DNA from: an uncultured bacterium
Lineage (GTDB): Bacteria; Fidelibacterota; Marinisomatia; Marinisomatales; TCS56
DNA: 64,000 nucleotides
Reading direction: 5' to 3'
NCBI GenBank assembly: GCA_964439935.1
Contig: CAYTPW010000007.1
Coordinates: 33,932-97,931, forward strand
Numbering within the stretch: the stretch's first letter is position 1; every line of letters begins with the position of its first letter. The notes below the pieces were generated by a model. That model made no database searches, was not told the DNA's origin, and saw only the letters and a program-made list of their open reading frames with translations. A program made the position numbers and the translations under genes. Shown piece after piece: positions 1-64,000 of the stretch.

Positions 1-12
1 CATAGTTAACTA

Positions 13-1125
13 TCAGCCATCTCGATTCAGGCTGTTGAATCGGCTGATCTTGCAGCCGGAGGTGGTCAGGTATTCAGGATGAAGATTGGCTGCGAGGCAG
101 GCATGTACCGGCAGAACAATGACAGTACCACCAATCTCAATCCTTTCTAGATGGTCCTGTGGAAGTTGAACGATTCCATGTTCCTGTGACAAACTGATCA
201 CTGGTGCATCATAGACGGGGGCTCCCCACCCATCGGCAGTGCCATCAGCCAGGTAACCGTAAACTTGTTTCCCGTCGCTGCATTTCAGATATTCTTTAGA
301 GAGGTGCACTGCTCCACCGTTAAGCACAATTTCTCCTCTACTGGCATATTTACCAATTACCGGGCAAGCCATCGCCAATGCCAGGTCGGTCGACTGGCAG
401 GCTCCCAGATGAAGTTGCATCAGATCATTAAAAACGAAATTCCCGGGGCGGATTTCATCGACACCACTGAAATCAGTTGCCAGACTGCAACCCGGTGTAT
501 CACCGATTGAGATCCGACAATCGATCGAATTGGCATTCAATTCTCGCTGCAGATCCATCATCCGCTGTACAGCAGTATTATGAATCTGGAGGACTACTTC
601 GGCTGAGGACTGGTGATAGGTATGGCCGGCGTGAGTCAACAGGCCCTGAAAAGAAAGATTGGAACTGTTCTGTATTTTATCTGCCAGTTTCAAGACCGAA
701 TCAGTATTATACCACTGCAATCCGCAGCGATGGTAACCGACGTCAATCTTGATCCAAATTCCGGTGGGTTGGGTCAATTCATGCCCAATTTGAGCTACAA
801 CTGTTTCCGAATCAACCAGCAACTCCAGTTTTACCCGTTCAGTCAGATTGTTGATCCGGTTTATTGCTCGAGGATTTACTGGAATGGCAACTGTGATATC
901 ATTCCAGCCGTCATTGATAAAGTATTCTGCCATATCGAATGATGAAACAGTAATCGCGGTGACTCCCCTTGTACGAAACCAACTGCCGATTTCCTTTGAT
1001 TGATGGGTTTTGAAATGGGGTCGGAAAGTCACTTTACTGACTTTGGCCTTCTCGGACATACCGGCAATATTGGCCTTAACCTGTTGCTCATTTAGTATCA
1101 GTGTTGGTTTAGTCACCACGGTCAT
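13..1125 (-). CDS. DSD1/D-TA family PLP-dependent enzyme (alanine-racemase-fold N-domain, D-serine deaminase / D-threonine aldolase-like)
   Basis: The ORF contains the RPHFKTH PLP-lysine context typical of this family. The N-terminus MTVVTKPTLILNEQQVKANIAGM resembles family N-termini. I prefer the ATG at 1125 over the track's GTG at 1179, which would overlap the upstream ROK gene by 32 nt. Confidence 0.7.
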   Translation of the reverse strand: MTVVTKPTLILNEQQVKANIAGMSEKAKVSKVTFRPHFKTHQSKEIGSWFRTRGVTAITVSSFDMAEYFINDGWNDITVAIPVNPRAINRINNLTERVKLELLVDSETVVAQIGHELTQPTGIWIKIDVGYHRCGLQWYNTDSVLKLADKIQNSSNLSFQGLLTHAGHTYHQSSAEVVLQIHNTAVQRMMDLQRELNANSIDCRISIGDTPGCSLATDFSGVDEIRPGNFVFNDLMQLHLGACQSTDLALAMACPVIGKYASRGEIVLNGGAVHLSKEYLKCSDGKQVYGYLADGTADGWGAPVYDAPVISLSQEHGIVQLPQDHLERIEIGGTVIVLPVHACLAANLHPEYLTTSGCKISRFNSLNRDG

Positions 1126-1147
1126 GGGAGGGAGAATGCTATGCCAG

Positions 1148-1999
1148 TTACTTAGTAGTGAAATGAAGAGCGGCTGCACCTAAAATAGCAATCGAATCAT
1201 TCTCTGATACTGCAATCCGGATTTTTTCTCGTGTGGTAGGGAAAGCAAAGTCATCAATGGCTCGCCACATGGATTTTTCGAAATAAGGAAATGCTTTCCG
1301 GACCGAACCGCCAAGTATGATTATTTCCGGATCAATTGCATACTGGATCGTTTTTATCGCCTGGGCGAAATGGTAGCCAAACGCCTTAAATATGGCAATA
1401 GCCTCAGGATCATTATTGTTTGCCGCTGCTGCCAGTTGTTCGCCAGTATGAGAACCGGTATTCTGAAAAAACTGTCCGCTGCAATAATATTCCAGATATT
1501 TATCACGATAAGGTACCATACCAAATTCACCGGCACCGCCATTGGCTCCTGAATATATTTTGCCGTCAATAATTATACCTGCACCGAGACCGGTTCCAAC
1601 AATCAAACCCACCAGGTTTGAATAGGATTTACCCTGGCCGAAAAATTTTTCACCCAAGGCGAAACAATTGGCATCATTGTTCAAACGAACCGGTAGATTG
1701 AAACGTTTTTGAAGAATATCCTTTAAATGAACTTCCTTCCAGGATGGGATATTCTGAACATCATAAACAATTCCCCGGTCAATGTCCATTATTGATGGAA
1801 AAGCGATCCCGATCCCATTAACAGCCGGAATGTTGACAGTTTCAATTAATTCGAAGATCTGGTCCAGGATATCATCCACCGAATCCTGAGCTTTGATCGA
1901 GACTGTTTCCAGTCGGGTAATTTGTCCATCTTCAACTAAACCAACCCGGGCATTTGTCCCCCCGATATCCATACCGATGATAGGGTAATTTATATTCAT
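1148..1999 (-). CDS. ROK family sugar kinase / glucokinase-like
   Basis: 283 aa. The N-terminal ATP-binding motif is GMDIGGTNARVG. The glycine-rich GTGLGAGII segment and the overall length fit the ROK family. Confidence 0.75.
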   Translation of the reverse strand: MNINYPIIGMDIGGTNARVGLVEDGQITRLETVSIKAQDSVDDILDQIFELIETVNIPAVNGIGIAFPSIMDIDRGIVYDVQNIPSWKEVHLKDILQKRFNLPVRLNNDANCFALGEKFFGQGKSYSNLVGLIVGTGLGAGIIIDGKIYSGANGGAGEFGMVPYRDKYLEYYCSGQFFQNTGSHTGEQLAAAANNNDPEAIAIFKAFGYHFAQAIKTIQYAIDPEIIILGGSVRKAFPYFEKSMWRAIDDFAFPTTREKIRIAVSENDSIAILGAAALHFTTK

Positions 2000-2073
2000 A
2001 GATGATTAATCCAGTTTCTACTTGCTAAAAATTAGTCAACAATTTAGCGCTGCAACACCCTGCGTACTGCAAC

Positions 2074-3051
2074 TTAATTATCCAGGATTTGATCCATGAC
2101 CCAGTTGGTTCGGGCAGCGGTTTCACCGGTACTGGGGCATCTTCCACGGCCATGCAATTGATCGACTATCGTTTGAATCAGTGGTCCCTGAATCGTTGCC
2201 GGATTAGATAACTCCAATAATTCAGTTCGCGAATTACTGGTAAGAGAGACTGGATCATTGCCAAAGGTAGCGAAGCTTATCGTACCGCTTGAGCCAACCA
2301 GAATAGTCTGATCAAATTTAGTACCGGCGTTGAAATTCCAGATGCCAGTGCCATGAACTCCGGTTATAAAATAATATGAGCTATTGACCAAATCAGCGAC
2401 GGTGTAAAGCCCGGCCTGGTTGATGCAGCGACCGCTGGCCTCAGTAATTTGCCCTAAGAAAAACTGAAGTATATCTATTGTATGGGGTGCCAGGTCTTCA
2501 AAATAACCACCCGGTGCGTGTTCCGGATTCAGGCGCCAGGTAACCGGTTTCAAGCTATCTTCTGCTTTTGGTGGTCGATTGTAAATAGTGTTCACACTGC
2601 GGATTGTACCAATCCGGCCATCATCCAGAAGTTGTTTTATTTTAAGAAAACGGGGTAGAGCACGACGATAATAAGCTATAAATAGTGGAAGTTTATGCTT
2701 TTTATAAGCAGCATTTATTTCCATGCATTCGGCATAATTCATACCCATTGGTTTCTCAATATAAGCTGGTTTTCCGGCATCGGCCACCGCCAGAGCATAT
2801 TCCCGGTGATAGCGGGGTGGAGTGGCAATATAGATTGCGTCAATCCCTGTGTCATTTATCAGGTTTCCGGCATTTTCATACCATTTATCAACACCATGCC
2901 GGTTGGCAAAATCCGCCGCAAGATCGCCATTCCGGCGCATTACCGCTACCAGCTTTGAACCGCAAGCCTGTTGAAACGCAGGTCCGCTTTTAACCTCGCA
3001 GACATCCCCGCAACCGATTATTCCCCAACGGATGACTTTAGAAGAAGTCAT
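2074..3051 (-). CDS. Gfo/Idh/MocA family oxidoreductase
   Basis: 325 aa. The N-terminal Rossmann motif is IRWGIIGCGDV, followed by the EKP motif (YIEKPM) typical of the family. Confidence 0.75.
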   Translation of the reverse strand: MTSSKVIRWGIIGCGDVCEVKSGPAFQQACGSKLVAVMRRNGDLAADFANRHGVDKWYENAGNLINDTGIDAIYIATPPRYHREYALAVADAGKPAYIEKPMGMNYAECMEINAAYKKHKLPLFIAYYRRALPRFLKIKQLLDDGRIGTIRSVNTIYNRPPKAEDSLKPVTWRLNPEHAPGGYFEDLAPHTIDILQFFLGQITEASGRCINQAGLYTVADLVNSSYYFITGVHGTGIWNFNAGTKFDQTILVGSSGTISFATFGNDPVSLTSNSRTELLELSNPATIQGPLIQTIVDQLHGRGRCPSTGETAARTNWVMDQILDN

Positions 3052-3142
3052 TTCTTAATTCCAAAAATTAACCTGAAGTCACTTTTAAAAAGCACAGCTT
3101 CGATTATATTGAGGAAATTTTGCGAGGATAATTTCATTATCA

Positions 3143-4573
3143 TCAACCTTTAATTACAATCAGTGGTACCAGTCGAGCAACTTTTTTCGATAATCCGGCT
3201 TTATCGGTAGCTTCCACTACAGCAGTAACATCCTTGTAAGCACCGGGTGCTTCCTCTGCAACTCCCCGATAAGTAGCGGAACGAATTTCAATTCCAGAAC
3301 GGGCCAGTGCCTGAATGACCTGCTTACCGCGCCAGAGTTTTTTCGCTTTCATCCGGCTCATTGTCCGGCCGGCGCCATGGCAGGCGGATGAAAAAGCTTC
3401 GTATTTGCTGGAATCAGTACCGGCAAGAATATAAGAAGCGGTTCCCATCGTACCGCCAATCAGTACTGGCTGACCAAACGGACGCAGATCATTGGGCAGG
3501 TCAGGGTGGCCGGGACTAAACGCCCGGGTTGCTCCTTTTCGGTGGACATAGACTGTTTTTCCTTTTCCATCGATCGTGTGCTGTTCTTTTTTACAGGTAT
3601 TATGGGAAACATCATATAGCAGTTTTAATTCAGCTTTTGGTAATACCCGATCAAAGATTTGCCTGACCAGCTGGGTGAGAATCTGACGATTGGCCATTGC
3701 ACAATTAATGCCCCCATTCATGGCACCGAAATATTCCCGACCCAGTTTTGATTCTATCGGTGCGCAGGCCAGCTCCCGATCCGGTAACTTAATTCCGTAA
3801 CGGGGTGCTTCACTGACCATTCGCTTCAGAAATTCAGTACCAATTTGATGCCCTAATCCCCTTGATCCACAGTGAATGCTGATTTTTATATCACCAACCT
3901 TTATTCCGAAACCGGTCGCTAAAGTGGCGTCATAAATATCCGTCACCTGCTGGATCTCCAAATAATGGTTGCCTGATCCCAGTGTTCCCATTTGATTCTG
4001 CTGGCGCTTTTTGGCATGATTGGAAATGCTGGCTGGATCGGCTCCTGTCATCTGGCCGTTTTCTTCGATTCTTCCCAGATCAGCATGGGATCCGTAATTT
4101 TGTTCCACTGCCCAACGAGCACCACCGGACAGCATTGCATTCATCTGTTTGTCGTCCAGATGAATTTTCCCCTCGCTGCCAACCCCAGCAGGAATATCCC
4201 GGGCTAGTTGATCAGCTAATTCTTTTTTTATAGGATGGATGTCTTCAATAGTCAGACCAGTATGCATTGTGCGGACACCACAGGCGATATCAAAACCGAC
4301 ACCACCAGCTGAGATCACACCGTTAGCCAGGGGATCGAATGCAGCAACACCTCCGATCGGGAATCCGTAGCCCCAATGGGCATCCGGCATGGCATAAGCA
4401 GCTGTTTGAATACCCGGCAGTTTAGTAACATTGACCAGTTGCTGATAAACTTTATCGTCCATCGCCCGGATCAAACGGTCATCACTATAAATTATTCCAG
4501 TATTTATCTGGCCGGGCTTCGGCTTTAACTGCCATTTATAATCATTGAGCCGGTCCAGCTGTTTCAAGTTCAT
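3143..4573 (-). CDS. rtcB: RNA-splicing ligase RtcB
   Basis: 476 aa with full-length RtcB-like organisation. Motifs include GSRGLGHQ, SGNHYLE and the nucleophile-histidine motif SACHGAGR. Confidence 0.9.
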   Translation of the reverse strand: MNLKQLDRLNDYKWQLKPKPGQINTGIIYSDDRLIRAMDDKVYQQLVNVTKLPGIQTAAYAMPDAHWGYGFPIGGVAAFDPLANGVISAGGVGFDIACGVRTMHTGLTIEDIHPIKKELADQLARDIPAGVGSEGKIHLDDKQMNAMLSGGARWAVEQNYGSHADLGRIEENGQMTGADPASISNHAKKRQQNQMGTLGSGNHYLEIQQVTDIYDATLATGFGIKVGDIKISIHCGSRGLGHQIGTEFLKRMVSEAPRYGIKLPDRELACAPIESKLGREYFGAMNGGINCAMANRQILTQLVRQIFDRVLPKAELKLLYDVSHNTCKKEQHTIDGKGKTVYVHRKGATRAFSPGHPDLPNDLRPFGQPVLIGGTMGTASYILAGTDSSKYEAFSSACHGAGRTMSRMKAKKLWRGKQVIQALARSGIEIRSATYRGVAEEAPGAYKDVTAVVEATDKAGLSKKVARLVPLIVIKG

Positions 4574-4625
4574 AGCTAGAAATATAATCAGGAAATCGGC
4601 TGTGTGAAATAAGAATCAGCTTTTG

Positions 4626-5075
4626 CTATACATCGACAACACATTGAGCCACCCAGGATTGTGGATCCTGGGAACTGACTTTCAATTCAGTATATGTGGC
4701 AGCTTTTACCTCGACCACTGGCTGATGAACTGTCCGATTTAGCGGCTCGCCCCAGATAATTCCTGATAAACTGGTGCCGGTTATTTCAACTTTGAAGCTG
4801 CCGAATAAATAATTATCGGTTGCCATGTGATAGATCAGTTCGTTTAGCCAGTCCACCAGCAATGCTTCCAGATCATCAGCTTCACAGTATATTTTGTATT
4901 CCTTTTCAGGTCTGATCACGCTGGTGCTGATTACCGCTGTCAAGGCTTTGGCAGCTTGTTCAAAGGCGGCATCAAGAGTTGGACCGAAACCCCGTACACC
5001 AATATCCGCCTGGTGGTGAAAATGTTCCCAACCAACTGGATCAGCGGATATCAAACTACTTTGCCAACGATCCAA
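4626..5075 (-). CDS. archease (RtcB activator family)
   Basis: 149 aa. The N-terminal HQADIGVRGFG matches the archease H-x-AD-x-G motif, and a C-terminal VKAATY motif is present. It lies 52 nt upstream of rtcB on the same strand. The start is uncertain: the ATG at 5075 overlaps the upstream SDR by 25 nt, and an alternative TTG sits at 5054. Confidence 0.75.
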   Translation of the reverse strand: MDRWQSSLISADPVGWEHFHHQADIGVRGFGPTLDAAFEQAAKALTAVISTSVIRPEKEYKIYCEADDLEALLVDWLNELIYHMATDNYLFGSFKVEITGTSLSGIIWGEPLNRTVHQPVVEVKAATYTELKVSSQDPQSWVAQCVVDV

Positions 5076-5788
5076 TCTGGGATTATCTTAATCAGTGGGA
5101 CCAGAATGCGCCACTGCCAGGGAAACAGGTAGTTTTTCTTTCCTGCAGTAATCGCCTGTGCGATTTTAATTACGGCTGGTTCAACATCCATTAGAAAAGG
5201 CATGATCGTTTTGCGAGTGGAGGTCATTGGTGTACGTATGAACCCGGGATAGATAGTAGTAACCTTGACATTGTGAGGAGACAGCGAAAACCGCCAACCA
5301 TTGGCCATTATGCGTACGGCGGCTTTTGAGGCTGAATACCCGCCGCGTCGGGGTAATGCACGAACGCCGGCGATTGAGCTGAGCAAGACCACTTGACCAT
5401 GTTTTTGTTCGATAAATTGGTTCACAAAGGGAAATACTGTATTGGTAATACCCAGCAGATTGATCTGTAATATTTCATTGATGCGGGTTGGGTCACCGGA
5501 TTCCAGATGATCGTCCCCGCTTTTTCCAGCATTGGCGATCAACAGGTCAATACCGGAATTATTGGCAATGAAATCATCAGCGGCGTTTTGGCAAGCTTGC
5601 TGATCAGTGACATCGAGCTCGTAAATGCATACATCACTACCAAGTTGCCGACATTTATCCGCCACTATTTCCAAGCGTTCCTTCCGACGGGCAGCCAATC
5701 CAAGGCAGGCTTTCCCGCGTGCATAATGATAAGCCAGGTTTTCGCCAATCCCACTGCTGGCACCGGTGATGAATATCCTCTGGGGCAT
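5051..5788 (-). CDS. SDR family oxidoreductase
   Basis: 245 aa. It carries the TGASSGIG cofactor motif, NAG, and the catalytic YSASK (Y-x3-K). Confidence 0.8.
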   Translation of the reverse strand: MPQRIFITGASSGIGENLAYHYARGKACLGLAARRKERLEIVADKCRQLGSDVCIYELDVTDQQACQNAADDFIANNSGIDLLIANAGKSGDDHLESGDPTRINEILQINLLGITNTVFPFVNQFIEQKHGQVVLLSSIAGVRALPRRGGYSASKAAVRIMANGWRFSLSPHNVKVTTIYPGFIRTPMTSTRKTIMPFLMDVEPAVIKIAQAITAGKKNYLFPWQWRILVPLIKIIPDWIVGKVV

Positions 5789-6579
5789 TAGAGCAATCCT
5801 TTCACGGCACCGCCATCATGCACTATCGATTGACCGGTAATAAAACCAGCTTGATTGGAACTGATGAATGCTGCCAGGGCACCCAGTTCCTCCGGCATTC
5901 CCAGACGACCGAGTGGTGTATCCGTACCTAGTTTTTCCCAGGCCTCCTCCATCGTACAGCCATCATCTTCCATAATGTCATTGACTAGATGCTCTAGTCG
6001 ATTGGTGCGATGGGGACCGGGAAGCAGGCAATTGACTGTTATCCCATGTGAAGCCAGATCATTAGCGATTGTTTTAGCGTAGGCCGTCAATGCCGAGCGC
6101 GCAGCATTAGATAAAATCAGACTGTCGATCGGCTGTTTAACCGCCATAGATGTGATGAATATTAGCCGTCCCCAGCCATTGGCTTTCATTGCTTCCACTA
6201 CTTGGCTCACCGATGAAACAGCTGAATGAAAATTGGTCTGAAAAGCCTGATTCCAGTCGTCTTTAGTAAATTCATTGAACTGGCCACGAGGTGGACCTCC
6301 GGCATTGCAAACCAATATATCGGGATCGCCGAATTCTTTGCGGCACTGGCGGAACAAGGTCTGGAGTTGCAGATGTTTGGAAACATCGCATTGCACGGGG
6401 AGAACCGGATTTCCGGTGGTTGCATTGATTTGTGTAGCGGCATTATTCAACTCGCTGGCAGTACGCGCACAGATGACAACTTTGGCGCCCTCTGCACTTA
6501 AAGCCAATGCCACACTGTAACCTAATCCCTTGGAAGCTGCTTGAACAACAGCGATTTTATCTTTAAGTCCCAGATTCAT
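5788..6579 (-). CDS. SDR family oxidoreductase (FabG-like)
   Basis: 263 aa with a Rossmann N-terminus (VVQAASKGLG) plus CNAGG and PGP motifs. Its stop overlaps the next SDR start by 1 nt (TAATG). Confidence 0.75.
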   Translation of the reverse strand: MNLGLKDKIAVVQAASKGLGYSVALALSAEGAKVVICARTASELNNAATQINATTGNPVLPVQCDVSKHLQLQTLFRQCRKEFGDPDILVCNAGGPPRGQFNEFTKDDWNQAFQTNFHSAVSSVSQVVEAMKANGWGRLIFITSMAVKQPIDSLILSNAARSALTAYAKTIANDLASHGITVNCLLPGPHRTNRLEHLVNDIMEDDGCTMEEAWEKLGTDTPLGRLGMPEELGALAAFISSNQAGFITGQSIVHDGGAVKGLL

Positions 6580-6806
6580 AAATCCTCACAATAGATTTAC
6601 CGGTTTTAGGATAATTACCTATAGCTAAGATAAGCGCAAATTAACATTTAAGAAAACATGTTGGAGAATATTTCTTAATTGATACTGAATATTGTTATTA
6701 GGAAATTGAATAGCTAAATTATATTTTATAGTTAGGTATTACTCATTTGGATATTATTTTAATTTTGAGTCTTCAAAATCAAACTGTTTATTGAAAGGGG
6801 TAAGTT

Positions 6807-8063
6807 ATGCGCATCAAGACATATGTAATATTGCTAATTGGTTTGTTGGCCTTGTCTTGCCAGGATGTAATCACCGTACATATCGAAAAAGATCCCGGAA
6901 CACTGGTTGGCTATGTTTTACCTGCAGACATAAATGCTGTTGTCGAACTACATCAGGGCAAGCTGGTTGTTGAAACTGATGTTGATACAGATGGATATTT
7001 TATATTCGCTGATCTGGATCCTGGTAGGTATCGTTTATTCTGCATTGCGGTCGGATATACTCAATATGAAAGAAGTGTTACTATATCCGATGGAGAGGTC
7101 TACGATACAGGTGAAATCAATCTTATTAATATGCCATACCCGCTTTATTATATATCACCGGCAGATGGTGCTGTAAACGTTGTAAATAGCTATCATAGTT
7201 TAGTAATAAAATTACAATTCAGAGAAAGCATGATTTTTTCCAGTATAAATTCGGCAGTATCGATATATCCAGATGTAGTTGATTTCGAGATCAGAGATCG
7301 CTATTCATCCGGTAGATATAAAGATCAATATCCCAACGGTAGATATTTTGAATGTAGTGGAGTTTTTCTTTTCGCTACACAGTATACGGTCACAATCGAT
7401 TCCTCCGCTTCAACTATTGACGGTGAACGAATTGACAATGAGTTTCATTTTTCATTTACCACAGAAGAGTTTCAAGTAGGATTTAATTTTTATCCCTATA
7501 CTTATTACGGTGATAATTACATCCGACTGTATTTTAATACCCAAATTAATCCAATTTCAGTCTTGGATTATCTGGTCATTAATCCGGAAATACCATATAA
7601 ATTAGATAATTATTATTTAATAGATAATTACATCAGAATAACCCCACAAATTTCGTGGATTCCCGACACAACAATCACGTTTACAATTAAGCAAGGTTTG
7701 CCTGATATCTTTAGTGATACACTGGCATATGATACCACATTCTCGATTACAACACCACCACTGGCCATCCGCGCGACAGACCCTTATCCAGGAATGAACT
7801 TTGTCCCAGTTGAAAGCTATGTAATTATTAAAATGAATAATGTCCTTGATGAGATTACGATCGAGTCGGCCATTGCGATCTCACCGGAAACAGAATTCAC
7901 GCTATCTACGGATCGCTATGAAGGCACCACCGAATTCATAATTGCTCCCGATTCACTACTAATCGGAGAAACGACCTATACAGTTATTCTTAACACCAGT
8001 TTACGTGATTATTACGGCGGTCGGTTGAAAGAACCCTACACATTGTCCTTCACTACTGAATAG
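6807..8063 (+). CDS. secreted lipoprotein with carboxypeptidase-regulatory-like and Ig-like beta-sandwich domains
   Basis: It has a lipoprotein signal peptide (LLALSC) and an RBS (AAAGGGG) upstream. The segment DGYFIFADLDPGRYRLF is typical of the CarboxypepD_reg fold. The rest is repetitive and beta-rich. No catalytic motif is seen. Confidence 0.5.
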   Translation: MRIKTYVILLIGLLALSCQDVITVHIEKDPGTLVGYVLPADINAVVELHQGKLVVETDVDTDGYFIFADLDPGRYRLFCIAVGYTQYERSVTISDGEVYDTGEINLINMPYPLYYISPADGAVNVVNSYHSLVIKLQFRESMIFSSINSAVSIYPDVVDFEIRDRYSSGRYKDQYPNGRYFECSGVFLFATQYTVTIDSSASTIDGERIDNEFHFSFTTEEFQVGFNFYPYTYYGDNYIRLYFNTQINPISVLDYLVINPEIPYKLDNYYLIDNYIRITPQISWIPDTTITFTIKQGLPDIFSDTLAYDTTFSITTPPLAIRATDPYPGMNFVPVESYVIIKMNNVLDEITIESAIAISPETEFTLSTDRYEGTTEFIIAPDSLLIGETTYTVILNTSLRDYYGGRLKEPYTLSFTTE

Positions 8064-8584
8064 GGGCGTGATTCTTATAGCTAACAGAGCAAATATTCCT
8101 GATTAATCATACCTGTTCAAATTCTCTATAAACTAGGATTGAAGCGGGGTCCCTACCGGTACATAACCGTCTCAAAATTTTTCTATCTTTCTATTTTAAA
8201 CTGGCAATGGAATGTCATGACAAATCCCTTCATTTCATCAAAATAATTTTAGATTGATTAATATATTTAAAATCATCGTCTTGGGTATCCTTCGACATCG
8301 CGCAGGACTGGTTTGTGTTTCACCTGTCATTGGTGAATTCAACGGCTATGTTGAAACCTATTTCATCTCCTTTGTCATTGGGGAGATTTTATGAGGGGTT
8401 TAATAATGACCTTTTAATACAAACATATTATTTATGCTAGGGTAATAATTGAATTCGGACTTGGAAAAATTAATTCCATCATAAAATTCTGTGCTATTTT
8501 CAGATTTGGAGTTGCATATTACTGTTGCGACATTTAAGTCTGGTAACTACTTTGATACAATCATTTAGCCAGGGAGATAGAAAA

Positions 8585-10201
8585 ATGAAAAAGGGCGTAA
8601 TAGCATTTAGGATTGTATTTGTTGTGCTATTTGTAATGTCTTACACGGTCAGGATTTCGGCCATGACCGGTGATATTCTTAAATCATTTGCTGCTCCATC
8701 TGCTTGTCCAACTGGCTTAGCCTGGAATAATGGATTGCTCTGGATGGCTGACTTGAAAACGGATACGATTTACGCAATCAGTGCTGATGATGGTAGCGTG
8801 ATCCATAGCCTAGCCGCACCGACTTTCCGTCCTCTGGGTCTGGCTTTCGATGGTGAAGGATTGTGGGTTGTCTGTGGTGAGGAAGAACTTATTTATCGGA
8901 TACTGCCCGAAACCGGATTAGTAACCAACACTTTCGAATCTCCGGTGAGCAAGCCGACCGGACTTGCCTGGGATGGTAAGTATCTCTGGGTGGCCAGCCG
9001 TTCCGCGGATGAAATTCACCAGATCAGCCCTAAGGATGGAACGACAATTTCATCTTTTCCTGCACCGGCCGGATATCCGCAGGGATTAGCGTTCGATGGC
9101 AAGTACCTCTGGGTGGCCGACCGGATTACCAACCGGATATATATGGTCAATCCCAGAGGCGGCGAAGTTATCCTGTTATTCGACGCACCGGCACCCTACG
9201 CGGATGGACTGGCCTGGGATGGACAACAGCTATGGAATGTTGATTTCCAGTCTGATTCACTCTATTGCATCGTGATTGGTGGTGATGGTCTTTTCCATCG
9301 CCAGGAGGAAAAGATTCAACAGGTGGAATTTACCCATGAGGTACGCAATTACGGTCCGGGAACGATGAAAAGCCTGGATATCTACCTCGCAATTCCGCAT
9401 TCGCTCCCGAATCAGGATATAATCGACGAACCGGTCTTCAGCTCAGAACCGACGGATTTTCTGATTGATCAGTGGGGACAAAAAGTAGCTCATTACCATT
9501 TCTCTGGAAAAGAAGCCGGCTCCGTATCAAGTGTCAGTATGACTGTTCAGGCCAAGATGTACGATACACGTTGGTTCATCTTCCCTGAAAAATGTGGTAA
9601 TCTGAAGCAAATACCAAAAACTATCCGATCTGAGTATCTGGTTAATGATGAGAAATTCGATATGGAAAATCCTGTTATTAAAAAAGCCATTGAGGCCTGT
9701 GTTGGTGATGAGCAGAATCCCTATTGGATAATGCGGAATATATTCAGTCATATTATTGACAACATGTATTATGAATTGGCGGGTGGTTGGAATATCGCAC
9801 CAGCCGTACTGGAGCGGGGCAATGGTTCGTGCTCGGAATATACTTTTGTATTTATTTCCATGTGTCGGGCGGCAGGAATTCCGGCCCGTTATGCCGGATC
9901 GATAGCCATTCGCGGTGACGACGCCAGCCTGGATGATGTTTTCCATCGTTGGGCGGAAGTCTACCTGCCTGGTTATGGCTGGATACCTGTTGATCCATCA
10001 CGGGGAGATAAACCTACCCCGGAAGAACAATCTGACGCAATTGGACATCTTAGTAACAGTTGTCTGATTACAACAATTGGCGGGGGTGGATCGGATTATC
10101 TGGATTGGACCTATAATTCCGCTGAACAATGGACTACGATGGGAAAATGTAAAATTTATACTGAACATATCGGTGAATGGAATCCAATAACATCTGATTG
10201 A
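8585..10201 (+). CDS. secreted beta-propeller / transglutaminase-like cysteine protease fusion protein
   Basis: The ATG at 8585 has a GGGAGA RBS, whereas the track start at 8525 is TTG. A signal peptide is present. Five about-45-aa repeats have the form P-x-GLA(W/F)DG-x-x-LWV. The C-terminal transglutaminase core shows Cys (GNGSCSEY), His (FHRWAEVY) and Asp (WIPVDPS). Confidence 0.7.
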   Translation: MKKGVIAFRIVFVVLFVMSYTVRISAMTGDILKSFAAPSACPTGLAWNNGLLWMADLKTDTIYAISADDGSVIHSLAAPTFRPLGLAFDGEGLWVVCGEEELIYRILPETGLVTNTFESPVSKPTGLAWDGKYLWVASRSADEIHQISPKDGTTISSFPAPAGYPQGLAFDGKYLWVADRITNRIYMVNPRGGEVILLFDAPAPYADGLAWDGQQLWNVDFQSDSLYCIVIGGDGLFHRQEEKIQQVEFTHEVRNYGPGTMKSLDIYLAIPHSLPNQDIIDEPVFSSEPTDFLIDQWGQKVAHYHFSGKEAGSVSSVSMTVQAKMYDTRWFIFPEKCGNLKQIPKTIRSEYLVNDEKFDMENPVIKKAIEACVGDEQNPYWIMRNIFSHIIDNMYYELAGGWNIAPAVLERGNGSCSEYTFVFISMCRAAGIPARYAGSIAIRGDDASLDDVFHRWAEVYLPGYGWIPVDPSRGDKPTPEEQSDAIGHLSNSCLITTIGGGGSDYLDWTYNSAEQWTTMGKCKIYTEHIGEWNPITSD

Positions 10202-10689
10202 AAAATATATAGTGTTGGGTCTACATGATAAATGAACGGTTCGAGACAGGATTTAGAATGACATCTCATGTTTATTCTTTGTCAATTTTGTTTAATAGTT
10301 GTTAGCACTAACCTTTCGAAAGTTTCGAACTTGCGCAATGTTTTAGAACTAAATAATCCCCAAAATTGAATTATTATTTCAACCTCAATATCATTTGCGA
10401 TGGAAAATTTATAACCTGGTATGGTGACAGAAGTCAAATGGGTGCGGTACAAAAACCTAGAACTAAGAACCTGGAACCTAAAATTTATCTACACTTTTTC
10501 CACTCACTCCCGTCCCCTATCTTCCTAATGAGTGGTCCCAAATCATCACGAACTACAGGTAAATCATATAGTATCTCAAATGTTTTGGCCAGTACTGATC
10601 TGGTGATTGAAAGCACTGGAATACTAATCAGGTAATGATGAAATTCAGGGTGGAAAATTTTAATAATCAATAATAAAAGTGGGTAAAAA

Positions 10690-12576
10690 ATGAAACGTAT
10701 GCGCCTAATGATTAGTTTAGTTTTAATTGCGATTTTAGTCTTATCAGGATTGATTGCTAAACCGGAGACATTGATTCGTTCCGAGATTCCGGATGAGTAT
10801 AAATGGGATCTAACTGATGTTTATAAAAGTTGGGATGAATGGGAAGCCGAGTTTGCTGAATTAGAAACGAAGATGGACGAATATGCAGCCTACAAAGGTC
10901 GTCTCTCTGAAAGCTCAGCTGTTCTTCTGGAAACATTCAAACTGGGTGATGAGTTAGGATTGCTGGCAGATCGGCTCTACAGTTTTGTGTCTATGAGCCT
11001 TCATACTGATACCCGTGATAATGATATCTCCGCCAAACTGCAGCGAGTGCAGATCATGTTTTCGAAATTCGGAACAGCCACAGCCTGGTTCGATCCGGAA
11101 ATGTTAAACATTCCCTGGGATACGATGGAGCAATGGCTGGAAATCGAAGAAGGATTGGTTATTTACCGTCATGGTATTGTCAATCTATATCGGCAACAAG
11201 CCCATGTTTTGGATGAACGTGGTGAAGAATTATTGTCCTATTTCTCCAGTTTTGCGCGTACCCCACGCTCGATCCATTCTGAATTATCAACCTCCGATAT
11301 CGATTTCCCCGATGTAACACTCGGTGATGGTGACACAATTACCGTTACCCCCGGACAATATGGTCTGGTTTTAAGTACCAACCGTAACCAGGCAGACCGG
11401 GAAATGGTATTTTTAGCCCGGAACGGACTTTATAATGAAAATATCAATACCTATGCTGCTACCTACAACGGCATTTGTCAGCGAGATTGGGCATTCGCCC
11501 AGGCGCGCAAATATAATTCAACCCTGGGAGCTAGCCTTGAAGGTGATAATGTGCCGGTCGATGTATACGAAAACCTGGTCAAAATGGTCGGTGAAGGTAC
11601 CGAGCCACTAAAACGGTATCACCAGGCAAGGAAAGAAGCTTTGAAACTGGATGAGTATCATCTCTATGACAGTTCCATACCGGTGGTTGATTTTGACAAG
11701 ACATATGAATATGACAGTGTTACAGAAATTATTATTAATTCCGTGGCACCATTGGGTAAAGATTATCAAGCTAAACTGAAGACAGCCTTTGCCGGTGGTT
11801 GGGTAGATGTCTATGAAAATGAGGGTAAACGTGGCGGTGCATACTCCGGCGGTGTTTACGGGGTTCATCCTTATATGCTTCTGAATTACAGCGATACGAT
11901 AGATGATGTATTTACTCTGGCGCATGAGATGGGACATACAATTCATACGATGCAGGCAAATGAGAATCAGCCATTTGCCACAACGCGGTATACATTGTTT
12001 GTTGCTGAAGTCTCTTCAACTATGGCCGAAGCCCTGCTTTTGGAGTATATGTTAGCACAGGCTAAGGACCCAAAGGAGAAAATTACTTTGTTATCACACG
12101 CAATTGATAATATCGCCAGTACCTTTTATACTCAGGTGATGTTTGCCGATTTTGAATTGCAGGCTCACCGTCTGGCCGAGCAGGGTCAACCGATTACTGC
12201 TGAGGTGCTCAATGGTATCTATGCTGGCCTGCTGGACCAATATTACGGTGAGGGTGTCTATCACGACGAATTGTATGATATCACCTGGGCAAGAATCCCG
12301 CATTTTTATTTCTATCCCTATTATGTCTACCAATATGCAACTTGCTTTGCTTCCTCGGCACAGTTGTTTAAAGAAATCAACACCGGTAAAAAGCGGGACC
12401 GGAAACAGGCAGTCGAGCAGTACCTGGATTTATTGAAAGCCGGTGGTAATGATTACCCCATGGAACAATTAAAGGAAGCTGGGGTTGATCTGACTCAACC
12501 GGACACTTTCCAAGCTGTGATTGATCACCTTGATGAACTGGTGACGAAATTTGAACAGGAGCTTGCTAAATTATAA
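10690..12576 (+). CDS. pepF: M3B family oligoendopeptidase (PepF-like), secreted
   Basis: 628 aa with an N-terminal signal/TM segment. The zinc motif is HEMGH, and overall length is PepF-like. Confidence 0.75.
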   Translation: MKRMRLMISLVLIAILVLSGLIAKPETLIRSEIPDEYKWDLTDVYKSWDEWEAEFAELETKMDEYAAYKGRLSESSAVLLETFKLGDELGLLADRLYSFVSMSLHTDTRDNDISAKLQRVQIMFSKFGTATAWFDPEMLNIPWDTMEQWLEIEEGLVIYRHGIVNLYRQQAHVLDERGEELLSYFSSFARTPRSIHSELSTSDIDFPDVTLGDGDTITVTPGQYGLVLSTNRNQADREMVFLARNGLYNENINTYAATYNGICQRDWAFAQARKYNSTLGASLEGDNVPVDVYENLVKMVGEGTEPLKRYHQARKEALKLDEYHLYDSSIPVVDFDKTYEYDSVTEIIINSVAPLGKDYQAKLKTAFAGGWVDVYENEGKRGGAYSGGVYGVHPYMLLNYSDTIDDVFTLAHEMGHTIHTMQANENQPFATTRYTLFVAEVSSTMAEALLLEYMLAQAKDPKEKITLLSHAIDNIASTFYTQVMFADFELQAHRLAEQGQPITAEVLNGIYAGLLDQYYGEGVYHDELYDITWARIPHFYFYPYYVYQYATCFASSAQLFKEINTGKKRDRKQAVEQYLDLLKAGGNDYPMEQLKEAGVDLTQPDTFQAVIDHLDELVTKFEQELAKL

Positions 12577-12600
12577 TCGTTTGGGGACGATAAGATAAAG

Positions 12601-12633
12601 AAAAGGGGCTGATCAGATTGACAGCCCCTTTTT
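12601..12633. terminator. bidirectional Rho-independent terminator
   Basis: AAAA-GGGGCTG-(10-nt loop)-CAGCCCC-TTTTT, located between the convergent pepF-like and DUF4097-like genes. Confidence 0.7.
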
Positions 12634-12651
12634 AAATAGTTATTGTCTCAA

Positions 12652-13872
12652 TCAACTCTTTTTTATCGTAATATTCCCGTTGGTGGTTTTTATCTTTATT
12701 AGATGAGTGCCTTTACCAACAACACCACTGCCAAGGATTTTTTTACGAGGTTCCCCGAACATGAATGAACGTTCCCACTCATCCGATTCTTCGATCGTAA
12801 GGTCATAATCGCTTTGAATTTGATAATTATGTCTGCTTTTACGGGTAAAGGCTAATTCAATGTCAAATTCCATATCCATACCATCCGGAATAACCAGGAC
12901 GACATCACCACCGAAAGATGTTAATTGAACATGTCGTTCACCGACGCTAGGATCACCGATCATATTAACTTCAATATCACCACCCATGGTGGTACCTTTC
13001 ATCCACCCGTCCAGGGCATCCACTTCAATATCACCGCCCATGGTTTTGGCTTTTACGTAAACGTTGGCTGATTTAATATAAATATCACCACCCATGGTGT
13101 GGACGTCTGCACCCATTGTTGCTTCTTTAACATCGATATCGCCACCCATGGTTGATACATCTACTTCGGTTCCACTGGCATCGATATTGCCACCCATCGT
13201 TGAGGCACTCACTGACTGGTTCTTAGAATGAATGTCGATATTGCCACCCATTGTGGATGTTTCGATTGAACCACCGTCACGCGAAGTCACATTTTTATAG
13301 ACAACGTTGCCACCCATGGTTTTACCTTTAAGATCACCAACCACGTCGCGGATGGTAACCGTACCACCCATCGTTTTCACCAGTCCATCCACTTCTGAAT
13401 TTCTAACATCGATGTCACCCCCCATGGTCACGAAATGTAGGTCGCCGGTCAATCTTACAAATTCCATATCACCGCCCATAGTTTCACCTTCCATATTTCC
13501 AGTGATATTAGTAATGGAAAAATCGCCACCTTTTGATTCCAAATCCATGTCAAAATGGTCTGGAACCATGATCTCAAAATCCATGCTGCAGTGATTATCC
13601 CAATTGGAAAATTCGCTTTCGGCTATTACATAGATGTTGTCAGAACGCTGCTCGATATTCAAATCAATATCATCACAATCAGTGCCATGGTATGTCACTA
13701 TAACACTTGCGATTTCTTTTTCCCAGCCGGTTACTTTGACGTCACCGCCAATTTCGATATCAATGAATAATGTATTCCCAGGTTTAACGGTGAATTCTTT
13801 TTCGATTGTTTCAGCCGGTGTCCAGGATGTTATTAATGTAATTGTCAGGATTGCCAGGATGTTTCGTCCCAT
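12652..13872 (-). CDS. DUF4097-like beta-helical repeat protein (putative adhesin fold), secreted
   Basis: 406 aa with a signal peptide. It has 10 exact TMGG(D/N)(I/V) repeats plus variants (TMGADV, SFGGDV) spaced about 15-25 aa apart. Confidence 0.6.
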   Translation of the reverse strand: MGRNILAILTITLITSWTPAETIEKEFTVKPGNTLFIDIEIGGDVKVTGWEKEIASVIVTYHGTDCDDIDLNIEQRSDNIYVIAESEFSNWDNHCSMDFEIMVPDHFDMDLESKGGDFSITNITGNMEGETMGGDMEFVRLTGDLHFVTMGGDIDVRNSEVDGLVKTMGGTVTIRDVVGDLKGKTMGGNVVYKNVTSRDGGSIETSTMGGNIDIHSKNQSVSASTMGGNIDASGTEVDVSTMGGDIDVKEATMGADVHTMGGDIYIKSANVYVKAKTMGGDIEVDALDGWMKGTTMGGDIEVNMIGDPSVGERHVQLTSFGGDVVLVIPDGMDMEFDIELAFTRKSRHNYQIQSDYDLTIEESDEWERSFMFGEPRKKILGSGVVGKGTHLIKIKTTNGNITIKKS

Positions 13873-13957
13873 GATGTTATCCTATAATGTCTTATTGTTG
13901 TTGTCAATTTAAGCTCAAATTAGTTTAGTAGACCTAGTAAACTCAATTCTGTATTGA

Positions 13958-14029
13958 TTAAAAAAAGAACGGACTGAACGCTGCCACGATCATTAGAATT
14001 GGTATCAGGATTTCGATTAACTTTTTCAT
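13958..14029 (-). CDS. possible 23-aa hydrophobic micro-protein (MKKLIEILIPILMIVAAFSPFFF)
   Basis: An ATG is preceded by GGAGA at 6-nt spacing. The product is one predicted TM helix. It lies 85 nt upstream of the DUF4097-like gene on the same strand. It is below the ORF-track cutoff, and I found it by hand translation. Confidence 0.3.
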   Translation of the reverse strand: MKKLIEILIPILMIVAAFSPFFF

Positions 14030-14142
14030 GATTATCTCCAGTTTTCGTATAATATGACAATTAGGAGAGTAAATAGTTGTCTGCAAAAATTGGCAACCGA
14101 ATTAATTATAGGCTAATCTGAATTAGCTAAGAATTATGCCGT

Positions 14143-14967
14143 TTATATTGTGATAGTCAATCCTTCCCGGGCCGATACGGTATTTGCGAAGATTGATTGG
14201 CAATCCTTTTCCATTTGTAAGAGAAAATCGTCATTGTGCTCCGGGTCGTGGTGAAATAGCACCAGTTTCCTAACCTCAGCTTCTGATGCAACCTGGCCGG
14301 CCTGTTCCCAGCTGCTGTGTCCCCAGCCAACTTTGGAATTAAGCTCCTCCGGAGTGTATTGAGCATCATGGATTAATAGATCAGCCTTATGTGCCAATTC
14401 TACTACTTCCGGATTAATATGGTCTCCATGTTCTACATCAGTACAATAGACTATGGTTTTTCCGTTTTCATCAATTCGGTAGCCATACGCACCGCCAGGA
14501 TGATTATGTAATGAAGCATCCAAATTGATCCCCCGTAATTGATTGACTTTTGCCACATCAGGTTCCCAAAACGAAAAAGTAGCACCCATGGCGTGCAATG
14601 GTATTGGGAAATATTCATGTTCCATCTGAGCGGCAAAAATACTTTGTAAACCAGTACGGGTGTTGTCCCGGCTACCAATGGATATTGTAAAATGTCGACG
14701 GGGATCATAGGCCGGTTTAAAAAACGGAAAGCCTTGGATATGGTCCCAGTGAGTATGAGATAATCCTAGAATCATATCATCGAATTGTTTATTCTCCTGT
14801 GCGATAAGATCATTACCCAGCTTACGAATGCCGGTCCCTGCATCCAAAATAGCAACCCGACCATTGTTAAAAGTGATAAGGATACAAGCTGTATTTCCTC
14901 CGAACTCAATATAATCTGGCTCGGAAACCGGTATAGATCCCCGAGTGCCATAGAATGTTATTTTCAT
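14143..14967 (-). CDS. MBL-fold metallo-hydrolase
   Basis: 274 aa with the HTHWDH metal-binding motif. Confidence 0.75.
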   Translation of the reverse strand: MKITFYGTRGSIPVSEPDYIEFGGNTACILITFNNGRVAILDAGTGIRKLGNDLIAQENKQFDDMILGLSHTHWDHIQGFPFFKPAYDPRRHFTISIGSRDNTRTGLQSIFAAQMEHEYFPIPLHAMGATFSFWEPDVAKVNQLRGINLDASLHNHPGGAYGYRIDENGKTIVYCTDVEHGDHINPEVVELAHKADLLIHDAQYTPEELNSKVGWGHSSWEQAGQVASEAEVRKLVLFHHDPEHNDDFLLQMEKDCQSIFANTVSAREGLTITI

Positions 14968-15155
14968 GTATCTCCCCAGAATCTAAACAAACCTTAATAC
15001 CAATTGTGTAATTTAGCACAATAAATCTCAATGATTCAAATTAGTCCAACGTTTATGCAATTGACGATTCGAGAGATTAGTAAGTGATAATTTGTTAAGT
15101 GAATTGTTTATTTCCGCGTTTGAGCTTGGTTTAACACAGACGTAATTTTGCTGCC

Positions 15156-17870
15156 ATGACTGAACCGCAATCCGACCGAAAGAAATTGTTTTTAATAGAT
15201 GGCTACGCCCTGCTATATCGAGCCCATTTTGCCTTTATCCGTAATCCTTTAATCACCAGCTATGGTCTCCATACCAGTGCTTTATTTGGATTCGTGAATC
15301 AGGTTTTCCGTTTGTTGAATGCTGAAAAGCCTGAGTTTCTCGTGGCAGTTTTCGATGCCAAGGAGAAAACTTTTCGCCATGAGCGCTACCCGGAGTATAA
15401 GGCAACACGGGAAAAGATGCCCGATGAACTGGTCGATCAGTTACCTCAGCTCTGGAATTTGTTGGATGCAATGAATATTGTTACCATCACCAAACCGGGA
15501 TTCGAAGCCGATGATATTATTGGAACATTGGTCACACAGGCTCCCAAGCATGGATTGGATGCCTATATCGTTAGTGGCGATAAAGATTTTATGCAGTTGG
15601 TAAATGAGCACGTATTTCTTTATACTACCGTCCGCCGTACTCATGAAACCGTAATCTATGATCGTCAGGGCGTGATCAACCGGTGGGGCGTTCCACCCGA
15701 GAAAATTATTGATCTCCTGGGATTAATGGGAGATTCATCTGACAATATTCCCGGCGTGAAAGGTGTCGGTGAAAAATCGGCTGTCAAACTGTTACAGGAG
15801 TACGGTTCGCTGGAGGATGCGCTGGTAAATGCTGAAAAAATAACGAATAAACGGGTCCGGAACGGTTTGCTGGAATGTCAGGAAGCCGCCCTGTTGAGCA
15901 AGGAATTGGTAACAATTGTAACTGACATGGAATTGGGATTGGATATACCCGACCTGGAACGGCAGGATTTCGATTTTGATGCTGTTGAGGATCTGTTCCG
16001 CGTTTTGGAATTCAGCGCCATGAATCAACAATTGGAGATTCAACGTGGGAACGAGACAAACAAAAAAATAAAAAAAGATTACCAACCGTTAACTGATCCG
16101 GCTGATTTGAAATCCTGGCTTGGCCAGCTTGTATCGAACGGAATCCTTTCCATAGATCTTGAGACTACATCGGTGGAACCAATGCTGGCTCAAATTGTCG
16201 GGATCAGCCTCGCATACCAGGCCGATACTGGTGTATACATTCCAGTTGATTATTTGAATAAAACCCGAAATAATTTCGGTGATGATGAACTGGCGGCGGT
16301 GCTAGAAATTATCGGACCTATCCTGGAAGACCCGCAGCTGCCTAAGACCGGACAGAATATCAAATATGATGCATTGATCCTCAAGCGCCATGGCGTTGAT
16401 CTACATGGGATCGTTTTTGACACAATGATTGCTGCCCATTTAATAAAGCCAGAATTGCGTTCTTACAAATTGGATAATCTCAGTTTGGAATATCTGAACT
16501 ATACCATGCAGCCGATTACTGATCTGATTGGAAAAGGAAAAAATCAGATCACCTTTAATCAAGTAGAACTGGATAAGGCCGTTTTCTATGCTGCAGAGGA
16601 TGCCGATATAGCAGGGCAATTGACGCCTCTTTTTCAGGCTGAATTGAATAAATCTGGCTTGGTAGATTTTTATAACACAATTGAAATTCCCTTGATTGCT
16701 GTCCTAACCAGGATGGAGTATAATGGTGTATATGTTGACCGGGACATGTTATTGAATATGTCAAATGAATTTGGAATTAAAATCACAGACCTGATTGCGG
16801 ATATTCACCAGGCTGCTGGTATGGAATTTAATATCAATTCGACACAACAACTGGCGCAAGTTATGTTTGATGTGCTGGGACTGAAAGCGGTAAAAAAACG
16901 TTCCACAGCTGAAAATGTGCTGGAAGCATTGAAAAACGATCATCCTTTACCGGGTTTGATGCTGGAGTATCGTAAACTGGCGAAACTGAAATCCACTTAT
17001 CTGGATGCCCTGGTTGAATTGATCCATCCCGAAACGGATCGGATTCACACTACTTTTAACCAGACAATTGCAGCTACCGGCCGGTTGTCGAGCACCAATC
17101 CCAATTTCCAGAATATACCAATCCGAAGAGAGGAGGGACGTGAAATCCGGAAAGCGTTTCGGCCACAGGAGCCAGGTTGGAAAATTCTAGCAGCTGACTA
17201 TTCCCAGATCGAATTAAGAATTATGGCTCACCTCAGCGCCGATCCTGGCCTGATTGAAGCATTCACTAATAACGAAGATATACATACCCGCACAGCCAGT
17301 TTGGTATTCGGTGTTCCCAAGGAAGATGTACTGCCGGAAATGCGTCGTACTGCCAAGATCGTAAATTTTGGTATCATGTATGGAGCCGGACCCTTCCGCA
17401 TGAGTCAGGAACTGGGCGTTCCACGGGTTGAAGCACAGTACTTGATCGACTCATATTTTAAACAGTATGTGGGAATCAGGGATTATATCGATCGAACTTT
17501 GGAACAGGCTCGCAACGAAAAATATGTTCAAACAATTTTAGGGCGTAGACGATCAGTCTGGGATTGCAGCAGTGATAATCGTATGCGGCGCGAAGCGGCG
17601 GAGCGGATGGCTATTAATATGCCGATCCAGGGCACGGCGGCTGAAATGATTAAACTGGCCATGATCAAAATTGATGAGCAATTAATCCAGCGTGGTCTGA
17701 AATCGAAAATGATCCTGCAGGTTCATGATGAATTACTGTTTGAGATACCGGAGAATGAATTGGATGAGATGAGTGACATTGTAGTCAGTGAAATGGAAAA
17801 TGCTCTGCCCCTCAATATTCCAATCGTTGTAGATTTAGGCGTAGGAAAAAACTGGTTTGAAGCCCATTGA
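15156..17870 (+). CDS. polA: DNA polymerase I
   Basis: 904 aa with a 5'-nuclease N-domain and a 3'-5' exo-like middle domain. Pol motifs are DYSQIELR (motif A) and QVHDELLFE (motif C). Confidence 0.95.
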   Translation: MTEPQSDRKKLFLIDGYALLYRAHFAFIRNPLITSYGLHTSALFGFVNQVFRLLNAEKPEFLVAVFDAKEKTFRHERYPEYKATREKMPDELVDQLPQLWNLLDAMNIVTITKPGFEADDIIGTLVTQAPKHGLDAYIVSGDKDFMQLVNEHVFLYTTVRRTHETVIYDRQGVINRWGVPPEKIIDLLGLMGDSSDNIPGVKGVGEKSAVKLLQEYGSLEDALVNAEKITNKRVRNGLLECQEAALLSKELVTIVTDMELGLDIPDLERQDFDFDAVEDLFRVLEFSAMNQQLEIQRGNETNKKIKKDYQPLTDPADLKSWLGQLVSNGILSIDLETTSVEPMLAQIVGISLAYQADTGVYIPVDYLNKTRNNFGDDELAAVLEIIGPILEDPQLPKTGQNIKYDALILKRHGVDLHGIVFDTMIAAHLIKPELRSYKLDNLSLEYLNYTMQPITDLIGKGKNQITFNQVELDKAVFYAAEDADIAGQLTPLFQAELNKSGLVDFYNTIEIPLIAVLTRMEYNGVYVDRDMLLNMSNEFGIKITDLIADIHQAAGMEFNINSTQQLAQVMFDVLGLKAVKKRSTAENVLEALKNDHPLPGLMLEYRKLAKLKSTYLDALVELIHPETDRIHTTFNQTIAATGRLSSTNPNFQNIPIRREEGREIRKAFRPQEPGWKILAADYSQIELRIMAHLSADPGLIEAFTNNEDIHTRTASLVFGVPKEDVLPEMRRTAKIVNFGIMYGAGPFRMSQELGVPRVEAQYLIDSYFKQYVGIRDYIDRTLEQARNEKYVQTILGRRRSVWDCSSDNRMRREAAERMAINMPIQGTAAEMIKLAMIKIDEQLIQRGLKSKMILQVHDELLFEIPENELDEMSDIVVSEMENALPLNIPIVVDLGVGKNWFEAH

Positions 17871-17946
17871 ACCAGGTGTCCAAAGCTGGAGATCAGCAGA
17901 CCTGCTGAAAATTATCCCGCTTTATTAACTATCTACTTATCTGAAT

Positions 17947-18873
17947 ATGGAAGCGAGTATAACATTAAAGAAAGTTGGTAAACTGGCCGGCGGCCAAACG
18001 ATTCTGGCCGGAATGTCATTTGGAGTGGAACGAGGCTCTCTGGTTGCGGTTGTTGGTGATAATGACTCGGGCAAATCCACTTTGTTACGTGTCCTGGCTG
18101 GTTATGAGCGACCCGAATACGGAAACGTTTATGTAAACGGTCTGGACATGGTCAAACGCCGGAATGAGACTTGTCGGTTAGTTGCTTATGTACCTCATGA
18201 ACCGGATTTTGATCCCTGGTTGACGATTCAACAGAATATCCAGTTCATTGGAATGCTGCACAAGATACCAACTGATAAACTTGAGCACAGAATCGCTGGT
18301 TACTGTAAACGTTTGGGTATTGAGGATTTCCTCGATGCCACTACCAGTGATATATCCTTAGGCATCCAGAAACGCGCCCTGATAGTCCGTGCTCTTATTC
18401 AGAAACCGCAAATTTTGATAATCGATGAACCGACCGCGTTCATGGATGCAGATGCTCGACGGCAGGTGTGGGAGTTGTTAATGGAAATGCGCAAAAAGCG
18501 CACAATTATTTATGCCAGCCAAGATTTAGCCGAAGTTGAGCTGGCTAACGATCGCATCTTGGTTCTGCATAATGGTCATATGGTTTTGGATGGAACACTG
18601 GAAAAGCTGTTGGCTACCACCAGTCGCTATCACCAATTTAAAGTTGAATTTGAACATCTGACTGACGATCTTTATCAGCAATTGTCAAATATATCAACTG
18701 TGGTGAATCCCAGCCGCGTTGGGGAAACTTTCCATTTTTATGGCCGCTCACGGCGAGTTTTTTTTCACGTCCTCAAGAAAGCTACTGAAGCTGTTATGAC
18801 TGATTTCTCAGTCAATACTCTGGGTCTGAAAGATTTGATGGATACGAATTACGCCAGGAAAGGACTGGAATGA
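17947..18873 (+). CDS. ABC transporter ATP-binding protein
   Basis: Walker A is GDNDSGKST and Walker B is ILIIDEP, with a degenerate signature motif. Confidence 0.85.
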   Translation: MEASITLKKVGKLAGGQTILAGMSFGVERGSLVAVVGDNDSGKSTLLRVLAGYERPEYGNVYVNGLDMVKRRNETCRLVAYVPHEPDFDPWLTIQQNIQFIGMLHKIPTDKLEHRIAGYCKRLGIEDFLDATTSDISLGIQKRALIVRALIQKPQILIIDEPTAFMDADARRQVWELLMEMRKKRTIIYASQDLAEVELANDRILVLHNGHMVLDGTLEKLLATTSRYHQFKVEFEHLTDDLYQQLSNISTVVNPSRVGETFHFYGRSRRVFFHVLKKATEAVMTDFSVNTLGLKDLMDTNYARKGLE

Positions 18874-19619
18874 TTACCGCTTTTCTGATTCGTCGCTGGT
18901 GGTTGACTCAAAACCGAATTCTATCTTCTATTGCCTTGGCTTTGGTCACACCGGTACTTCTGTATATATCAATTGTTACAGTGTTGAATAATGTTATTGT
19001 GCGTTCTATCGATGGAATCGCTTATGATCACTGGGTTTACCCGGGTTTGGTCATGATTTTAGCCATAATTGGTCTGTTTCCCCTGTTGTATCGTGATTTT
19101 TTTGATTTGCGAATTCACCGGAAAATTCTCCAACCGATCACACTGGCACCGGTAACTAAAATGGAAATAGTGGCTGGTATCGGATTAACTGCCATCGTTG
19201 AATCTCTAATCTATGTTGTGATTAGTATTACTGTGCTTTCAATACTGATCTCGACTCCATTTTCCTGGCTCGATTATTTAACTTTGATCCTGTATCTAAC
19301 AATATTCAACGGTGTGATGGCCAATCTTTTCATTACAGTTGGGCTATTGGTAGAACGAGTAACAACCTATATGGTAGTGGTCCTGGGTTTAATTGTATTC
19401 ATTTTATTTGGATCCGGAATTCTAATTGAATTCGAATTTTATCCGTCAATTATGAGTACATTTTTCTCCAGCCTCCCTACCAGTGTATTGATGCGTGGCC
19501 TGCGCTCGTGTTTATTTTTTGACCGTTTTGATTGGACCACAATTATCTATCCGATTGTCCTGATTCTGGCTTGGTTCTTTTTAAACAGCATTCTGCTTAA
19601 AATTAAATCAAAACAATGA
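18870..19619 (+). CDS. ABC-2 type transporter permease
   Basis: 249 aa with about 6 hydrophobic segments. Its start overlaps the ATPase stop (ATGA). Confidence 0.7.
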   Translation: MITAFLIRRWWLTQNRILSSIALALVTPVLLYISIVTVLNNVIVRSIDGIAYDHWVYPGLVMILAIIGLFPLLYRDFFDLRIHRKILQPITLAPVTKMEIVAGIGLTAIVESLIYVVISITVLSILISTPFSWLDYLTLILYLTIFNGVMANLFITVGLLVERVTTYMVVVLGLIVFILFGSGILIEFEFYPSIMSTFFSSLPTSVLMRGLRSCLFFDRFDWTTIIYPIVLILAWFFLNSILLKIKSKQ

Positions 19620-20083
19620 AAGCCTACCTTTCCGGCGCAATGGAAAATGTTCCTGATGAGGGACAATCCTGGCGGTCTGGAATTGAAATTTGGTTGAGCA
19701 AAAAACTTGGTCATACTGTGTTCAATCCGGTTTCCGAAACTAAAAAAAGAGTTGACAGCCAACAGGCCCACACGTACAGAACCTGGAAAAAAACTGATCT
19801 GAATCGATTCAGGAACTTCATCCGGCAATTGGTGGAACATGATATAGCCGCCGTTCAAAATGATTGTGATTATATAATCTGTTTCTGGGATGAGGCTGCC
19901 GCTCAGGGTGGTGGAACTCAGGGGGAAGTCACAATTGCCTATCAAGCGGGTAAGCCTGTATATTTGGTTTGCGGACTATCAACAGACGAAATAAGTGGTT
20001 GGATTCTGGCCTGTGCAACCGAACTGTTCGATTCATTCGCTGATTTAAAACAATTCCTGACGGACAAATATAGCGACAGTTAA
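19616..20083 (+). CDS. nucleoside 2-deoxyribosyltransferase-like (Rossmann-like) protein
   Basis: 155 aa. The N-terminal YLSGAME and the later D-x7-CDYIICFWD...GGGTQGEV-x5-GKPVYL pattern resemble the NDT/DUF4406 fold. Its start overlaps the permease stop (ATGA). Confidence 0.45.
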   Translation: MKAYLSGAMENVPDEGQSWRSGIEIWLSKKLGHTVFNPVSETKKRVDSQQAHTYRTWKKTDLNRFRNFIRQLVEHDIAAVQNDCDYIICFWDEAAAQGGGTQGEVTIAYQAGKPVYLVCGLSTDEISGWILACATELFDSFADLKQFLTDKYSDS

Positions 20084-20187
20084 CTGTTCTAACCTTCAAT
20101 AGATTACAGACAGTAATCAGAATCGTGTTTTATTTGCTTTGTCGGATTTTATATCCGCTGTTTCCGCGAAGTGCTTTAACTTTGATT

Positions 20188-20841
20188 ATGTCGATCAAGA
20201 TCAAAATATGCTGTATCCAGAATGTAACCGAGGCTGAACTGGCTCTGCATTCCGGCGCATCCGCGATCGGTCTAGTCACAGAAATGCCCAGTGGTCCCGG
20301 TGTAATTTCAGAAATTGAAGTGGCTGAAATTGTTGCAGCAATAGGACCGCGAATGAATACGTTTTTATTGACCTCAAAAATTGATATTCCCGCTCTTATT
20401 CAACAGATTAAATATTGTGGAACAAGTACGGTCCAATTATGCAATCAACTGGTCAATGGTAACTACCGTGAATTGAAAACGGCGTTGCCGGAGATTGACA
20501 TTATACCGGTAATTCAGGTAACTGGATCACCCTCGATTGATAGTGCTTTGGCAATTGCTCCCCTGGTAGATGGTTTATTACTGGATTCTGGGAATCCTGA
20601 TTTACCGGTTAAGGAACTGGGAGGCACCGGCAGGACCCATGACTGGGGAATCAGTCGTCGTATTGTTGATCTGGTAGATATACCGGTATATCTGGCGGGT
20701 GGTTTAAATCCGGATAATGTTGGTGAGGCAACTAGAATAGTTCAGCCCTATGGAATTGATGTTTGCTCCGGCGTGCGGTCCGGTAATTCCCTCGATAAGG
20801 CAAAACTGCACTCATTCATGGCGGCAGTCAAAGCTGTTTAA
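20188..20841 (+). CDS. trpF: phosphoribosylanthranilate isomerase
   Basis: Motifs are KICCIQN...AIGLV, GGTGRTHDW and LAGGLNPDNV. I prefer the ATG at 20188 over the track's GTG at 20125. Confidence 0.8.
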   Translation: MSIKIKICCIQNVTEAELALHSGASAIGLVTEMPSGPGVISEIEVAEIVAAIGPRMNTFLLTSKIDIPALIQQIKYCGTSTVQLCNQLVNGNYRELKTALPEIDIIPVIQVTGSPSIDSALAIAPLVDGLLLDSGNPDLPVKELGGTGRTHDWGISRRIVDLVDIPVYLAGGLNPDNVGEATRIVQPYGIDVCSGVRSGNSLDKAKLHSFMAAVKAV

Positions 20842-20861
20842 ATAAAACTGATAATATAGAT

Positions 20862-21596
20862 ATGCATAAATTATTGTTATCAACAATTCTGTTATTAAGG
20901 TGTCTGGCGGCAGGCTCACTACCGGATGGCTTTGTCTATATCAAAGATGTTATTCCCGATATAGTCCTGGATATTCGCTACTTTGGTGAATTCAATTTTT
21001 TAGGTACCGCAGTGGATGGATATCATGCACCCGTCGGCATTATTTCCGGAGTGGCAGCAGATGCCCTTGCTGAGGTTCAAGCTGAGTTAAACCAGTTTGG
21101 TCTGTCATTGAAAATTTACGATGCCTACCGTCCCCAGCAAGCGGTTGATCATTTTGTGCGCTGGGCAGTTGATTTTGGGGATACACTGACTAAGCGGGAA
21201 TTTTATCCTACTCTGGAAAAACCAGTTCTTCTGGAAGAGGTCTATATTGCTACGCGCTCCAGTCATACCCGAGGATCGGCGGTGGATTTGACAATTGTGC
21301 CTTTACCAATACCTGAACAGAAAAAATTTGAAATAGAAAACCAATGCGATTGTACCAAGGGAAATCGATATCGTTTGCTCGATAACAGCATTGATATGGG
21401 TTCAGGTTTTGATTGCTTCCATGAAATGTCCCATACGGCTCGGCCGCAATTAACCGAAACACAGCGGAAAAACCGATTGCTATTAAAATCGATAATGGAG
21501 AAACATGGTTTTCGGAATTATTCCAAAGAATGGTGGCACTTCAATTTTATTGCTGAACCGTTTCCCGAAACTTATTTTAATTTTCCGGTTGAATAA
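20862..21596 (+). CDS. M15D D-alanyl-D-alanine dipeptidase (VanX/DdpX family), with signal peptide
   Basis: It carries the SSHTRGSAVDLT (S-x-H-x-x-G-x-A-x-D) and EWWHF motifs. Confidence 0.8.
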   Translation: MHKLLLSTILLLRCLAAGSLPDGFVYIKDVIPDIVLDIRYFGEFNFLGTAVDGYHAPVGIISGVAADALAEVQAELNQFGLSLKIYDAYRPQQAVDHFVRWAVDFGDTLTKREFYPTLEKPVLLEEVYIATRSSHTRGSAVDLTIVPLPIPEQKKFEIENQCDCTKGNRYRLLDNSIDMGSGFDCFHEMSHTARPQLTETQRKNRLLLKSIMEKHGFRNYSKEWWHFNFIAEPFPETYFNFPVE

Positions 21597-21614
21597 CAGG
21601 TGTTGAGAGCGAAT

Positions 21615-22847
21615 ATGATTGATATTGTCACCTACCGACCTGAGCAGGATGAAAAGGCTGTCATGCGTATTTTTAAGGAAGTGGGCTGGGTCGAGAATAA
21701 GGAACAGGAAAAAGCGGCACGGATCTATTTTAATGGTCAACGGGCGCTAATTGCCAAAATTGATGGAGAGGCAGAATGTTTCGCAGGCACCATGCCCGGA
21801 GTTATTAAGCACCTGACTGAGGATCTATCTTTTTGCGCCGTTACCGGTGTAGTCACCAGTCGTATAGCACGGAAGCAGGGTTTGGCGGCACGACTAACCG
21901 CACAGGCGATTGCTAATGCGGTTGATAAAGGTGCCCAAGTGGCCGGTCTGGGAATTTTCGAACAGGGCTATTATAATCGTCTGGGATTCGGGTCAGGAGT
22001 ATATGAGAATTGGATTAACTTCGATCCGGCCAACCTGGTTATCGACCGTCCAGTGCGTACACCCCGGCGGCTGACAGCTGATAATTACCATGAAATTCAA
22101 CAGGCACTCGAAAATCGACGGCGCGGACACGGTAGTATCAGTATTACTCAAATTAACTCAGTACAGGCTGAACTCCACTGGATAAAAGATGGTTTTGGTC
22201 TGGGTTACTTCGATGGTAAAAATGGTGAATTGTCGCATTTTATCTGGTGTAAATCGAATGGTGAAATTGGTCCATACGAGATAGTTATTTATGCTTTTCG
22301 TGGGGGCGATCAATTTCTTGATTTGATGGCTCTGATCAAAAGCCTTGGCGACCAGGTCAGAATGGTGCGGATGCGCGAACCGGCCGGCATTCAGATCCAG
22401 GACTTGATTAAACAACCATTTCGCTGGCGTCAACTGACCCAGAAAAACAAATTTGAGAATATCAACCGGGCAACAGCTTATTATCAGATTCGAATTTGTG
22501 ATTTATTCGGCTGCATGCAAAAAACACATATACCATTTGGAGGAGCTCAATTTAATCTGCGATTGAGTGATCCGATCTCTGAATATCTTGATGAGTCAGT
22601 TGACTGGCAGGGGATCGGTGGAGAGTATCAAATTAATTTTGGACAGAAATCCAGCGCAATACCAGGATATGATCCCGACCTGCCTACTTTGGAGGCATCG
22701 GTTGGCGCCTTTTCCCGTCTTTGGTTGGGTGTTCGTCCAGCCACTGGACTGGCAGTAACCGATGATATTTCAGCTCCAATAGATTTGCTCAATCATCTGG
22801 ATAAAATACTAAGTTTACCGGAACCAAAACCGGAATGGGATTTTTAA
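21615..22847 (+). CDS. GNAT family N-acetyltransferase, Eis-like (with C-terminal SCP2-like region)
   Basis: About 410 aa. The acetyl-CoA-binding segment is RIARKQGLAARL. The size and three-part organisation resemble Eis-type GNATs. Confidence 0.55.
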   Translation: MIDIVTYRPEQDEKAVMRIFKEVGWVENKEQEKAARIYFNGQRALIAKIDGEAECFAGTMPGVIKHLTEDLSFCAVTGVVTSRIARKQGLAARLTAQAIANAVDKGAQVAGLGIFEQGYYNRLGFGSGVYENWINFDPANLVIDRPVRTPRRLTADNYHEIQQALENRRRGHGSISITQINSVQAELHWIKDGFGLGYFDGKNGELSHFIWCKSNGEIGPYEIVIYAFRGGDQFLDLMALIKSLGDQVRMVRMREPAGIQIQDLIKQPFRWRQLTQKNKFENINRATAYYQIRICDLFGCMQKTHIPFGGAQFNLRLSDPISEYLDESVDWQGIGGEYQINFGQKSSAIPGYDPDLPTLEASVGAFSRLWLGVRPATGLAVTDDISAPIDLLNHLDKILSLPEPKPEWDF

Positions 22848-22912
22848 ATAGACGTAATTTCAATAAATTTAATCAGCAGGCGGTAATAATTGAGTAAAAG
22901 AAAGGGATAGTT

Positions 22913-23311
22913 ATGAGTAAACCATTAGCGGTAAAAGACATAATGGCCACTAATATTGTTACATTTAAACCGGATCAAAATGTTCATGAAGTTATTGAAA
23001 AACTGGTATCTACATGTATTTCAGGAGCTTCGGTTATTGATGAAGAAGGTAAACTAATCGGTATTATTTCCGAAAAGGATTGTTTGAAAACGATCGTCAA
23101 ATCCTCATATTATGATGGTATGGGTGCTTTGGTTTCCGATCTGATGTCCACTGATGTTGACACAGTGGATATTCATGATAGCATCCACAACGTGGCTGAG
23201 AAATTCCTAAATTGCTATTACCGGCGTTTTCCAGTCTTGGATGATGGAAAATTGGCTGGGCAGGTAAGTAGGCGGGATGTTTTGCTGGCTGTCCAACCAA
23301 TTCCTCATTGA
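22913..23311 (+). CDS. CBS domain-pair protein
   Basis: 132 aa with two CBS repeats (IMATNIVT...; LMSTDVDT...). Confidence 0.8.
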   Translation: MSKPLAVKDIMATNIVTFKPDQNVHEVIEKLVSTCISGASVIDEEGKLIGIISEKDCLKTIVKSSYYDGMGALVSDLMSTDVDTVDIHDSIHNVAEKFLNCYYRRFPVLDDGKLAGQVSRRDVLLAVQPIPH

Positions 23312-23373
23312 ATCGAAAGTGTTAGTCTATATCAAATAGAGCACTACAGGTTATCAAATCACAGGGAGGAATC

Positions 23374-23940
23374 ATGAAGCTGATTAATCGATTAGTCAAC
23401 TGGCGTCTAGCTATAATATTGTTACTTCTCAGCTTTTCTGCCTGTATCCGTTCGTTGTACCCTCTATATACCGCTGATGACCTGGTTTTTAGCAGCGATC
23501 TGATTGGCACCTGGTTAGATGATGATAATAATACTTGGACATTTACAGTCGGGGATAAATATCAGTATGATTTGATAGTATCTGAGGAAGGTCATCCAGC
23601 GCAGTTTAAAACCCATCTGCTGGAATTGGGTGATCATCTGTTTCTGGATACTTTTCCATATGAGCCGAGTGTTGATAATGATTTTTACAAATTGCATTTA
23701 GTTGGTGCGCATTTGTTTGCCAGAATGGAGATTTTCACCGATAGCTGCCACTACACACTGATGGATCATGATTGGCTTGAAACCATCTTATCGGAATCGA
23801 TTGAAAGTTTAGCTTATGAGATGGTTGATGATGCTATTATATTGACAGCCAAGACTCCTGAACTTCAGGCATTCTTCAGGAAATATGCAAATGACCCTGA
23901 GGCTTTCAAGGATCGAACACTATTAGTACGAAAAAATTAA
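23374..23940 (+). CDS. hypothetical lipoprotein
   Basis: It has a GGAGG-like RBS and a signal peptide with lipobox SFSAC. No recognisable domain. Confidence 0.5.
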   Translation: MKLINRLVNWRLAIILLLLSFSACIRSLYPLYTADDLVFSSDLIGTWLDDDNNTWTFTVGDKYQYDLIVSEEGHPAQFKTHLLELGDHLFLDTFPYEPSVDNDFYKLHLVGAHLFARMEIFTDSCHYTLMDHDWLETILSESIESLAYEMVDDAIILTAKTPELQAFFRKYANDPEAFKDRTLLVRKN

Positions 23941-23964
23941 TTGTATCAAGCTGGAGTTTAAATT

Positions 23965-24828
23965 ATGATTGGAATATGGATTGGAGTTATTACCGGCGCG
24001 ATCTTATTAGTGATTGTCGCACTCTCCCGTGTTTACCGTACTCCCCAGACTACTCATATTAACACCCCAAGCAAGTATGATATTGAATTCCGCGAAGTGC
24101 GGTTCCCTACCCGAAACAACCGGAATCTATACGGCTGGTGGATTCCAGGACGAAATGGCAATACTGATAAATTTCCCACTTTAATTCTGGTGCATGGCTG
24201 GGGTAGGAATGTTGAACGGATGCTGCCCTATATTCGTAATTTACATGGCAGGGGCTATAACCTGCTGGCATTTGATACCCGTCATCACGGCAGCAGCGAT
24301 CAGGACGCATTTGCTTCGATGTTGAAATTTGCCGAAGATATTTCCGCTGCAGTTGATTTTGCATCCAGGCAGGAAAAGATTGACCAGGCAGCGATTGGCG
24401 TGCTCGGCCTATCAATCGGTGGTGCTGGTACGATCTATGCCGCAGCCCATGATGACCGGATCAAGGCAATAGTGACGGTGGGTGCTTTTTCGCACCCGGC
24501 GGATGTGATGAAATTGGAATTCCAGCGGCGACGTATTCCATTTTTTCCACTGGTCTGGTTACTATTCCGTTTCATGGAATTTCGGATCGGTGCCAAATTT
24601 GATAAAATAGCTCCGGTAAATAATATTGGAAGAGTGCAGGGTAAAATTTTGTTGATTCAAGGGGAAAATGATCAAACGGTACCAGTGGAACAGGGTGAGC
24701 ATTTATATGCTGCATCAAATCCGGATAAAACTGAGTTTTGGTTACAGTCGGATCGCGGTCATTCTGATTGCCATCGTGAAACCGGTTTTTGGGATAGAGT
24801 GGACCGATTTTTCAAAGCTGCCTGGTAA
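23965..24828 (+). CDS. alpha/beta hydrolase (membrane-anchored)
   Basis: It has an N-terminal TM segment, the nucleophile elbow GLSIGG, and C-terminal D and H residues in the expected order. Confidence 0.7.
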   Translation: MIGIWIGVITGAILLVIVALSRVYRTPQTTHINTPSKYDIEFREVRFPTRNNRNLYGWWIPGRNGNTDKFPTLILVHGWGRNVERMLPYIRNLHGRGYNLLAFDTRHHGSSDQDAFASMLKFAEDISAAVDFASRQEKIDQAAIGVLGLSIGGAGTIYAAAHDDRIKAIVTVGAFSHPADVMKLEFQRRRIPFFPLVWLLFRFMEFRIGAKFDKIAPVNNIGRVQGKILLIQGENDQTVPVEQGEHLYAASNPDKTEFWLQSDRGHSDCHRETGFWDRVDRFFKAAW

Positions 24829-24918
24829 TCTATCAACCTATAATTAATTTTCGCAAGGCTTTAAATTCTGACAATATATTAGTTACTCCATTCCCCTGAT
24901 CCGCATTAAATTTGGTCT

Positions 24919-26232
24919 GTGGGCAGTTTGATCCTGGGAAAATATAGATACTTAAAGACGGTCATTTTAGTGATCGTCATCCTGGCTACTTTTCGTTATG
25001 GCCAAGAATATCGTCACAGTGAAATCTACTCCGTTCCCGATCTTTCTTTTTATCCAGGTGTATTGACCGGACTTGATATCCTTCAGCAGATGGACTTTGA
25101 ACCGTTGCAGGGGAAGCGAATTGCCATTTTGTGCAATCAGACCGCTGTGAATCGGAAAGGTGAACACCTGCTGGATTTCATCAACAGTCAATGGGATATA
25201 ACCGTAAAAACGATTTTTACACCAGAGCACGGATTATTCGGCCGGCAGACCGATGATGTCCGTCTATCGGGAAAAGATGATATTGATCCGGTTACTGGCG
25301 CCAGGATAATAAATTTATTTGGTCGCTATGTGATACCGCCTAAATGGTCTCTGACCGATGTCGATCTGATACTGGTCGATATGATCGATCCGGGTGTTCG
25401 CTACTTTACATTTGTTACTACAATCACCAAGATGATGGAAACTGCCAGCCGGTTGGAAATACCGGTGATTGTATTGGATCGGCCGAATCCCATCCGGGGT
25501 GATATGATCAATGGACCGGTTGTCCGCACCGGTTTTCAGTCTTTTGTCGGGTATCATCTGGTTCCAGTTAGACATGGTCTGACCGTTGGCGAATATATAC
25601 TGATGGTTAACGAGATGGGTTGGGTCAAAGATCTTGCACGGGTCGACCTGACTATAATTCCGATGGTGAACTGGGAGCGGGACATGTGGTTTGATCAAAC
25701 CGGACTACCCTGGATTCCGCCGGCGCCTGATTTTGATACTGCCGCCACCAATCTGATATATGTAGGAACGGCGTTGACTGAGGGCACCAACCTAAGCGTG
25801 GGAAAAGGAACCGATAAACCATATCATCGCATCGGAGCACCTTGGATTGCCGGTATGCATTTACAACAGGTACTGGAAAACCAGAAACTTCCCGGCGTAA
25901 AATTCATAGCCATCAGTTTTACTCCCCATCAGGCACGTTCATCCACTGAGATTCCTGCTTATCTGGATCAGGTTTGCAATGGAGTGGAAATTGAGATCAC
26001 GGATCGCGAAAGTTTTGATCCTCTACTTACTGCCATATCAATTATAATTCTGACCGAGCAGTTGTATCCCCGACAATTCAGTTGGAACGGCGACTATATT
26101 GATAAATTATTTGGCTATGATCTCTTGCGTACCTTCGTTGCCCAGAAAAAACAACCGGAATATTTACCGGGCCGCTGGACCCACGATGTTATCAGGTTCA
26201 ACGAGTTTCGCGAACGTTTTCTGCTGTATTGA
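24919..26232 (+). CDS. DUF1343 family protein (NamZ-like exo-beta-N-acetylmuramidase)
   Basis: 437 aa with TPEHGLFG and VDMIDPGVRYFTF motifs characteristic of DUF1343/YbbC. The start is GTG and is uncertain. Confidence 0.7.
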   Translation: MGSLILGKYRYLKTVILVIVILATFRYGQEYRHSEIYSVPDLSFYPGVLTGLDILQQMDFEPLQGKRIAILCNQTAVNRKGEHLLDFINSQWDITVKTIFTPEHGLFGRQTDDVRLSGKDDIDPVTGARIINLFGRYVIPPKWSLTDVDLILVDMIDPGVRYFTFVTTITKMMETASRLEIPVIVLDRPNPIRGDMINGPVVRTGFQSFVGYHLVPVRHGLTVGEYILMVNEMGWVKDLARVDLTIIPMVNWERDMWFDQTGLPWIPPAPDFDTAATNLIYVGTALTEGTNLSVGKGTDKPYHRIGAPWIAGMHLQQVLENQKLPGVKFIAISFTPHQARSSTEIPAYLDQVCNGVEIEITDRESFDPLLTAISIIILTEQLYPRQFSWNGDYIDKLFGYDLLRTFVAQKKQPEYLPGRWTHDVIRFNEFRERFLLY

Positions 26233-26236
26233 TATT

Positions 26237-27829
26237 TTGCACCAAGTCAACTTAAAGATATTTCTGATACTGTTGTTCAGCACTGCCTGCTCACAAACCC
26301 ATTTTTCCCTGCCAAATAATGTCTGGCGGGTATCAATTAAGCAGACTGGAGGAATTGGGAACTGGAAGGGTGCCAGTGGTTATTCCGGAGTTGGACCACA
26401 ATATTTTAATCTGGATGGTTATGGTCGTCGTTATTATGATCATCTCCATCCCAATGCCTACTATGATTTACAACATCTCGATTCCCTGTCAATCGGATCG
26501 ACTACATTCGGAGATTTAATTGAAGGATTCAATAGATCTTCCACGGCTGTTTTTTGGGGCGATACTTTACCTGAATTTCGGACTGTATTTTTTGGACCTG
26601 ATTCAGTAATAATTGGCGGTTATTTGTATAATCCAAAATTACGCCACACCATATCGCGCCAGGATTTTAAACTTGAGTATGGTATTTCAAACCGCGTAAC
26701 CTTCAGTTTTGAGATTCCCTATTTTCAGAGCTTAGAAGAAGAACGGAAATGGAGCTGGCAGGGAATTGCCGCAGATGGACTTCCGGAGTTCATATCATAC
26801 CATGATTCTGCGCGCCAGTCCTTTGAGGATTTTGCATCCCATTTTGAAATTTTTCCAATAAATGCTGATACGCTGGAAGATTTACTTGATATCCAGAAGC
26901 GATTATATACTTGGGATGGTATCAATTCCGTCTTGTGGGCACTGGCTGGAGGGACCGATCCATTACAGACCGGAATAGTGGGTTCAGCCTATAATCCATT
27001 TACGGAACTTATTGACGGTAGCACCACTATTGATTCGTTAATCGCGTGGTATTTACCGACCGGTCGCAATGCCTCCGGTCTTGGTGACGTCACAATGAAA
27101 TTGACCGTTTTATTAGCAGGTAAACCAGCTTGGTCCCAGCAAAGTTATTATTCGGCCTACGTCGGTGTAGCTGTTCAATTACCGTTAGGTAGAAAATTAA
27201 GCCGTTTTAATAGCGCTGATACCGCTGCAAATAACGTCCCTAGTCAGTTTTCCGAGATACAATTTGGCAGTGGCGTAACCAAGTGGACTATCTCATTTTT
27301 TGGTGAATTTTATACTTTTTTAATGAATCGCCGAATGAATGTCAATTGGTTTACTGATTTAGGAATCAGCAATCGGGAATTTCAAAATTTTCCCGTATCA
27401 ATGTTGGGCACTAATATGACCCATCCCGATAGTATTATTGCGAAATATGGTAATCAGTATGGCTACTGGCCCGGGTGGGAATGGTCCGGGAAAATTGCAG
27501 TGAATGCAGAGATCTGGCCAGACCGTTTATGGTTGCGACCGGTGGTACAGGCTAAATTTAAAACTCGTGATCAATTTTATTCAGTCGATGGGAACTGGGC
27601 CGATTTCATGCAATACCGGTCCATGTCCGGTAAAATTGTTTATGACACAAGAATGGTGCAAATCACACCAAGCATCAGTTTGTTACTCCGTAATCTGCAT
27701 CCGTTAAAGAAAATCGGACCGGTGCCTTTTGAAATTGAAATCGGTGGTTCCAAACCTTTTTTTACTCGTCATGCTTTCTCGGATTATTCAATCTGGATCG
27801 GATTGACTACCTATTTTCAAAGCTGGTAA
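26237..27829 (+). CDS. hypothetical outer-membrane protein (beta-barrel candidate)
   Basis: The track ORF starts at 26099, inside the previous gene. A TTG at 26237 gives a clean signal peptide (MHQVNLKIFLILLFSTAC). The protein is rich in aromatic and Gly residues and ends in the aromatic terminus YFQSW. Confidence 0.45.
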   Translation: MHQVNLKIFLILLFSTACSQTHFSLPNNVWRVSIKQTGGIGNWKGASGYSGVGPQYFNLDGYGRRYYDHLHPNAYYDLQHLDSLSIGSTTFGDLIEGFNRSSTAVFWGDTLPEFRTVFFGPDSVIIGGYLYNPKLRHTISRQDFKLEYGISNRVTFSFEIPYFQSLEEERKWSWQGIAADGLPEFISYHDSARQSFEDFASHFEIFPINADTLEDLLDIQKRLYTWDGINSVLWALAGGTDPLQTGIVGSAYNPFTELIDGSTTIDSLIAWYLPTGRNASGLGDVTMKLTVLLAGKPAWSQQSYYSAYVGVAVQLPLGRKLSRFNSADTAANNVPSQFSEIQFGSGVTKWTISFFGEFYTFLMNRRMNVNWFTDLGISNREFQNFPVSMLGTNMTHPDSIIAKYGNQYGYWPGWEWSGKIAVNAEIWPDRLWLRPVVQAKFKTRDQFYSVDGNWADFMQYRSMSGKIVYDTRMVQITPSISLLLRNLHPLKKIGPVPFEIEIGGSKPFFTRHAFSDYSIWIGLTTYFQSW

Positions 27830-27919
27830 ACGGTAAAATATTTCCAGCATCAATTAGTAAATTTTGCTTACTTTATCCTTACAGGGTATTAATTCAAATC
27901 GTTGGAAGAGGAAGAAATA

Positions 27920-29200
27920 ATGATTGAAGAGAAGAAGACCATCTGGGGATGGGCAATGTATGATTGGGCGAATTCAGCCTTTGCGACGACAGTTATGGCG
28001 GGATTTTTCCCGCTCTTTTTTAAAGCATACTGGGCTAATCCCGATAATCCGACAGAAAGCACTTTTTATCTTGGAATCGCTAATTCTGTTGCATCTATAA
28101 TCGTTGCGGCACTGGCTCCATTCCTGGGCGCAATTGCCGATAAGGGGACAGCCAAAAGAAAATTTTTAATAACATTCGGATCCCTTGGTGTAGTAATGAC
28201 CGGTGGCCTCTGGATGGTTGCTCAAGGGCACTGGCAAATGGCAGTGATTTTATACGTGCTGGCTACAGTTGGTTTTTCAGGGAGCAATATATTTTATGAT
28301 TCGCTGCTTCCTAGTATAGCATCTAAAAAGAAAGTAGATTATGCCTCTTCGCTGGGATTCTCTCTGGGTTACCTGGGTGGCGGTATTTTATTCTTAGTCA
28401 ATGTAATTATGTACCTAAAACCAGATTTGTTTGGTATACCGGATCAGTCAACAGCTATCAGACTTTCGTTTGTATCAGTCGCAATTTGGTGGGCAGCATT
28501 CACAATACCCCTGCTTTTATGGGTTGAAGAACCGAAGATTAATCAGCCAGTTAGCCTTATTAAAGCGATACCACTGGGGTGGATTCAATTGAGAAGCACT
28601 TTTCGAGACATTAAACATCTGAAAATTGTAGGTATGTTTTTGCTGGCTTATTGGCTGTATATTGATGGTGTAGATACTATTGTCCGGATGGCGATCAGTT
28701 TCGGGGTAGATTTGAATTTTCCGCAGTCTTCCCTGATAATCGCCTTGCTTATGGTACAATTCTTGGCATTCCCATTTACTATGATATACTATAGAATTTC
28801 CAAAAATGTCGGCATAAAAAAAGCGATTATGTTTGGGATACTGGGTTATGGAGTTATCACCTTTTTGGGATATTTCATGAATTCGGTCTGGCATTTTTAT
28901 GCCCTGGCAGTATTAATCAGCATGTTCCAGGGCGGTATCCAGGCCTTGAGTCGCAGTATCTACTCACGAATCATACCAAAAGAAAAAGCCGCTGAATTTT
29001 ACGGTTTCTATAATATGCTGGGTAAATTTGCCGCTGTGATAGGACCGGTTATGATGGGGAGTATAACCTATGTGACCGGCAATCCGAGATTCGGGATTCT
29101 ATCAATTCTTCTACTTTTTATTTTTGGAGGTTACTTCCTTATGAAAGTTGATATTGATGAAGGAGAGCGGATGGCTAAGGAATTTTTGGCTAAGGAGTAA
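27920..29200 (+). CDS. MFS transporter, UMF1 (Atg22-like) family
   Basis: The N-terminus WGWAMYDWANSAF is typical of UMF1. There are about 12 hydrophobic segments. The ATG at 27920 has a purine-rich RBS. Confidence 0.75.
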   Translation: MIEEKKTIWGWAMYDWANSAFATTVMAGFFPLFFKAYWANPDNPTESTFYLGIANSVASIIVAALAPFLGAIADKGTAKRKFLITFGSLGVVMTGGLWMVAQGHWQMAVILYVLATVGFSGSNIFYDSLLPSIASKKKVDYASSLGFSLGYLGGGILFLVNVIMYLKPDLFGIPDQSTAIRLSFVSVAIWWAAFTIPLLLWVEEPKINQPVSLIKAIPLGWIQLRSTFRDIKHLKIVGMFLLAYWLYIDGVDTIVRMAISFGVDLNFPQSSLIIALLMVQFLAFPFTMIYYRISKNVGIKKAIMFGILGYGVITFLGYFMNSVWHFYALAVLISMFQGGIQALSRSIYSRIIPKEKAAEFYGFYNMLGKFAAVIGPVMMGSITYVTGNPRFGILSILLLFIFGGYFLMKVDIDEGERMAKEFLAKE

Positions 29201-29275
29201 AATAGAAATCTCCCTACTCAATTATATTTAAATAGCTGAATTGCTGGAACAAAACTACACGAGCCGGTGTTACTG

Positions 29276-29293
29276 TTTGAACAAACGTTCAAA
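29276..29293. promoter_or_regulatory. perfect 7-4-7 palindrome TTTGAAC-AAAC-GTTCAAA, candidate operator
   Basis: It ends 12 nt before the start codon of the HMA-domain gene and overlaps the region just 5' of its RBS (ACGGAGA). Confidence 0.3.
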
Positions 29294-29305
29294 TAACGGA
29301 GATAA

Positions 29306-29677
29306 ATGATGAAAAAACGACTCACTGTGATACTATTTGTACTGGTAACTGGAATTCTCTTTGTTGGAGTTTTACCGGCCAGTGACACAAAATCAACAAC
29401 CCTGGATGTTAAGGGGATGACCTGCGGTGACTGCGAAACAAAAGTGTCAACTGCATTGAAGGCGGTTGATGGTGTCAATGATGTAACAGTAGACCACTCA
29501 ACCGGTAAAGCCCTCGTGACCTATGATGCCGATCTGGTGACAATGGATATGATGAAAATGGCTGTAAAAACAGCTGGTTTTAAGGTTAGTAAAAAATCTT
29601 GGCTTAAAAAGAGCAAGCAATCTGCCAGCTGTGGTTCAGGCAATTGTTGTGCTAGTAAAGGTGGAACCAGTATTTGA
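29306..29677 (+). CDS. heavy-metal-associated (HMA) domain protein, membrane-anchored/secreted
   Basis: It has an N-terminal hydrophobic segment, the GMTCGDCETKV metal-binding motif, and a Cys-rich C-terminus (SCGSGNCCASKGG). Confidence 0.8.
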   Translation: MMKKRLTVILFVLVTGILFVGVLPASDTKSTTLDVKGMTCGDCETKVSTALKAVDGVNDVTVDHSTGKALVTYDADLVTMDMMKMAVKTAGFKVSKKSWLKKSKQSASCGSGNCCASKGGTSI

Positions 29678-29707
29678 TAAAAAAGGAAATTTTACTTCAA
29701 AAAAATA

Positions 29708-29817
29708 TTGACAGTAATAATTTCGCGCTATAAACTTCAACCGCAGGCCCCGCAAAAGTGGCGTGCTCTTCAGAGGAAAAAATTTTTCTCGAGGGTATTA
29801 TGCGGGGCTTTTCTTTT
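29708..29817 (+). other. orphan promoter-like element plus GC-rich closing stem and U-tract (possible small RNA or long-loop terminator)
   Basis: TTGACA (29708-29713) is followed by TATAAA/TAAACT 15-17 nt downstream. GCCCCGCA (29747-29754) pairs with TGCGGGGC (29801-29808), followed by CTTTTCTTTT. No convincing ORF is present. Confidence 0.25.
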
Positions 29818-29999
29818 ACTCCACCGAATAGAGAATTCATTATTAATATAAGGTTTGAATCACTGGAACAATAATTCCAGTCTGTAACCCAAGATTCGAG
29901 CACTTCCGTTTTCATTCCGAAAATATGGTTTATAAATCAAGTTTTGCGGAATTGAAAGGTAAAATATTTTAAATTCCGACTAAGCTTGGTTATTCAGAT

Positions 30000-30926
30000 T
30001 TGAAGTTAACTATCTTAATTACAGTTATCGCTGTAGTCTTCAGCAGCTGTTCCCTGATGACTCATCGCATTAAGGAACCGATCCTGCTGGATCGGGAGCC
30101 ACGAGTATCATTTCGCTATGAATACAAAAGTGTTCTGGTTAGTGTACCGTATTTTATTGAAGATCGACAACCTGATATTATCAATTTCAAATTATCACAC
30201 CGTGCCGATCCATCACTGACTTTGATTGAGCAGGATTTTCCGGCCGGAGCGTCACTGCAGTTGCTGGTTCCCAGAGGCATTTTAAATCCTGACCCGATGG
30301 GTAATTTGGCAGTAATAAAGCCGCTGGGAGGCGATTTCGAAACCAGAAAGATTTTATTTTCCTACGAAGAACTTCCAGTTATCAACCTTTCCCAGGTATT
30401 GATTCGTGAACATCCCTTTGTGGTGACCGGTACAGTGCTACAACGCGCAAACAATCAGCCTGTAACTGGTGCGCGGTTGGCTCTTGTCGCCCGCACCCAA
30501 AATACCGTTTACGGTAATACCCAAACCGACAGCACCGGTTTTTTCCGATTTGAATTGAAAAACAGATTTGGGACAGCAGCCGACTATTATCTGCGGGTTG
30601 AAACCGATTTCCAATACCCAAATCGGCTTGTTCCAGTTAGTTTTGATGCTGAACGTCAGTTCGATACGGAAATTTTATTGGGAGTAAGTCAAGCTGGGGC
30701 CAATGGTGTTGCCTACCGGGTGATGGAAAATGGGACCCCGTTTCGCCAGGGACCGGAAAATGGTGCGGAAATACAATTTTTTCTGGCTGCCGGAGATATT
30801 ATTACCGTTATAAAAGTAGCTGGAAACCGGTTGTATGGATTCGTTGAGATGGTGACCAGCAATGAATCTGAGGTACAGCCGGTATACGGATGGATTCAGG
30901 ATCGGGACGTTGAATTAAGCGAATGA
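30000..30926 (+). CDS. lipoprotein with carboxypeptidase-regulatory-like and SH3-like domains
   Basis: It starts at TTG and has signal peptide/lipobox VFSSC. The segment TGTVLQRANNQPVTGARLAL...TDSTGFFRFEL has a CarboxypepD_reg-like pattern. Confidence 0.5.
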   Translation: MKLTILITVIAVVFSSCSLMTHRIKEPILLDREPRVSFRYEYKSVLVSVPYFIEDRQPDIINFKLSHRADPSLTLIEQDFPAGASLQLLVPRGILNPDPMGNLAVIKPLGGDFETRKILFSYEELPVINLSQVLIREHPFVVTGTVLQRANNQPVTGARLALVARTQNTVYGNTQTDSTGFFRFELKNRFGTAADYYLRVETDFQYPNRLVPVSFDAERQFDTEILLGVSQAGANGVAYRVMENGTPFRQGPENGAEIQFFLAAGDIITVIKVAGNRLYGFVEMVTSNESEVQPVYGWIQDRDVELSE

Positions 30927-31387
30927 TTAAGTCATCCAATTATTTGTTACTGGGCATCTTTGTGGTTGCATTTACCGGTGCGCAGGTACCGGTTACAATT
31001 TTAAGTATTCCCGCTGGAGCCAATGTGACTGTGGACTTTAACGAGATTGGTGTAACCCCGATAAATAATCATGAATTCACGGCTGGCAGCTACACATTCG
31101 AAGTGGAATTGGATGGCTATGCAAAAATTATCAAAACGGTTGATTTTCATGAAGCTAAACACTTGGAAATCGAATTTCGCCTGAATGAATTGTTATCGGT
31201 CCGGTTTACATCAAAAATACCTGATTTGAAATTTGAAACCGGCGGGCAAACCTGGGAAGATCGTAAAGTTAAATTGCAGATGGAAGCAGGTCAGCACCGG
31301 ATTATTGTTTATTCCGGATTTATGCGGATTGATTCGATTATTATAAATGTAAACAGTCCTATGGATTTTATTTATGATCCGAATTGA
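30923..31387 (+). CDS. PEGA domain-containing protein
   Basis: 154 aa with a signal peptide. The PEGA-like segment is SIPAGANVTVDFNEIGVTP...LDGY. Its start overlaps the upstream stop (ATGA). Confidence 0.6.
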   Translation: MIKSSNYLLLGIFVVAFTGAQVPVTILSIPAGANVTVDFNEIGVTPINNHEFTAGSYTFEVELDGYAKIIKTVDFHEAKHLEIEFRLNELLSVRFTSKIPDLKFETGGQTWEDRKVKLQMEAGQHRIIVYSGFMRIDSIIINVNSPMDFIYDPN

Positions 31388-31584
31388 TGGTACTGGCAGT
31401 CTGAAAAAACCAGGTTGAACTAAACAGGATAAACTTATCCATTTTAGTTGTTGGGGGCTTTGGTTATGCGTAAATTTTTGTCTGCTTATTACAGATTTAA
31501 TATCAAGTTTGCCAAATCCCAGTTCATAATATTTTAAATCATTCTACTCTAACAATCACATTAGGAAACAGGAGCTAAACAACC

Positions 31585-33522
31585 ATGTCTGAAAAGATAT
31601 ACAAGCCATCAAAAAATGCTTCCGACAATGCCTGGATCAACAACCTGGACCAGTACCAGGAGATCTATAATAAATCGGTTGCGGATCCCGATGCATTTTG
31701 GGCGGAAATTGCTGAACGTCTCACCTGGTATAAAAAATGGGACAAAGTTCAGGAATTTGATTTCGTTGATGCAAACATTAAATATTTCACCGGCGGAAAA
31801 CTAAATGTCAGTTACAATTGTCTGGATCGACATGTCATCGCCGGTCATGGAGATCAGAAAGCATTGATCTGGGAAGGTAATGATCCCAGTGAATCAAAGT
31901 CATACACTTACGCCGAATTGCTGGTTGAAGTGCAGAAATTCGCCAATTTCCTGAAGGATATCGGCGTTGAAAAAGGTGATCGAGTCTGTCTGTACATGCA
32001 GATGATTCCTGAGCTGGCAATTGCCATGCTGGCCTGCACCCGCATAGGAGCGGTTCATTCAATCGTTTTTGGTGCTTTCAGTTCTGATTCCCTTAGGGAC
32101 CGGATCAACGATTCCAGCTGCAAAATCCTGATCACCCAGGATACCGGCGTTCGTGGCACAAAATTAAATATTCCCATGAAAATCAATGCTGACAAGGCGG
32201 TTGATGAATGTCCTTCGATTGAGCATGTTATTGTAGTAAAAAGAACCGGTGAACCGGTTAATATGGTTGAAGGTCGTGATCTCTGGTGGCATGATGGTGT
32301 GGCCAAAGCAGCGGCAGTCTGCGAACCGGAACAAATGGATGCGGAAGATCCTTTATTCATTCTTTATACCTCCGGATCGACCGGCAAACCGAAAGGTGTG
32401 CTCCATACCACTGGCGGTTATTTGGTTTACACTTCCTACACCCACGAATTGATCTTCGATTATCATGAAGGTGACATTTATTGGTGTACTGCTGACATCG
32501 GCTGGGTTACCGGTCACTCATACATCGTTTATGGTCCGCTTGCCAATCGGGCTGTCACTGTCATGTTTGAAGGTGTACCCAATTATCCTGATTTCGGCCG
32601 TTTCTGGGATATCGTTGACAAACATGAAATCAATATTTTTTACACGGCACCCACCGCTCTGCGAGCCCTGATGAGAGAAGGTAATGACTGGGTAACCAAG
32701 CATGACCTTTCCAGCCTGCGCCTGCTGGGTACGGTTGGCGAACCGATCAAAGAACCGGAATGGAATTGGTACTATAATATTGTTGGTGGTGGAAAAAGTC
32801 CGATCGTAGATACCTGGTGGCAGACAGAAACCGGTGGAATACTGATTACACCGCTACCCGGTGCGACACCATTAAAGCCCGGCTCTGCGACCCTGCCGTT
32901 CTTTGGCGTTCAACCGGTTCTGCTAACGGAAGATGGAAAAGAGATTGAAGGAAATAGTGTCTCCGGTCTGTTGGCCATTAAATCATCCTGGCCCGGTATT
33001 ATGCGTACACTATATGGCGATCACCCCAGATTTAAGCAAACCTATTTCGCACTTTATCCCGGCTACTATCTGACTGGCGATGGCGCACGTCGCGACGAAG
33101 ATGGTTATTACTGGATTACCGGTAGAGTCGATGATGTTTTGAATATTTCCGGCCACCGGATTGGTACCGCTGAAGTGGAAGGGGCAATCGGTAAAGCTAA
33201 CAATGTGGCCGAAGCTGCTGTGGTTGGATTTCCCCATGATATCAAAGGTCAGGGCATCTATGCCTACGTGACTTTGATGAGTGGTGTGGATCCGACACCG
33301 GAAATTGAAAAGGATATTATCCAGACCGTGCGCCGGGAGATTGGACCCCACGCTTCACCGGATAAAATCCAATTTACACCGGCCCTGCCGAAAACGCGTT
33401 CCGGGAAAATCATGCGCCGCATTCTACGGAAGATATCAGAAAATGAAATCGATAAACTCGGCGACATTTCAACCCTGGCAGATCCCAGTGTTGTGACTTC
33501 GCTGGTGGAAGGTCGCAAATAA
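31585..33522 (+). CDS. acs: acetyl-CoA synthetase
   Basis: 645 aa with the AMP-binding motif [12 protein letters not shown]-terminal SGKIMRR, and an AGGAG RBS. Confidence 0.95.
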
Positions 33523-33549
33523 ATCCGGGGAACGAAACCAGCAAATAAT

Positions 33550-33578
33550 AAAGGGGCTTCCGCAGAAGCCCCTTTTTA
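33550..33578. terminator. bidirectional Rho-independent terminator
   Basis: AAA-GGGGCTTC-CGCA-GAAGCCCC-TTTTT, located between acs and the convergent small Cys-rich ORF. Confidence 0.8.
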
Positions 33579-33632
33579 TATCCGATAATGTAGTTGTGGA
33601 CAAAAGTCCCTATAGGTCAAACTGGGGATGGA

Positions 33633-33830
33633 CTAAGCATTTTTTAATTCACCGACCTGGCAAATCGCTTCGCCGCAGGAGCATACGATAAAATCCAGAT
33701 CCTGCATGCCAGCATAATCATTATAACTAGGACTCCAGCGCTGACCACAGTGCTCACAATACAAATCATTCTGGTAATATAAACACTGATGCTCCTCGGA
33801 AATAGCAGGTCTAATTGTGGCGTACTCCAT
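33633..33830 (-). CDS. small cysteine-rich protein (65 aa, zinc-ribbon-like)
   Basis: The ATG at 33830 is preceded by AAAGGA. It has six Cys arranged C-x8-C-x2-C ... C-x-C-x4-C. Confidence 0.4.
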   Translation of the reverse strand: MEYATIRPAISEEHQCLYYQNDLYCEHCGQRWSPSYNDYAGMQDLDFIVCSCGEAICQVGELKNA

Positions 33831-34010
33831 AATAAATCCTTTCAAATCTGCTCAGCGGTGTACAAAAGGCGTACAAATATTAGTAATGTTACATCAATTA
33901 GGCAAGTGGTATCTGGAATATATGTTGAGTAATTATCAGCAGATAATCTAATTTCCCGCGCCTCGTAATATGTTAATAAAGAAATAATAAGTCATTATAC
34001 AGGAGACAAC

Positions 34011-35468
34011 ATGGCTCATTTGAAGCAAGTAACCAGTACCGATAAGCTTTGGAAAGATGTAGCGTTTGATCTGATTGCTCTAGGCGTTTTTGAGGATATT
34101 GAGTTGACCCAGCTAGGCCAGGAAATTGATACAGCGCTCGGGGGACAAATTAGTGCAGCTATCAGGAAAGGTGATTTAAAAGGTAAAGCAATGGATACCA
34201 CTCAGTTTTTCGGGACTGATATTCGTGTACTCATTGTTGGATTGGGAAAAAAAGAAAAATTTGATTTTGAAGTTGTACGCAGAGCAGCTGCCCAAGCTGC
34301 CAAAACAGCAATCTCTAGGAAATATAGCAGACTGGCTCTTGAAATATTCGGCGGCGATCTATCAGCAAGCCAGGCTCTGGCCGAGGGTGTTATCCTTGGT
34401 AGCTATCAATTCCATGATTATAAGAAGGACGATGACGATCAATTTGAATTGAAAAGCGCTGTAGTTTTGAATGGTGATGAAGCCGATGTTGATAAAGGCA
34501 GTAAGTTTGGTAATGCCGTATGTCTGGCCCGGGATTTGGGGAATCATCCGGGCAATGTTGCCACACCGACTTTCCTGGCTGGTGTAGCATCTGATATCGC
34601 CCAGGAAGGTGGAATGAAGCTGAATGTGTTTGATCGGGAGGAATTTACTACAATGGGTATGGGTGCTTTGGCAGGCGTTGCCAGTGGTACCGATGAGCCA
34701 CCCAAGTTTATCCTTTTGGAATATAATGGTGGCGGTGATGAAAAACCAGTCGCCCTGATCGGTAAAGGCCTTACTTTCGATAGTGGCGGAATCTCGATAA
34801 AACCGGGTGCATCGATGGATGAGATGAAGTTCGATATGTGTGGATCAGCGGTTGTACTGGGCATTATGAAAGCTGTGGCTGCCTTAAAACCGAAGATGAA
34901 TGTGGTGGCTGCGATTCCTGCCACAGAAAATCTAAGCGGTGGCAAAGCCTATAAACCTGGTGATATTCTCACAGCCTATAATGGTAAAACCATTGAAGTG
35001 CTGAATACTGATGCCGAAGGAAGAATCATCCTGGCAGATGCGCTATCATACGTAAGTAAACATTACGATCCTGAATTCATTTTTGATTTTGCTACGCTCA
35101 CCGGGGCAGTATTGATTGCATTGGGGCATATTGCCACCGGTATTCTAGGAAATGATGATAAATTGATTGCCCGGGTTCTGGAAGCAGCTCAAATCAGCGG
35201 TGAAAAATTCTGGCAATTACCACTGTGGGACGAATACTGCGAGCATGTGAAATCCAAGATTGCCGATGTTAAAAATGTCGGTAAAGCCCGCCAGGCGGGT
35301 ACGATCGCCGGGGCAGCCTTTCTAAAGGAATTTGTCCAGGAAGATATTCCGTGGGTGCATTTCGATATCGCTGGCAGCGCCTGGAGCGATGAGGATATTC
35401 CGTATTTCGTTAAAAAAACAGCCACAGGAACTGTGATTCGAACTGTACTGCAGGTAATGGGTGTTTGA
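34011..35468 (+). CDS. pepA: leucyl aminopeptidase (M17)
   Basis: 485 aa with GKGLTFDSGG and NTDAEGR motifs and a CAGGAG RBS. Confidence 0.9.
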   Translation: MAHLKQVTSTDKLWKDVAFDLIALGVFEDIELTQLGQEIDTALGGQISAAIRKGDLKGKAMDTTQFFGTDIRVLIVGLGKKEKFDFEVVRRAAAQAAKTAISRKYSRLALEIFGGDLSASQALAEGVILGSYQFHDYKKDDDDQFELKSAVVLNGDEADVDKGSKFGNAVCLARDLGNHPGNVATPTFLAGVASDIAQEGGMKLNVFDREEFTTMGMGALAGVASGTDEPPKFILLEYNGGGDEKPVALIGKGLTFDSGGISIKPGASMDEMKFDMCGSAVVLGIMKAVAALKPKMNVVAAIPATENLSGGKAYKPGDILTAYNGKTIEVLNTDAEGRIILADALSYVSKHYDPEFIFDFATLTGAVLIALGHIATGILGNDDKLIARVLEAAQISGEKFWQLPLWDEYCEHVKSKIADVKNVGKARQAGTIAGAAFLKEFVQEDIPWVHFDIAGSAWSDEDIPYFVKKTATGTVIRTVLQVMGV

Positions 35469-35501
35469 TTCCAGCTAAACCCCTATAATAGACAATTGTT
35501 T

Positions 35502-35540
35502 TCGCCCCCGTTGCGCATAGCATATCCGGGGGCGATTTTA
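35502..35540 (+). terminator. Rho-independent terminator
   Basis: TCGCCCCCG-(16-nt loop)-CGGGGGCGA-TTTTATTT, downstream of pepA. Confidence 0.7.
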
Positions 35541-35587
35541 TTTATGACCGCATTTATTTAATTTTCAACATTCTAATTGGAGGACTT

Positions 35588-36160
35588 ATGGCGGATTATC
35601 CTGATCGGGCGGAAGCCCTGGAATTGCTTTATGAGTATACAAAATCGGAATCGCTCCGAAAGCACGGTTTGGCGGTGGAGCAGGTAATGCGTGTGCTGGC
35701 CAGGAAATATGGCGAAGACGAGGAATTGTGGGGAATCACCGGACTGTTACATGATTTCGATTATGAAAAATTTCCCACTGCCGAGGAACATCCTTATAAA
35801 GGCAATGAAATCCTAAAGGAGAAAGGCTACCCTGATGATATGCGCCTGGCAATCATGGGCCACGCTGATTATACTGGAGTACCCCGTGCAAAATTGATGG
35901 CCAAAGTCTTATTTTCCTGCGATGAATTATCCGGGTTCATTTTTGCCGTCACTTATGTTCGTCCATCCAGATCGATCATGGATGTTAAAGTGAAATCGGT
36001 GACTAAAAAATTAAAGGACCGCAGCTTTGCCGCCAAGGTCAGCCGGGAGGATGTGGAACAGGGTATCTTGGAATTAGGCGTGGACCGCGCTAAGCATATC
36101 CAGTTTGTTATTGAAGCCATGCAGGAAAAAGCCGAAGAACTGGGTCTGGCCGGAAATTGA
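35588..36160 (+). CDS. HD domain phosphohydrolase
   Basis: 190 aa. LLHDFDYEK contains the HD dyad. An additional GH...D is present, with a GGAGG RBS. Confidence 0.75.
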   Translation: MADYPDRAEALELLYEYTKSESLRKHGLAVEQVMRVLARKYGEDEELWGITGLLHDFDYEKFPTAEEHPYKGNEILKEKGYPDDMRLAIMGHADYTGVPRAKLMAKVLFSCDELSGFIFAVTYVRPSRSIMDVKVKSVTKKLKDRSFAAKVSREDVEQGILELGVDRAKHIQFVIEAMQEKAEELGLAGN

Positions 36161-36237
36161 TTTTATCTAATTGGTCGCCGCCTCAGCAGGTCAACTGCAC
36201 CCTGAAACGATACAGCAGCTAAACCCGTTCAATCATC

Positions 36238-36678
36238 CTAGTCTTCGTGTTCGGTATCATGATCATCTTCATGATGGAGGTCGTGATCTTGGTCGTGATC
36301 GCCCGTATGGTCGCCGTCGTGATCACCGGAATGGTCGCTGTCATGGTCACTGGAATGGTCACCACCGTGATCACCGGTGTGTGCTCCGCTGTGGTCATCG
36401 GCATCCCGCTCCTGCTCGATTTCTAGGACGATCCCTTCAGCAGTAAGTTCTATCTCGTATTCGAAATCACCTTTTATCCCCTCCAGTTCGTATGTAATTC
36501 CGTCATTTGATTCCTCCATTTCAGCTTCGGTGAACTGAACACCAGGTAAAGCTTCCTGGGCGGCCTTCAGTACTGCCCCAGGAATTTCCGAAATGGGAAT
36601 ATCCCTTTCATCACCCGAAATCCCAACAGAAACCAACAACAAAATTAAGATACCGATTAAATAATTAGTATTTCGCAT
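36238..36678 (-). CDS. secreted PepSY-like domain protein with C-terminal His/Asp repeat tail
   Basis: The ATG at 36678 has a GGAGG RBS 7 nt upstream. It has a signal peptide and a PepSY-like core (ITYELEGIKGDFEYEIELTAEG). The last 55 aa contain 14 His, mostly in an x-x-D-H four-residue repeat. Confidence 0.6.
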   Translation of the reverse strand: MRNTNYLIGILILLLVSVGISGDERDIPISEIPGAVLKAAQEALPGVQFTEAEMEESNDGITYELEGIKGDFEYEIELTAEGIVLEIEQERDADDHSGAHTGDHGGDHSSDHDSDHSGDHDGDHTGDHDQDHDLHHEDDHDTEHED

Positions 36679-36836
36679 GTCTGTTCCTCCCATTGTTATA
36701 AAAATGTCGACAGTAATTTAATCCATAAAAACCAATAATATTAATCCATTAATACGATGAATTTTAATGCCCATAACTTGTAAAACAAGATTGCGTTATT
36801 TTAAGATTTAGATTCCTCCAGCATTAATTCTATGGG

Positions 36837-37343
36837 TCAGTTAGCCCAATGTAACAACTCATCAGTACCCGGCGGATCATTCCAGTCAATTGGTCCCCGC
36901 TCAAAGCGGTATATCAATCTTGGTAATACGATCTGATTCCAGGCCTGGTTAAAATAATCGAAAGCTTCGTCCCATTCACTACCTGAACCCCATCCATCAT
37001 GATAGAGAGTCACTTTCGTACCGGATTCATCCGGAAAAAGGCGAATTACCACATGTGTATGCTGCTTTCGTACACTGGGAAGATGGGGAGGGGCGTTCCA
37101 AGTAAATGAAAACATCTTCATAGGCTGGATCGCCAATATACGCACTCCTTCACCACCGCGCTGACCTGATGGTGCATCGGGATTAAAATAAATTTCATAA
37201 TTCCCACCCGGGCGAAAATCAATGTTGCAGCCCGGAGCAAAAAAACCGATGATCCCATCCTCAGTCGTCCATGCTTTCCAGACATCGTCGAGGTTTGCTT
37301 TGACCTGAATTTCGCAGATTATAGCTTTTTCATGTTCTTTCAT
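36837..37343 (-). CDS. SRPBCC / AHSA1-like domain protein
   Basis: 168 aa with the pattern W.A.T....WF....-FSFTW typical of Aha1-like SRPBCC proteins. Confidence 0.65.
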   Translation of the reverse strand: MKEHEKAIICEIQVKANLDDVWKAWTTEDGIIGFFAPGCNIDFRPGGNYEIYFNPDAPSGQRGGEGVRILAIQPMKMFSFTWNAPPHLPSVRKQHTHVVIRLFPDESGTKVTLYHDGWGSGSEWDEAFDYFNQAWNQIVLPRLIYRFERGPIDWNDPPGTDELLHWAN

Positions 37344-37373
37344 TATTATTGCCCAAATCTAAAGATTTTGATT

Positions 37374-37500
37374 GTCTAATGCTTAAATCACCGGCGCAAA
37401 CTTGACCGGTTATATGCTGTTTGAATAACAATTCCAATTTTACAATCCCATGTTCTCTAATTAGCCTACCACTCGAAGTCATGATGTAGTGTGGTTACGA
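37374..37500 (-). repeat. attC-like element, degenerate ends (TCGTAAC ... ATTAGAC on the minus strand)
   Basis: This 127-nt element aligns end to end with the 132-nt element at 41514-41645. Shared blocks are GGAATTGTTA, GGTCAAGTT and CGGTGA.TTAA. It sits in the same place relative to the ORFs: after a stop and before the next start. Confidence 0.4.
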
Positions 37501-37534
37501 GCATTTTACAATCGCTACATTGAAATTCAGATAT

Positions 37535-38461
37535 TCATATTTTTTTGGCAAGTACTATAATATGGCTGTTTAATTTTATAAAAAAATTGATTCTTTTTAT
37601 ATAAGCAAACAGTTTTGATTTATTTGCTTGCATTATGGAAGGTGGGTAGCCCCAATTAAACGCATATGATTTCAAAATTTTGAATCCTGCCTTTTCAAAT
37701 AAAGTAGTTATTTCGGATAATGAATAAAATCTAATATGGGGTTGTTTGGTAGTCCCTTCATTGAGTGAATATTTATTAACCAGGTCAAAATCTAAATTGC
37801 TTGCACCTTTAACCAATTTTAACAAACCCAGCAAATAGGCTACATTGTTTGTTTCTAACACACAAATTCCATCTTTTTTGGTTATTTTATTTAAGAAGTC
37901 AAATAAAAGAAATGGAGTGTGTAAATGCTCAATGACTTCCATGCAGGTAACTATATCAAATTCTAACTGGATATCGTCGGATTTGGTTGAGCTCCGAATT
38001 GAGGACTCACAATAATCCAAATTATTATAAATGAATTCAATTTTCTCATTTTGCATAAAATTGATAAATGGTAGTTTGGTTCGTATACAATTGATAGCAG
38101 GATTAGCGTCTGCATGATCTTTGTATTTAGCTAATTCATCATCTTCACATACAAGGCCTTGGCCAAACAATTTTATTTTTTCTTCTTCGAGAATAAGCTG
38201 TAATAGTCGAAGAAAAGTTCCCGGGAATGCACCGATATCCATGATCCCGGAATCGCTGACGATATATGGTTCGATGAGTTTAAATACTTCAAAATATAAT
38301 TCAATACCAGAATAGGCATAAGATCGCCGGTGTGCATAAACTCTTTCATCACAAAAAAGTTCATACATTGAGGGAGTATATTTATTGTAAACAAGCCGTT
38401 TGAATTCGTGGAAAGTCATATCATTCAATTTCTGCATCTCACGTTTGAGTTCACATGTCAA
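37535..38461 (-). CDS. class I SAM-dependent methyltransferase
   Basis: Motif I-like is IMDIGAFPGTF, and the post-II/III segment is FDIVTCMEVIEHL. It is AT-rich. The start is uncertain: TTG at 38461, with internal ATG candidates. Confidence 0.6.
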   Translation of the reverse strand: MTCELKREMQKLNDMTFHEFKRLVYNKYTPSMYELFCDERVYAHRRSYAYSGIELYFEVFKLIEPYIVSDSGIMDIGAFPGTFLRLLQLILEEEKIKLFGQGLVCEDDELAKYKDHADANPAINCIRTKLPFINFMQNEKIEFIYNNLDYCESSIRSSTKSDDIQLEFDIVTCMEVIEHLHTPFLLFDFLNKITKKDGICVLETNNVAYLLGLLKLVKGASNLDFDLVNKYSLNEGTTKQPHIRFYSLSEITTLFEKAGFKILKSYAFNWGYPPSIMQANKSKLFAYIKRINFFIKLNSHIIVLAKKI

Positions 38462-38544
38462 TTATTGCAGCGTGTTTATGTCTGGTTCGGTTAATTGTTA
38501 ATCCTGAAAGAAAAGAATTCGCCAAAAGTCTGGATTCAATATTC

Positions 38545-39345
38545 CTAATTTTTCTTAAAAATAAAAAATGAAATATGATTTGTTAGCTTCCTAAATGCAA
38601 GATCAATTGACTTTTTTACCACTTTTACCAAAAACAATTTGCTGTCGTAGCACTTTTGCAATGGACGATGAATGATCTTTATTTCATCCATTAATCCTTT
38701 TACTCCATCCGCACGTTTATGCGCGATGAATTCAAATCCACTATCAGTAAAACTATTAATAATGCTTTGATGTGAAAATGCATATTGATAAAAATTGTCT
38801 TTAGTCAACTCAATATCTTCGAGACCTGCATACATCCCCAATGCTGCCTTTGCTTTTCTTAATATAGACATGGAAGGAACAGTTAAAAACAAATAGCCAC
38901 CTTTTTTTATCACTCTGTACATTTCACTTAATATTGCATCATAGCCATCAATAAAGTGCTCTATTACACCAAGTGACCAGTATCCATCAAAAAATTGATC
39001 ACCAAACTCTAATTTTCTCACATCACCGGTGGAAACTTTCAATTCAGGCACAGCCTGGTTCACTTTAGATACAGTGTCTGCCGCAAAATCAACACCATAA
39101 ACATTGTATCCATTACTATGTAAAGTATAAACATTTTGCCCTTTACCACACCCACCTTCAAGAATTGTTGAACCTTTTGGTAAGCATTTGCTCGTATGAT
39201 ACAGAACAAACCTGTTTTTTATCTTTATATCTTCTGCAAAATCGTCACGTGAATAAAACGACCAATGAGAATCCCAAAAATCACTATCAGCCTTTTTATT
39301 CATAAACACCAGACAACGATTTTCAGGATCATAATACTTCTGCAT
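38545..39345 (-). CDS. class I SAM-dependent methyltransferase
   Basis: Motif I is ILEGGCGKGQN, followed by YGVDF and GVIEHF. The ATG at 39345 is preceded by TAGGATAGTGAAT. Confidence 0.7.
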   Translation of the reverse strand: MQKYYDPENRCLVFMNKKADSDFWDSHWSFYSRDDFAEDIKIKNRFVLYHTSKCLPKGSTILEGGCGKGQNVYTLHSNGYNVYGVDFAADTVSKVNQAVPELKVSTGDVRKLEFGDQFFDGYWSLGVIEHFIDGYDAILSEMYRVIKKGGYLFLTVPSMSILRKAKAALGMYAGLEDIELTKDNFYQYAFSHQSIINSFTDSGFEFIAHKRADGVKGLMDEIKIIHRPLQKCYDSKLFLVKVVKKSIDLAFRKLTNHISFFIFKKN

Positions 39346-39368
39346 ATTCACTATCCTATCGGCTTAAA

Positions 39369-40253
39369 CTATTTTTTCTTAATATACTGCTCTCTTTGAT
39401 TATATGGTACTTGTACTGATTCAGAAATTTTACTTTCTATATTTTTAAGATAATTCACCATGAAATGTTCTTTAAAGCTTTCGTGGGAAATATTTTTCCA
39501 AAAACTACCAGCAGACTTCCTTGTAGCATCATGCTTTTCAAGATAAACAAAATATTTTTTATCTAATAATATGACTTCTTCACCAAGGTGCTCATAAATA
39601 CCATGAATTGAATCTAATAGCGTTATCGGTGGTAAGAGTGGAACAATGTCATTTTCATCGACAACTCGTGTAATTGGTAGATAATTATAAGCCTGTACAC
39701 CTTTATTATTTGTTACTTTAGGTTGTCCAAAATTAATGGATGGTTCTAAGCTGAATCCATCTTCATGTAAATACATCATAATTAAAGTTGCTATAGCAGC
39801 TCCTAATGAATGGCCAGTAACCGAAGTTTTATATTCTTTGTTAAGATAAGGATGTACATCTGTATAAACTTTTGTAGCATCGCGATCAAATCCACGATGC
39901 GTATAAATTTTAAGTTTTTTGTTTTTTGATTGCCAGTATTCTGCATCTTCTTTAATATTTTTTAAATTTGAGGTTCCACGAATACTTAATACTTGTAATT
40001 CCTTACTTGGAAAGACTTCCAAAAAATATTGAACATCAATATCTTTTATTTCTGCAACTCGTACTGTTTGAGTAAACTTTTCTTTTATAAAGCCTTGGCT
40101 TTTATATGCGGCATTTGCTCTTTCAGCAAACCATTGCACTTTTTCAAAATCAATCTTTTTACTAGTCGCTATATCCAAGCCATTTTTAGAAATCCAAATA
40201 CAATTTGTAATTAATAACATTAATAGTATTAGAACTATATTAATTGCTTTCAT
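39369..40253 (-). CDS. class 3 lipase family protein (secreted)
   Basis: It has a signal peptide, the nucleophile elbow GHSLGAA, and a later D (VVDENDIVP). The ATG at 40253 is preceded by TAGGTTGAAT. Confidence 0.7.
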   Translation of the reverse strand: MKAINIVLILLMLLITNCIWISKNGLDIATSKKIDFEKVQWFAERANAAYKSQGFIKEKFTQTVRVAEIKDIDVQYFLEVFPSKELQVLSIRGTSNLKNIKEDAEYWQSKNKKLKIYTHRGFDRDATKVYTDVHPYLNKEYKTSVTGHSLGAAIATLIMMYLHEDGFSLEPSINFGQPKVTNNKGVQAYNYLPITRVVDENDIVPLLPPITLLDSIHGIYEHLGEEVILLDKKYFVYLEKHDATRKSAGSFWKNISHESFKEHFMVNYLKNIESKISESVQVPYNQREQYIKKK

Positions 40254-40373
40254 ATTCAACCTATTATTTTATCTATAAAAGCTCTTTGCCTAATTAATTA
40301 AAATTATGATATTGAAATATCATTAACAAATATGAAAAATATTTATCCAAAATAAAGATAAATATCAAATATA

Positions 40374-40498
40374 GTATAACGCACTAGGCTTGAGCTGCTT
40401 CTCGAAACGGACTTGCTTGGTAAATTCACTGTATCCTGCCACATCATTTTCGTAAACCAATCCCTTGTGTGTGAGTCAGCTCTAAGCCTTTGTTAGAT
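40374..40498 (-). repeat. attC-like recombination site (125 nt)
   Basis: Read on the minus strand it is ATCTAAC-aaa-GGCTTAGAGCTG ... CAGCTCAAGCC-tagtgc-GTTATAC. The ends are an inverse core RYYYAAC and a near-core GTTRRRY with one mismatch. The inner stem is 11 bp with one bulged base. The element begins 12 nt after the BNR ORF stop. Confidence 0.55.
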
Positions 40499-40510
40499 GC
40501 ACCAGCAACT

Positions 40511-41515
40511 TCAATGAGTATAAATACCACGATAAAGACCGTCATAGTAAGTACCAAGATAAACTCGATTTTCAGAATCAATTGCTAACGATCGGACTGC
40601 TATTGGGATTTTTAAACCTGAATTAACCTGATCCCAATTATGCCCATTGTCATTTGATACAAAAACACCATCACCATAGAAAATTCCTGCAAAAAGATCT
40701 CCATATTCATTGGATGCAAGCTCCTCAATGTTTTTTCCAACAAGACCTGCTTTTTCCCAGGTATTTCCGTTGTCAACTGATCTGTAAACACCATTAGTGG
40801 TTCCTGCGAATATGACACCCGAAAGACTTGTCGTAAGAGTTTTGATACTTAGCGTATCCAACCCTGCATGCTCCCAGGTTGCTTGATCGTGACTGTACCG
40901 GAAAACACCAACAGGAATACTATTCACAGCCACAGAGCCATAATATATGTTTCCCAGGGTATCATATGTAATGGCATAAAAGGATAGACTGGTCGGCGGA
41001 AGACCGGCACTAATATTCTCCCACGACTCAGCGTTGTTATGTGAGGTGAACGCTAGATAGTTATCAATCCAACCTCCACAAAATAGAACATCTTCATCAT
41101 TGATTGACATAACCTGTGGAGAACCATAAGGGGTACTTCGCGTTTCCCAAGTTGAGCCATTGTCGATTGACAAGAATGTGTTAGCCGAATGTACGATAAT
41201 TTCATCTGATGAATTAACTATAATTGATTTAACCCAGCCTGTGTTCGACAATATTTCAGACCAACTCTCCCCATCATCGGATGATTTGTAAATAGCGGAA
41301 TTGTCAGTACTGGTTCCAATGAAAATATCGGAATCAGAGTTAAAGCCTATCGCAGTAACTCGTATACCCTCAAATTCAATATGCTCCCACATAAGCGATT
41401 CATCAGGATTAGCATTATCAATTGTGTCCTCACAACTGAAAATGAATATCAACAAAAAGAGGAAAAAGGAAACTGGTTTAATTTTTATCATCAGATTCCT
41501 GGTTAATGGTTGCAT
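40511..41515 (-). CDS. BNR/Sortilin-type (Ycf48-like) beta-propeller protein, secreted
   Basis: It has five S-x-D-x-G-x-(T/S)-W-like motifs: SSDDGESW, SIDNGSTW, NNAESW, SVDNGNTW and SNDNGHNW. A signal peptide is present. The start may instead be the internal ATG (MIKIKP). Confidence 0.65.
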   Translation of the reverse strand: MQPLTRNLMIKIKPVSFFLFLLIFIFSCEDTIDNANPDESLMWEHIEFEGIRVTAIGFNSDSDIFIGTSTDNSAIYKSSDDGESWSEILSNTGWVKSIIVNSSDEIIVHSANTFLSIDNGSTWETRSTPYGSPQVMSINDEDVLFCGGWIDNYLAFTSHNNAESWENISAGLPPTSLSFYAITYDTLGNIYYGSVAVNSIPVGVFRYSHDQATWEHAGLDTLSIKTLTTSLSGVIFAGTTNGVYRSVDNGNTWEKAGLVGKNIEELASNEYGDLFAGIFYGDGVFVSNDNGHNWDQVNSGLKIPIAVRSLAIDSENRVYLGTYYDGLYRGIYTH

Positions 41516-41645
41516 CTAACGGTTTAACTCACCGAGCGTAACTTGACCTGACTTTATTCGGTTGATTAACAATTCCTGGTTCAAAATCCTCATTTTCTCA
41601 AATTGTCCAGCCCGCTATTTGCGTCCGGTGCGGTGTTTGTTAGGT
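41514..41645 (-). repeat. attC-like recombination site (132 nt)
   Basis: Read on the minus strand it is ACCTAAC-aaaca-CCGCACCGGACGC ... CGCTCGGTGAG-ttaaacc-GTTAGAT. The ends are canonical RYYYAAC and GTTRRRY with imperfect inner inverted repeats. It begins 9 nt after the SIMPL-like stop, and its last two bases are the AT of the next ORF's ATG. Confidence 0.6.
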
Positions 41646-41654
41646 GAATAATTG

Positions 41655-42320
41655 TTAATCGACTAATTGGTATTTAATTTTTAATGAAACTTTAATTTCA
41701 ACAGAATCTTGAATTCCCAATTTTCTTTCTGATGCAAGCATATATCTATCAAGATCCGTTTTGATATTCGCTGGTCCGACATTTATCATTTTGCCTATAT
41801 TTTTCCCAAATGAATTACTAATCTTTTCTGCTCTATCATTAGCGTTCCTAATGGCCAATTGATAGGCATTTAATTTATGTTCTTCAATTTTGGAAATATT
41901 AGGCTCTGTCTTAAGGATTGAACCCTGATTATTTGAAAAAATCAAATATATATCTTCAACAACAGAAATATCGGTCACTGTTACACTTACTATTTGTTTG
42001 GAATAAAAAACCTGATCGCTACAGTTTAGTTCAGATGTGACTTGCCTGGGTGAGAATTCAACACTCTCAGTATATTTTGAATGCTTTTCCAAATCCGCAA
42101 TCAAATTATTGTGCGAATCCTTATAGGCTAAATCAATGTCTTCTAGATTCTCACTTCTATGATGTAGAATGCCAATCATAATTATTTTTTCGGCTGGAAT
42201 TTTAAGTGATGCTTCACCATATATCTCAATAGTAGATATTTCCAATTCATCACTTGCACTCAAAACAACAATTAATGAACAAAGTAATAGTTTTACCCAC
42301 ATAGTATTTCTTATAATCAT
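41655..42320 (-). CDS. SIMPL (DUF541)-like periplasmic protein
   Basis: 221 aa with a signal peptide. The central AYQLAIRNANDRAEKISNSFGKNIG segment resembles SIMPL/DUF541. The RBS AGGTG lies inside the core-site repeat. Confidence 0.45.
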   Translation of the reverse strand: MIIRNTMWVKLLLCSLIVVLSASDELEISTIEIYGEASLKIPAEKIIMIGILHHRSENLEDIDLAYKDSHNNLIADLEKHSKYTESVEFSPRQVTSELNCSDQVFYSKQIVSVTVTDISVVEDIYLIFSNNQGSILKTEPNISKIEEHKLNAYQLAIRNANDRAEKISNSFGKNIGKMINVGPANIKTDLDRYMLASERKLGIQDSVEIKVSLKIKYQLVD

Positions 42321-42606
42321 AATTATTCACCTAACTAGTAATTGAACGAGTTGTATAATAACTTATGGCCGCGAAAAGCTCTATGAAAATAATTCATGCA
42401 ACTACCCCTATATCTCTATATTATTCAGATATTAAGCTTAATAATCCTGGAATCCAAATGGAATTTTATTATAGTCGGATAATAAACTGAATTCGAATAT
42501 CATTCCGGAGCTCTGGGTCATAAATCATCTATTGGACTCTTAACATGATGGCCCCGTTTCCTTTTCTTTCCTTTCCCCGTTTCCTCACAATTCCGTAGCT
42601 TCAACC

Positions 42607-43737
42607 ATGTCAAATTATATGGGAATTATCCTGTTCATTATCGGCTTTATCACTGGCGGCGTCCTGATCTGGTTCATTCGTCAAAGAGAGCTGGCAGCGG
42701 TTGAGCGGGATCGTGATCAGGCAGCCGAAGCCCGGGAGACCAGCAACAAACAACTGGAGGACGCTTTCGGCAACCTGTCCAAGGCGGCGCTTTCGGATAA
42801 TCAGAAAATTTTCTTGGAACTGGCCAAGAGTAAGTTTGATGATCTGTTAAAATCGTCAGACAGCCAGTTGGACGAAAAGAAAAAACTGATCGATAGCACC
42901 GTCAAGGATATGAAAGCCCAGTTGGAGCACCTTAACCAGCAGACTTCCGCCCTGAAGGGCCACCTGAAACAGTCCCAGCAGGGAATGTCCGAATTGTCGG
43001 ATACCACAGGTCAGCTGCGAAGGATCCTCTCCAGCTCCCAGGCCCGCGGTCAGTGGGGCGAGCGAATGGTGGAAGATATCCTCAATTTCATCGGCCTGAT
43101 GGAAGGTAAGAATTATAGCAAGCAGACTATGGAAGGCGTAGGCAAGCCGGATTATACTTTTTATCTGCCCCATGATAAAAGAGTCAATATGGATGTGAAA
43201 TTTCCGTTGGCTCATTATGAACGTTACCTGGCAGCGGAGCAGGAGGCGGAAAGGGAAAATGCCAAAAAACTCTTTTTACGTGATGTGCGCCAGCGGGTTG
43301 GTGAAATCGCCAAGCGCGATTATATCGATCCTGCCGGTGGAACCGTCAACTATGTTCTGTTGTTTATTCCCAATGAAAGTATTTATGCTTTCCTTAACCG
43401 GGAAGATAATGATTTGATCGATTTTTCTTTGTCCAAAAAGATTATTCTGTGCTCACCGGTGACGCTGTATGCTGTACTATCTCTGATTCGCCAGTCAGTG
43501 GATAATTTTGCCATGGAAAACAGGGCGGGTGAGATGCAGCAGCTGGTCCAGAGCTTCAGGCAGCAGTGGCTGAAATTCACGGAGAAAATCGATGCCATGG
43601 GTAAATCACTCGGTGTTGTCCAGAAACATTACGATGAGCTGGCGACCACCCGCAGCAATCAATTGCAGAAACCGATGGAGAAAATATCGAACCTGAAATT
43701 TGAGACAGAACCTGAAAAGCTGGAGGACAGCAATTGA
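42607..43737 (+). CDS. rmuC: DNA recombination protein RmuC
   Basis: 376 aa with an N-terminal TM segment and a coiled-coil. The nuclease-like core is KPDYTFYLP...MDVKFPL. Confidence 0.85.
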   Translation: MSNYMGIILFIIGFITGGVLIWFIRQRELAAVERDRDQAAEARETSNKQLEDAFGNLSKAALSDNQKIFLELAKSKFDDLLKSSDSQLDEKKKLIDSTVKDMKAQLEHLNQQTSALKGHLKQSQQGMSELSDTTGQLRRILSSSQARGQWGERMVEDILNFIGLMEGKNYSKQTMEGVGKPDYTFYLPHDKRVNMDVKFPLAHYERYLAAEQEAERENAKKLFLRDVRQRVGEIAKRDYIDPAGGTVNYVLLFIPNESIYAFLNREDNDLIDFSLSKKIILCSPVTLYAVLSLIRQSVDNFAMENRAGEMQQLVQSFRQQWLKFTEKIDAMGKSLGVVQKHYDELATTRSNQLQKPMEKISNLKFETEPEKLEDSN

Positions 43738-44525
43738 AACAATTAGCCTATTTACTCATCTGTCTGCTAATTCTGATCACCGGAGCCTGTGTTGGACCGG
43801 AAGAGTATGATGATGGCCTGCTGGAAAACCTGCCAGCGGTGATTAATACCGCGGATGTGCTCTCGCTGAGCCTGAAAGCCAATAATTATACCTTTAACGA
43901 AAGTTATCCTTTAGAACTGACTTTTGTTGATTCGGTGGATCTGCTGGCCATTAGCCTGACAGTGACCGGGTATGGCGGTAAGGGTAAGGATACGACTTTG
44001 CTCGAATTGTATGATGCAGAAAATCAATTAATGTTGTATATCCCGATAACTGTAAACGGAGTTGTGAATTCAATTTACCGGGCAGAATTGATCAAGCCCC
44101 ACCGTGTAAAGATCCAGGGTGATAATATTACCGGTACGATCACATTTATGATCACCAAGCAAACTGATACGGTAGGACCGGTCTTTGGTGCAGAGGTGAA
44201 TCTACCGGTTATTGTAGATTGGAATGATAATTTTACTTATCTGCTGGATGCCCAGAATTTTACTTTTAATCACAGTTATCCGGTCGAGTTAAATCTTTCA
44301 GATACTACCTCAATTATATATTCCAGTTTATTCGTTGGTGCTTTTGTCAGTGGTACCGGCTCGGTTACTTTATTCGACGCCAGTGATTCCTTACTTCGCC
44401 GGTGGGACATAAACGAAGCCGTGATCGACTTTCAACAGGATATTGTCAATACCTTCAAACCAAGCAAAATTCAGGTCAGCGGCAATGAATTAACGGGGGT
44501 ACTCGAATTTATTTTATCAAAATAA
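43734..44525 (+). CDS. hypothetical lipoprotein with internal tandem duplication
   Basis: Its TTG start overlaps the rmuC stop (TTGA). The lipobox is ITGAC. Two about-110-aa halves are homologous (..NYTFNESYPLEL.. / ..NFTFNHSYPVEL.., ..ITGTITFMITK / ..LTGVLEFILSK). Confidence 0.5.
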   Translation: MKQLAYLLICLLILITGACVGPEEYDDGLLENLPAVINTADVLSLSLKANNYTFNESYPLELTFVDSVDLLAISLTVTGYGGKGKDTTLLELYDAENQLMLYIPITVNGVVNSIYRAELIKPHRVKIQGDNITGTITFMITKQTDTVGPVFGAEVNLPVIVDWNDNFTYLLDAQNFTFNHSYPVELNLSDTTSIIYSSLFVGAFVSGTGSVTLFDASDSLLRRWDINEAVIDFQQDIVNTFKPSKIQVSGNELTGVLEFILSK

Positions 44526-44544
44526 AAACAATCGAGGAATCAGG

Positions 44545-45279
44545 ATGCGCAAATTAATTTCCTTATTAATAATGACCAGCATCCTATTGTGGGGAGGAGT
44601 CATGGATAAGCAATTCGAAGCTGATATATTTACTACAGCACTTGGAGATTTGAAAATCACATTTATCGGGCATGCTACTTTAATGTTCGAAATCAATGAC
44701 CGAGTGATCCATATTGATCCTGTTACCCGGGAAGCAGATTATTCACGATTACCAGCAGCTGACCTGATTCTGGTTACGCATGAGCATTTTGATCACTTGG
44801 ATCCGGAGGCACTCCAATTGATCACCAAAAAAACTACCCGATTGATTTATACCGGGAGATGTGCCAATCAGCATCCTGGTGGCACAATTATGGACAATGG
44901 TGATCAACTGGACCTGGACTGGGTGAAGATCGAGGCATTACCTGCTTATAATATTGTCAATGAACGATCTCCGGGAAGGCCTTTTCATCCCGGGGGGGCT
45001 GGTAACGGATATGTGCTATCAATTGGCGGTAAACGGATTTATGTGGCCGGTGACACAGAGAATATCCCGGAAATGAAGAGGCTTGAAAATATTGATATTG
45101 CATTTCTACCAATGAACCTACCCTACACCATGACTCCAGAAATGGTCGCCGAGGCCACCCTTGCATTTCGTCCCAATATTCTGTATCCTTATCATTTCGG
45201 ATCAACCGACCCACAGGATCTGGTTAATCTCCTTGGAGAACAAAAGGATATCGAGATCAGGATCCGCAAATTGCAGTGA
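44545..45279 (+). CDS. MBL-fold metallo-hydrolase (secreted/membrane-anchored)
   Basis: It has the THEHFDH motif, an N-terminal hydrophobic segment, and a GAGGAA RBS. Confidence 0.75.
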   Translation: MRKLISLLIMTSILLWGGVMDKQFEADIFTTALGDLKITFIGHATLMFEINDRVIHIDPVTREADYSRLPAADLILVTHEHFDHLDPEALQLITKKTTRLIYTGRCANQHPGGTIMDNGDQLDLDWVKIEALPAYNIVNERSPGRPFHPGGAGNGYVLSIGGKRIYVAGDTENIPEMKRLENIDIAFLPMNLPYTMTPEMVAEATLAFRPNILYPYHFGSTDPQDLVNLLGEQKDIEIRIRKLQ

Positions 45280-45541
45280 CGCACCATTAACAGTTTGAGC
45301 ATAGCATTTAGGATAAAATCCGATTGAAGATAAACTGTAATCAGTTTTAGAGGCAGTAAGTGGATTGTCCAAAATATCAATTCAATCCGCTCAATTCCTT
45401 TATCGGACGTACTTTGTTTAATAGCAGAAAATTTCAACGGTTGGAAAAAAAGTTTATTAAGCCGTAAATTACATTTATCGATTTGATTAAGGGTCATCAG
45501 CTGGTGATCCGAAATGAGATAATCTGCTGATGGAGGTTTGA

Positions 45542-46324
45542 ATGGAAGCGAAGATCAAACAGGCCCGTAAAATCATTTCCGGAGCCTTAGATCGGTACGG
45601 GGAGCGTATTGCAGTTGGCTGTAGTTGGGGGAAGGATAGTATAGCCCTGTTGCACCTGATTTTAGACATCAATCCTGATGTTCCGGTTTTTTCAATCCTT
45701 ACTAAATATAAACCGGCAGCAACCCTCGAATATGCACTGCAGATCTCTGAATTATTCAAGATTGATCCCAAATTTTATCTGGTCGCTGATTCGATCCCTC
45801 CAATCCTGAAGCAAAACGGCTTATCGGTCACACTGATTGATGACCGGGAATATTGCCGGCAAGCCGATCGTGCCAAACAACTATCCGGCCAAAATCTCCA
45901 CCACTTTGATCCCAAACTCTGCTGCCAGCTGTTGAAGCTAATGCCGACCCGGGTGGCCTATAACGATATGGAGCTGAAAGCCTGGTTCAGTGGACTGCGC
46001 AGCACTGAGGGACATACCAGGACATTCATTAAAATCATTGAAAAGCGCAGTGAGCGGGAAGTTAAGGTAAATCCGATTTTAAACTGGCTTGAAAATGAGG
46101 TCTGGAAGTATTTAGAAGATTATAATATCCCGCCCCATCCCTGGTATGTAAAGGATTTCGGAAATGGCCGGCGCATTCGATCCCTGGGCTGTGAACCATG
46201 CACAGTTCCAATCTATGAATATGAGAGTGAGCGTGATGGACGCTGGCGCGGAACCATGAAAATGGCCGGGGAATGCGGAATTCACACGCAGCCGCTCCGT
46301 AAAATACAGATTGATGAGGCCTGA
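45542..46324 (+). CDS. cysH: phosphoadenosine/adenosine phosphosulfate reductase family protein (CysH-like)
   Basis: 260 aa with the PP-loop-like SWGKDS motif and C-terminal GCEPCT and ECGIH motifs characteristic of CysH. The RBS is GGAGG. Confidence 0.7.
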   Translation: MEAKIKQARKIISGALDRYGERIAVGCSWGKDSIALLHLILDINPDVPVFSILTKYKPAATLEYALQISELFKIDPKFYLVADSIPPILKQNGLSVTLIDDREYCRQADRAKQLSGQNLHHFDPKLCCQLLKLMPTRVAYNDMELKAWFSGLRSTEGHTRTFIKIIEKRSEREVKVNPILNWLENEVWKYLEDYNIPPHPWYVKDFGNGRRIRSLGCEPCTVPIYEYESERDGRWRGTMKMAGECGIHTQPLRKIQIDEA

Positions 46325-47639
46325 GAACATCAATTTAGCAGCCGGTTTTCAGCCGACTCAATTTTCACTTCATTGTCAGGGGTGTGGTGAGTATCTAGAA
46401 ACCAATACAGTACTTTTAAACCATTCCGGTTGTATCGAACCGGGATTATTGCGGGCTGATTACGATCGGCAGCAGCTTACCGATCGGGGGGAAGAATCTG
46501 GTCTGTTTCGCTATGCTGACTGGCTGCCGGTCAAACACTTCTTAACCGGTTCAGGCTACCCGGTAACCTATCGTAGTAGCGGACTATCAAATCGGCTTGG
46601 ACTCAAAAACCTTTTTATAACCTTTTGTGGTTTCTGGCCAGAACGCAATGCTAACATGCTGACCGGTACTTTCAAGGAGTGTGAGGCTTACAGTGTCTGC
46701 GCCAGTATGGAACAGGACGGATCGGAAACACTGGTGGTCGCCTCGGCCGGCAATACCGCCCGTGCCTTTGCCAAGGTCTGTTCTGATAATCGTATCCCGG
46801 TCATTATTGTCGTGCCTGAACAAAATCTCCCCGCGCTCTGGTTCATTGATCAAGTCAATTCCAATGTTCGATTGGTAGTTGCCGGGGGTGACAGCGACTA
46901 CTATGACGCTATAAAGTTGGCTGATCTGATCTGCCAGCATCAAGGTTTTATGCCGGAAGGTGGTGCTAAAAATATTGCCCGCCGAGACGGTATGGGTACT
47001 ACATTGCTGTCCGCAACCGTTACAATTGGACAATTACCCGATTATTATTTCCAGGCAGTAGGAAGCGGAACCGGTTCGATTGCAGCCTGGGAAGCAGGTA
47101 TCAGATTAAGCCGGGACGGTCGTTTCGGAACAAACATTCCGCGGTTGGTTACTTCACAAAATTCGCCATTTTTACCGATCCATGATGCCTGGCAACTCCG
47201 TCAGCGGAATCTGGTTGATACCGATTCGGAGATCGCTCATCGTCAAGTAGAAGCGATCTGGGCCAAAGTATTATCCAACCGTCAACCACCCTACGGCATT
47301 CCTGGTGGTTTATACGATGCACTGGTTGATACTGACGGTCTTGTTTTGGCTGTTGATAACACTGCCGCTCGAGCTGCTGCAGAATTATTTCAGGAGTTGG
47401 AAGGAAATGATATCGCTCCGGCGGCCGCTGTTGCCCTGGCCAGTTTGATTCAGGCGGTTGAAATGAAAATAATCGATTCTGATGCGGTCATAATGCTGAA
47501 TATTACCGGGGGCGGAATCGAACGTTTGAAACGGATGCACCGAATTTACCACCTGCAACCTCACCTGACCATTCCGCGGGAAAAAATTAATCCTGACGAA
47601 ATTGAGTTAGTAGTAACCAGACTAAACAAGGAAATATGA
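46314..47639 (+). CDS. threonine-synthase-fold PLP enzyme, cysteate-synthase-like
   Basis: About 441 aa with an N-terminal Cys cluster (CQGCG...HSGC), the PLP-lysine context TGTFKE, and SAGNTARA. It overlaps the cysH-like gene by 11 nt. Confidence 0.5.
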   Translation: MRPENINLAAGFQPTQFSLHCQGCGEYLETNTVLLNHSGCIEPGLLRADYDRQQLTDRGEESGLFRYADWLPVKHFLTGSGYPVTYRSSGLSNRLGLKNLFITFCGFWPERNANMLTGTFKECEAYSVCASMEQDGSETLVVASAGNTARAFAKVCSDNRIPVIIVVPEQNLPALWFIDQVNSNVRLVVAGGDSDYYDAIKLADLICQHQGFMPEGGAKNIARRDGMGTTLLSATVTIGQLPDYYFQAVGSGTGSIAAWEAGIRLSRDGRFGTNIPRLVTSQNSPFLPIHDAWQLRQRNLVDTDSEIAHRQVEAIWAKVLSNRQPPYGIPGGLYDALVDTDGLVLAVDNTAARAAAELFQELEGNDIAPAAAVALASLIQAVEMKIIDSDAVIMLNITGGGIERLKRMHRIYHLQPHLTIPREKINPDEIELVVTRLNKEI

Positions 47640-47640
47640 G

Positions 47641-48906
47641 ATGGATCTTTTTGACAAGTGTCATTCTGATGGTGGTTACTTTGGTAAATATCGATTAGCA
47701 GGGGATAAATATTTCACCCAGCCGATTCTGGATCCCAGCCCAGGGCGTGTAATGAAATATAATGATTCCAACCAGATCATGTGGTCGATCAATAATTATT
47801 TAGGTTTGGCGGAGAATAAGGAGATCAGAGCGGCCGCGTTGGCGGCCGTGAAGGAATTCAGTACCAGCGCGCCGATGGGATCACGGATGATGAGCGGTAA
47901 TACTTCCGATCATATTGAACTGGAACGGCGTTTGGCGGAGTACTCGCAAAAAGAAGCCGCGATCTTGTTTAATTATGGCTACCTGGGAGTTCTTGGTACT
48001 ATTTCATCTCTAGCGCAGCAGGATGATATTATAATCATGGATAAACTGTCCCATGCCTCGATAGTGGATGGTACTTTCCTGTCAAATGTACCATTCCGGG
48101 TTTATCGCCATAACGATATGAACAGTCTTGAAACACTGTTAAAACGGGTTAATCGAGATCGCAAGGGTGGCCTGCTGATCGTGATTGAAGGGACTTACGG
48201 CATGACCGGTGACCTGGCAAATTTACCAGAAATCTGCCGATTGAAAGATAAGTATGATGCCCGGTTGTTCGTCGATGATGCTCATGGATTTGGAGTGATG
48301 GGTGCTGAAGGACGAGGAATTGGAGAACATTTTGGCATCCAGGATCAGATTGATATCTATTTTGGAACATTTGCCAAAGCCTTTGCCTCGATCGGTGGAT
48401 TTTCCAGTGCACCGGAGAAAGTTGTAGACTGGATTCGCTATAATGCCCGAACTCAAGTTTTTGCCAAGAGTCTGCCAATGGTCTATGTCCGGGCGTTGCA
48501 AAAAACATTGGAATTGGTCGTTAATGGATCTGATTACCGGGAGCGGATGTGGAACAATGCCAATCTGCTGAAAGATAGCTTACGGAATGAAGGATTTACC
48601 GTAGGCTGGGGTGAATCGCCAATCTGTCCGGTCTATGTAACCGCAGCCGAAGAGGAGATGGAATCCGTCGGTCGTCAAATGTCGACCTATCTACGTGATA
48701 ATGGCATTTTTGTTACCGGTGTGACCTGGCCGGTGATCCCTCTGGGTTTTATTATGTTCCGGATGATTCCGACCGCTTCCCATTTACCGGAGGATATAGA
48801 GCGCACGATAGCTGTATTTCGAACCATGCGCGAGGAACTGAATCTCGACCTTTCGATGAGCTCCGATAGCAAGCGGAAAATTAGAAAATTATACGGTAAG
48901 GAATAA
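47641..48906 (+). CDS. alpha-oxoamine synthase family PLP enzyme (BioF/Kbl/serine-palmitoyltransferase-like; candidate cysteate acyltransferase)
   Basis: 421 aa with NNYLGL, DDAHG and the PLP-lysine motif GTFAKAF. It starts 1 nt after the upstream stop. Confidence 0.65.
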   Translation: MDLFDKCHSDGGYFGKYRLAGDKYFTQPILDPSPGRVMKYNDSNQIMWSINNYLGLAENKEIRAAALAAVKEFSTSAPMGSRMMSGNTSDHIELERRLAEYSQKEAAILFNYGYLGVLGTISSLAQQDDIIIMDKLSHASIVDGTFLSNVPFRVYRHNDMNSLETLLKRVNRDRKGGLLIVIEGTYGMTGDLANLPEICRLKDKYDARLFVDDAHGFGVMGAEGRGIGEHFGIQDQIDIYFGTFAKAFASIGGFSSAPEKVVDWIRYNARTQVFAKSLPMVYVRALQKTLELVVNGSDYRERMWNNANLLKDSLRNEGFTVGWGESPICPVYVTAAEEEMESVGRQMSTYLRDNGIFVTGVTWPVIPLGFIMFRMIPTASHLPEDIERTIAVFRTMREELNLDLSMSSDSKRKIRKLYGKE

Positions 48907-48917
48907 ATTATATTGGT

Positions 48918-51902
48918 TTAGCGGTTCGATTCCCAGGCTGGACAGAGCAGTGTTTTGTAATCGCACCAGTTACAATGATGCCCTTTATTATGTTCGAATA
49001 AGCCGCTCTTAATCCCATCTACCACCATATTAATTTGAGCTTTAAACTCATCCAGTTCAGCGCTGGTAAAACTGTGACTGTGTTCCGGTTGATCTTGCTC
49101 CCGTAGAAAAAGTAAACTGGCCAGGACTGGTAAGCCACTTAGTTCGGTTGTGGTTTGTTGAGCCAAATAGAGGCAGTACACCGCAAGCTGCAGGCTGTCC
49201 TGAGGTTTGGTTACCGTTTTGCCGGTTTTATAATCGACAACCTTCAAGCCATCAGTTATGCGGTCAATCCGGTCGATTTTGCCGACAATTGTACAGAAAT
49301 CCAGGTCGAATTTGAAACGAAATTCCGTTTGCAGAACCTCCGGTGGGTCAGCTATAAAATACCGGTAATAGCGTTTAAGCAGATCCACACCCTGCTCCTT
49401 GAAACTGATTTCCCGCGATTTATAATCGAATCCTTCTGTCTGCCAGAAGCGCTCAAGCAATTCCAGCAATTCGCCCTCTTTGCTGAGATTATCGCTGTGG
49501 AAATACTCCAGTACCTGGTGAATTATATTACCAAAAACAAGCTGTGGTTTCTCAGCAGTCTCGGGAATATTGTCAATATAGGCAAAACGATATTTCAAGG
49601 GACACTGATCGTAGGTGTCGATTGCGCTGGCAGACAGCACTGGATGCTCAGGTACCGCAAGTGATGGCTGATTTTTCAACTGGATTTGTAGTTCGTTTTC
49701 CCAATCGGAATTGCCCCAGTCCACTTGTTTACCGCGGGCCAGAGTCTCAATGCATTCCAGGGCATTGACCAGATTGCGTGAAATATCAAACTGGTCCTGG
49801 GAGATAGCAGCCGCCAGTCGTTGTTCATAAATAATCCTTAAATCATTTTCTTTTACGGATTCAGGGGTGGTTTTTGTTTGAGCCATAGTGGTTATCCTGA
49901 TTAAATCAGCAGGTATTTCTTTGATAAATGGTGAGGTACGTTTTAGAGGTGCCAGGAGCAGTAATTCATCTTTTGCCCTGGTCATTGCCACGTAAAACAG
50001 CCGCCGCTCTTCCTGGCGATGCAATTCTTTTTGATCAGAAATAGTAGTGCGATCAGTATGTGTACTTTCTTTTGGTGGCGCGGTTACAAATTTTCCCGGT
50101 CGGTAATTGAGCGGGAAACGTTGTACCTGGTTATATGGAACGATAACAACCGGGTATTCTAATCCCTTTGCTTTGTGAATAGTTTGAACCAGGATTGCGT
50201 TGCGGTCTTTCAAAGATCGCGGCTCCCGGGCTGCTATGATATTCGAACGCTCCAGCGTTTCCATATAGTACGTGAAATTCAATAAAGAATTATTTGCCGG
50301 ATAGCGTCGATTGAATTCCAGGGAGCGATTGATAAAATCTGCAGCGTTAACCAGAGCGGTGCGGTCGGTCAATTCATATTGCTGGACATAAGGTAGCAGC
50401 AGCCGTGTTTCCCGGCAGATTTCCAGGACCATTTCGGCAGCCGTCCAGTTCTGCCCTAATGCCTGTTTCCGGAATTGATCTATTAACCGGTACAGGTCGG
50501 TCAATTCCGTGGATTCCTTGCTCAGGGGACGCAGCAATTCCAGGCGGCTGGTCAGATCGCGGCGGGGATGTGTTTGGTAGAATTTCCGAGCTGTATTCGG
50601 CCCGACCGCAGCACTTAACAGGCGATAAAAAGCTGCATCGGAATGCGCGCCGCCACCGGCCACCTGGCACCAGGCCAGCAAATCCCGGATCACCGGCAAC
50701 TGGAAATATTCAGCAATGAAAACATTGACCGGTATCCCTGCCAGCTCCAACTGGTGGGCTGCTTCTTTGACCTGCGATCGGGTGCGGCAAAGAATTGTTA
50801 TATCACCAGGTGTGGATCCTTGATCAAAATAATCCTTTACCAGATCAGGCAGTATAGCATTTTGCTGGTCGGTAGTTCCCTGAATCAGCTGTGGTCGATT
50901 ACCCTGGGGTCGCAAAGGATTCATAAGGTTTTTGGGAATCCGCACCCGGTTGTTGGCGATTACAGCATTGGCCGCTGTGAGGATCGGTTGACAGGACCGG
51001 TAATTTTCAGTTAATGTGATTTCTACATAATCGGGATGTAGATGATAACGCTGGCGAAAATCGGATATATTATAGGAACTTGCTCCACGAAAACTAAATA
51101 TTACCTGATCATCGTCCCCTACCACTGTGATACTCTGACGTTTGCCAGACAACCGCTGAATTATTTCGTTCAGGGCGTAATTATTGTCCTGGAATTCATC
51201 GATTATCAGATGCTGGTAACGCTGCTGCAATTTCGGCAGCAGGTCGGGATCATTTAAGAGATCGTAACAATATTGGATCATATCGCCGTAATCCACCAGA
51301 TTGGCAGCTAGTTTCCACTGCTGATAGTGTCGGGTTATCCGCAGCAGATCCTGCAGTTGAGCCCGGGATTCAATCTCAGCCGGATCTTCAGAGGCCCCCG
51401 GAACTGTAATTTGCTCTGGAGCGATCAGCTCATCCTGCAGGCGTTTCATGAATGGTAAAATTGATTCGCTGACCGACCGGACCGGATCCAGTGGCAATTC
51501 CCGGGACGCAAACGGCCCCAGTTCATCGAAGCGGTTCAGGAGCATAAAGATGGCGTCGCCTTCCTCAATCAGAATTGGCTGATTGTCGGAAGGATAACCG
51601 AATTCACGTACGATGGAATAACAAAAGGCATGGAAGGTTCCTACCGTAAGCGGTTCAGCGATTGTTCCAACTTCTGCCAGAATCCGATCCTTCAATTCCT
51701 GAGCAGCCTTTTCGGTATAGGTTATCGCCAGGATCGCGGCTGGATCAACAGACTGTACCTCAATTAGATAAATAATTCGCTGTATCAGGGTCGTTGTTTT
51801 ACCGGTCCCGGCACCGGCCACAACCATTAGTGGGGCTGGCGGATGGGTAATGGCCCGGGTTTGGGCTTGATTGGCGGTGAAAGCTCCCCTGGAATAATAC
51901 AT
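48918..51902 (-). CDS. UvrD/PcrA-type superfamily 1 helicase fused to a PD-(D/E)XK (RecB/Cas4-like, Cys-cluster) nuclease
   Basis: 994 aa. Walker A is AGAGTGKTT and motif II is IIDEFQDNN. The C-terminal nuclease motif is VVDYKTGK, with Cys residues at CPLKY and CNWCDYKTLLCP. Confidence 0.8.
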   Translation of the reverse strand: MYYSRGAFTANQAQTRAITHPPAPLMVVAGAGTGKTTTLIQRIIYLIEVQSVDPAAILAITYTEKAAQELKDRILAEVGTIAEPLTVGTFHAFCYSIVREFGYPSDNQPILIEEGDAIFMLLNRFDELGPFASRELPLDPVRSVSESILPFMKRLQDELIAPEQITVPGASEDPAEIESRAQLQDLLRITRHYQQWKLAANLVDYGDMIQYCYDLLNDPDLLPKLQQRYQHLIIDEFQDNNYALNEIIQRLSGKRQSITVVGDDDQVIFSFRGASSYNISDFRQRYHLHPDYVEITLTENYRSCQPILTAANAVIANNRVRIPKNLMNPLRPQGNRPQLIQGTTDQQNAILPDLVKDYFDQGSTPGDITILCRTRSQVKEAAHQLELAGIPVNVFIAEYFQLPVIRDLLAWCQVAGGGAHSDAAFYRLLSAAVGPNTARKFYQTHPRRDLTSRLELLRPLSKESTELTDLYRLIDQFRKQALGQNWTAAEMVLEICRETRLLLPYVQQYELTDRTALVNAADFINRSLEFNRRYPANNSLLNFTYYMETLERSNIIAAREPRSLKDRNAILVQTIHKAKGLEYPVVIVPYNQVQRFPLNYRPGKFVTAPPKESTHTDRTTISDQKELHRQEERRLFYVAMTRAKDELLLLAPLKRTSPFIKEIPADLIRITTMAQTKTTPESVKENDLRIIYEQRLAAAISQDQFDISRNLVNALECIETLARGKQVDWGNSDWENELQIQLKNQPSLAVPEHPVLSASAIDTYDQCPLKYRFAYIDNIPETAEKPQLVFGNIIHQVLEYFHSDNLSKEGELLELLERFWQTEGFDYKSREISFKEQGVDLLKRYYRYFIADPPEVLQTEFRFKFDLDFCTIVGKIDRIDRITDGLKVVDYKTGKTVTKPQDSLQLAVYCLYLAQQTTTELSGLPVLASLLFLREQDQPEHSHSFTSAELDEFKAQINMVVDGIKSGLFEHNKGHHCNWCDYKTLLCPAWESNR

Positions 51903-52023
51903 GCTGAAAATTACGAAGCATGGATAATCAATTACGAATAGGAATAATCAGGCCGGATTAATGGCTGCTGCTAGCGGGGAATCCAACTGGAATTCCACCT
52001 TTCATATTTAAAATTATTTTTTT

Positions 52024-52049
52024 AACCTTTTCAACCAAAGCGGGTCTAA
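52024..52049 (+). promoter_or_regulatory. ECF-type promoter candidate (AAC-N17-GTCTAA)
   Basis: The sequence is TAACC(52023-52027)-N-GTCTAA(52044-52049), 14 nt before the sigma-factor ATG. This would give a very short leader. Confidence 0.3.
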
Positions 52050-52063
52050 TCGGGCATAACTGA

Positions 52064-52588
52064 ATGAAAACTGACCATGAACTTATTAAGGCATTTCAAA
52101 AAGGAAATCGAATCGCATTCGAAGACCTGGTTCGCCGGTATCTATCAGAGGTGGTGGGTTTCTTCCTTCGTTTTACCAACGATGAAATGGCGGCCGATGA
52201 TCTGGCTCAGGATGTTTTTCTCAAATTATATAAAAGTCTTGCCAATTTTCGTTTTGAGGCCGATTTCAAGACCTATCTTTACCGAATCAATCTCAACCGC
52301 GCTAATTCTTACCTCCGGCGCAACCGTTGGAAGCATTTACTGCACCTGGACCAGATTCCTGAGCGGGTTCAACAATCCGGTGCCGATAATTACAAATGGT
52401 CAAAAACAGAACTTTGGCAGGCGGTGGCCGGTTTGCCCAAAAAACAGCGCCTGGTTGTCATGATGCGCGTATCCCAGGAACTGCCTTTCAAAGACATTGC
52501 CCGGATCCTGTCCATATCGACCGGATCAGCAAAAGTAAATTTCCATCATGGTATAACGAAAATGAAATCAGAATTAGGAACAGAATAA
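52064..52588 (+). CDS. RNA polymerase sigma-70 factor, ECF subfamily
   Basis: 174 aa. Region 2 is DLAQDVFLKLY... and region 4 is VVMMRVSQELPFKDIARILSISTGSAKVNFHHG. Confidence 0.9.
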   Translation: MKTDHELIKAFQKGNRIAFEDLVRRYLSEVVGFFLRFTNDEMAADDLAQDVFLKLYKSLANFRFEADFKTYLYRINLNRANSYLRRNRWKHLLHLDQIPERVQQSGADNYKWSKTELWQAVAGLPKKQRLVVMMRVSQELPFKDIARILSISTGSAKVNFHHGITKMKSELGTE

Positions 52589-52960
52589 ATGCAGTTTGAA
52601 TCTAGGCTTGCTGGACTGGTAAATCGAATTGAACCAACAGTTGATCCGGATGATTTTATCGCCCGTTTGAATACGCGCCGCCAGCGGCAGATCGACAGCT
52701 TCCGGCAAATCAAATCCGGAGTGTTAGCCGGTATTATGGTACTGGCAGTTGGATTATTCAGCCAGTTGCAGATCAATTCGACCGTGGCACACCTGGCCTA
52801 TCTGGAAGAAAATTATTTAACTGAGCAAGAATTGGCCTACAATGAACAACTTGTGGAAGACACAGCGATTTATCTGCTGGCCGAGACCGATGATGTATGG
52901 AGAACCCTGGTGTTTTTTGATGAAATAAATTTTAATCTGGTAAATGGTATTAAGGAGTAA
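52589..52960 (+). CDS. putative anti-sigma factor (single-pass membrane protein)
   Basis: Its start abuts the sigma-factor stop (TAAATG). It has one central TM segment (VLAGIMVLAVGLF). The call rests on position only. Confidence 0.45.
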   Translation: MQFESRLAGLVNRIEPTVDPDDFIARLNTRRQRQIDSFRQIKSGVLAGIMVLAVGLFSQLQINSTVAHLAYLEENYLTEQELAYNEQLVEDTAIYLLAETDDVWRTLVFFDEINFNLVNGIKE

Positions 52961-52964
52961 TACA

Positions 52965-53492
52965 ATGAAAATAATAAGTCAATTAATAATAGTAATCGGG
53001 GTAGTTGGCCTACTAAGCGGGCAAGATGTGCCTCCCGCACCTGAAGCACCCTTGGGTCAGGGCGGAAACCGGATGGAAATGATGGCGATTTGGCGTTTAA
53101 CTGAAAATTTGAAGCTAACGCCTGATCAGGCTGAAATATATTTTCCCGCCATGCGTGAAAACAGGGCAGTGATCAACCAACTGGAGCAAGAACAGCGCGC
53201 CATGCAAAAAACGATGCTGGATAAAGCTGAACGAGGTGAGGAAATCACTGACCGGGATTTAGAATCCTTTATCAAGGAACTGAAAGCGATCGAACATCGG
53301 AAACTGGATATCCGTGAGCAGCATATTAAAGATATGGAAAATACTCTCACTAATGTTCAAAGGGTGAAATTGACCGTGTTTAAGGATCAATACCGACATG
53401 AGCTGCAGAAAAATATGCGTGAAGCACGGCAAAATTATAATCGTGGCCCTTGGCCGAAGAATAAACAAAAAAATCAGAAAAGATTTTGGTAA
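52965..53492 (+). CDS. periplasmic Spy/CpxP-like (LTxxQ motif) protein
   Basis: It has an AAGGAG RBS and a signal peptide. LKLTPDQ matches the LTxxQ motif. The rest is a highly charged helical repeat region. Confidence 0.55.
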   Translation: MKIISQLIIVIGVVGLLSGQDVPPAPEAPLGQGGNRMEMMAIWRLTENLKLTPDQAEIYFPAMRENRAVINQLEQEQRAMQKTMLDKAERGEEITDRDLESFIKELKAIEHRKLDIREQHIKDMENTLTNVQRVKLTVFKDQYRHELQKNMREARQNYNRGPWPKNKQKNQKRFW

Positions 53493-53518
53493 TTAATAAC
53501 ATAACCAGGGAAAATACA

Positions 53519-54517
53519 ATGAAAAATATATTAATCCTTTTAACCGGTCTCAGCCTGCTGATGTTTGTCGGGTGTGAGGATGCAGAACAGGATCCGATAA
53601 GCATGGAACAGCACTTACTGACTTTGATAAATACTGATGAAACATTGGGGCTGGCTGGATTTGACGACGGAGACGCCGCCGATGGTGATTATGAAGATGG
53701 TCTGGAGCAGCAGGGTTTATTCAAGGTTTTGGGGGATACACTTGATCCGGACAGTGACCTGCGAATCAGATTTGGCAGGCGGATTACCAATATTGATCGT
53801 GATGTTGTTTTCACCGATTTGGATAATGATACTGCCATTGGTGTTATCACAAAGACGATAACTGGAGATTTCATCATTTTCAGTCGGGATACTGTAAGTG
53901 GTGACACCACCCACTGGGTCAAATCATTTATAACCGATTTCACCCGCAAGGTGCGTTTCGTCAGGATCGATACGGTCGATAGTGACAGTACCGACGGCTG
54001 GCGGATAAACGCTATATCAATCGGAGTTGGTGAAACGGGATCTAAAGTAGACATTTCAAAAATAGAATTTTTCACCCAGGATGAAGCCACTCCGATCTAT
54101 TCGTTTGAAGGAGATGTCACAGATTTTTTCATACCGCGATCCGAGTTGCCAACCTTCCAGGCCTGGCGGTTAATCAGGATGGAGGTAACGGTTACGAATA
54201 ACGGTCCGGAATTCCCATTCAACAGTGGTGAGGCCGTTATGCTTCACTACGGGCACGGTCGCGGGTACAAAGGCCGCCGGCTGATAAATGATATGGGACT
54301 ATTTTCCGATGCGACAGCGCTGGACAATGTCTTTACCGGTCTGTGGCTGGTACATGGACCCGGGCGCCGTCCTCATCGTCCGGACCAGCCCCACCAGCGT
54401 CGTGTCTTCCGCAGTTTTGTTGATGTTATTGATTTTGGTACGCTGTATACTGAGGATGAGGCTGTTCATTCAGTCTTTTGGGCGCTGCCTTACCGTAGTA
54501 TCCGTCCCGGCAACTAA
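53519..54517 (+). CDS. hypothetical lipoprotein
   Basis: The ATG at 53519 gives signal peptide/lipobox MFVGC. An acidic linker follows. No recognisable domain. Confidence 0.5.
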   Translation: MKNILILLTGLSLLMFVGCEDAEQDPISMEQHLLTLINTDETLGLAGFDDGDAADGDYEDGLEQQGLFKVLGDTLDPDSDLRIRFGRRITNIDRDVVFTDLDNDTAIGVITKTITGDFIIFSRDTVSGDTTHWVKSFITDFTRKVRFVRIDTVDSDSTDGWRINAISIGVGETGSKVDISKIEFFTQDEATPIYSFEGDVTDFFIPRSELPTFQAWRLIRMEVTVTNNGPEFPFNSGEAVMLHYGHGRGYKGRRLINDMGLFSDATALDNVFTGLWLVHGPGRRPHRPDQPHQRRVFRSFVDVIDFGTLYTEDEAVHSVFWALPYRSIRPGN

Positions 54518-54540
54518 ATTTGGCCAATTAGAACCTTGAA

Positions 54541-54568
54541 GGCGCTGTGATTTCACAGCGCCTTTTTT
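54541..54568 (+). terminator. Rho-independent terminator
   Basis: GGCGCTGTG-ATTT-CACAGCGCC-TTTTTT. Confidence 0.85.
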
Positions 54569-54720
54569 CTATAATTACAATCAGCAGTAATATGTTATTT
54601 TAAGCTGTAAATATCCATTTCACTGAATAAACAGATACCTGTAAATTCTGATCTTGTTTTACAACTGAAAAATAAAAATTAGTATACAAAAGACTTAGAA
54701 CTACCCACTGCTCGAGGTAA

Positions 54721-55593
54721 ATGATGTTCGAAATTGTTGAAGCCTGTTTTATAGCTCAAGATATTAAATTGTTTAAAATTCATTCTCCACCGATCGCCCA
54801 CAAGCGAAAAGCAGGGCAATTTGTTATTATCCGGGTTACGGAAACAGGTGAGCGTATCCCATTGACAATAGCCGATTCAGATCCGGTAGCTGGAACTGTG
54901 ACAATCATTGTCCAGGGGATTGGAAAAACGACCAAAGAATTAAATACCAAAGAGGCCGGCGACACAATTTCTGATATAGTCGGTCCTCTGGGAAAGCCTT
55001 CGCATATCGATAAATTTGGTACCACGGTCAGTATTGGCGGCGGTGTTGGGACAGCGATTGCTTATCCTACAGCGGTTGCGCTTAAAAAAGCCGGCAATCA
55101 TGTGATCACAATTAATGGTGCCCGCTCTAAGGATATGGTCATTTTAGAAGCAGAAATGAAAGCCGTAAGTGACGAAGCCTACATCACCACTGATGATGGC
55201 AGTTACGGTATCCATGGATTTGTCACCACCCAATTGCAGCAGTTGATTGACTCAGGCCGTAATATTGATTTTGTGCTTGCGATCGGTCCAATCCCGATGA
55301 TGCAAGCTGTCGCCGATGTAACCCGTCCCCATGGAATTCAAACTGTCGTAAGCCTTAATCCGATCATGGTGGATGGTACCGGCATGTGTGGTGGCTGTCG
55401 GGTGCAGGTTGCGGGCAAGGTGCAGTTTGCTTGCGTTGACGGTCCTGAATTTGATGCCCACCAGGTCGATTTCACTAACCTGGTCAATCGCAATCGTGTC
55501 TACCATGAGCATGAGCAAAAATCGCTGAAAGCTTATGAACACCGTTGTCGGCTGGCTGCTCAAGCCGATCAATTGCAACATTCATCCGTTTAA
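54721..55593 (+). CDS. ferredoxin-NADP+ reductase-like FAD/NAD-binding subunit with [2Fe-2S] motif (NfnA / sulfide dehydrogenase subunit-like)
   Basis: 290 aa. The RIPLTIAD FAD-binding segment, GGGVGTA and C-terminal CGGCRV...C cluster match the PyrK/NfnA-type pattern. Confidence 0.7.
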   Translation: MMFEIVEACFIAQDIKLFKIHSPPIAHKRKAGQFVIIRVTETGERIPLTIADSDPVAGTVTIIVQGIGKTTKELNTKEAGDTISDIVGPLGKPSHIDKFGTTVSIGGGVGTAIAYPTAVALKKAGNHVITINGARSKDMVILEAEMKAVSDEAYITTDDGSYGIHGFVTTQLQQLIDSGRNIDFVLAIGPIPMMQAVADVTRPHGIQTVVSLNPIMVDGTGMCGGCRVQVAGKVQFACVDGPEFDAHQVDFTNLVNRNRVYHEHEQKSLKAYEHRCRLAAQADQLQHSSV

Positions 55594-55617
55594 CTCCCAC
55601 AAGAATTAGAGAATATT

Positions 55618-57048
55618 ATGGCCGAATTACTCCCGATTAAAGAACGGACAAAAATTTCGCGGCAGAAAATGCCTGAACAACCACCCTTGGAGCGAGCTCA
55701 CAATTTTGAAGAAGTCAACCTGGGTTTGACATCCGAGCAAGCTGTACTGGATGCCCAACGTTGTTTGCAATGTAAGAAACCGACGTGTATGGATGGCTGC
55801 CCTGTAGAGGTTAAGATCACTGAATTTCTGGAACTGGTTGTTCAAGAAGATTTTTTGGGTGCAGCTAGAAAAATCAAGGAGGATAATGTATTACCTGCCA
55901 TCTGTGGCCGGGTATGCCCCCAGGAGACCCAGTGCGAAATACTGTGTAAGATTACCAAGAATTTCGGATCAGTATCGATCGGTCGCCTGGAACGCTTTGT
56001 GGCTGACTATGAAATGGCACAGGGCGTGGAGCCTGATATGCCGCGGATTGCAAAACTCGGCCAGAAAATAGCAATTGTTGGCAGTGGTCCCGCCGGTTTG
56101 AGTTGCGCCGGTGATCTGATAAACATGGGTTATGATGTTACTGTATTTGAAGCGCTTCATGAACTGGGTGGGGTGTTGGTATACGGGATCCCGGAGTTTC
56201 GGCTACCGAAAGCGATCGTTCGGCAGGAAGTTAACAACCTGCGTAAAATGGGTGTTGAATTCAAGACTAACATGGTAATTGGTCAGACCTACACCATCGA
56301 TGAATTATTTAATGATGAAGGCTTCAGTGCTATTTTCGTTGCGGTGGGTGCCGGACTGCCATGGTTCATGAATATCCCGGGAGAAAGCTTGGCAGGAGTA
56401 TATTCAGCCAATGAATTCCTGACACGCGTTAATTTGATGAAAGCCTATAAATTTCCTGACTTTGATTCACCGGTGCTCGATTGTGCTGGAAAGAATGTTG
56501 CGGTATTCGGTGGTGGCAATGTGGCCATGGATGCCGTACGAACCGCGCTGCGTTTGGGGGCTAAAGCAGCAACTATATATTATCGGCGTTCCGAGGTGGA
56601 AATGCCCGCCCGGGAAGAGGAAATTCACCATGCTAAGGATGAAGGCGTTCAGTTTGAAATACTTACCACCCCGATCGAGTTCCTTGGTGATGATGTTGAA
56701 CGGTTACATTCCATGAAATGCATCCGAATGGAGCTGGGTGAGCCCGATTCATCGGGCCGCCGCCGTCCGGTACCAATTAAGGATTCTGAGTATATTGTCC
56801 CGATCGACATTGCTGTTGTTTCGATCGGTAATGGATCCAATCCGCTGATCAGCCAGACAACACCAGATATTGATACCAACAAATGGGGTAATATTATTGC
56901 CGATGAAGAGACGATGAAGACCTCCAAACGGGGTGTATTTGCCGGCGGTGATATCGTTACCGGTGGTGCCACGGTGATCCTGGCGTTGGGTGCCGGTCGC
57001 AAGGCCGCTCGCGGGATTCATGAGTACCTGACTGAAGGAGAATGGTAG
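55618..57048 (+). CDS. NADPH-dependent glutamate-synthase small-chain-like oxidoreductase (GltD/NfnB-like)
   Basis: 476 aa with two N-terminal Cys clusters (CLQCKKPTCMDGCP, CGRVCP), dinucleotide motifs VGSGPAGL and GGGNVAMD, and C-terminal GGD. Confidence 0.8.
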   Translation: MAELLPIKERTKISRQKMPEQPPLERAHNFEEVNLGLTSEQAVLDAQRCLQCKKPTCMDGCPVEVKITEFLELVVQEDFLGAARKIKEDNVLPAICGRVCPQETQCEILCKITKNFGSVSIGRLERFVADYEMAQGVEPDMPRIAKLGQKIAIVGSGPAGLSCAGDLINMGYDVTVFEALHELGGVLVYGIPEFRLPKAIVRQEVNNLRKMGVEFKTNMVIGQTYTIDELFNDEGFSAIFVAVGAGLPWFMNIPGESLAGVYSANEFLTRVNLMKAYKFPDFDSPVLDCAGKNVAVFGGGNVAMDAVRTALRLGAKAATIYYRRSEVEMPAREEEIHHAKDEGVQFEILTTPIEFLGDDVERLHSMKCIRMELGEPDSSGRRRPVPIKDSEYIVPIDIAVVSIGNGSNPLISQTTPDIDTNKWGNIIADEETMKTSKRGVFAGGDIVTGGATVILALGAGRKAARGIHEYLTEGEW

Positions 57049-57093
57049 TAGTAGATCAATTGTCATTGGGTACTGGTCAATAGGTATGTGATG

Positions 57094-57120
57094 AAGCCAC
57101 TCAGTTTGGGTGGCTTTTTT
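57094..57120 (+). terminator. Rho-independent terminator
   Basis: AAGCCAC-TCAGTTTGG-GTGGCTT-TTTT. Confidence 0.75.
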
Positions 57121-57310
57121 ACTGATCTTGGTGGAGGATCTTGAAGGTCACAGATCGAATTCTTGGGGAAAACCAATCATCTGAGAGAGATTTTGCTAGT
57201 TAACTATTGAAGACTAATGAGATTCGTTCGCAAATAATAATAATGCATTGTAACTTTGTTGGTTTTTAGCGATCAGAAAATTAATTATTCGACCAAGGAG
57301 AATTGAATAG

Positions 57311-58477
57311 ATGTTAACGATTGCAGTATTAAAGGATACCGCAGCTGGCGAAAAACGAGTTGCTCTGGTTCCTGAAAGTGTCAAGCGTCTCACTAAACTT
57401 GGCGCGAAAGTCCTTTTGGAAGAGGGCGCTGGTGAGCAGGCTGGTTTTACCCGGTCGCAGTATGAAGCGGCCGGGGCGATAATCGTTGCTGATTATCAAC
57501 AGTTGCTGAAAGAGGGGACGGTCTTTCTCAAGGCACAACTGGTTTGTCTATCCGATGAAGAAACTTTGAAAATGATCGATCCACTGCCCAAGGATTCAGT
57601 CATTATCGGATTCATGAATCCGTTCAAATATATCCATAATGTGGAGAAGCTGGCCGCTAAAGGTGTCACCAGCCTGGCGATGGAGCTGGTGCCTCGGATA
57701 AGCCGGGCGCAACGTATGGATGCCCTGAGTGCCATGAGTTCATCTGCTGGTTATAAAGCAGTGGTTCTAGCCGCCGCTTCTCTGAATAAATTATTTCCAT
57801 TAATGATGACCGCTGCTGGAACAATTTCACCGGCTAAAGTCCTGGTGATCGGTGCCGGTGTAGCTGGCCTGCAAGCCATTGCCACCGCTAAGCGTCTGGG
57901 AGCAAAGGTTTTCGCATTTGATACCCGCCCGGTTGTAAAAGAACAGGTGGAAAGTCTGGGTGCCAATTTTGTATCCCTGGAAACTGACTCGGAAGCGGAA
58001 AGCTCTGGCGGTTATGCCACCAAATTGTCTGAAGATTTTTATCGACATGAGCAGGTAATAATCGGCAAACATCTGCCGGATACTGATGTGGTAATTACCA
58101 CCGCCCAGATTTTCGGAAAACGGGCACCACTCCTGATTACTGTAGAGATGGTTCAGTCGATGCGCTCCGGATCGGTGATTGTCGATCTGGCAGCTGAAGC
58201 CGGTGGCAATTGCGAGCTCACTGTTGCCGAAAAAATCGTTGAGCGACATGGCGTCAGCATCTATGGTAAAACCGATTTACCGGGTTCTTTATCATACCAT
58301 GCCAGCGAAATGTACAGTCGTAATGTCACGGCCCTGCTGCAGGAAATGATTAAGGATGGTGAACTGGTAGTAGACCTTGATGATGATGTTATCAGCGGCA
58401 CACTGCTGACCCATGCCGGTAAAGTAATGAATAAACATGTACAGGATTTGTTGGATCGCGCAGAGGAGGAGCAATGA
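57311..58477 (+). CDS. pntA: NAD(P) transhydrogenase subunit alpha part 1
   Basis: 388 aa with an alanine-dehydrogenase/PNT N-domain and the VIGAGVAGLQA dinucleotide motif. The RBS is AAGGAG. Confidence 0.9.
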   Translation: MLTIAVLKDTAAGEKRVALVPESVKRLTKLGAKVLLEEGAGEQAGFTRSQYEAAGAIIVADYQQLLKEGTVFLKAQLVCLSDEETLKMIDPLPKDSVIIGFMNPFKYIHNVEKLAAKGVTSLAMELVPRISRAQRMDALSAMSSSAGYKAVVLAAASLNKLFPLMMTAAGTISPAKVLVIGAGVAGLQAIATAKRLGAKVFAFDTRPVVKEQVESLGANFVSLETDSEAESSGGYATKLSEDFYRHEQVIIGKHLPDTDVVITTAQIFGKRAPLLITVEMVQSMRSGSVIVDLAAEAGGNCELTVAEKIVERHGVSIYGKTDLPGSLSYHASEMYSRNVTALLQEMIKDGELVVDLDDDVISGTLLTHAGKVMNKHVQDLLDRAEEEQ

Positions 58478-58782
58478 TTGCCGACCTTTTAATTCAGATT
58501 TATGTCTTTGTGCTGGCCGTTTTCGTCGGCTTCGAAGTGATCACTAAAGTACCGCCAACACTGCACACGCCGCTCATGTCCGGCTCCAACGCAATTTCAG
58601 GAATCACAATTGTTGGGGCGCTGATAGCAGCCGGTTTCACCGAACTGCGGATTGCGACCTTTTGGGGTGATCTGAATGTGAGCGCAGTGCTGGGCTTCAT
58701 AGCAATCATTTTTGCTACTATTAACGTAGTTGGTGGTTTTCTGGTTACCGACCGCATGCTGAAAATGTTCAAGCGGAAGTGA
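58474..58782 (+). CDS. NAD(P) transhydrogenase subunit alpha part 2 (membrane)
   Basis: 102 aa with three to four TM segments. It overlaps the pntA stop (ATGA). Confidence 0.85.
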   Translation: MIADLLIQIYVFVLAVFVGFEVITKVPPTLHTPLMSGSNAISGITIVGALIAAGFTELRIATFWGDLNVSAVLGFIAIIFATINVVGGFLVTDRMLKMFKRK

Positions 58783-58789
58783 GGGGGTC

Positions 58790-60187
58790 ATGTTATTACA
58801 GACAGTGATTATTCCCGTGGCCTATCTGTTATCGGCCGTATTGTTTATTTTAGGACTTAAACAACTATCGCATCCTAAAACTGCTCCCCGTGGGAACCGG
58901 ACCGCTGCAGTGGGTATGCTGATTGCCATCGTGGCAACACTGATTTACAAGGATGTGATCGACTATACCCTGATCATCGCCGGAATTATAATCGGTGGTG
59001 CGATCGGTGCTTACGCTGCTAAAAAAGTGGAAATGACCGCTATGCCACAAATGGTGGCAATCTTCAACGGTTTTGGCGGCGGTGCCTCGGTTTTAGTGGC
59101 AACCGCTGAGTTTTATCGCTTGATCACCGGAATGGAGACCATTGCCGGATTCACGCTCGCTACTATCGGTTTGAGCATCATAATCGGTGGTATCACCTTC
59201 ACCGGTAGTATTGTGGCATTCGCCAAGCTGCAGGGCATTATGCGCGGGGCACCGATTTTATTCAGGGGCCAGCAGCTAATCAACAGCTTTTTATTAATCA
59301 GTACGGTCGTCCTGACGGTATTGGCCGTTCTGGTTGGAGCCAGGGCTGGTGTTTATATTCCAGCTATCATTTTTGTTGCTTTGATTCTGGGTTACATGTT
59401 CGTCATTCCGATTGGTGGTGCTGATATGCCGGTTGTCATTTCCCTGTTAAATTCCTTTTCCGGTATCGCCGCTGCCGCCACCGGTTTTGTCCTGTCTAAT
59501 AATGCCCTGATAATATCCGGCTCTTTGGTTGGAGCCAGCGGCATTATCCTGACTGATATCATGTGTAAGGGAATGAACCGGACAATCTGGAATGTATTGT
59601 TTGCCGGTTTTGGTGGTGATGATCTGGCTCCCGGTGAAGGCGCCGTTCAGACCTCGACCAAACCAGTAAAATCGTATGAGCCGGAAGATACGGTCGTGAT
59701 ATTTGAGAATGCCCAGCAGGTAGTGGTCGTTCCCGGTTATGGAATGGCTGTAGCCCAGGCTCAACATGCTGTGCATGAATTGGAAAAAGTATTGGAAATC
59801 AAGGGGATCAAGGTCAAATATGCCGTACATCCCGTAGCCGGTCGTATGCCGGGTCATATGAATGTGCTGCTGGCGGAAGCGAATGTACCCTATGACAACC
59901 TTTACGACCTGGATCAGATTAATCCTGAATTTGAGGAGACTGACGTTGCCCTGGTGATCGGAGCGAATGATGTTGTCAATCCGGCTGCTCGTCACGATAC
60001 CGCCAGTCCAATCTATGGCATGCCGATTCTGGATGTCGACCGGGCTCAGACCGTATTTGTACTCAAACGCAGTATGAATCCCGGTTTTGCGGGCATCGAA
60101 AATGAACTGTTTTATAACGACAATACGATCATGCTATTTGGCGATGCCAAAGAAACGGTTTCCCGACTGGTTGCTGAACTGAAATAA
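58790..60187 (+). CDS. pntB: NAD(P) transhydrogenase subunit beta
   Basis: 465 aa with an N-terminal polytopic membrane domain and a C-terminal NADP(H) domain (PGYGMAVAQAQH, HPVAGRMPGHMNVLLAEA). Confidence 0.9.
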   Translation: MLLQTVIIPVAYLLSAVLFILGLKQLSHPKTAPRGNRTAAVGMLIAIVATLIYKDVIDYTLIIAGIIIGGAIGAYAAKKVEMTAMPQMVAIFNGFGGGASVLVATAEFYRLITGMETIAGFTLATIGLSIIIGGITFTGSIVAFAKLQGIMRGAPILFRGQQLINSFLLISTVVLTVLAVLVGARAGVYIPAIIFVALILGYMFVIPIGGADMPVVISLLNSFSGIAAAATGFVLSNNALIISGSLVGASGIILTDIMCKGMNRTIWNVLFAGFGGDDLAPGEGAVQTSTKPVKSYEPEDTVVIFENAQQVVVVPGYGMAVAQAQHAVHELEKVLEIKGIKVKYAVHPVAGRMPGHMNVLLAEANVPYDNLYDLDQINPEFEETDVALVIGANDVVNPAARHDTASPIYGMPILDVDRAQTVFVLKRSMNPGFAGIENELFYNDNTIMLFGDAKETVSRLVAELK

Positions 60188-60222
60188 ATATTTTAATTCA
60201 GCAACCTTTCATATCAATCCAA

Positions 60223-60250
60223 GAGGATCGTGCACGATCCCCTTATTTTA
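60223..60250 (+). terminator. Rho-independent terminator
   Basis: A perfect 16-nt palindrome GGATCGTGCACGATCC (60225-60240) is followed by a T-rich tract. Confidence 0.6.
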
Positions 60251-60317
60251 TTGCACCAATTCATTTTTATTTGTACAATTACTAAGTTAATTAATCAATC
60301 GAAATTCGACTACTTCC

Positions 60318-61265
60318 ATGAATGAACTTTTCCCCCCGATAGAACCCTTCAACGAATTTGATCTTAAAGTATCTGAATTACATACGATCCATGTCCAGGA
60401 ATCGGGTAATCCAAACGGTAAACCGGCTGTATTTTTGCATGGTGGCCCAGGTGGCGGGATTGAACCGGTTTACCGGCAATATTTCGATCCGGGTAAATGG
60501 CGTTTGATTCTGTTTGATCAGCGGGGCTGCGGAAAGAGCAAACCATTTGCGGAACTACGCGAAAACACAACCTGGGATCTGGTTGCCGATATCGAAAAAA
60601 TACGTACTCAACTGAAAATCGATAAATGGGTTGTATTCGGCGGCAGTTGGGGCAGTACGCTGGCCCTGGCTTACAGCCAAACCCACCCTGAGCAGGTGAA
60701 AGCCTTAATTTTGAGGGGTATTTTCCTGCTTCGAAAATCAGAATTGCACTGGTTTTACCAAGAAGGAGCTAGTAATATTTATCCAGATGCCTGGGAAAAA
60801 TTTCTGGAGCCGATACCGCCAAATGAGCGAAACGATCTTTTAGCGGCCTATTATAAACGCTTGACGGATGATGATCCTGAGATTCGCCTGGCTGCAGCCA
60901 GAGCCTGGAGCGTCTGGGAGGGCAGCACTAGTAAATTGCATCCCAATGAATCGCTATTGGATCGCTTTGCCCAGAGCCAGTTTGCCGAAGCATTTGCCCG
61001 GATCGAGTGCCATTATTTTACCAATGGCGGTTTCCTGGAAACAGAGGATCAATTACTGGATAATATCGACCGGATCAGACAGCTACCGGCCGTTATTGTT
61101 CAGGGACGCTACGATGTAGTCTGTCCAATCACAACGGCCTGGGATTTGAAGCAGGTCTGGCCGGAAGCCGATTTTCACATTATTCTTGATGCCGGTCACT
61201 CGATGACAGAACCGGGAATTCGATCGAAGCTGATCGAATACACCAATCGGTTCGCTGAATTATAA
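60318..61265 (+). CDS. pip: prolyl aminopeptidase (proline iminopeptidase)
   Basis: 315 aa with HGGPGGG and the nucleophile elbow GGSWGST. It has a C-terminal His (AGHS). Confidence 0.9.
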   Translation: MNELFPPIEPFNEFDLKVSELHTIHVQESGNPNGKPAVFLHGGPGGGIEPVYRQYFDPGKWRLILFDQRGCGKSKPFAELRENTTWDLVADIEKIRTQLKIDKWVVFGGSWGSTLALAYSQTHPEQVKALILRGIFLLRKSELHWFYQEGASNIYPDAWEKFLEPIPPNERNDLLAAYYKRLTDDDPEIRLAAARAWSVWEGSTSKLHPNESLLDRFAQSQFAEAFARIECHYFTNGGFLETEDQLLDNIDRIRQLPAVIVQGRYDVVCPITTAWDLKQVWPEADFHIILDAGHSMTEPGIRSKLIEYTNRFAEL

Positions 61266-61481
61266 ATTCCGTATATTATCTCCAGCCTTTCATTTTTGGT
61301 ATAATTCTTGACGTTTTCTATCCAGAGTTGGCTACCGAAATCAGGCGCTGTTTTTTCGTATCTCTGATTGCGGACAACTTAATCCGTTTTTAAATTGGAC
61401 GTTCGATAATTATGCATGATGCAGAAAAAGTTTAGATCAATAATAGTAAGTGTGCCTTTAGAATGAGGAGCGAAAAGGAAT

Positions 61482-61904
61482 ATGAATAAGATTCAAAAAA
61501 ACTATCAATCAGGTTTCACGATGATTGAAATCATGGTTGTGGTTGTAATTGTAGCCATCCTAGCGGCGATTTCGGTACCGATATACGTCCAGTATGTTGA
61601 AAGTGCGCGGGCTTCTGATGCCCGTAGTACACTTAGCGCTTTATATAAAAATGCTCGAGTATTTTATCAGGACCGGGGTGAGTGGCCGTCCGATGTGGAA
61701 GACCTTCGCCGTGACGGCTATATGGAAATTGATCGCGGTACCCTGCGACAATGGACATTTGACATTTCAGGATTGGATGAAGAAATTATAGCAACCAGTA
61801 CCGATGAAATGCCCGGTGGCGCTGGCAAGGAAATCCGCTACGATCTGATTCGAGGTAAATTTATTGGTTATGGTACCTTCGGTAAGGATGCAGGAGAGCA
61901 ATAA
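61482..61904 (+). CDS. type IV pilin-like protein (prepilin N-terminal cleavage/methylation domain)
   Basis: G-FTMIEIMVVVVIVAILAAI is a class III signal. The RBS is GAGGAG. Confidence 0.8.
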   Translation: MNKIQKNYQSGFTMIEIMVVVVIVAILAAISVPIYVQYVESARASDARSTLSALYKNARVFYQDRGEWPSDVEDLRRDGYMEIDRGTLRQWTFDISGLDEEIIATSTDEMPGGAGKEIRYDLIRGKFIGYGTFGKDAGEQ

Positions 61905-61912
61905 GCGTTATA

Positions 61913-62965
61913 ATGAATATTGACGAATTATTGTCATATGCCCTCAATAGCGGGGCTTCTGATTTGCATTTAAGTGTGGGATCAATTCCCATGCTGCGGA
62001 TCAACGGTACGATGAAGCCGCTGAAAATGCCGGAATTGGTACAGGAAGACATGGAATCGATCCTGCCCCAGGTGATGAACGAAGATCAGATGCGGATGTT
62101 CAGCGAGCGAAAAGAGATTGATTTTTCCGCCAAGCTGGAAGGTAAGGGACGTTTCCGGGTCAATTTCTTTCACCAGATACGGGGACTGGCCGGTGTCTTT
62201 CGAACGATTCCCGAGATCGCTAAAACGGCCGATGAATTGCTACTGCCGCCGGTGATCAATAATTTGGCCATGCGTGACCGTGGACTGGTATTGCTGACCG
62301 GTCCAACCGGATCTGGGAAAAGTACCACGCTGGCAGCCATGGTTGATCATATTAATACTAATCGCAGCTGCCACATCATTACCGTAGAAGATCCGGTGGA
62401 ATATTTTCATCGCTCTAAATCCAGCTTGATCAACCAACGTGAACTGGGAGCGACCACTCATAGTTTTGCCAATGCCCTGCGGGCTGCTTTGCGAGAGGAT
62501 CCGGACGTGATCCTGGTTGGTGAAATGCGCGATCTGGAGACCATATCACTAGCACTAACCGCCGCCGAAACCGGCCACCTGGTACTGTCTACTCTCCATA
62601 CTTCCAGTGCTGTGAAAGCGGTGGATCGGATAATCGATATTTTCCCGGCCAGCCAGAAAGGGCAGATTCGTTCAATGATGTCGGAAAGCTTGATTGCCGT
62701 TATTGCCCAAAAGCTGCTGCCGGCAAAAGATGGAAAATCGCGGATTCCAGTTTGTGAGGTTATGATCGCTACCACGGCGATCCGGAATCTGATTCGCGAG
62801 GACCGGATCTATCAGATTCCTTCTGTGATTCAGTCTGGTGGTACCGAAGGCATGCAGTCCCTTGATCAGGATCTGCAGCGGTTGTTGGCACAGGGGATGA
62901 TCGAGCGTACGATGGCTGCTCAGATCGCCGATAATCCAAAATTATTTACCTCCAATATTATATGA
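61913..62965 (+). CDS. pilT: type IV pilus twitching motility ATPase PilT
   Basis: 350 aa with Walker A GPTGSGKST and His-box TGHLVLSTLHT. The N-terminus ASDLHL and the size are PilT-like. Confidence 0.9.
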   Translation: MNIDELLSYALNSGASDLHLSVGSIPMLRINGTMKPLKMPELVQEDMESILPQVMNEDQMRMFSERKEIDFSAKLEGKGRFRVNFFHQIRGLAGVFRTIPEIAKTADELLLPPVINNLAMRDRGLVLLTGPTGSGKSTTLAAMVDHINTNRSCHIITVEDPVEYFHRSKSSLINQRELGATTHSFANALRAALREDPDVILVGEMRDLETISLALTAAETGHLVLSTLHTSSAVKAVDRIIDIFPASQKGQIRSMMSESLIAVIAQKLLPAKDGKSRIPVCEVMIATTAIRNLIREDRIYQIPSVIQSGGTEGMQSLDQDLQRLLAQGMIERTMAAQIADNPKLFTSNII

Positions 62966-63417
62966 AAAAGCTACGTCAAAAACTGGAACAAGGCTTTACG
63001 CTGATGGAAGTCATGATCGGGATTCTGATAGTGAATATCGGCGTTGTTTCCATGCTGACCGGAGTCGTCCATGCCCACAATATTCTACGGTCAACGGAAT
63101 TGAAAGAACGGGCTTTTGAAGAAGTACGGATGGAACTAGAACGCTGGCGGGGGCGGATTGCCGATGGACGGATCCTGCCCCGTGAATTGAATGGCGACCC
63201 CCAGGGGAAGACGATATACCTGGAAGGAAATGACCGGAGCGATGATGCAATTGAAGCAATAATTACTTATGATCCCATAATGAACGTACCAGACGGCGTT
63301 TCCGATCCCTCGCGTTATCAGTTACGGGTTAATATTAAATGGCAGGATTTTACCATGCTCGGTCGGGCTCGCAATCGCGATATGAGCCTCTCAATGGTAA
63401 TGCTGAAATTTGAATGA
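62962..63417 (+). CDS. prepilin-type N-terminal cleavage/methylation domain protein (minor pilin/pseudopilin-like)
   Basis: It has the G-FTLMEVMIGILIV motif and overlaps the pilT stop (ATGA). Confidence 0.7.
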   Translation: MKKLRQKLEQGFTLMEVMIGILIVNIGVVSMLTGVVHAHNILRSTELKERAFEEVRMELERWRGRIADGRILPRELNGDPQGKTIYLEGNDRSDDAIEAIITYDPIMNVPDGVSDPSRYQLRVNIKWQDFTMLGRARNRDMSLSMVMLKFE

Positions 63418-64000
63418 TGAAGCTGAAGCGTTTTTATTCCGGTACCACCTTAGTGGAAGTCACCGCGACTATCATGATTATTGGTTCAGTCTCACTAGGA
63501 ATGATGTTTGGCCTGGCCAATTTTTATTATCATTATCAGGAGGAAAAAGTCGTCAGTGATATTAATGAATATGGCCGGATGGCTATGAACATGGTGGTGG
63601 AGGAGTTGAATACGATTGTGCAACTAGATCCTCCCGGCCATTTTAATGGTTACAGCATGATCACTGGTATTAAACGTGATCCTGAAACCGGCTTTTTTGA
63701 AAATGTTCGCATCACGGCCCGGAAAAATTCCGGTCTGTTGATTAATGGTGAAATTCCTTTAAGTGGTGATCTGGAGCTGCCGGATTTTGGCCAGGGAATT
63801 GACGGTGGAGTACGAACAATTAAATTGGTGGATTTTGATGTTATCTATGACCGTGGTCTGAATTCAAACAAGCAGAAATACTGGGAATCAGCGCTGGATA
63901 TTGTCCTGATTCTGGGGCTGGAAACGGAAATCGCCCCCGGAAGAAAAAATTACACCAATGCCAAACCGGAATACATCAAATTTACCCGCCGTGTTTTTGT
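63414..64000 (+). CDS. pilin-like protein, partial (runs off window end)
   Basis: This ORF is not in the ORF track because it is open to the end of the window. By hand translation it reads MMKLKRFYSGTTLVEVTATIMIIGSVSL..., with a prepilin-like hydrophobic N-terminus. Its start overlaps the upstream stop (ATGA). Confidence 0.5.
   Translation, partial: MMKLKRFYSGTTLVEVTATIMIIGSVSLGMMFGLANFYYHYQEEKVVSDINEYGRMAMNMVVEELNTIVQLDPPGHFNGYSMITGIKRDPETGFFENVRITARKNSGLLINGEIPLSGDLELPDFGQGIDGGVRTIKLVDFDVIYDRGLNSNKQKYWESALDIVLILGLETEIAPGRKNYTNAKPEYIKFTRRVF

Follow-up and report, generated by a model that had tools for sequence, protein, structure and literature searches.

A cassette array with attC sites and an integrase relic in an uncultured Marinimicrobia bacterium: very probably a degenerate chromosomal integron

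Marinimicrobia (SAR406) are abundant, uncultured ocean bacteria. The window analyzed here, a 64-kb stretch of DNA from an uncultured marine member of this group, contains 6.4 kb of co-oriented, AT-rich cargo between HD and rmuC, all array cargo being read on the minus strand (Table 1). The AT-richness noted in the sequence-only reading is borne out by the G+C content, 0.29–0.41 within 37.5–42.5 kb versus 0.43–0.50 in the flanks. In about 40 relatives, M17, HD, and rmuC are contiguous, and the cargo of the window is common to none of them; across the relatives, HD either directly adjoins rmuC or is separated from it by different cargo. Strict conservation of the gene order, which had been named as contrary to a cassette array, is not seen, and the cargo is foreign to the locus.

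Table 1. Features of the array and its surroundings (all on the minus strand; R1 and R2 are the covariance models described in the text).
Feature	Coordinates	Description	Evidence
intI 3'-end relic	42518..42556	last 12 codons (RGHHVKSPIDDL and stop)	same direction as the cassettes
Leader	42336..42517	conserved, non-coding, 182 nt; attI-like junction at its end	
Head core site	42329..42335	GTTAGGT, crossover point between G and TT	last six bases are part of cassette 1
Cassette 1 ORF	41655..42320	SIMPL/DUF541 protein, 221 aa, signal peptide	PF04402, E = 3e-8
attC site A	41514..41645	132 nt, ACCTAAC ... GTTAGAT	R1 20.2 bits, E = 0.005; R2 58.6 bits, E = 2e-14
Cassette 2 ORF	40511..41491	BNR/Sortilin-type beta-propeller lipoprotein, 326 aa	PF15902, E = 6e-11
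attC site B	40374..40498	125 nt, ATCTAAC ... GTTATAC	R1 17.1 bits, E = 0.038; R2 24.9 bits, E = 1e-4
Cassette 3 cargo	38545..40253	class-3 lipase lipoprotein (40253–39369); SAM methyltransferase (39345–38545)	PF01764, E = 3e-20; PF08241, E = 3e-18
Possible decayed short attC	38436..38503	low confidence	seen by eye only
Cassette 4 ORF	37535..38437	second SAM methyltransferase, 300 aa	PF13489, E = 8e-15; gene call
attC site C, decayed	37374..37501	128 nt, TCGTAAC ... ATTAGAC	R2 20.5 bits, E = 0.0025
AHSA1/SRPBCC protein gene	36837–37343		PF08327, E = 8e-19
Secreted His/Asp-repeat protein gene	36238–36678	146 aa	co-oriented

The motifs GTTAGGT, ACCTAAC, GTTAGAT (41520–41514), ATCTAAC, and GTTATAC (40380–40374) all lie on the minus strand where the sequence-only reading had placed them. 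The ATG of the SIMPL ORF follows GTTAGGT after 8 nt, and 9 nt separate its stop codon from ACCTAAC (41645–41639); the sole match of this protein in a collection of 5.8 billion proteins is itself. The BNR ORF had been assumed to start at the ATG overlapping GTTAGAT, but the most likely start is the ATG at 41491, which yields a 326-aa protein carrying a lipoprotein signal peptide (...FIFSC) and agrees with an independent gene call. Its stop codon is followed after 12 nt by ATCTAAC (40498–40492), and the protein is 25% identical to the 936-aa BNR cassette protein of the integron at L100, one of the related loci (L-numbers) compared here. The lipase and methyltransferase genes of cassette 3 are 17 nt apart, with no attC site between them. 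While the cargo is indeed co-oriented, the leaders are not all very short, as had been claimed, that of the lipase gene being about 120 nt. The two genes at 36238..37343 have host-like G+C content, no homologue in any of 80 related loci, and no attC match with either covariance model; they may be old cassettes devoid of recognizable attC sites, and their membership in the array is uncertain.

The attC sites were searched for with two covariance models, R1, whose training set was limited to 10 class-1 attC sites of clinical plasmids and which was run with filters off, and R2, built from seven attC sites on other contigs, none of them from the window and five adjoining intact intI genes. Both are surrogates, not the curated IntegronFinder model, and the E-values of R1 are only 0.005 and 0.038; both models find sites A and B as proposed. 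In the whole window (128 kb searched), R1 produced exactly two matches, sites A and B, at full length and with the proposed ends, whereas the next-best match scored 11.5 bits, and matches in 94.8 kb of the closest relatives scored at most 11.6 bits. For comparison, a held-out true attC site (dfrA27) scored 21.9 bits. No Rfam 15 family matched at the attC sites. Site C, the last recognizable site of the array, had no match with R1, and is homologous to site A (nhmmer E = 5e-5). The short candidate at 38436..38503 (GATTAAC AATTA ACC G AACCAG A C ... CATGTG AAC TCAAAC GTGAGAT) has a class-1-like layout with unpaired arms, and was reported by neither model.

All three sites fall within the known attC length range, taken as about 55–141 nt. 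The expected ends, inverse core RYYYAAC and core GTTRRRY, are present in sites A and B, and not in the element at the left boundary, site C (TCGTAAC/ATTAGAC), where the first base of R' is A in place of G and pairing of the 5' arm is lost (CATCAT versus CACCGG). The stem noticed in the second element is real, although it comprises 14 bp with two single-base bulges rather than 11 bp with one: on the bottom strand of site B, two stem segments of 6 bp, each followed by a bulged T, precede a last one of 2 bp; both bulged bases belong to the 3' (L'') arm, with 6 bp between them and 8 nt between the first and R'', a spacing as in aadA2. Folding of the bottom strands recovers R and L boxes with extrahelical bases in site B, and partly in site A, where an R box is formed and mismatches interrupt the L stem, the L-box pairing being weaker than in the related sites of L096 and L100; no such fold is seen in site C. 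The single-strand folding energy is no better than that of shuffled sequences (z = +0.35 for site A, z = +0.49 for site C). Site B starts 1147 nt from the start of site A, with site C another 3.0 kb away, and all three sites are on the minus strand, i.e., clustered as in CALINs.

Class 1 attC sites (aadA2, aadB, and others) share with the window sites the ends RYYYAAC ... GTTRRRY, the 5-nt spacer, the 3-bp L box, an extrahelical base, the 6-bp stem, and a second extrahelical base in a conserved GAC. In contrast to class 1 sites, those of the window are AT-rich and twice as long, with about 85 nt of variable sequence; outside the boxes, the two kinds of site are not homologous in sequence, and the first extrahelical bottom-strand base of site B is T, not G.

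Cassettes 1 and 2 each have, ahead of the ORF, a core that is exactly complementary to the inverse core following the ORF (GTTAGGT/ACCTAAC and GTTAGAT/ATCTAAC, respectively), while cassettes 3 and 4 do not obey this rule. The sequence-only reading treated the exact complement as the decisive point. Taken alone, it is not rare, as shuffled windows give as many complement pairs and chains when no condition on ORF ends is imposed. It becomes significant once tied to ORF ends: both cores lie at most 45 nt from the ends of the same ORF in two ORFs, compared with an expectation of 0.027 when all ORFs of 100 aa or longer on the two strands are counted. The rule is also kept in L096 (GTTAGGG/CCCTAAC and GTTAGCC/GGCTAAC) and in L099 (GTTAGGT/ACCTAAC).

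The 271 nt to the right of 42335, previously described as non-coding, are not empty, as they contain a 12-codon relic of intI and a leader common to two other species. The relic is too short for any statistic, and is recognizable only via the longer relics of L004 and L003. Its counterpart in L004 reads KATMIYTHVVRTRGHHVRSPIDDL and stop, has 56–64% identity to the C-terminal 25 residues of 120 integron integrases, and terminates at the stop codon shared with them; according to the alignment, the window relic has a further 37-nt deletion, so that the codons for TMIYTHV are gone. Judging from these sequence comparisons, the integrase gene of the window integron is lost except for its last 12 codons. 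We searched for a full-length integrase of the relic's type, and found none. The claim that the window contains no tyrosine recombinase was upheld, as tblastn with IntI1 and two Marinimicrobia integrases (IntI-L002 and IntI-L029) yielded no intI gene in the 64 kb; the IntI1 query itself is 100% identical to plasmid intI1 genes. Accordingly, the functional intI with the IntI-specific additional domain that characterizes a complete integron is absent from the window.

The leader is about 85% identical to that of L004 and alignable to that of L003. Among these three species, the homology breaks off between ...ACTA and GTTA, with unrelated first cassettes beyond; L003 has a different core (GTTATAT) and other cargo. 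The heptamer GTTAGGT also stands at the head of the L004 and L099 arrays, and the leader and the L099 attI region are not significantly similar. The leader probably holds promoters for rmuC and for the cassettes; promoter-like matches in this region are not above chance.

An integron had been expected to carry intI and attI to the right of 42335. This is true of the position, since an intact intI is found exactly there in L099/L002 and a relic in the window, and not of the orientation, that of the relic being opposite to the implied one. The L099/L002 gene, whose product is 46% identical to IntI1 and has the IntI-specific insert, ends 66 nt before rmuC. This intact, divergently oriented intI belongs to a close relative of one of the leader-sharing species, the RmuC proteins of the two being 95.7% identical, versus 78.6% identity to RmuC of the window. 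Intact intI genes with the IntI-specific domain were found in L099/L002, L029, and L100, the L100 array adjoining an intI that shares 81% identity with its L002 counterpart. Sites of the A type are present in L096 (positions 971–1098, about 85% identical to site A) and inside the L100 array with its intact intI (positions 7921–8049, homologous to site A).

We conclude with high confidence that region 37374–42335 represents the gene cassettes of a sedentary chromosomal integron that has degenerated in its Marinimicrobia host, and is now a CALIN. The attC sites are real, a relic of the integrase is present, and an intact integrase occupies the same position in sister genomes. The initial description of a CALIN-like array, attC-like sites with no integrase, is thereby supported by the two covariance models and the absence of intI from the window.

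The locus is a further, although well preserved, example of this already known kind of element. It shares with the CALINs surveyed by Cury et al. (2016; PMC4889954) two or more attC sites on a single strand at a spacing below 4 kb, the lack of a nearby intI, and co-oriented cargo mostly of unknown or secreted function, with no resistance genes. Loss of intI is one proposed origin of CALINs, and 95% of those in the survey, whose complete genomes did not include Marinimicrobia, have no recognizable intI pseudogene within 10 kb (PMC4889954). Unlike these, the window allows its origin to be read directly, as the intI relic and the attI-like leader remain. Integrons of the Treponema denticola type (Wu et al., 2013; PMC3607928) are likewise atypical in that intI is transcribed toward the cassettes, and the remnant in T. 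phagedenis has kept attC sites at a syntenic locus and lost intI (PMC3607928). The window differs from them in phylum, in its attC sites of 125–132 nt forming their own sequence family, and in that a Marinimicrobia sister lineage has, at this chromosomal position, an intI of divergent orientation. Sedentary integrons of Xanthomonas, with a fixed locus and frequent intI decay (bioRxiv 10.1101/2025.06.18.660453), are also tied to a conserved chromosomal neighborhood within a clade, most Xanthomonas genomes reportedly carrying one; unlike these, the Marinimicrobia platform occurs, depending on the lineage, at three different spots of the M17-HD-rmuC cluster.

In the proposed history, an integron integrase inserted each cassette as a circle. 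Such an integrase cuts within 5'-AAC-3', between A and C, on the bottom strand of the folded attC, and this accounts for the seven bases before a cassette ORF being the exact complement of the seven behind it. The minus-strand order is the intI relic, transcribed toward the cassettes, the 182-nt leader, the core cut after the G of GTTAGGT, SIMPL with site A, the BNR lipoprotein with site B, the lipase and methyltransferase, and the second methyltransferase with decayed site C. Expression presumably starts in the leader, and the older end of the array seems to be decaying into ordinary fixed genes. The intact sites A and B could presumably still be excised and reinserted only by an integrase from elsewhere, either another integron in the same genome or incoming DNA.

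Such an outside integrase leads to a different reading, possible but doubtful, in which the array is a live satellite rather than a fossil, the attI-like site of the leader still receiving cassettes via an integrase encoded elsewhere. The window and L004 have the same truncated-integrase junction and leader, yet unrelated first cassettes right after the core, and the core and cargo of L003 differ again; in addition, nothing in the arrays of L004 and L003 comes close to sites A and B in preservation. However, the leader with the relic could have moved by homologous recombination, or head cassettes could have been lost by attC x attI deletion before the death of the integrase; no integrase is known from the host genome, of which 64 kb were read, and no attC is detectable in the arrays that follow this leader in L004 and L003. 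An extension of this reading, somewhat less likely still, is that the integrase-less platform of leader and array persists across several Marinimicrobia species, capturing cassettes in trans, and that in a sister lineage a complete integron with the opposite integrase orientation has taken its place, at the identical nucleotide, 26 nt upstream of rmuC. If so, the locus would illustrate, in nature, how platforms turn over and how attI sites are served in trans.

It is far less probable that the platform was never at this locus, and that a trans-acting integrase inserted the cassettes at a secondary, attG-type GTT site of the HD-rmuC spacer. This is a documented CALIN origin (PMC4889954; bioRxiv 10.1101/2022.09.11.507474) consistent with the lack of an integrase gene in the window, but it is at odds with the integrase C-terminal relic, located upstream of the core at a distance of 182 nt, with the intervening leader, which is conserved among three species as far as the core, and with the intact intI at the same position in a relative. 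Hardly credible is the explanation of the elements as ordinary intergenic palindromes (REP, MITE, or terminator) with chance GTT/AAC ends. The unremarkable folding energies of sites A and C and the chance frequency of the loose complement rule would agree with it, whereas models built from unrelated true attC sites recover the elements with exact ends, and their metagenome-scan homologues (L096, L098) lie in or beside cassette arrays. A REP element or MITE, for which many dispersed non-cassette copies would be expected, is disfavored, as no further copies were found in the window or in 80 related loci (1.2 Mb), and the scattering named in advance as contrary evidence is absent from this sequence; an intrinsic terminator is disfavored as well, since a terminator scan found no G+C-rich hairpin with a T run at the three sites.

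For the degenerate integron, the compared loci place stages of decay side by side, namely, one lineage with an intact platform, the window with a relic platform and two good attC sites, and two further lineages with relic platforms and no detectable attC, and thus provide concrete material on how CALINs arise. The defined attC family, together with candidate integrases P0001 and P0002, allows for a test of cassette mobility after local integrase loss. In other respects, the locus is an unremarkable representative of a class that has been well described. Integrons of the Marinimicrobia phylum appear to be undescribed in the searched literature, as a full-text search found no describing paper, while database annotation already names integron integrases in Marinimicrobia MAGs.

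Scanning against Rfam 15 with gathering and E-value thresholds returned no match at the sites of the array, and we therefore built our own covariance models. The first model, R1, was derived from cassette arrays adjoining intI1 on twelve plasmids (attC of aadA2, aadB, aadA16, aadA5, a gcu cassette, blaVIM-2, aacA4, dfrA5, aac(6')-29a, and arr-3) and given the textbook structure, that is, an R box, a 5-nt spacer, a 3-bp L box, an extrahelical base, and a 6-bp stem; attC of dfrA27 and of one gcu cassette were excluded from training due to MAFFT misalignment, and dfrA27 was retained as a held-out positive. Only attC model scans with the filters off were counted. In the whole window, on both strands, R1 yields two hits with E < 0.1, namely, site A (41645-41514; 20.2 bits, E=0.005) and site B (40498-40374; 17.1 bits, E=0.038); both span the full model, with ends identical to those proposed in the sequence-only reading, all motif positions of which on the minus strand are exact. 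The next-best score in the window is 11.5 bits, and the maximum in the closest relatives (94.8 kb, R1, filters off) is 11.6 bits. The held-out true attC of dfrA27 scores 21.9 bits, and thus approximately 20 bits is the level R1 assigns to a genuine but unfamiliar attC. A default-filter scan of 1.2 Mb of relatives, tried as a negative control, is invalid, since the same filters lose the window's own hits. The second model, R2, was trained on seven attC sites from three related or metagenome loci (L100, L099, and L096) and on none from the window; its scores, including that of the decayed site C, are listed in the table. The attC sites are thus shown to be genuine, with the cassettes bounded where the sequence-only reading had proposed. 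R2 also gives a weak minus-strand hit at 42353-42474 (14.3 bits, E=0.15), overlapping the leader that resembles attI; this may be either a chance match, the DNA there being AT-rich, or a remnant of an attC-derived sequence.

Features of the array and of the platform remnant, with R2 scores of the attC sites
Feature	Position	Strand	Basis or remark	R2 score
Head core GTTAGGT	42335-42329	minus	sequence reading	
SIMPL/DUF541 ORF	42320-41655	minus	Pfam	
Site A, ends ACCTAAC and GTTAGAT	41645-41639 and 41520-41514	minus	sequence reading	58.6 bits, E=2e-14
BNR/Sortilin propeller ORF, 326 aa	start 41491, end 40511	minus	Pfam and independent gene call	
Site B, ends ATCTAAC and GTTATAC	40498-40492 and 40380-40374	minus	sequence reading	24.9 bits, E=1e-4
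Site C	37501-37374	minus		20.5 bits, E=0.0025
Window peptide RGHHVKSPIDDL*	42556-42518	cassette strand	remains after a further 37-nt deletion	
L004 peptide KATMIYTHVVRTRGHHVRSPIDDL*	other end of leader	cassette strand	intI relic	
L003 peptide KTTMIHTHVIRTRRRHIKSPVDDL*	other end of leader	cassette strand		
Breakpoint upstream of rmuC	L099 1964; L004 8416; window 42581			

The geometry of site B matches in detail that of the class-1 aadA2 attC: its top strand reads ATCTAAC-AAAGG-CTT[A]GAGCTG[A]CT, and the same stretch of aadA2 reads GTCTAAC-AATTC-GTT[C]AAGCCG[A]CC. On the bottom strand of site B both unpaired bases fall on the 3' (L'') arm, 6 bp apart, the first of them 8 nt from R''. Minimum-energy folding of the whole sites A, B, and C on both strands gave z-scores from -0.96 to +0.71, which are uninformative because the sites contain a variable loop of about 85 nt.

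Exact complementarity between the cores before and after an ORF had been considered decisive. Taken alone, it is at the chance level: with ORF positions ignored, nine core/complement pairs are observed vs. 6.8 ± 3.3 in shuffled windows, and chained pairs are present in 86 out of 300 shuffles. It becomes significant once both cores are required to flank a single ORF, each no more than 45 nt from the respective end; this constrained rule holds for exactly two ORFs in the window, SIMPL and BNR, with 0.027 expected. The complement rule recurs in independent arrays, e.g., in both complete cassettes of the metagenome locus L096 (GTTAGGG...CCCTAAC and GTTAGCC...GGCTAAC).

According to Pfam, the array carries five co-oriented ORFs, encoding a SIMPL/DUF541 protein, a BNR/Sortilin propeller, a class-3 lipase, and two SAM methyltransferases, and three proteins have N-terminal signal or lipoprotein peptides, as read from the translations. 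The G+C content is 0.29-0.41 within 37.5-42.5 kb, compared with 0.43-0.50 outside. The BNR start had been assigned to the ATG overlapping GTTAGAT; the independent gene call places it differently (see the table). The SIMPL cassette protein, when sought elsewhere, matched solely itself. Beyond the five ORFs lie two more co-oriented ones, encoding an AHSA1-like protein and a 146-aa secreted protein, followed by the HD gene on the opposite strand. Five tandem 24-nt repeats (36270-36404, within the minus-strand ORF 36238-36678) encode the His/Asp-rich C-terminal repeat of the secreted protein, which has no Pfam match.

The best matches of the RmuC protein, with 72-79% identity, come from MAGs of Marinimicrobia (SAR406, Fidelibacterota). 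The genes for M17 peptidase, HD, RmuC, and a hypothetical protein are contiguous in about 40 Marinimicrobia MAGs, often with an HD-rmuC gap of 10-50 nt, and none of these relatives carries any of the window's seven inserted genes. Thus, the array occupies a variable position within a gene cluster that is otherwise conserved, and its cargo is foreign to the locus. In the related locus L003, there are two separate runs of minus-strand ORFs (1062-5544 and 6565-9838), one located behind the leader in the M17-HD interval and the other between HD and rmuC, with no detectable attC in either.

The 271-nt spacer between the head core and rmuC, previously seen as merely non-coding DNA, holds a leader and a relic of the intI C-terminus. 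It shares about 85% identity with its counterpart in the related locus L004, and 117 nt of it are 71% identical to L003, where the homologous stretch lies upstream of HD, not rmuC. The similarity among the three loci stops at ...ACTA|GTTA, with unrelated genes following in each; the core at the leader end is GTTAGGT in the window and L004, and GTTATAT in L003. An attI junction has this appearance in comparisons of integrons whose first cassettes differ. The L004 peptide, encoded at the opposite end of the leader, aligns stop for stop with the C-terminal 25 residues of 120 integron integrases, the identity being 56-64% among the best matches listed. Since the relic is on the cassette strand, the old integrase was transcribed toward the cassettes; the same atypical arrangement is found in Treponema (PMC3607928), and the relic-leader order agrees with archaeal integrons, where attI is immediately downstream of intI (PMC9668308). 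A comparison of the window leader with the attI region of L099 gave no significant similarity (p ~0.06 near the core and ~0.5 overall), a 46-aa composite probe retrieved no candidate full-length integrase of the relic type, and promoter-like matches are no commoner than in shuffles. In L004 and L003, the arrays that follow the leader contain no attC detectable by the model; decayed sites are visible by eye in the L004 array.

No integrase gene was found in the window; the IntI1 query does retrieve integron integrases in relatives. In L002 and its full-length copy L099, intI occupies the place predicted by the sequence-only reading: it encodes a 339-aa protein, 46% identical to IntI1 and retaining the IntI-specific insert, ends 66 nt before rmuC, and is oriented away from a minus-strand cassette that has GTTAGGT in front of it and ACCTAAC plus an attC (18.3 bits) behind it. 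L004 and L099 have RmuC proteins 95.7% identical and flanks 87-89% identical at the DNA level, and all similarity between them breaks off 26 nt upstream of the rmuC start codon, so that two different platforms occupy the same position, one with an intact divergent intI and the other, unrelated, with the relic of a co-oriented intI. Three further relatives (L029, L015, and L039) have intI or its relics upstream of M17. Directly 3' of the intI end in L039 (70-1000), and also in L029 (660-1600), there are tandem repeats of about 190 nt formed by REP-like hairpins, followed by an ORF resembling a REP-associated tyrosine transposase (...FAYCVMSNHVHIVLKP...).

Taking all this into account, the window retains both a relic of the integrase and a junction resembling attI, and sister lineages have intact integrases; the initial finding is correct and is now better explained. 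By the established integron mechanism, each cassette would have been taken up as a circle, with attC recombining with attI at G|TT; the two sites A and B would still be substrates given an integrase in trans, and the distal cassettes would be turning into fixed genes. The window and L004 share a truncation junction and differ in the first cassette, as expected if capture had continued after the local integrase died; however, the events may have come in another order, and we regard such late capture as less likely than not. With the local integrase reduced to a relic, the element conforms to the published CALIN definition (PMC4889954), and Treponema phagedenis, where attC persists at a syntenic locus without intI (PMC3607928), provides a close parallel. 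Our literature search for Marinimicrobia integrons found no paper; the NCBI annotation already names integron integrases in Marinimicrobia MAGs. The locus is of value mainly as a natural series, with clearly separated stages, of how integrons decay in a marine phylum that is uncultured.

Site A is homologous to site C (nhmmer E=5e-5), with no further copies of this element in the window or in 80 related loci. In site C, R' is ATTAGAC (37374-37380), and the 5' arm is CATCAT where relatives have CACCGG. An R' core starting with A, not G, is also seen in L096 (ATTAGAA, 3459-3465), and, as the stem there is otherwise perfect and canonical, such a start may reflect tolerated variation and not decay. 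The spacer between the two methyltransferase genes (38503-38436) is laid out like a short attC; it shows neither pairing nor a hit to the models, and is listed here only as a possible site.

A metagenome search with the pattern from sites A and C retrieved five contigs, two of them true homologues (L096 and L098); the hits in L094, L095, and L097 are chance matches within coding sequence. The L096 array (4.4 kb) contains three attC sites, each 128-132 nt long; two are of the A type, and one of these is about 85% identical to site A. L098 has a decayed half-site. An A-type attC (7921-8049) also lies inside a complete Marinimicrobia integron, L100 (GCA_022564745.1, JADFKW010000016.1, 1-10981), where minus-strand cassettes extend over at least 10 kb behind intI and R1 detects four attC sites (16.6-27.1 bits). 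The cargo of L100 includes BrnT/CopG and HicA/HicB toxin-antitoxin pairs, Abi_alpha, a Kunitz-domain protein, a redoxin, and a 936-aa BNR/T9SS protein.

Follow-up and report, generated by a model that had tools for sequence, protein, structure and literature searches.

A three-gene locus for predicted sulfite, cysteate and 3-ketocapnine formation in Marinimicrobia, with a built-in sulfonucleotide reductase

Sulfonolipids serve both as biomarkers and as bioactive compounds, with roles in gliding motility, TLR4 signalling and the induction of choanoflagellate rosettes. The capnine/sulfobacin route of Bacteroidota comprises a cysteate synthase (Cys; CapA in Capnocytophaga), the cysteate acyltransferase CapB/SulA/CFAT and the 3-ketocapnine reductase CapC/KCR. 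The founding member of the cysteate synthase family TIGR03844 is the Methanosarcinales enzyme of coenzyme M biosynthesis (Graham et al. 2009). Sulfonolipids have been described as confined to Bacteroidota, in which Alistipes uses a ThrC-derived 'archaeal' type of cysteate synthase (PMC10191378), and capnines of the Black Sea chemocline have been attributed to Bacteroidetes (PMC8311935). Here, we describe a three-gene locus (Table 1) in a 64-kb stretch of DNA, referred to as the window, which was analysed over its whole length. The host belongs to the Marinimicrobia (SAR406)/Fidelibacterota, since PolA encoded in the window matches, among named hits, only members of this phylum (63–81% identity), in line with an initial sequence-only reading that had argued against a classical Bacteroidia host. 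The trio and its flanks recur in a second metagenome-assembled genome (MAG), GCA_964410945.1 (65, 62 and 73% identity for the three proteins). For the lone cultured member of the phylum, lipid data are limited to fatty acids (PMC11652737).

Table 1. Coordinates of the operon genes and of the region preceding them, as positions in the window
Feature	Position	Strand	Length	Description
Leader	45280..45541	+	262 nt	AT-rich (35% GC), 5' of the operon, carries a Shine-Dalgarno sequence
ORF1	45542-46324	+	260 aa	[4Fe-4S] APS-reductase-kind sulfonucleotide (APS/PAPS) reductase of the assimilatory type, predicted sulfite supplier
ORF2	46314-47639	+	441 aa	Predicted ThrC-derived cysteate synthase
ORF3	47641-48906	+	421 aa	Predicted CapB/SulA-like cysteate fatty-acyltransferase (alpha-oxoamine synthase)

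The gene arrangement is exactly as first described: ORF2, from its ATG at 46314, overlaps ORF1 (stop codon TGA, 46322-46324) by 11 nt, and a single nucleotide separates the ORF2 stop from the ORF3 start. All motifs quoted for the three ORFs in the sequence-only reading were found. The mechanical ORF list takes ORF2 further 5', to a TTG at 46311. Pfam domains PF01507, PF00291 and PF00155 are present in ORF1, ORF2 and ORF3, respectively. ORF1 is preceded by GGAGG at 45532-45536 and ORF3 by a weak AAGGA, while no Shine-Dalgarno sequence was seen upstream of the ORF2 start, which fits coupling through the overlap with ORF1. Across the window, a 4-mer Shine-Dalgarno core occurs at 24 of 56 gene starts against a background of 11%, so that its use, previously called consistent and strong, is indeed enriched but moderate. 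The leader yielded no promoter, its single weak sigma-70-like match (45287-45314) not exceeding shuffled expectation, and matched no Rfam family; neither a terminator nor a riboswitch was found for the operon, and the leader sequence is not kept in one relative (L002). We infer that the three genes are co-transcribed as one translationally coupled operon.

The ORF1 protein contains the motifs SWGKDS (residues 28-33), GCEPCT (216-221) and ECGIH (244-248) and matches PF01507 with 119.5 bits. It falls marginally below the curated NCBIfam cut-off of PRK02090 (147.4 against 154) and also below that of TIGR00434 (134.1 against 165.1), and two members of its clade, L091 and L008, pass PRK02090 with 164.7 and 155.3. 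In an alignment of 123 sequences, made up of the ORF1 clade and three references, C127-C128...C217-x-x-C220 and E244-C245-G-I-H248 are kept in 122. The four cysteines at 127, 128, 217 and 220 align with those of the Mycobacterium tuberculosis APS reductase and are missing in the yeast PAPS reductase. Among PDB folds, the AF2 model (pLDDT 90.9) is matched best by the APS-bound APS reductase 2goy (TM 0.77), and its top fold matches are APS or PAPS reductases only. Fold and catalytic motifs thus uphold the original assignment to CysH-type reductases, for which sulfite formation is predicted. A [4Fe-4S] cluster is an established predictor of a preference for APS, a finding attributed to Carroll in 2005; Bacillus subtilis is a bifunctional exception to this rule. 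APS is accordingly the presumed substrate of ORF1, PAPS being less likely.

ORF2 scores 500.2 bits against the cysteate synthase equivalog TIGR03844 (cut-off 324.9) and falls far below the cut-offs of all ThrC models (30 against 167.1 for TIGR00260 and 85.7 against 303 for another), so that the choice between cysteate synthase and ThrC left to HMM comparison is clear-cut and an assignment as threonine synthase was rejected. A solved structure named 'Cysteate synthase', PDB 9k3c, matches with 473.6 bits and 52.7% identity over 421 ungapped residues, and Bacteroidales homologues are 54–57% identical. Both features noted at the outset, an N-terminal Cys cluster and a TGTFKE motif, are present, but they differ in conservation: the PLP lysine within the motif, Lys121, is invariant in a 38-sequence family alignment, whereas C21, C24 and C40 lie outside the invariant columns. 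CapA, named earlier as the model for this step, does not apply, as ORF2 is not of the Capnocytophaga CapA type and is instead predicted to be a ThrC-derived, 'archaeal'-type cysteate synthase.

ORF3 carries NNYLGL (residues 51-56), DDAHG and GTFAKAF, the last with Lys246. Its best PDB sequence match is 28eh, 'Cysteate-C-fatty acyltransferase' (359.5 bits, 43% identity), followed by SulA, 7u7h (340.8 bits, 42% identity); other alpha-oxoamine synthases in the PDB score lower (SPT 254.5, Kbl 223.9, ALAS at most 163 and BioF at most 151.5 bits). Assignments as SPT, Kbl or BioF were rejected, with scores below all three curated cut-offs (SPT-CFB 314.8 against 640, Kbl 315 against 460, BioF 307.2 against 426). 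The protein can be aligned over its full length with CapB and SulA, N-terminal arm included, and keeps the active-site residues: K246, H138, N51/N52 and R374 align with K251, H140, N53 and R376 of SulA, which provide the PLP lysine, the stacking histidine, the asparagine and the carboxylate-binding arginine (PMC9304779). Moreover, K276 aligns with SulA K281 (FAK(276)SLP in ORF3, FAKSLP in CapB and YAKSLP in SulA), where SPT has alanine (FSASMT in SmSPT) and Kbl asparagine (FSNSLA in EcKbl), and a lysine of this type is present in all six ORF3 orthologues from Marinimicrobia and Spirochaetes whose genes adjoin cysteate synthases. Lys281 has been named as the feature that tells SulA from Spt, although the same study concluded that its role is structural and that it is not proven to determine specificity for cysteate (PMC9304779). 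In a neighbour-joining tree, Marinimicrobia and Spirochaete ORF3-type sequences form their own clade, sister to CapB and SulA and apart from SPT and Kbl, a placement that is coarse because the tree holds only two characterised references. The proposed comparison of ORF3 with CapB/SulA and with BioF, Kbl and SPT thus favours the former, and ORF3 is predicted to be a CapB/SulA-like acyltransferase. It is the adjacency of the synthase and acyltransferase genes, which are immediate neighbours in eight loci from three lineages, that suggests cysteate as its substrate.

Hence, we consider it likely that this Marinimicrobia operon takes sulfur in oxidised form through three steps to a precursor of sulfonolipids. 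ORF1, a thioredoxin-type Fe-S sulfonucleotide reductase, would form sulfite, which in the PLP-dependent reaction of ORF2 would displace the phosphate of O-phospho-L-serine to give L-cysteate and free phosphate. ORF3 would subsequently join cysteate to a long-chain acyl thioester (acyl-CoA or, more probably, acyl-ACP) to form 3-ketocapnine with loss of CO2. This intermediate would next be reduced and N-acylated by enzymes whose genes lie elsewhere, yielding capnine- or sulfobacin-type sulfonolipids of the outer membrane. By this route, toxic sulfite would be produced in the operon of its consumer, giving a private supply that is independent of sulfide assimilation.

The sulfite supply could also be read differently, with ORF1 as a general assimilatory CysH that lies upstream by chance, its sulfite destined for sulfite reductase and cysteine, and the cysteate and lipid genes drawing on a common pool. 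ORF1 does show every feature of ordinary assimilatory APS reductases, and for remoter members of its clade (41–47% identity) the recovered sequence, mostly on short contigs, contains no cysteate synthase. However, the 11-nt overlap between ORF1 and the gene for cysteate synthase suggests that their translation is coupled, and there are no other cys genes within about 74 kb: sat/cysDN, cysC, thioredoxin and sulfite reductase genes were all absent from the window and the next 10 kb. Among metagenomic relatives that share 49% identity or more with ORF1 and whose contigs reach far enough upstream, a cysteate synthase gene directly precedes the reductase gene in 39 of 39 loci. These clusters, whose hosts are probably archaeal, consist of a divergently oriented CapK/PaaK-like ligase gene followed by genes for the cysteate synthase, the ORF1-clade reductase and a phosphatidylserine-decarboxylase-family protein, and in one ORF1-clade locus (L091/L146) serC is close by. 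SerC makes the co-substrate phosphoserine. Spirochaetales MAGs contain clusters of the form cysD-cysN/C-cysteate synthase-capB(-cysH) (L097, L098 and L084), one of them with a CysH of canonical appearance that shares just 26% identity with ORF1, so that an unrelated CysH and cysDNC have been joined to the same gene pair, a linkage that arose independently. A literature search turned up no paper on these Spirochaetales clusters. A dedicated sulfite supply, at first suggested by adjacency, is thus supported by two further lines of comparative evidence, and a chance placement of ORF1 seems unlikely to us.

Doubt of another kind concerns the fate of the product. The cysteate and the sulfonated alpha-amino ketone might not be destined for the membrane and might instead lead to a short- or medium-chain signal or a specialised metabolite. 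Acyl chain length and carrier are not readable from sequence, the Marinimicrobia and Spirochaete acyltransferases form a clade of their own with 42–43% identity to CapB and SulA, and neither a reductase nor an N-acyltransferase is clustered with the synthase and acyltransferase genes in any lineage examined. Within about 74 kb of sequence here, no assignable candidate for either enzyme was found; as noted initially, no reductase is adjacent, and the two SDRs at 5051-6579, 40 kb from the operon, matched only generic SDR/FabG-like models and structures in a comparison that included no reference KCR sequence. Pathway genes are, however, scattered in sulfonolipid-making Bacteroidota too, where some 70 cysteate synthase loci lack any CapB-like gene within 8 kb, and the full-length alignment of ORF3 to CapB and SulA, with its conserved active site, speaks for a lipid-forming enzyme. 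We regard a non-membrane product as improbable. More remote still is a use of the cysteate mainly for coenzyme M-like cofactors, taurine or sulfolactate osmolytes, with ORF3 an unrelated enzyme of the Kbl, BioF or SPT type. Cysteate synthase was reportedly first described in coenzyme M biosynthesis (Graham 2009, cited in PMC6286981), and the widespread ORF1-clade cluster pairs the synthase with a decarboxylase-family protein and not with an acyltransferase. Such a use is at odds with the cut-off results and the SulA-type lysine of ORF3 and with the repeated pairing of synthase and acyltransferase genes, and ComDE and sulfopyruvate genes were not seen near the operon; we therefore give it very little weight.

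With sulfonolipid precursor formation as the preferred reading, the Marinimicrobia operon and the orthologous Spirochaetales gene pairs widen the range of candidate sulfonolipid producers. The operon also bears on the origin of the sulfite used by cysteate synthase, as in this operon and at over 40 related loci a dedicated APS-reductase-type gene is physically coupled to the synthase gene. New are the phylum and an operon that includes its own predicted sulfite-generating step; both the chemistry and the families of enzymes were known before, so that the range and architecture of the pathway are extended and no new mechanism is introduced. More speculatively, and with confidence divided, we hypothesize that some Marinimicrobia and Spirochaetota make capnine-type sulfonolipids via a branch of sulfate reduction that goes no further than sulfite and is firmly tied to cysteate synthase, and that the ORF1 clade represents cross-domain 'sulfite-for-sulfonate' APS reductases always found alongside cysteate synthase. 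If so, the question of where anaerobes obtain the sulfite for biological C-sulfonation would be answered, and Bacteroidota could not be taken as the only source of environmental capnine and sulfono-sphingolipid signals where waters are suboxic or euxinic.

ORF2 and ORF3 are homologues of enzymes of the Bacteroidota pathway and are predicted to catalyse its first two committed steps, ORF2 being of the type used by Alistipes and ORF3 grouping with CapB and SulA and sharing the diagnostic lysine. In contrast to Bacteroidota, the host is a member of Marinimicrobia, the synthase and acyltransferase genes adjoin and are translationally coupled, and a predicted sulfite-generating reductase belongs to the operon. 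With the Methanosarcinales cysteate synthase, ORF2 has the enzyme family and the predicted reaction in common, but its cysteate is predicted to enter lipid via an acyltransferase and not sulfopyruvate and coenzyme M. The assimilatory APS reductases of Pseudomonas aeruginosa (2goy) and M. tuberculosis (CysH, 7lhr) share with ORF1 the fold, the CC...CxxC ligands and the catalytic cysteine of the C-terminal ECG[IL]H motif, yet ORF1 is only about 21–23% identical to them and diverges over its N-terminal half, where SWGKDS replaces SFGAED, and its gene shares an operon with that of an enzyme predicted to form a sulfonate and not with cysDN/cysI; the closest members of its clade, too, are invariably paired with cysteate synthase. 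The metagenomic clusters with the CapK/PaaK-like ligase contain the closest relatives of ORF1 (49–61% identity), likewise coupled to a TIGR03844 cysteate synthase. However, the order is reversed, with the synthase gene before the reductase gene, the synthase is only 35–38% identical to ORF2, and the third gene encodes the decarboxylase-family protein and not an acyltransferase. The Spirochaetales clusters resemble the Marinimicrobia operon in that the synthase-acyltransferase pair (56–57% and 65% identity to ORF2 and ORF3, respectively) is joined to sulfate-assimilation genes, but they carry sulfate-activation and APS-kinase genes, whereas the window has only a reductase gene, placed upstream of the pair.

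The families of the three proteins, their conserved residues, the coupling of the genes and the linkage seen across genomes point to a three-gene route from APS through sulfite and cysteate to 3-ketocapnine, an overall mechanism that we consider fairly probable. The genes lie on one strand, as confirmed from the ORF list and the junction sequences, and every motif quoted for ORF1-3 in the sequence-only reading is present. ORF1, a predicted APS/PAPS reductase, would reduce APS (PAPS being less likely) to sulfite, ORF2, a predicted cysteate synthase, would swap the phosphate of O-phosphoserine for sulfite to yield L-cysteate, and ORF3, a predicted CapB/SulA-like acyltransferase, would join cysteate with a long-chain acyl thioester, its presumed acyl donor, to form 3-ketocapnine. 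This intermediate would then be reduced and N-acylated by enzymes encoded elsewhere, presumably to give a capnine-type sulfonolipid.

Coordinates of the operon, of related loci and of other features in the window
Feature	Location	Strand	Remarks
ORF1	45542-46324	+	260 aa; TGA 46322-46324
ORF2	46314-47639	+	441 aa counted from ATG; same start as public gene call P0001
ORF3	47641-48906	+	421 aa
Leader ORF	45192-45497	-	101 aa; public gene call at 8879-9184 of L001, the window's public contig
ORF1-clade clusters	L005 6767-9406; L091 3103-8394; L093 2215-6431; L095 2900-7158; L101-L141, L146		Metagenomes
Spirochaetales cysD-cysN/cysC-synthase-CapB-like runs	L097 6304-11571; L098 6298-12275; L084 2093-6556		
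ComB-like gene and reductase	L008 3855-5293		Halobacteriota MAG GCA_034190245.1
Reductase, DUF2061 protein, PALP enzyme	L099 7001-9020		Dehalococcoidia MAG
Truncated reductase remnant	L155 1842-2069; L154 186-411; L152 88-318		75-aa ORF
RtcB RNA ligase and archease genes	3143-5075	-	Adjoining genes
Low-GC stretch	38001-42000		GC 0.33-0.35; window mean 0.44
Oxidoreductase pair, transhydrogenase genes, then type IV pilus cluster	54721-60187; 61482-64000		Continues into L163, the stretch past the window end

The ATG of ORF2 lies inside ORF1, giving an overlap of 11 nt, and a gap of 1 base separates the TGA of ORF2 from the ATG of ORF3. GGAGG at 45532-45536 precedes ORF1 and a weak AAGGA precedes ORF3; no Shine-Dalgarno sequence is recognisable upstream of the ORF2 start, which is consistent with translational coupling via the ORF1/ORF2 overlap. 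Since a helicase-nuclease gene on the opposite strand ends 11 nt past ORF3, the operon comprises three genes, which are presumably co-transcribed. The 'consistent strong' Shine-Dalgarno usage reported from the sequence alone holds only in part, as a moderate enrichment (the 4-mer core is found at 24/56 starts versus an 11% background). Scans for sigma-70 promoters and intrinsic terminators returned nothing better than shuffles, Rfam gave zero matches in the leader (45280-45541) and the entire window, no riboswitch was found, and no conservation of the leader was found with its relative on contig L002. The GC and GC3 values of ORF1-3 are unremarkable within the window, so composition gives no hint of recent horizontal transfer. 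The ORF within the leader lacks a Pfam match and shares sequence with the 3' part of the MBL-fold gene, and is thus probably spurious.

ORF2 is a predicted ThrC-derived cysteate synthase. It scores 500.2 bits against the curated cysteate synthase equivalog TIGR03844 (cut-off 324.9) and shares 52.7% identity, across 421 ungapped residues, with a crystallised 'Cysteate synthase' (9k3c). Threonine synthase was rejected as an assignment, the protein falling far under the cut-off of every threonine synthase model; the proposed choice between TIGR03844 and ThrC is thereby settled in favour of the former. ORF3 is an alpha-oxoamine synthase whose best scores are likewise to the family suggested for it, the cysteate acyltransferases: its nearest solved relative is 28eh, 'Cysteate-C-fatty acyltransferase' (359.5 bits, 43% identity), followed by SulA 7u7h (340.8 bits, 42% identity), versus 254.5 bits for SPT and 223.9 bits for Kbl. 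Kbl, BioF and SPT were rejected, since ORF3 misses the curated thresholds for the first two and for every SPT model. Lys281 of SulA, an Ala in Spt, is a mark separating sulfonolipid from sphingolipid condensing enzymes, structural rather than a proven determinant of specificity (PMC9304779); ORF3 has this diagnostic lysine (K276, in FAKSLP) and also retains the PLP lysine K246, H138 and R374. A weak point of the predicted assignment is an identity of just 42-43% to characterised cysteate acyltransferases.

ORF1 contains a PAPS_reduct domain and scores slightly below the NCBIfam CysH cut-offs. It keeps the CC...CxxC iron-sulfur ligands of the APS-reductase kind and the catalytic cysteine of ECGIH, both conserved in 122/123 aligned sequences (the clade of ORF1 relatives plus three reference sequences), and the top match of its confident AlphaFold model (pLDDT 90.9) is, over the full length, the Pseudomonas aeruginosa APS reductase 2goy. 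Truncated ORF1-like remnants consist solely of the C-terminal CxxC...ECGIH part (73-76% identity to ORF1), one of them, in L155, lying among sugar-nucleotide/polysaccharide biosynthesis genes. The main rival explanation is that ORF1 is a mere housekeeping CysH, which we regard as unlikely: the dedicated sulfite supply envisaged in the sequence-only reading is supported by two independent lines, the linkage of the ORF1 clade and the gene clusters of Spirochaetales.

The nearest ORF1 relatives beyond its own lineage (49-61% identity) sit in a conserved cluster in which a cysteate synthase (363-411 bits to TIGR03844) is followed by the reductase and a phosphatidylserine-decarboxylase-family protein. 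In JGI metagenomes, the synthase is directly 5' of the ORF1-clade reductase in 39/39 loci with enough upstream sequence and the decarboxylase-family gene lies downstream in 31/32, while none of these loci has an acyltransferase gene. A CapK/PaaK-like ligase gene is divergent from the cluster, with serC beyond it in one locus (L091/L146); the ligase is of the adenylate-forming kind and the decarboxylase-family protein has about 207 aa. The cluster is widespread and apparently undescribed, is probably carried by archaea, judging from nearby genes for an archaeal pilin, UbiA and an intein-containing GyrA, and could represent a cysteate-to-taurine or sulfonated head-group pathway. In the Halobacteriota locus, a ComB-like 2-phosphosulfolactate phosphatase family gene is directly 5' of an ORF1-clade reductase (50% identity), which suggests that sulfite is furnished in a like manner to the PEP-dependent route to coenzyme M. 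APS/PAPS reductase homologues are common in ANME archaea and methanogens, in many genomes without sulfate-activation genes, and were earlier suggested to serve organosulfonate synthesis (PMC6286981), a suggestion that this pairing echoes. In the Dehalococcoidia locus, genes for a DUF2061 protein and then a PALP enzyme of 326 aa come after an ORF1-clade reductase (45% identity); the PALP enzyme could be CysK/CBS-like and so might represent a cysteate synthase of the CapA type. A 369-aa gene call with PAPS_reduct and PALP domains (P0136, on a 1211-bp JGI contig) is either a genuine fusion of reductase and synthase or an artefact of gene calling that joined two overlapping genes.

A cysteate synthase profile scan of species-representative genomes returned 80 loci. 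The Neomarinimicrobiota locus and 5/5 Spirochaetales/Spirochaetaceae loci have a CapB-like gene (60-67% identity to ORF3) directly 3' of the synthase, and no such gene lies within 8 kb in any of about 70 Bacteroidota loci (Alistipes, Rikenellaceae, Prolixibacteraceae, Marinilabiliaceae and others), which makes the tight pair a non-Bacteroidota trait. Directly 5' of the pair, three Spirochaetales clusters (L097/L012, L098/L013 and L084) carry cysD and a cysN/cysC fusion, and one (L098) has an extra CysH downstream with 26% identity to ORF1, amounting to a near-complete sulfate-to-3-ketocapnine gene set in Spirochaetota. Sulfate-reduction genes that are not orthologous have thus joined this pair on at least two occasions.

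Genes for sulfate activation, thioredoxin, sulfite reductase, 3-ketocapnine reductase and N-acyltransferase were not found in the 64-kb window and the next 10 kb, which holds only type IV pilus genes, and tblastn of Spirochaete CysD and CysNC against the window gave zero matches. No reductase adjoins the operon, as had been noted: the two SDRs at 5-6.6 kb are 40 kb off and could not be tied to 3-ketocapnine reductase, giving generic SDR matches only, in a comparison without 3-ketocapnine reductase reference sequences. Elsewhere in the window, the low-GC stretch, whose minus strand encodes Lipase_3, BNR/sortilin-like repeat and SIMPL proteins, may be an island, and an NfnAB/GltD-like oxidoreductase pair is followed by PntA/PntB and then by the type IV pilus cluster (pilin, PilT, PilM/N/O, secretin), which extends beyond the window end.

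That the host is not a classical Bacteroidia member is borne out by the window's DNA polymerase I, whose named relatives (63-81% identity) are solely Candidatus Marinimicrobia/Neomarinimicrobiota/Fidelibacterota. The trio recurs on a second MAG contig (L002, GCA_964410945.1) with 65/62/73% identity for ORF1/2/3 and matching flanks (RmuC, MBL-fold protein, UvrD/PDDEXK helicase), and one neighbour has a T9SS sorting domain. The phylum seems to hold few copies of the trio: in an ORF2 search of a 5.8-billion-protein collection, that one cluster (62%) alone was nearer than the Spirochaete and Bacteroidota homologues (<=58%).

Sulfonolipid synthesis is seemingly confined to Bacteroidota according to a review (PMC10191378), environmental capnines have been ascribed to Bacteroidetes (PMC8311935), and lipid data for the present phylum consist of the fatty acids of a single isolate (PMC11652737). 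Literature searches of incomplete coverage found no link of Marinimicrobia to sulfonolipid, capnine or cysteate, and, among the papers listed, none between Spirochaetes and sulfonolipids. The enzyme families and their chemistry are known; the novelty lies in the host lineage, the compactness of the operon and its inclusion of a step that generates sulfite. Among the cysteate synthase types distinguished in PMC10191378, ORF2 is of the ThrC-derived 'archaeal' kind found in Alistipes and Odoribacter and not of the CapA kind known from Capnocytophaga.
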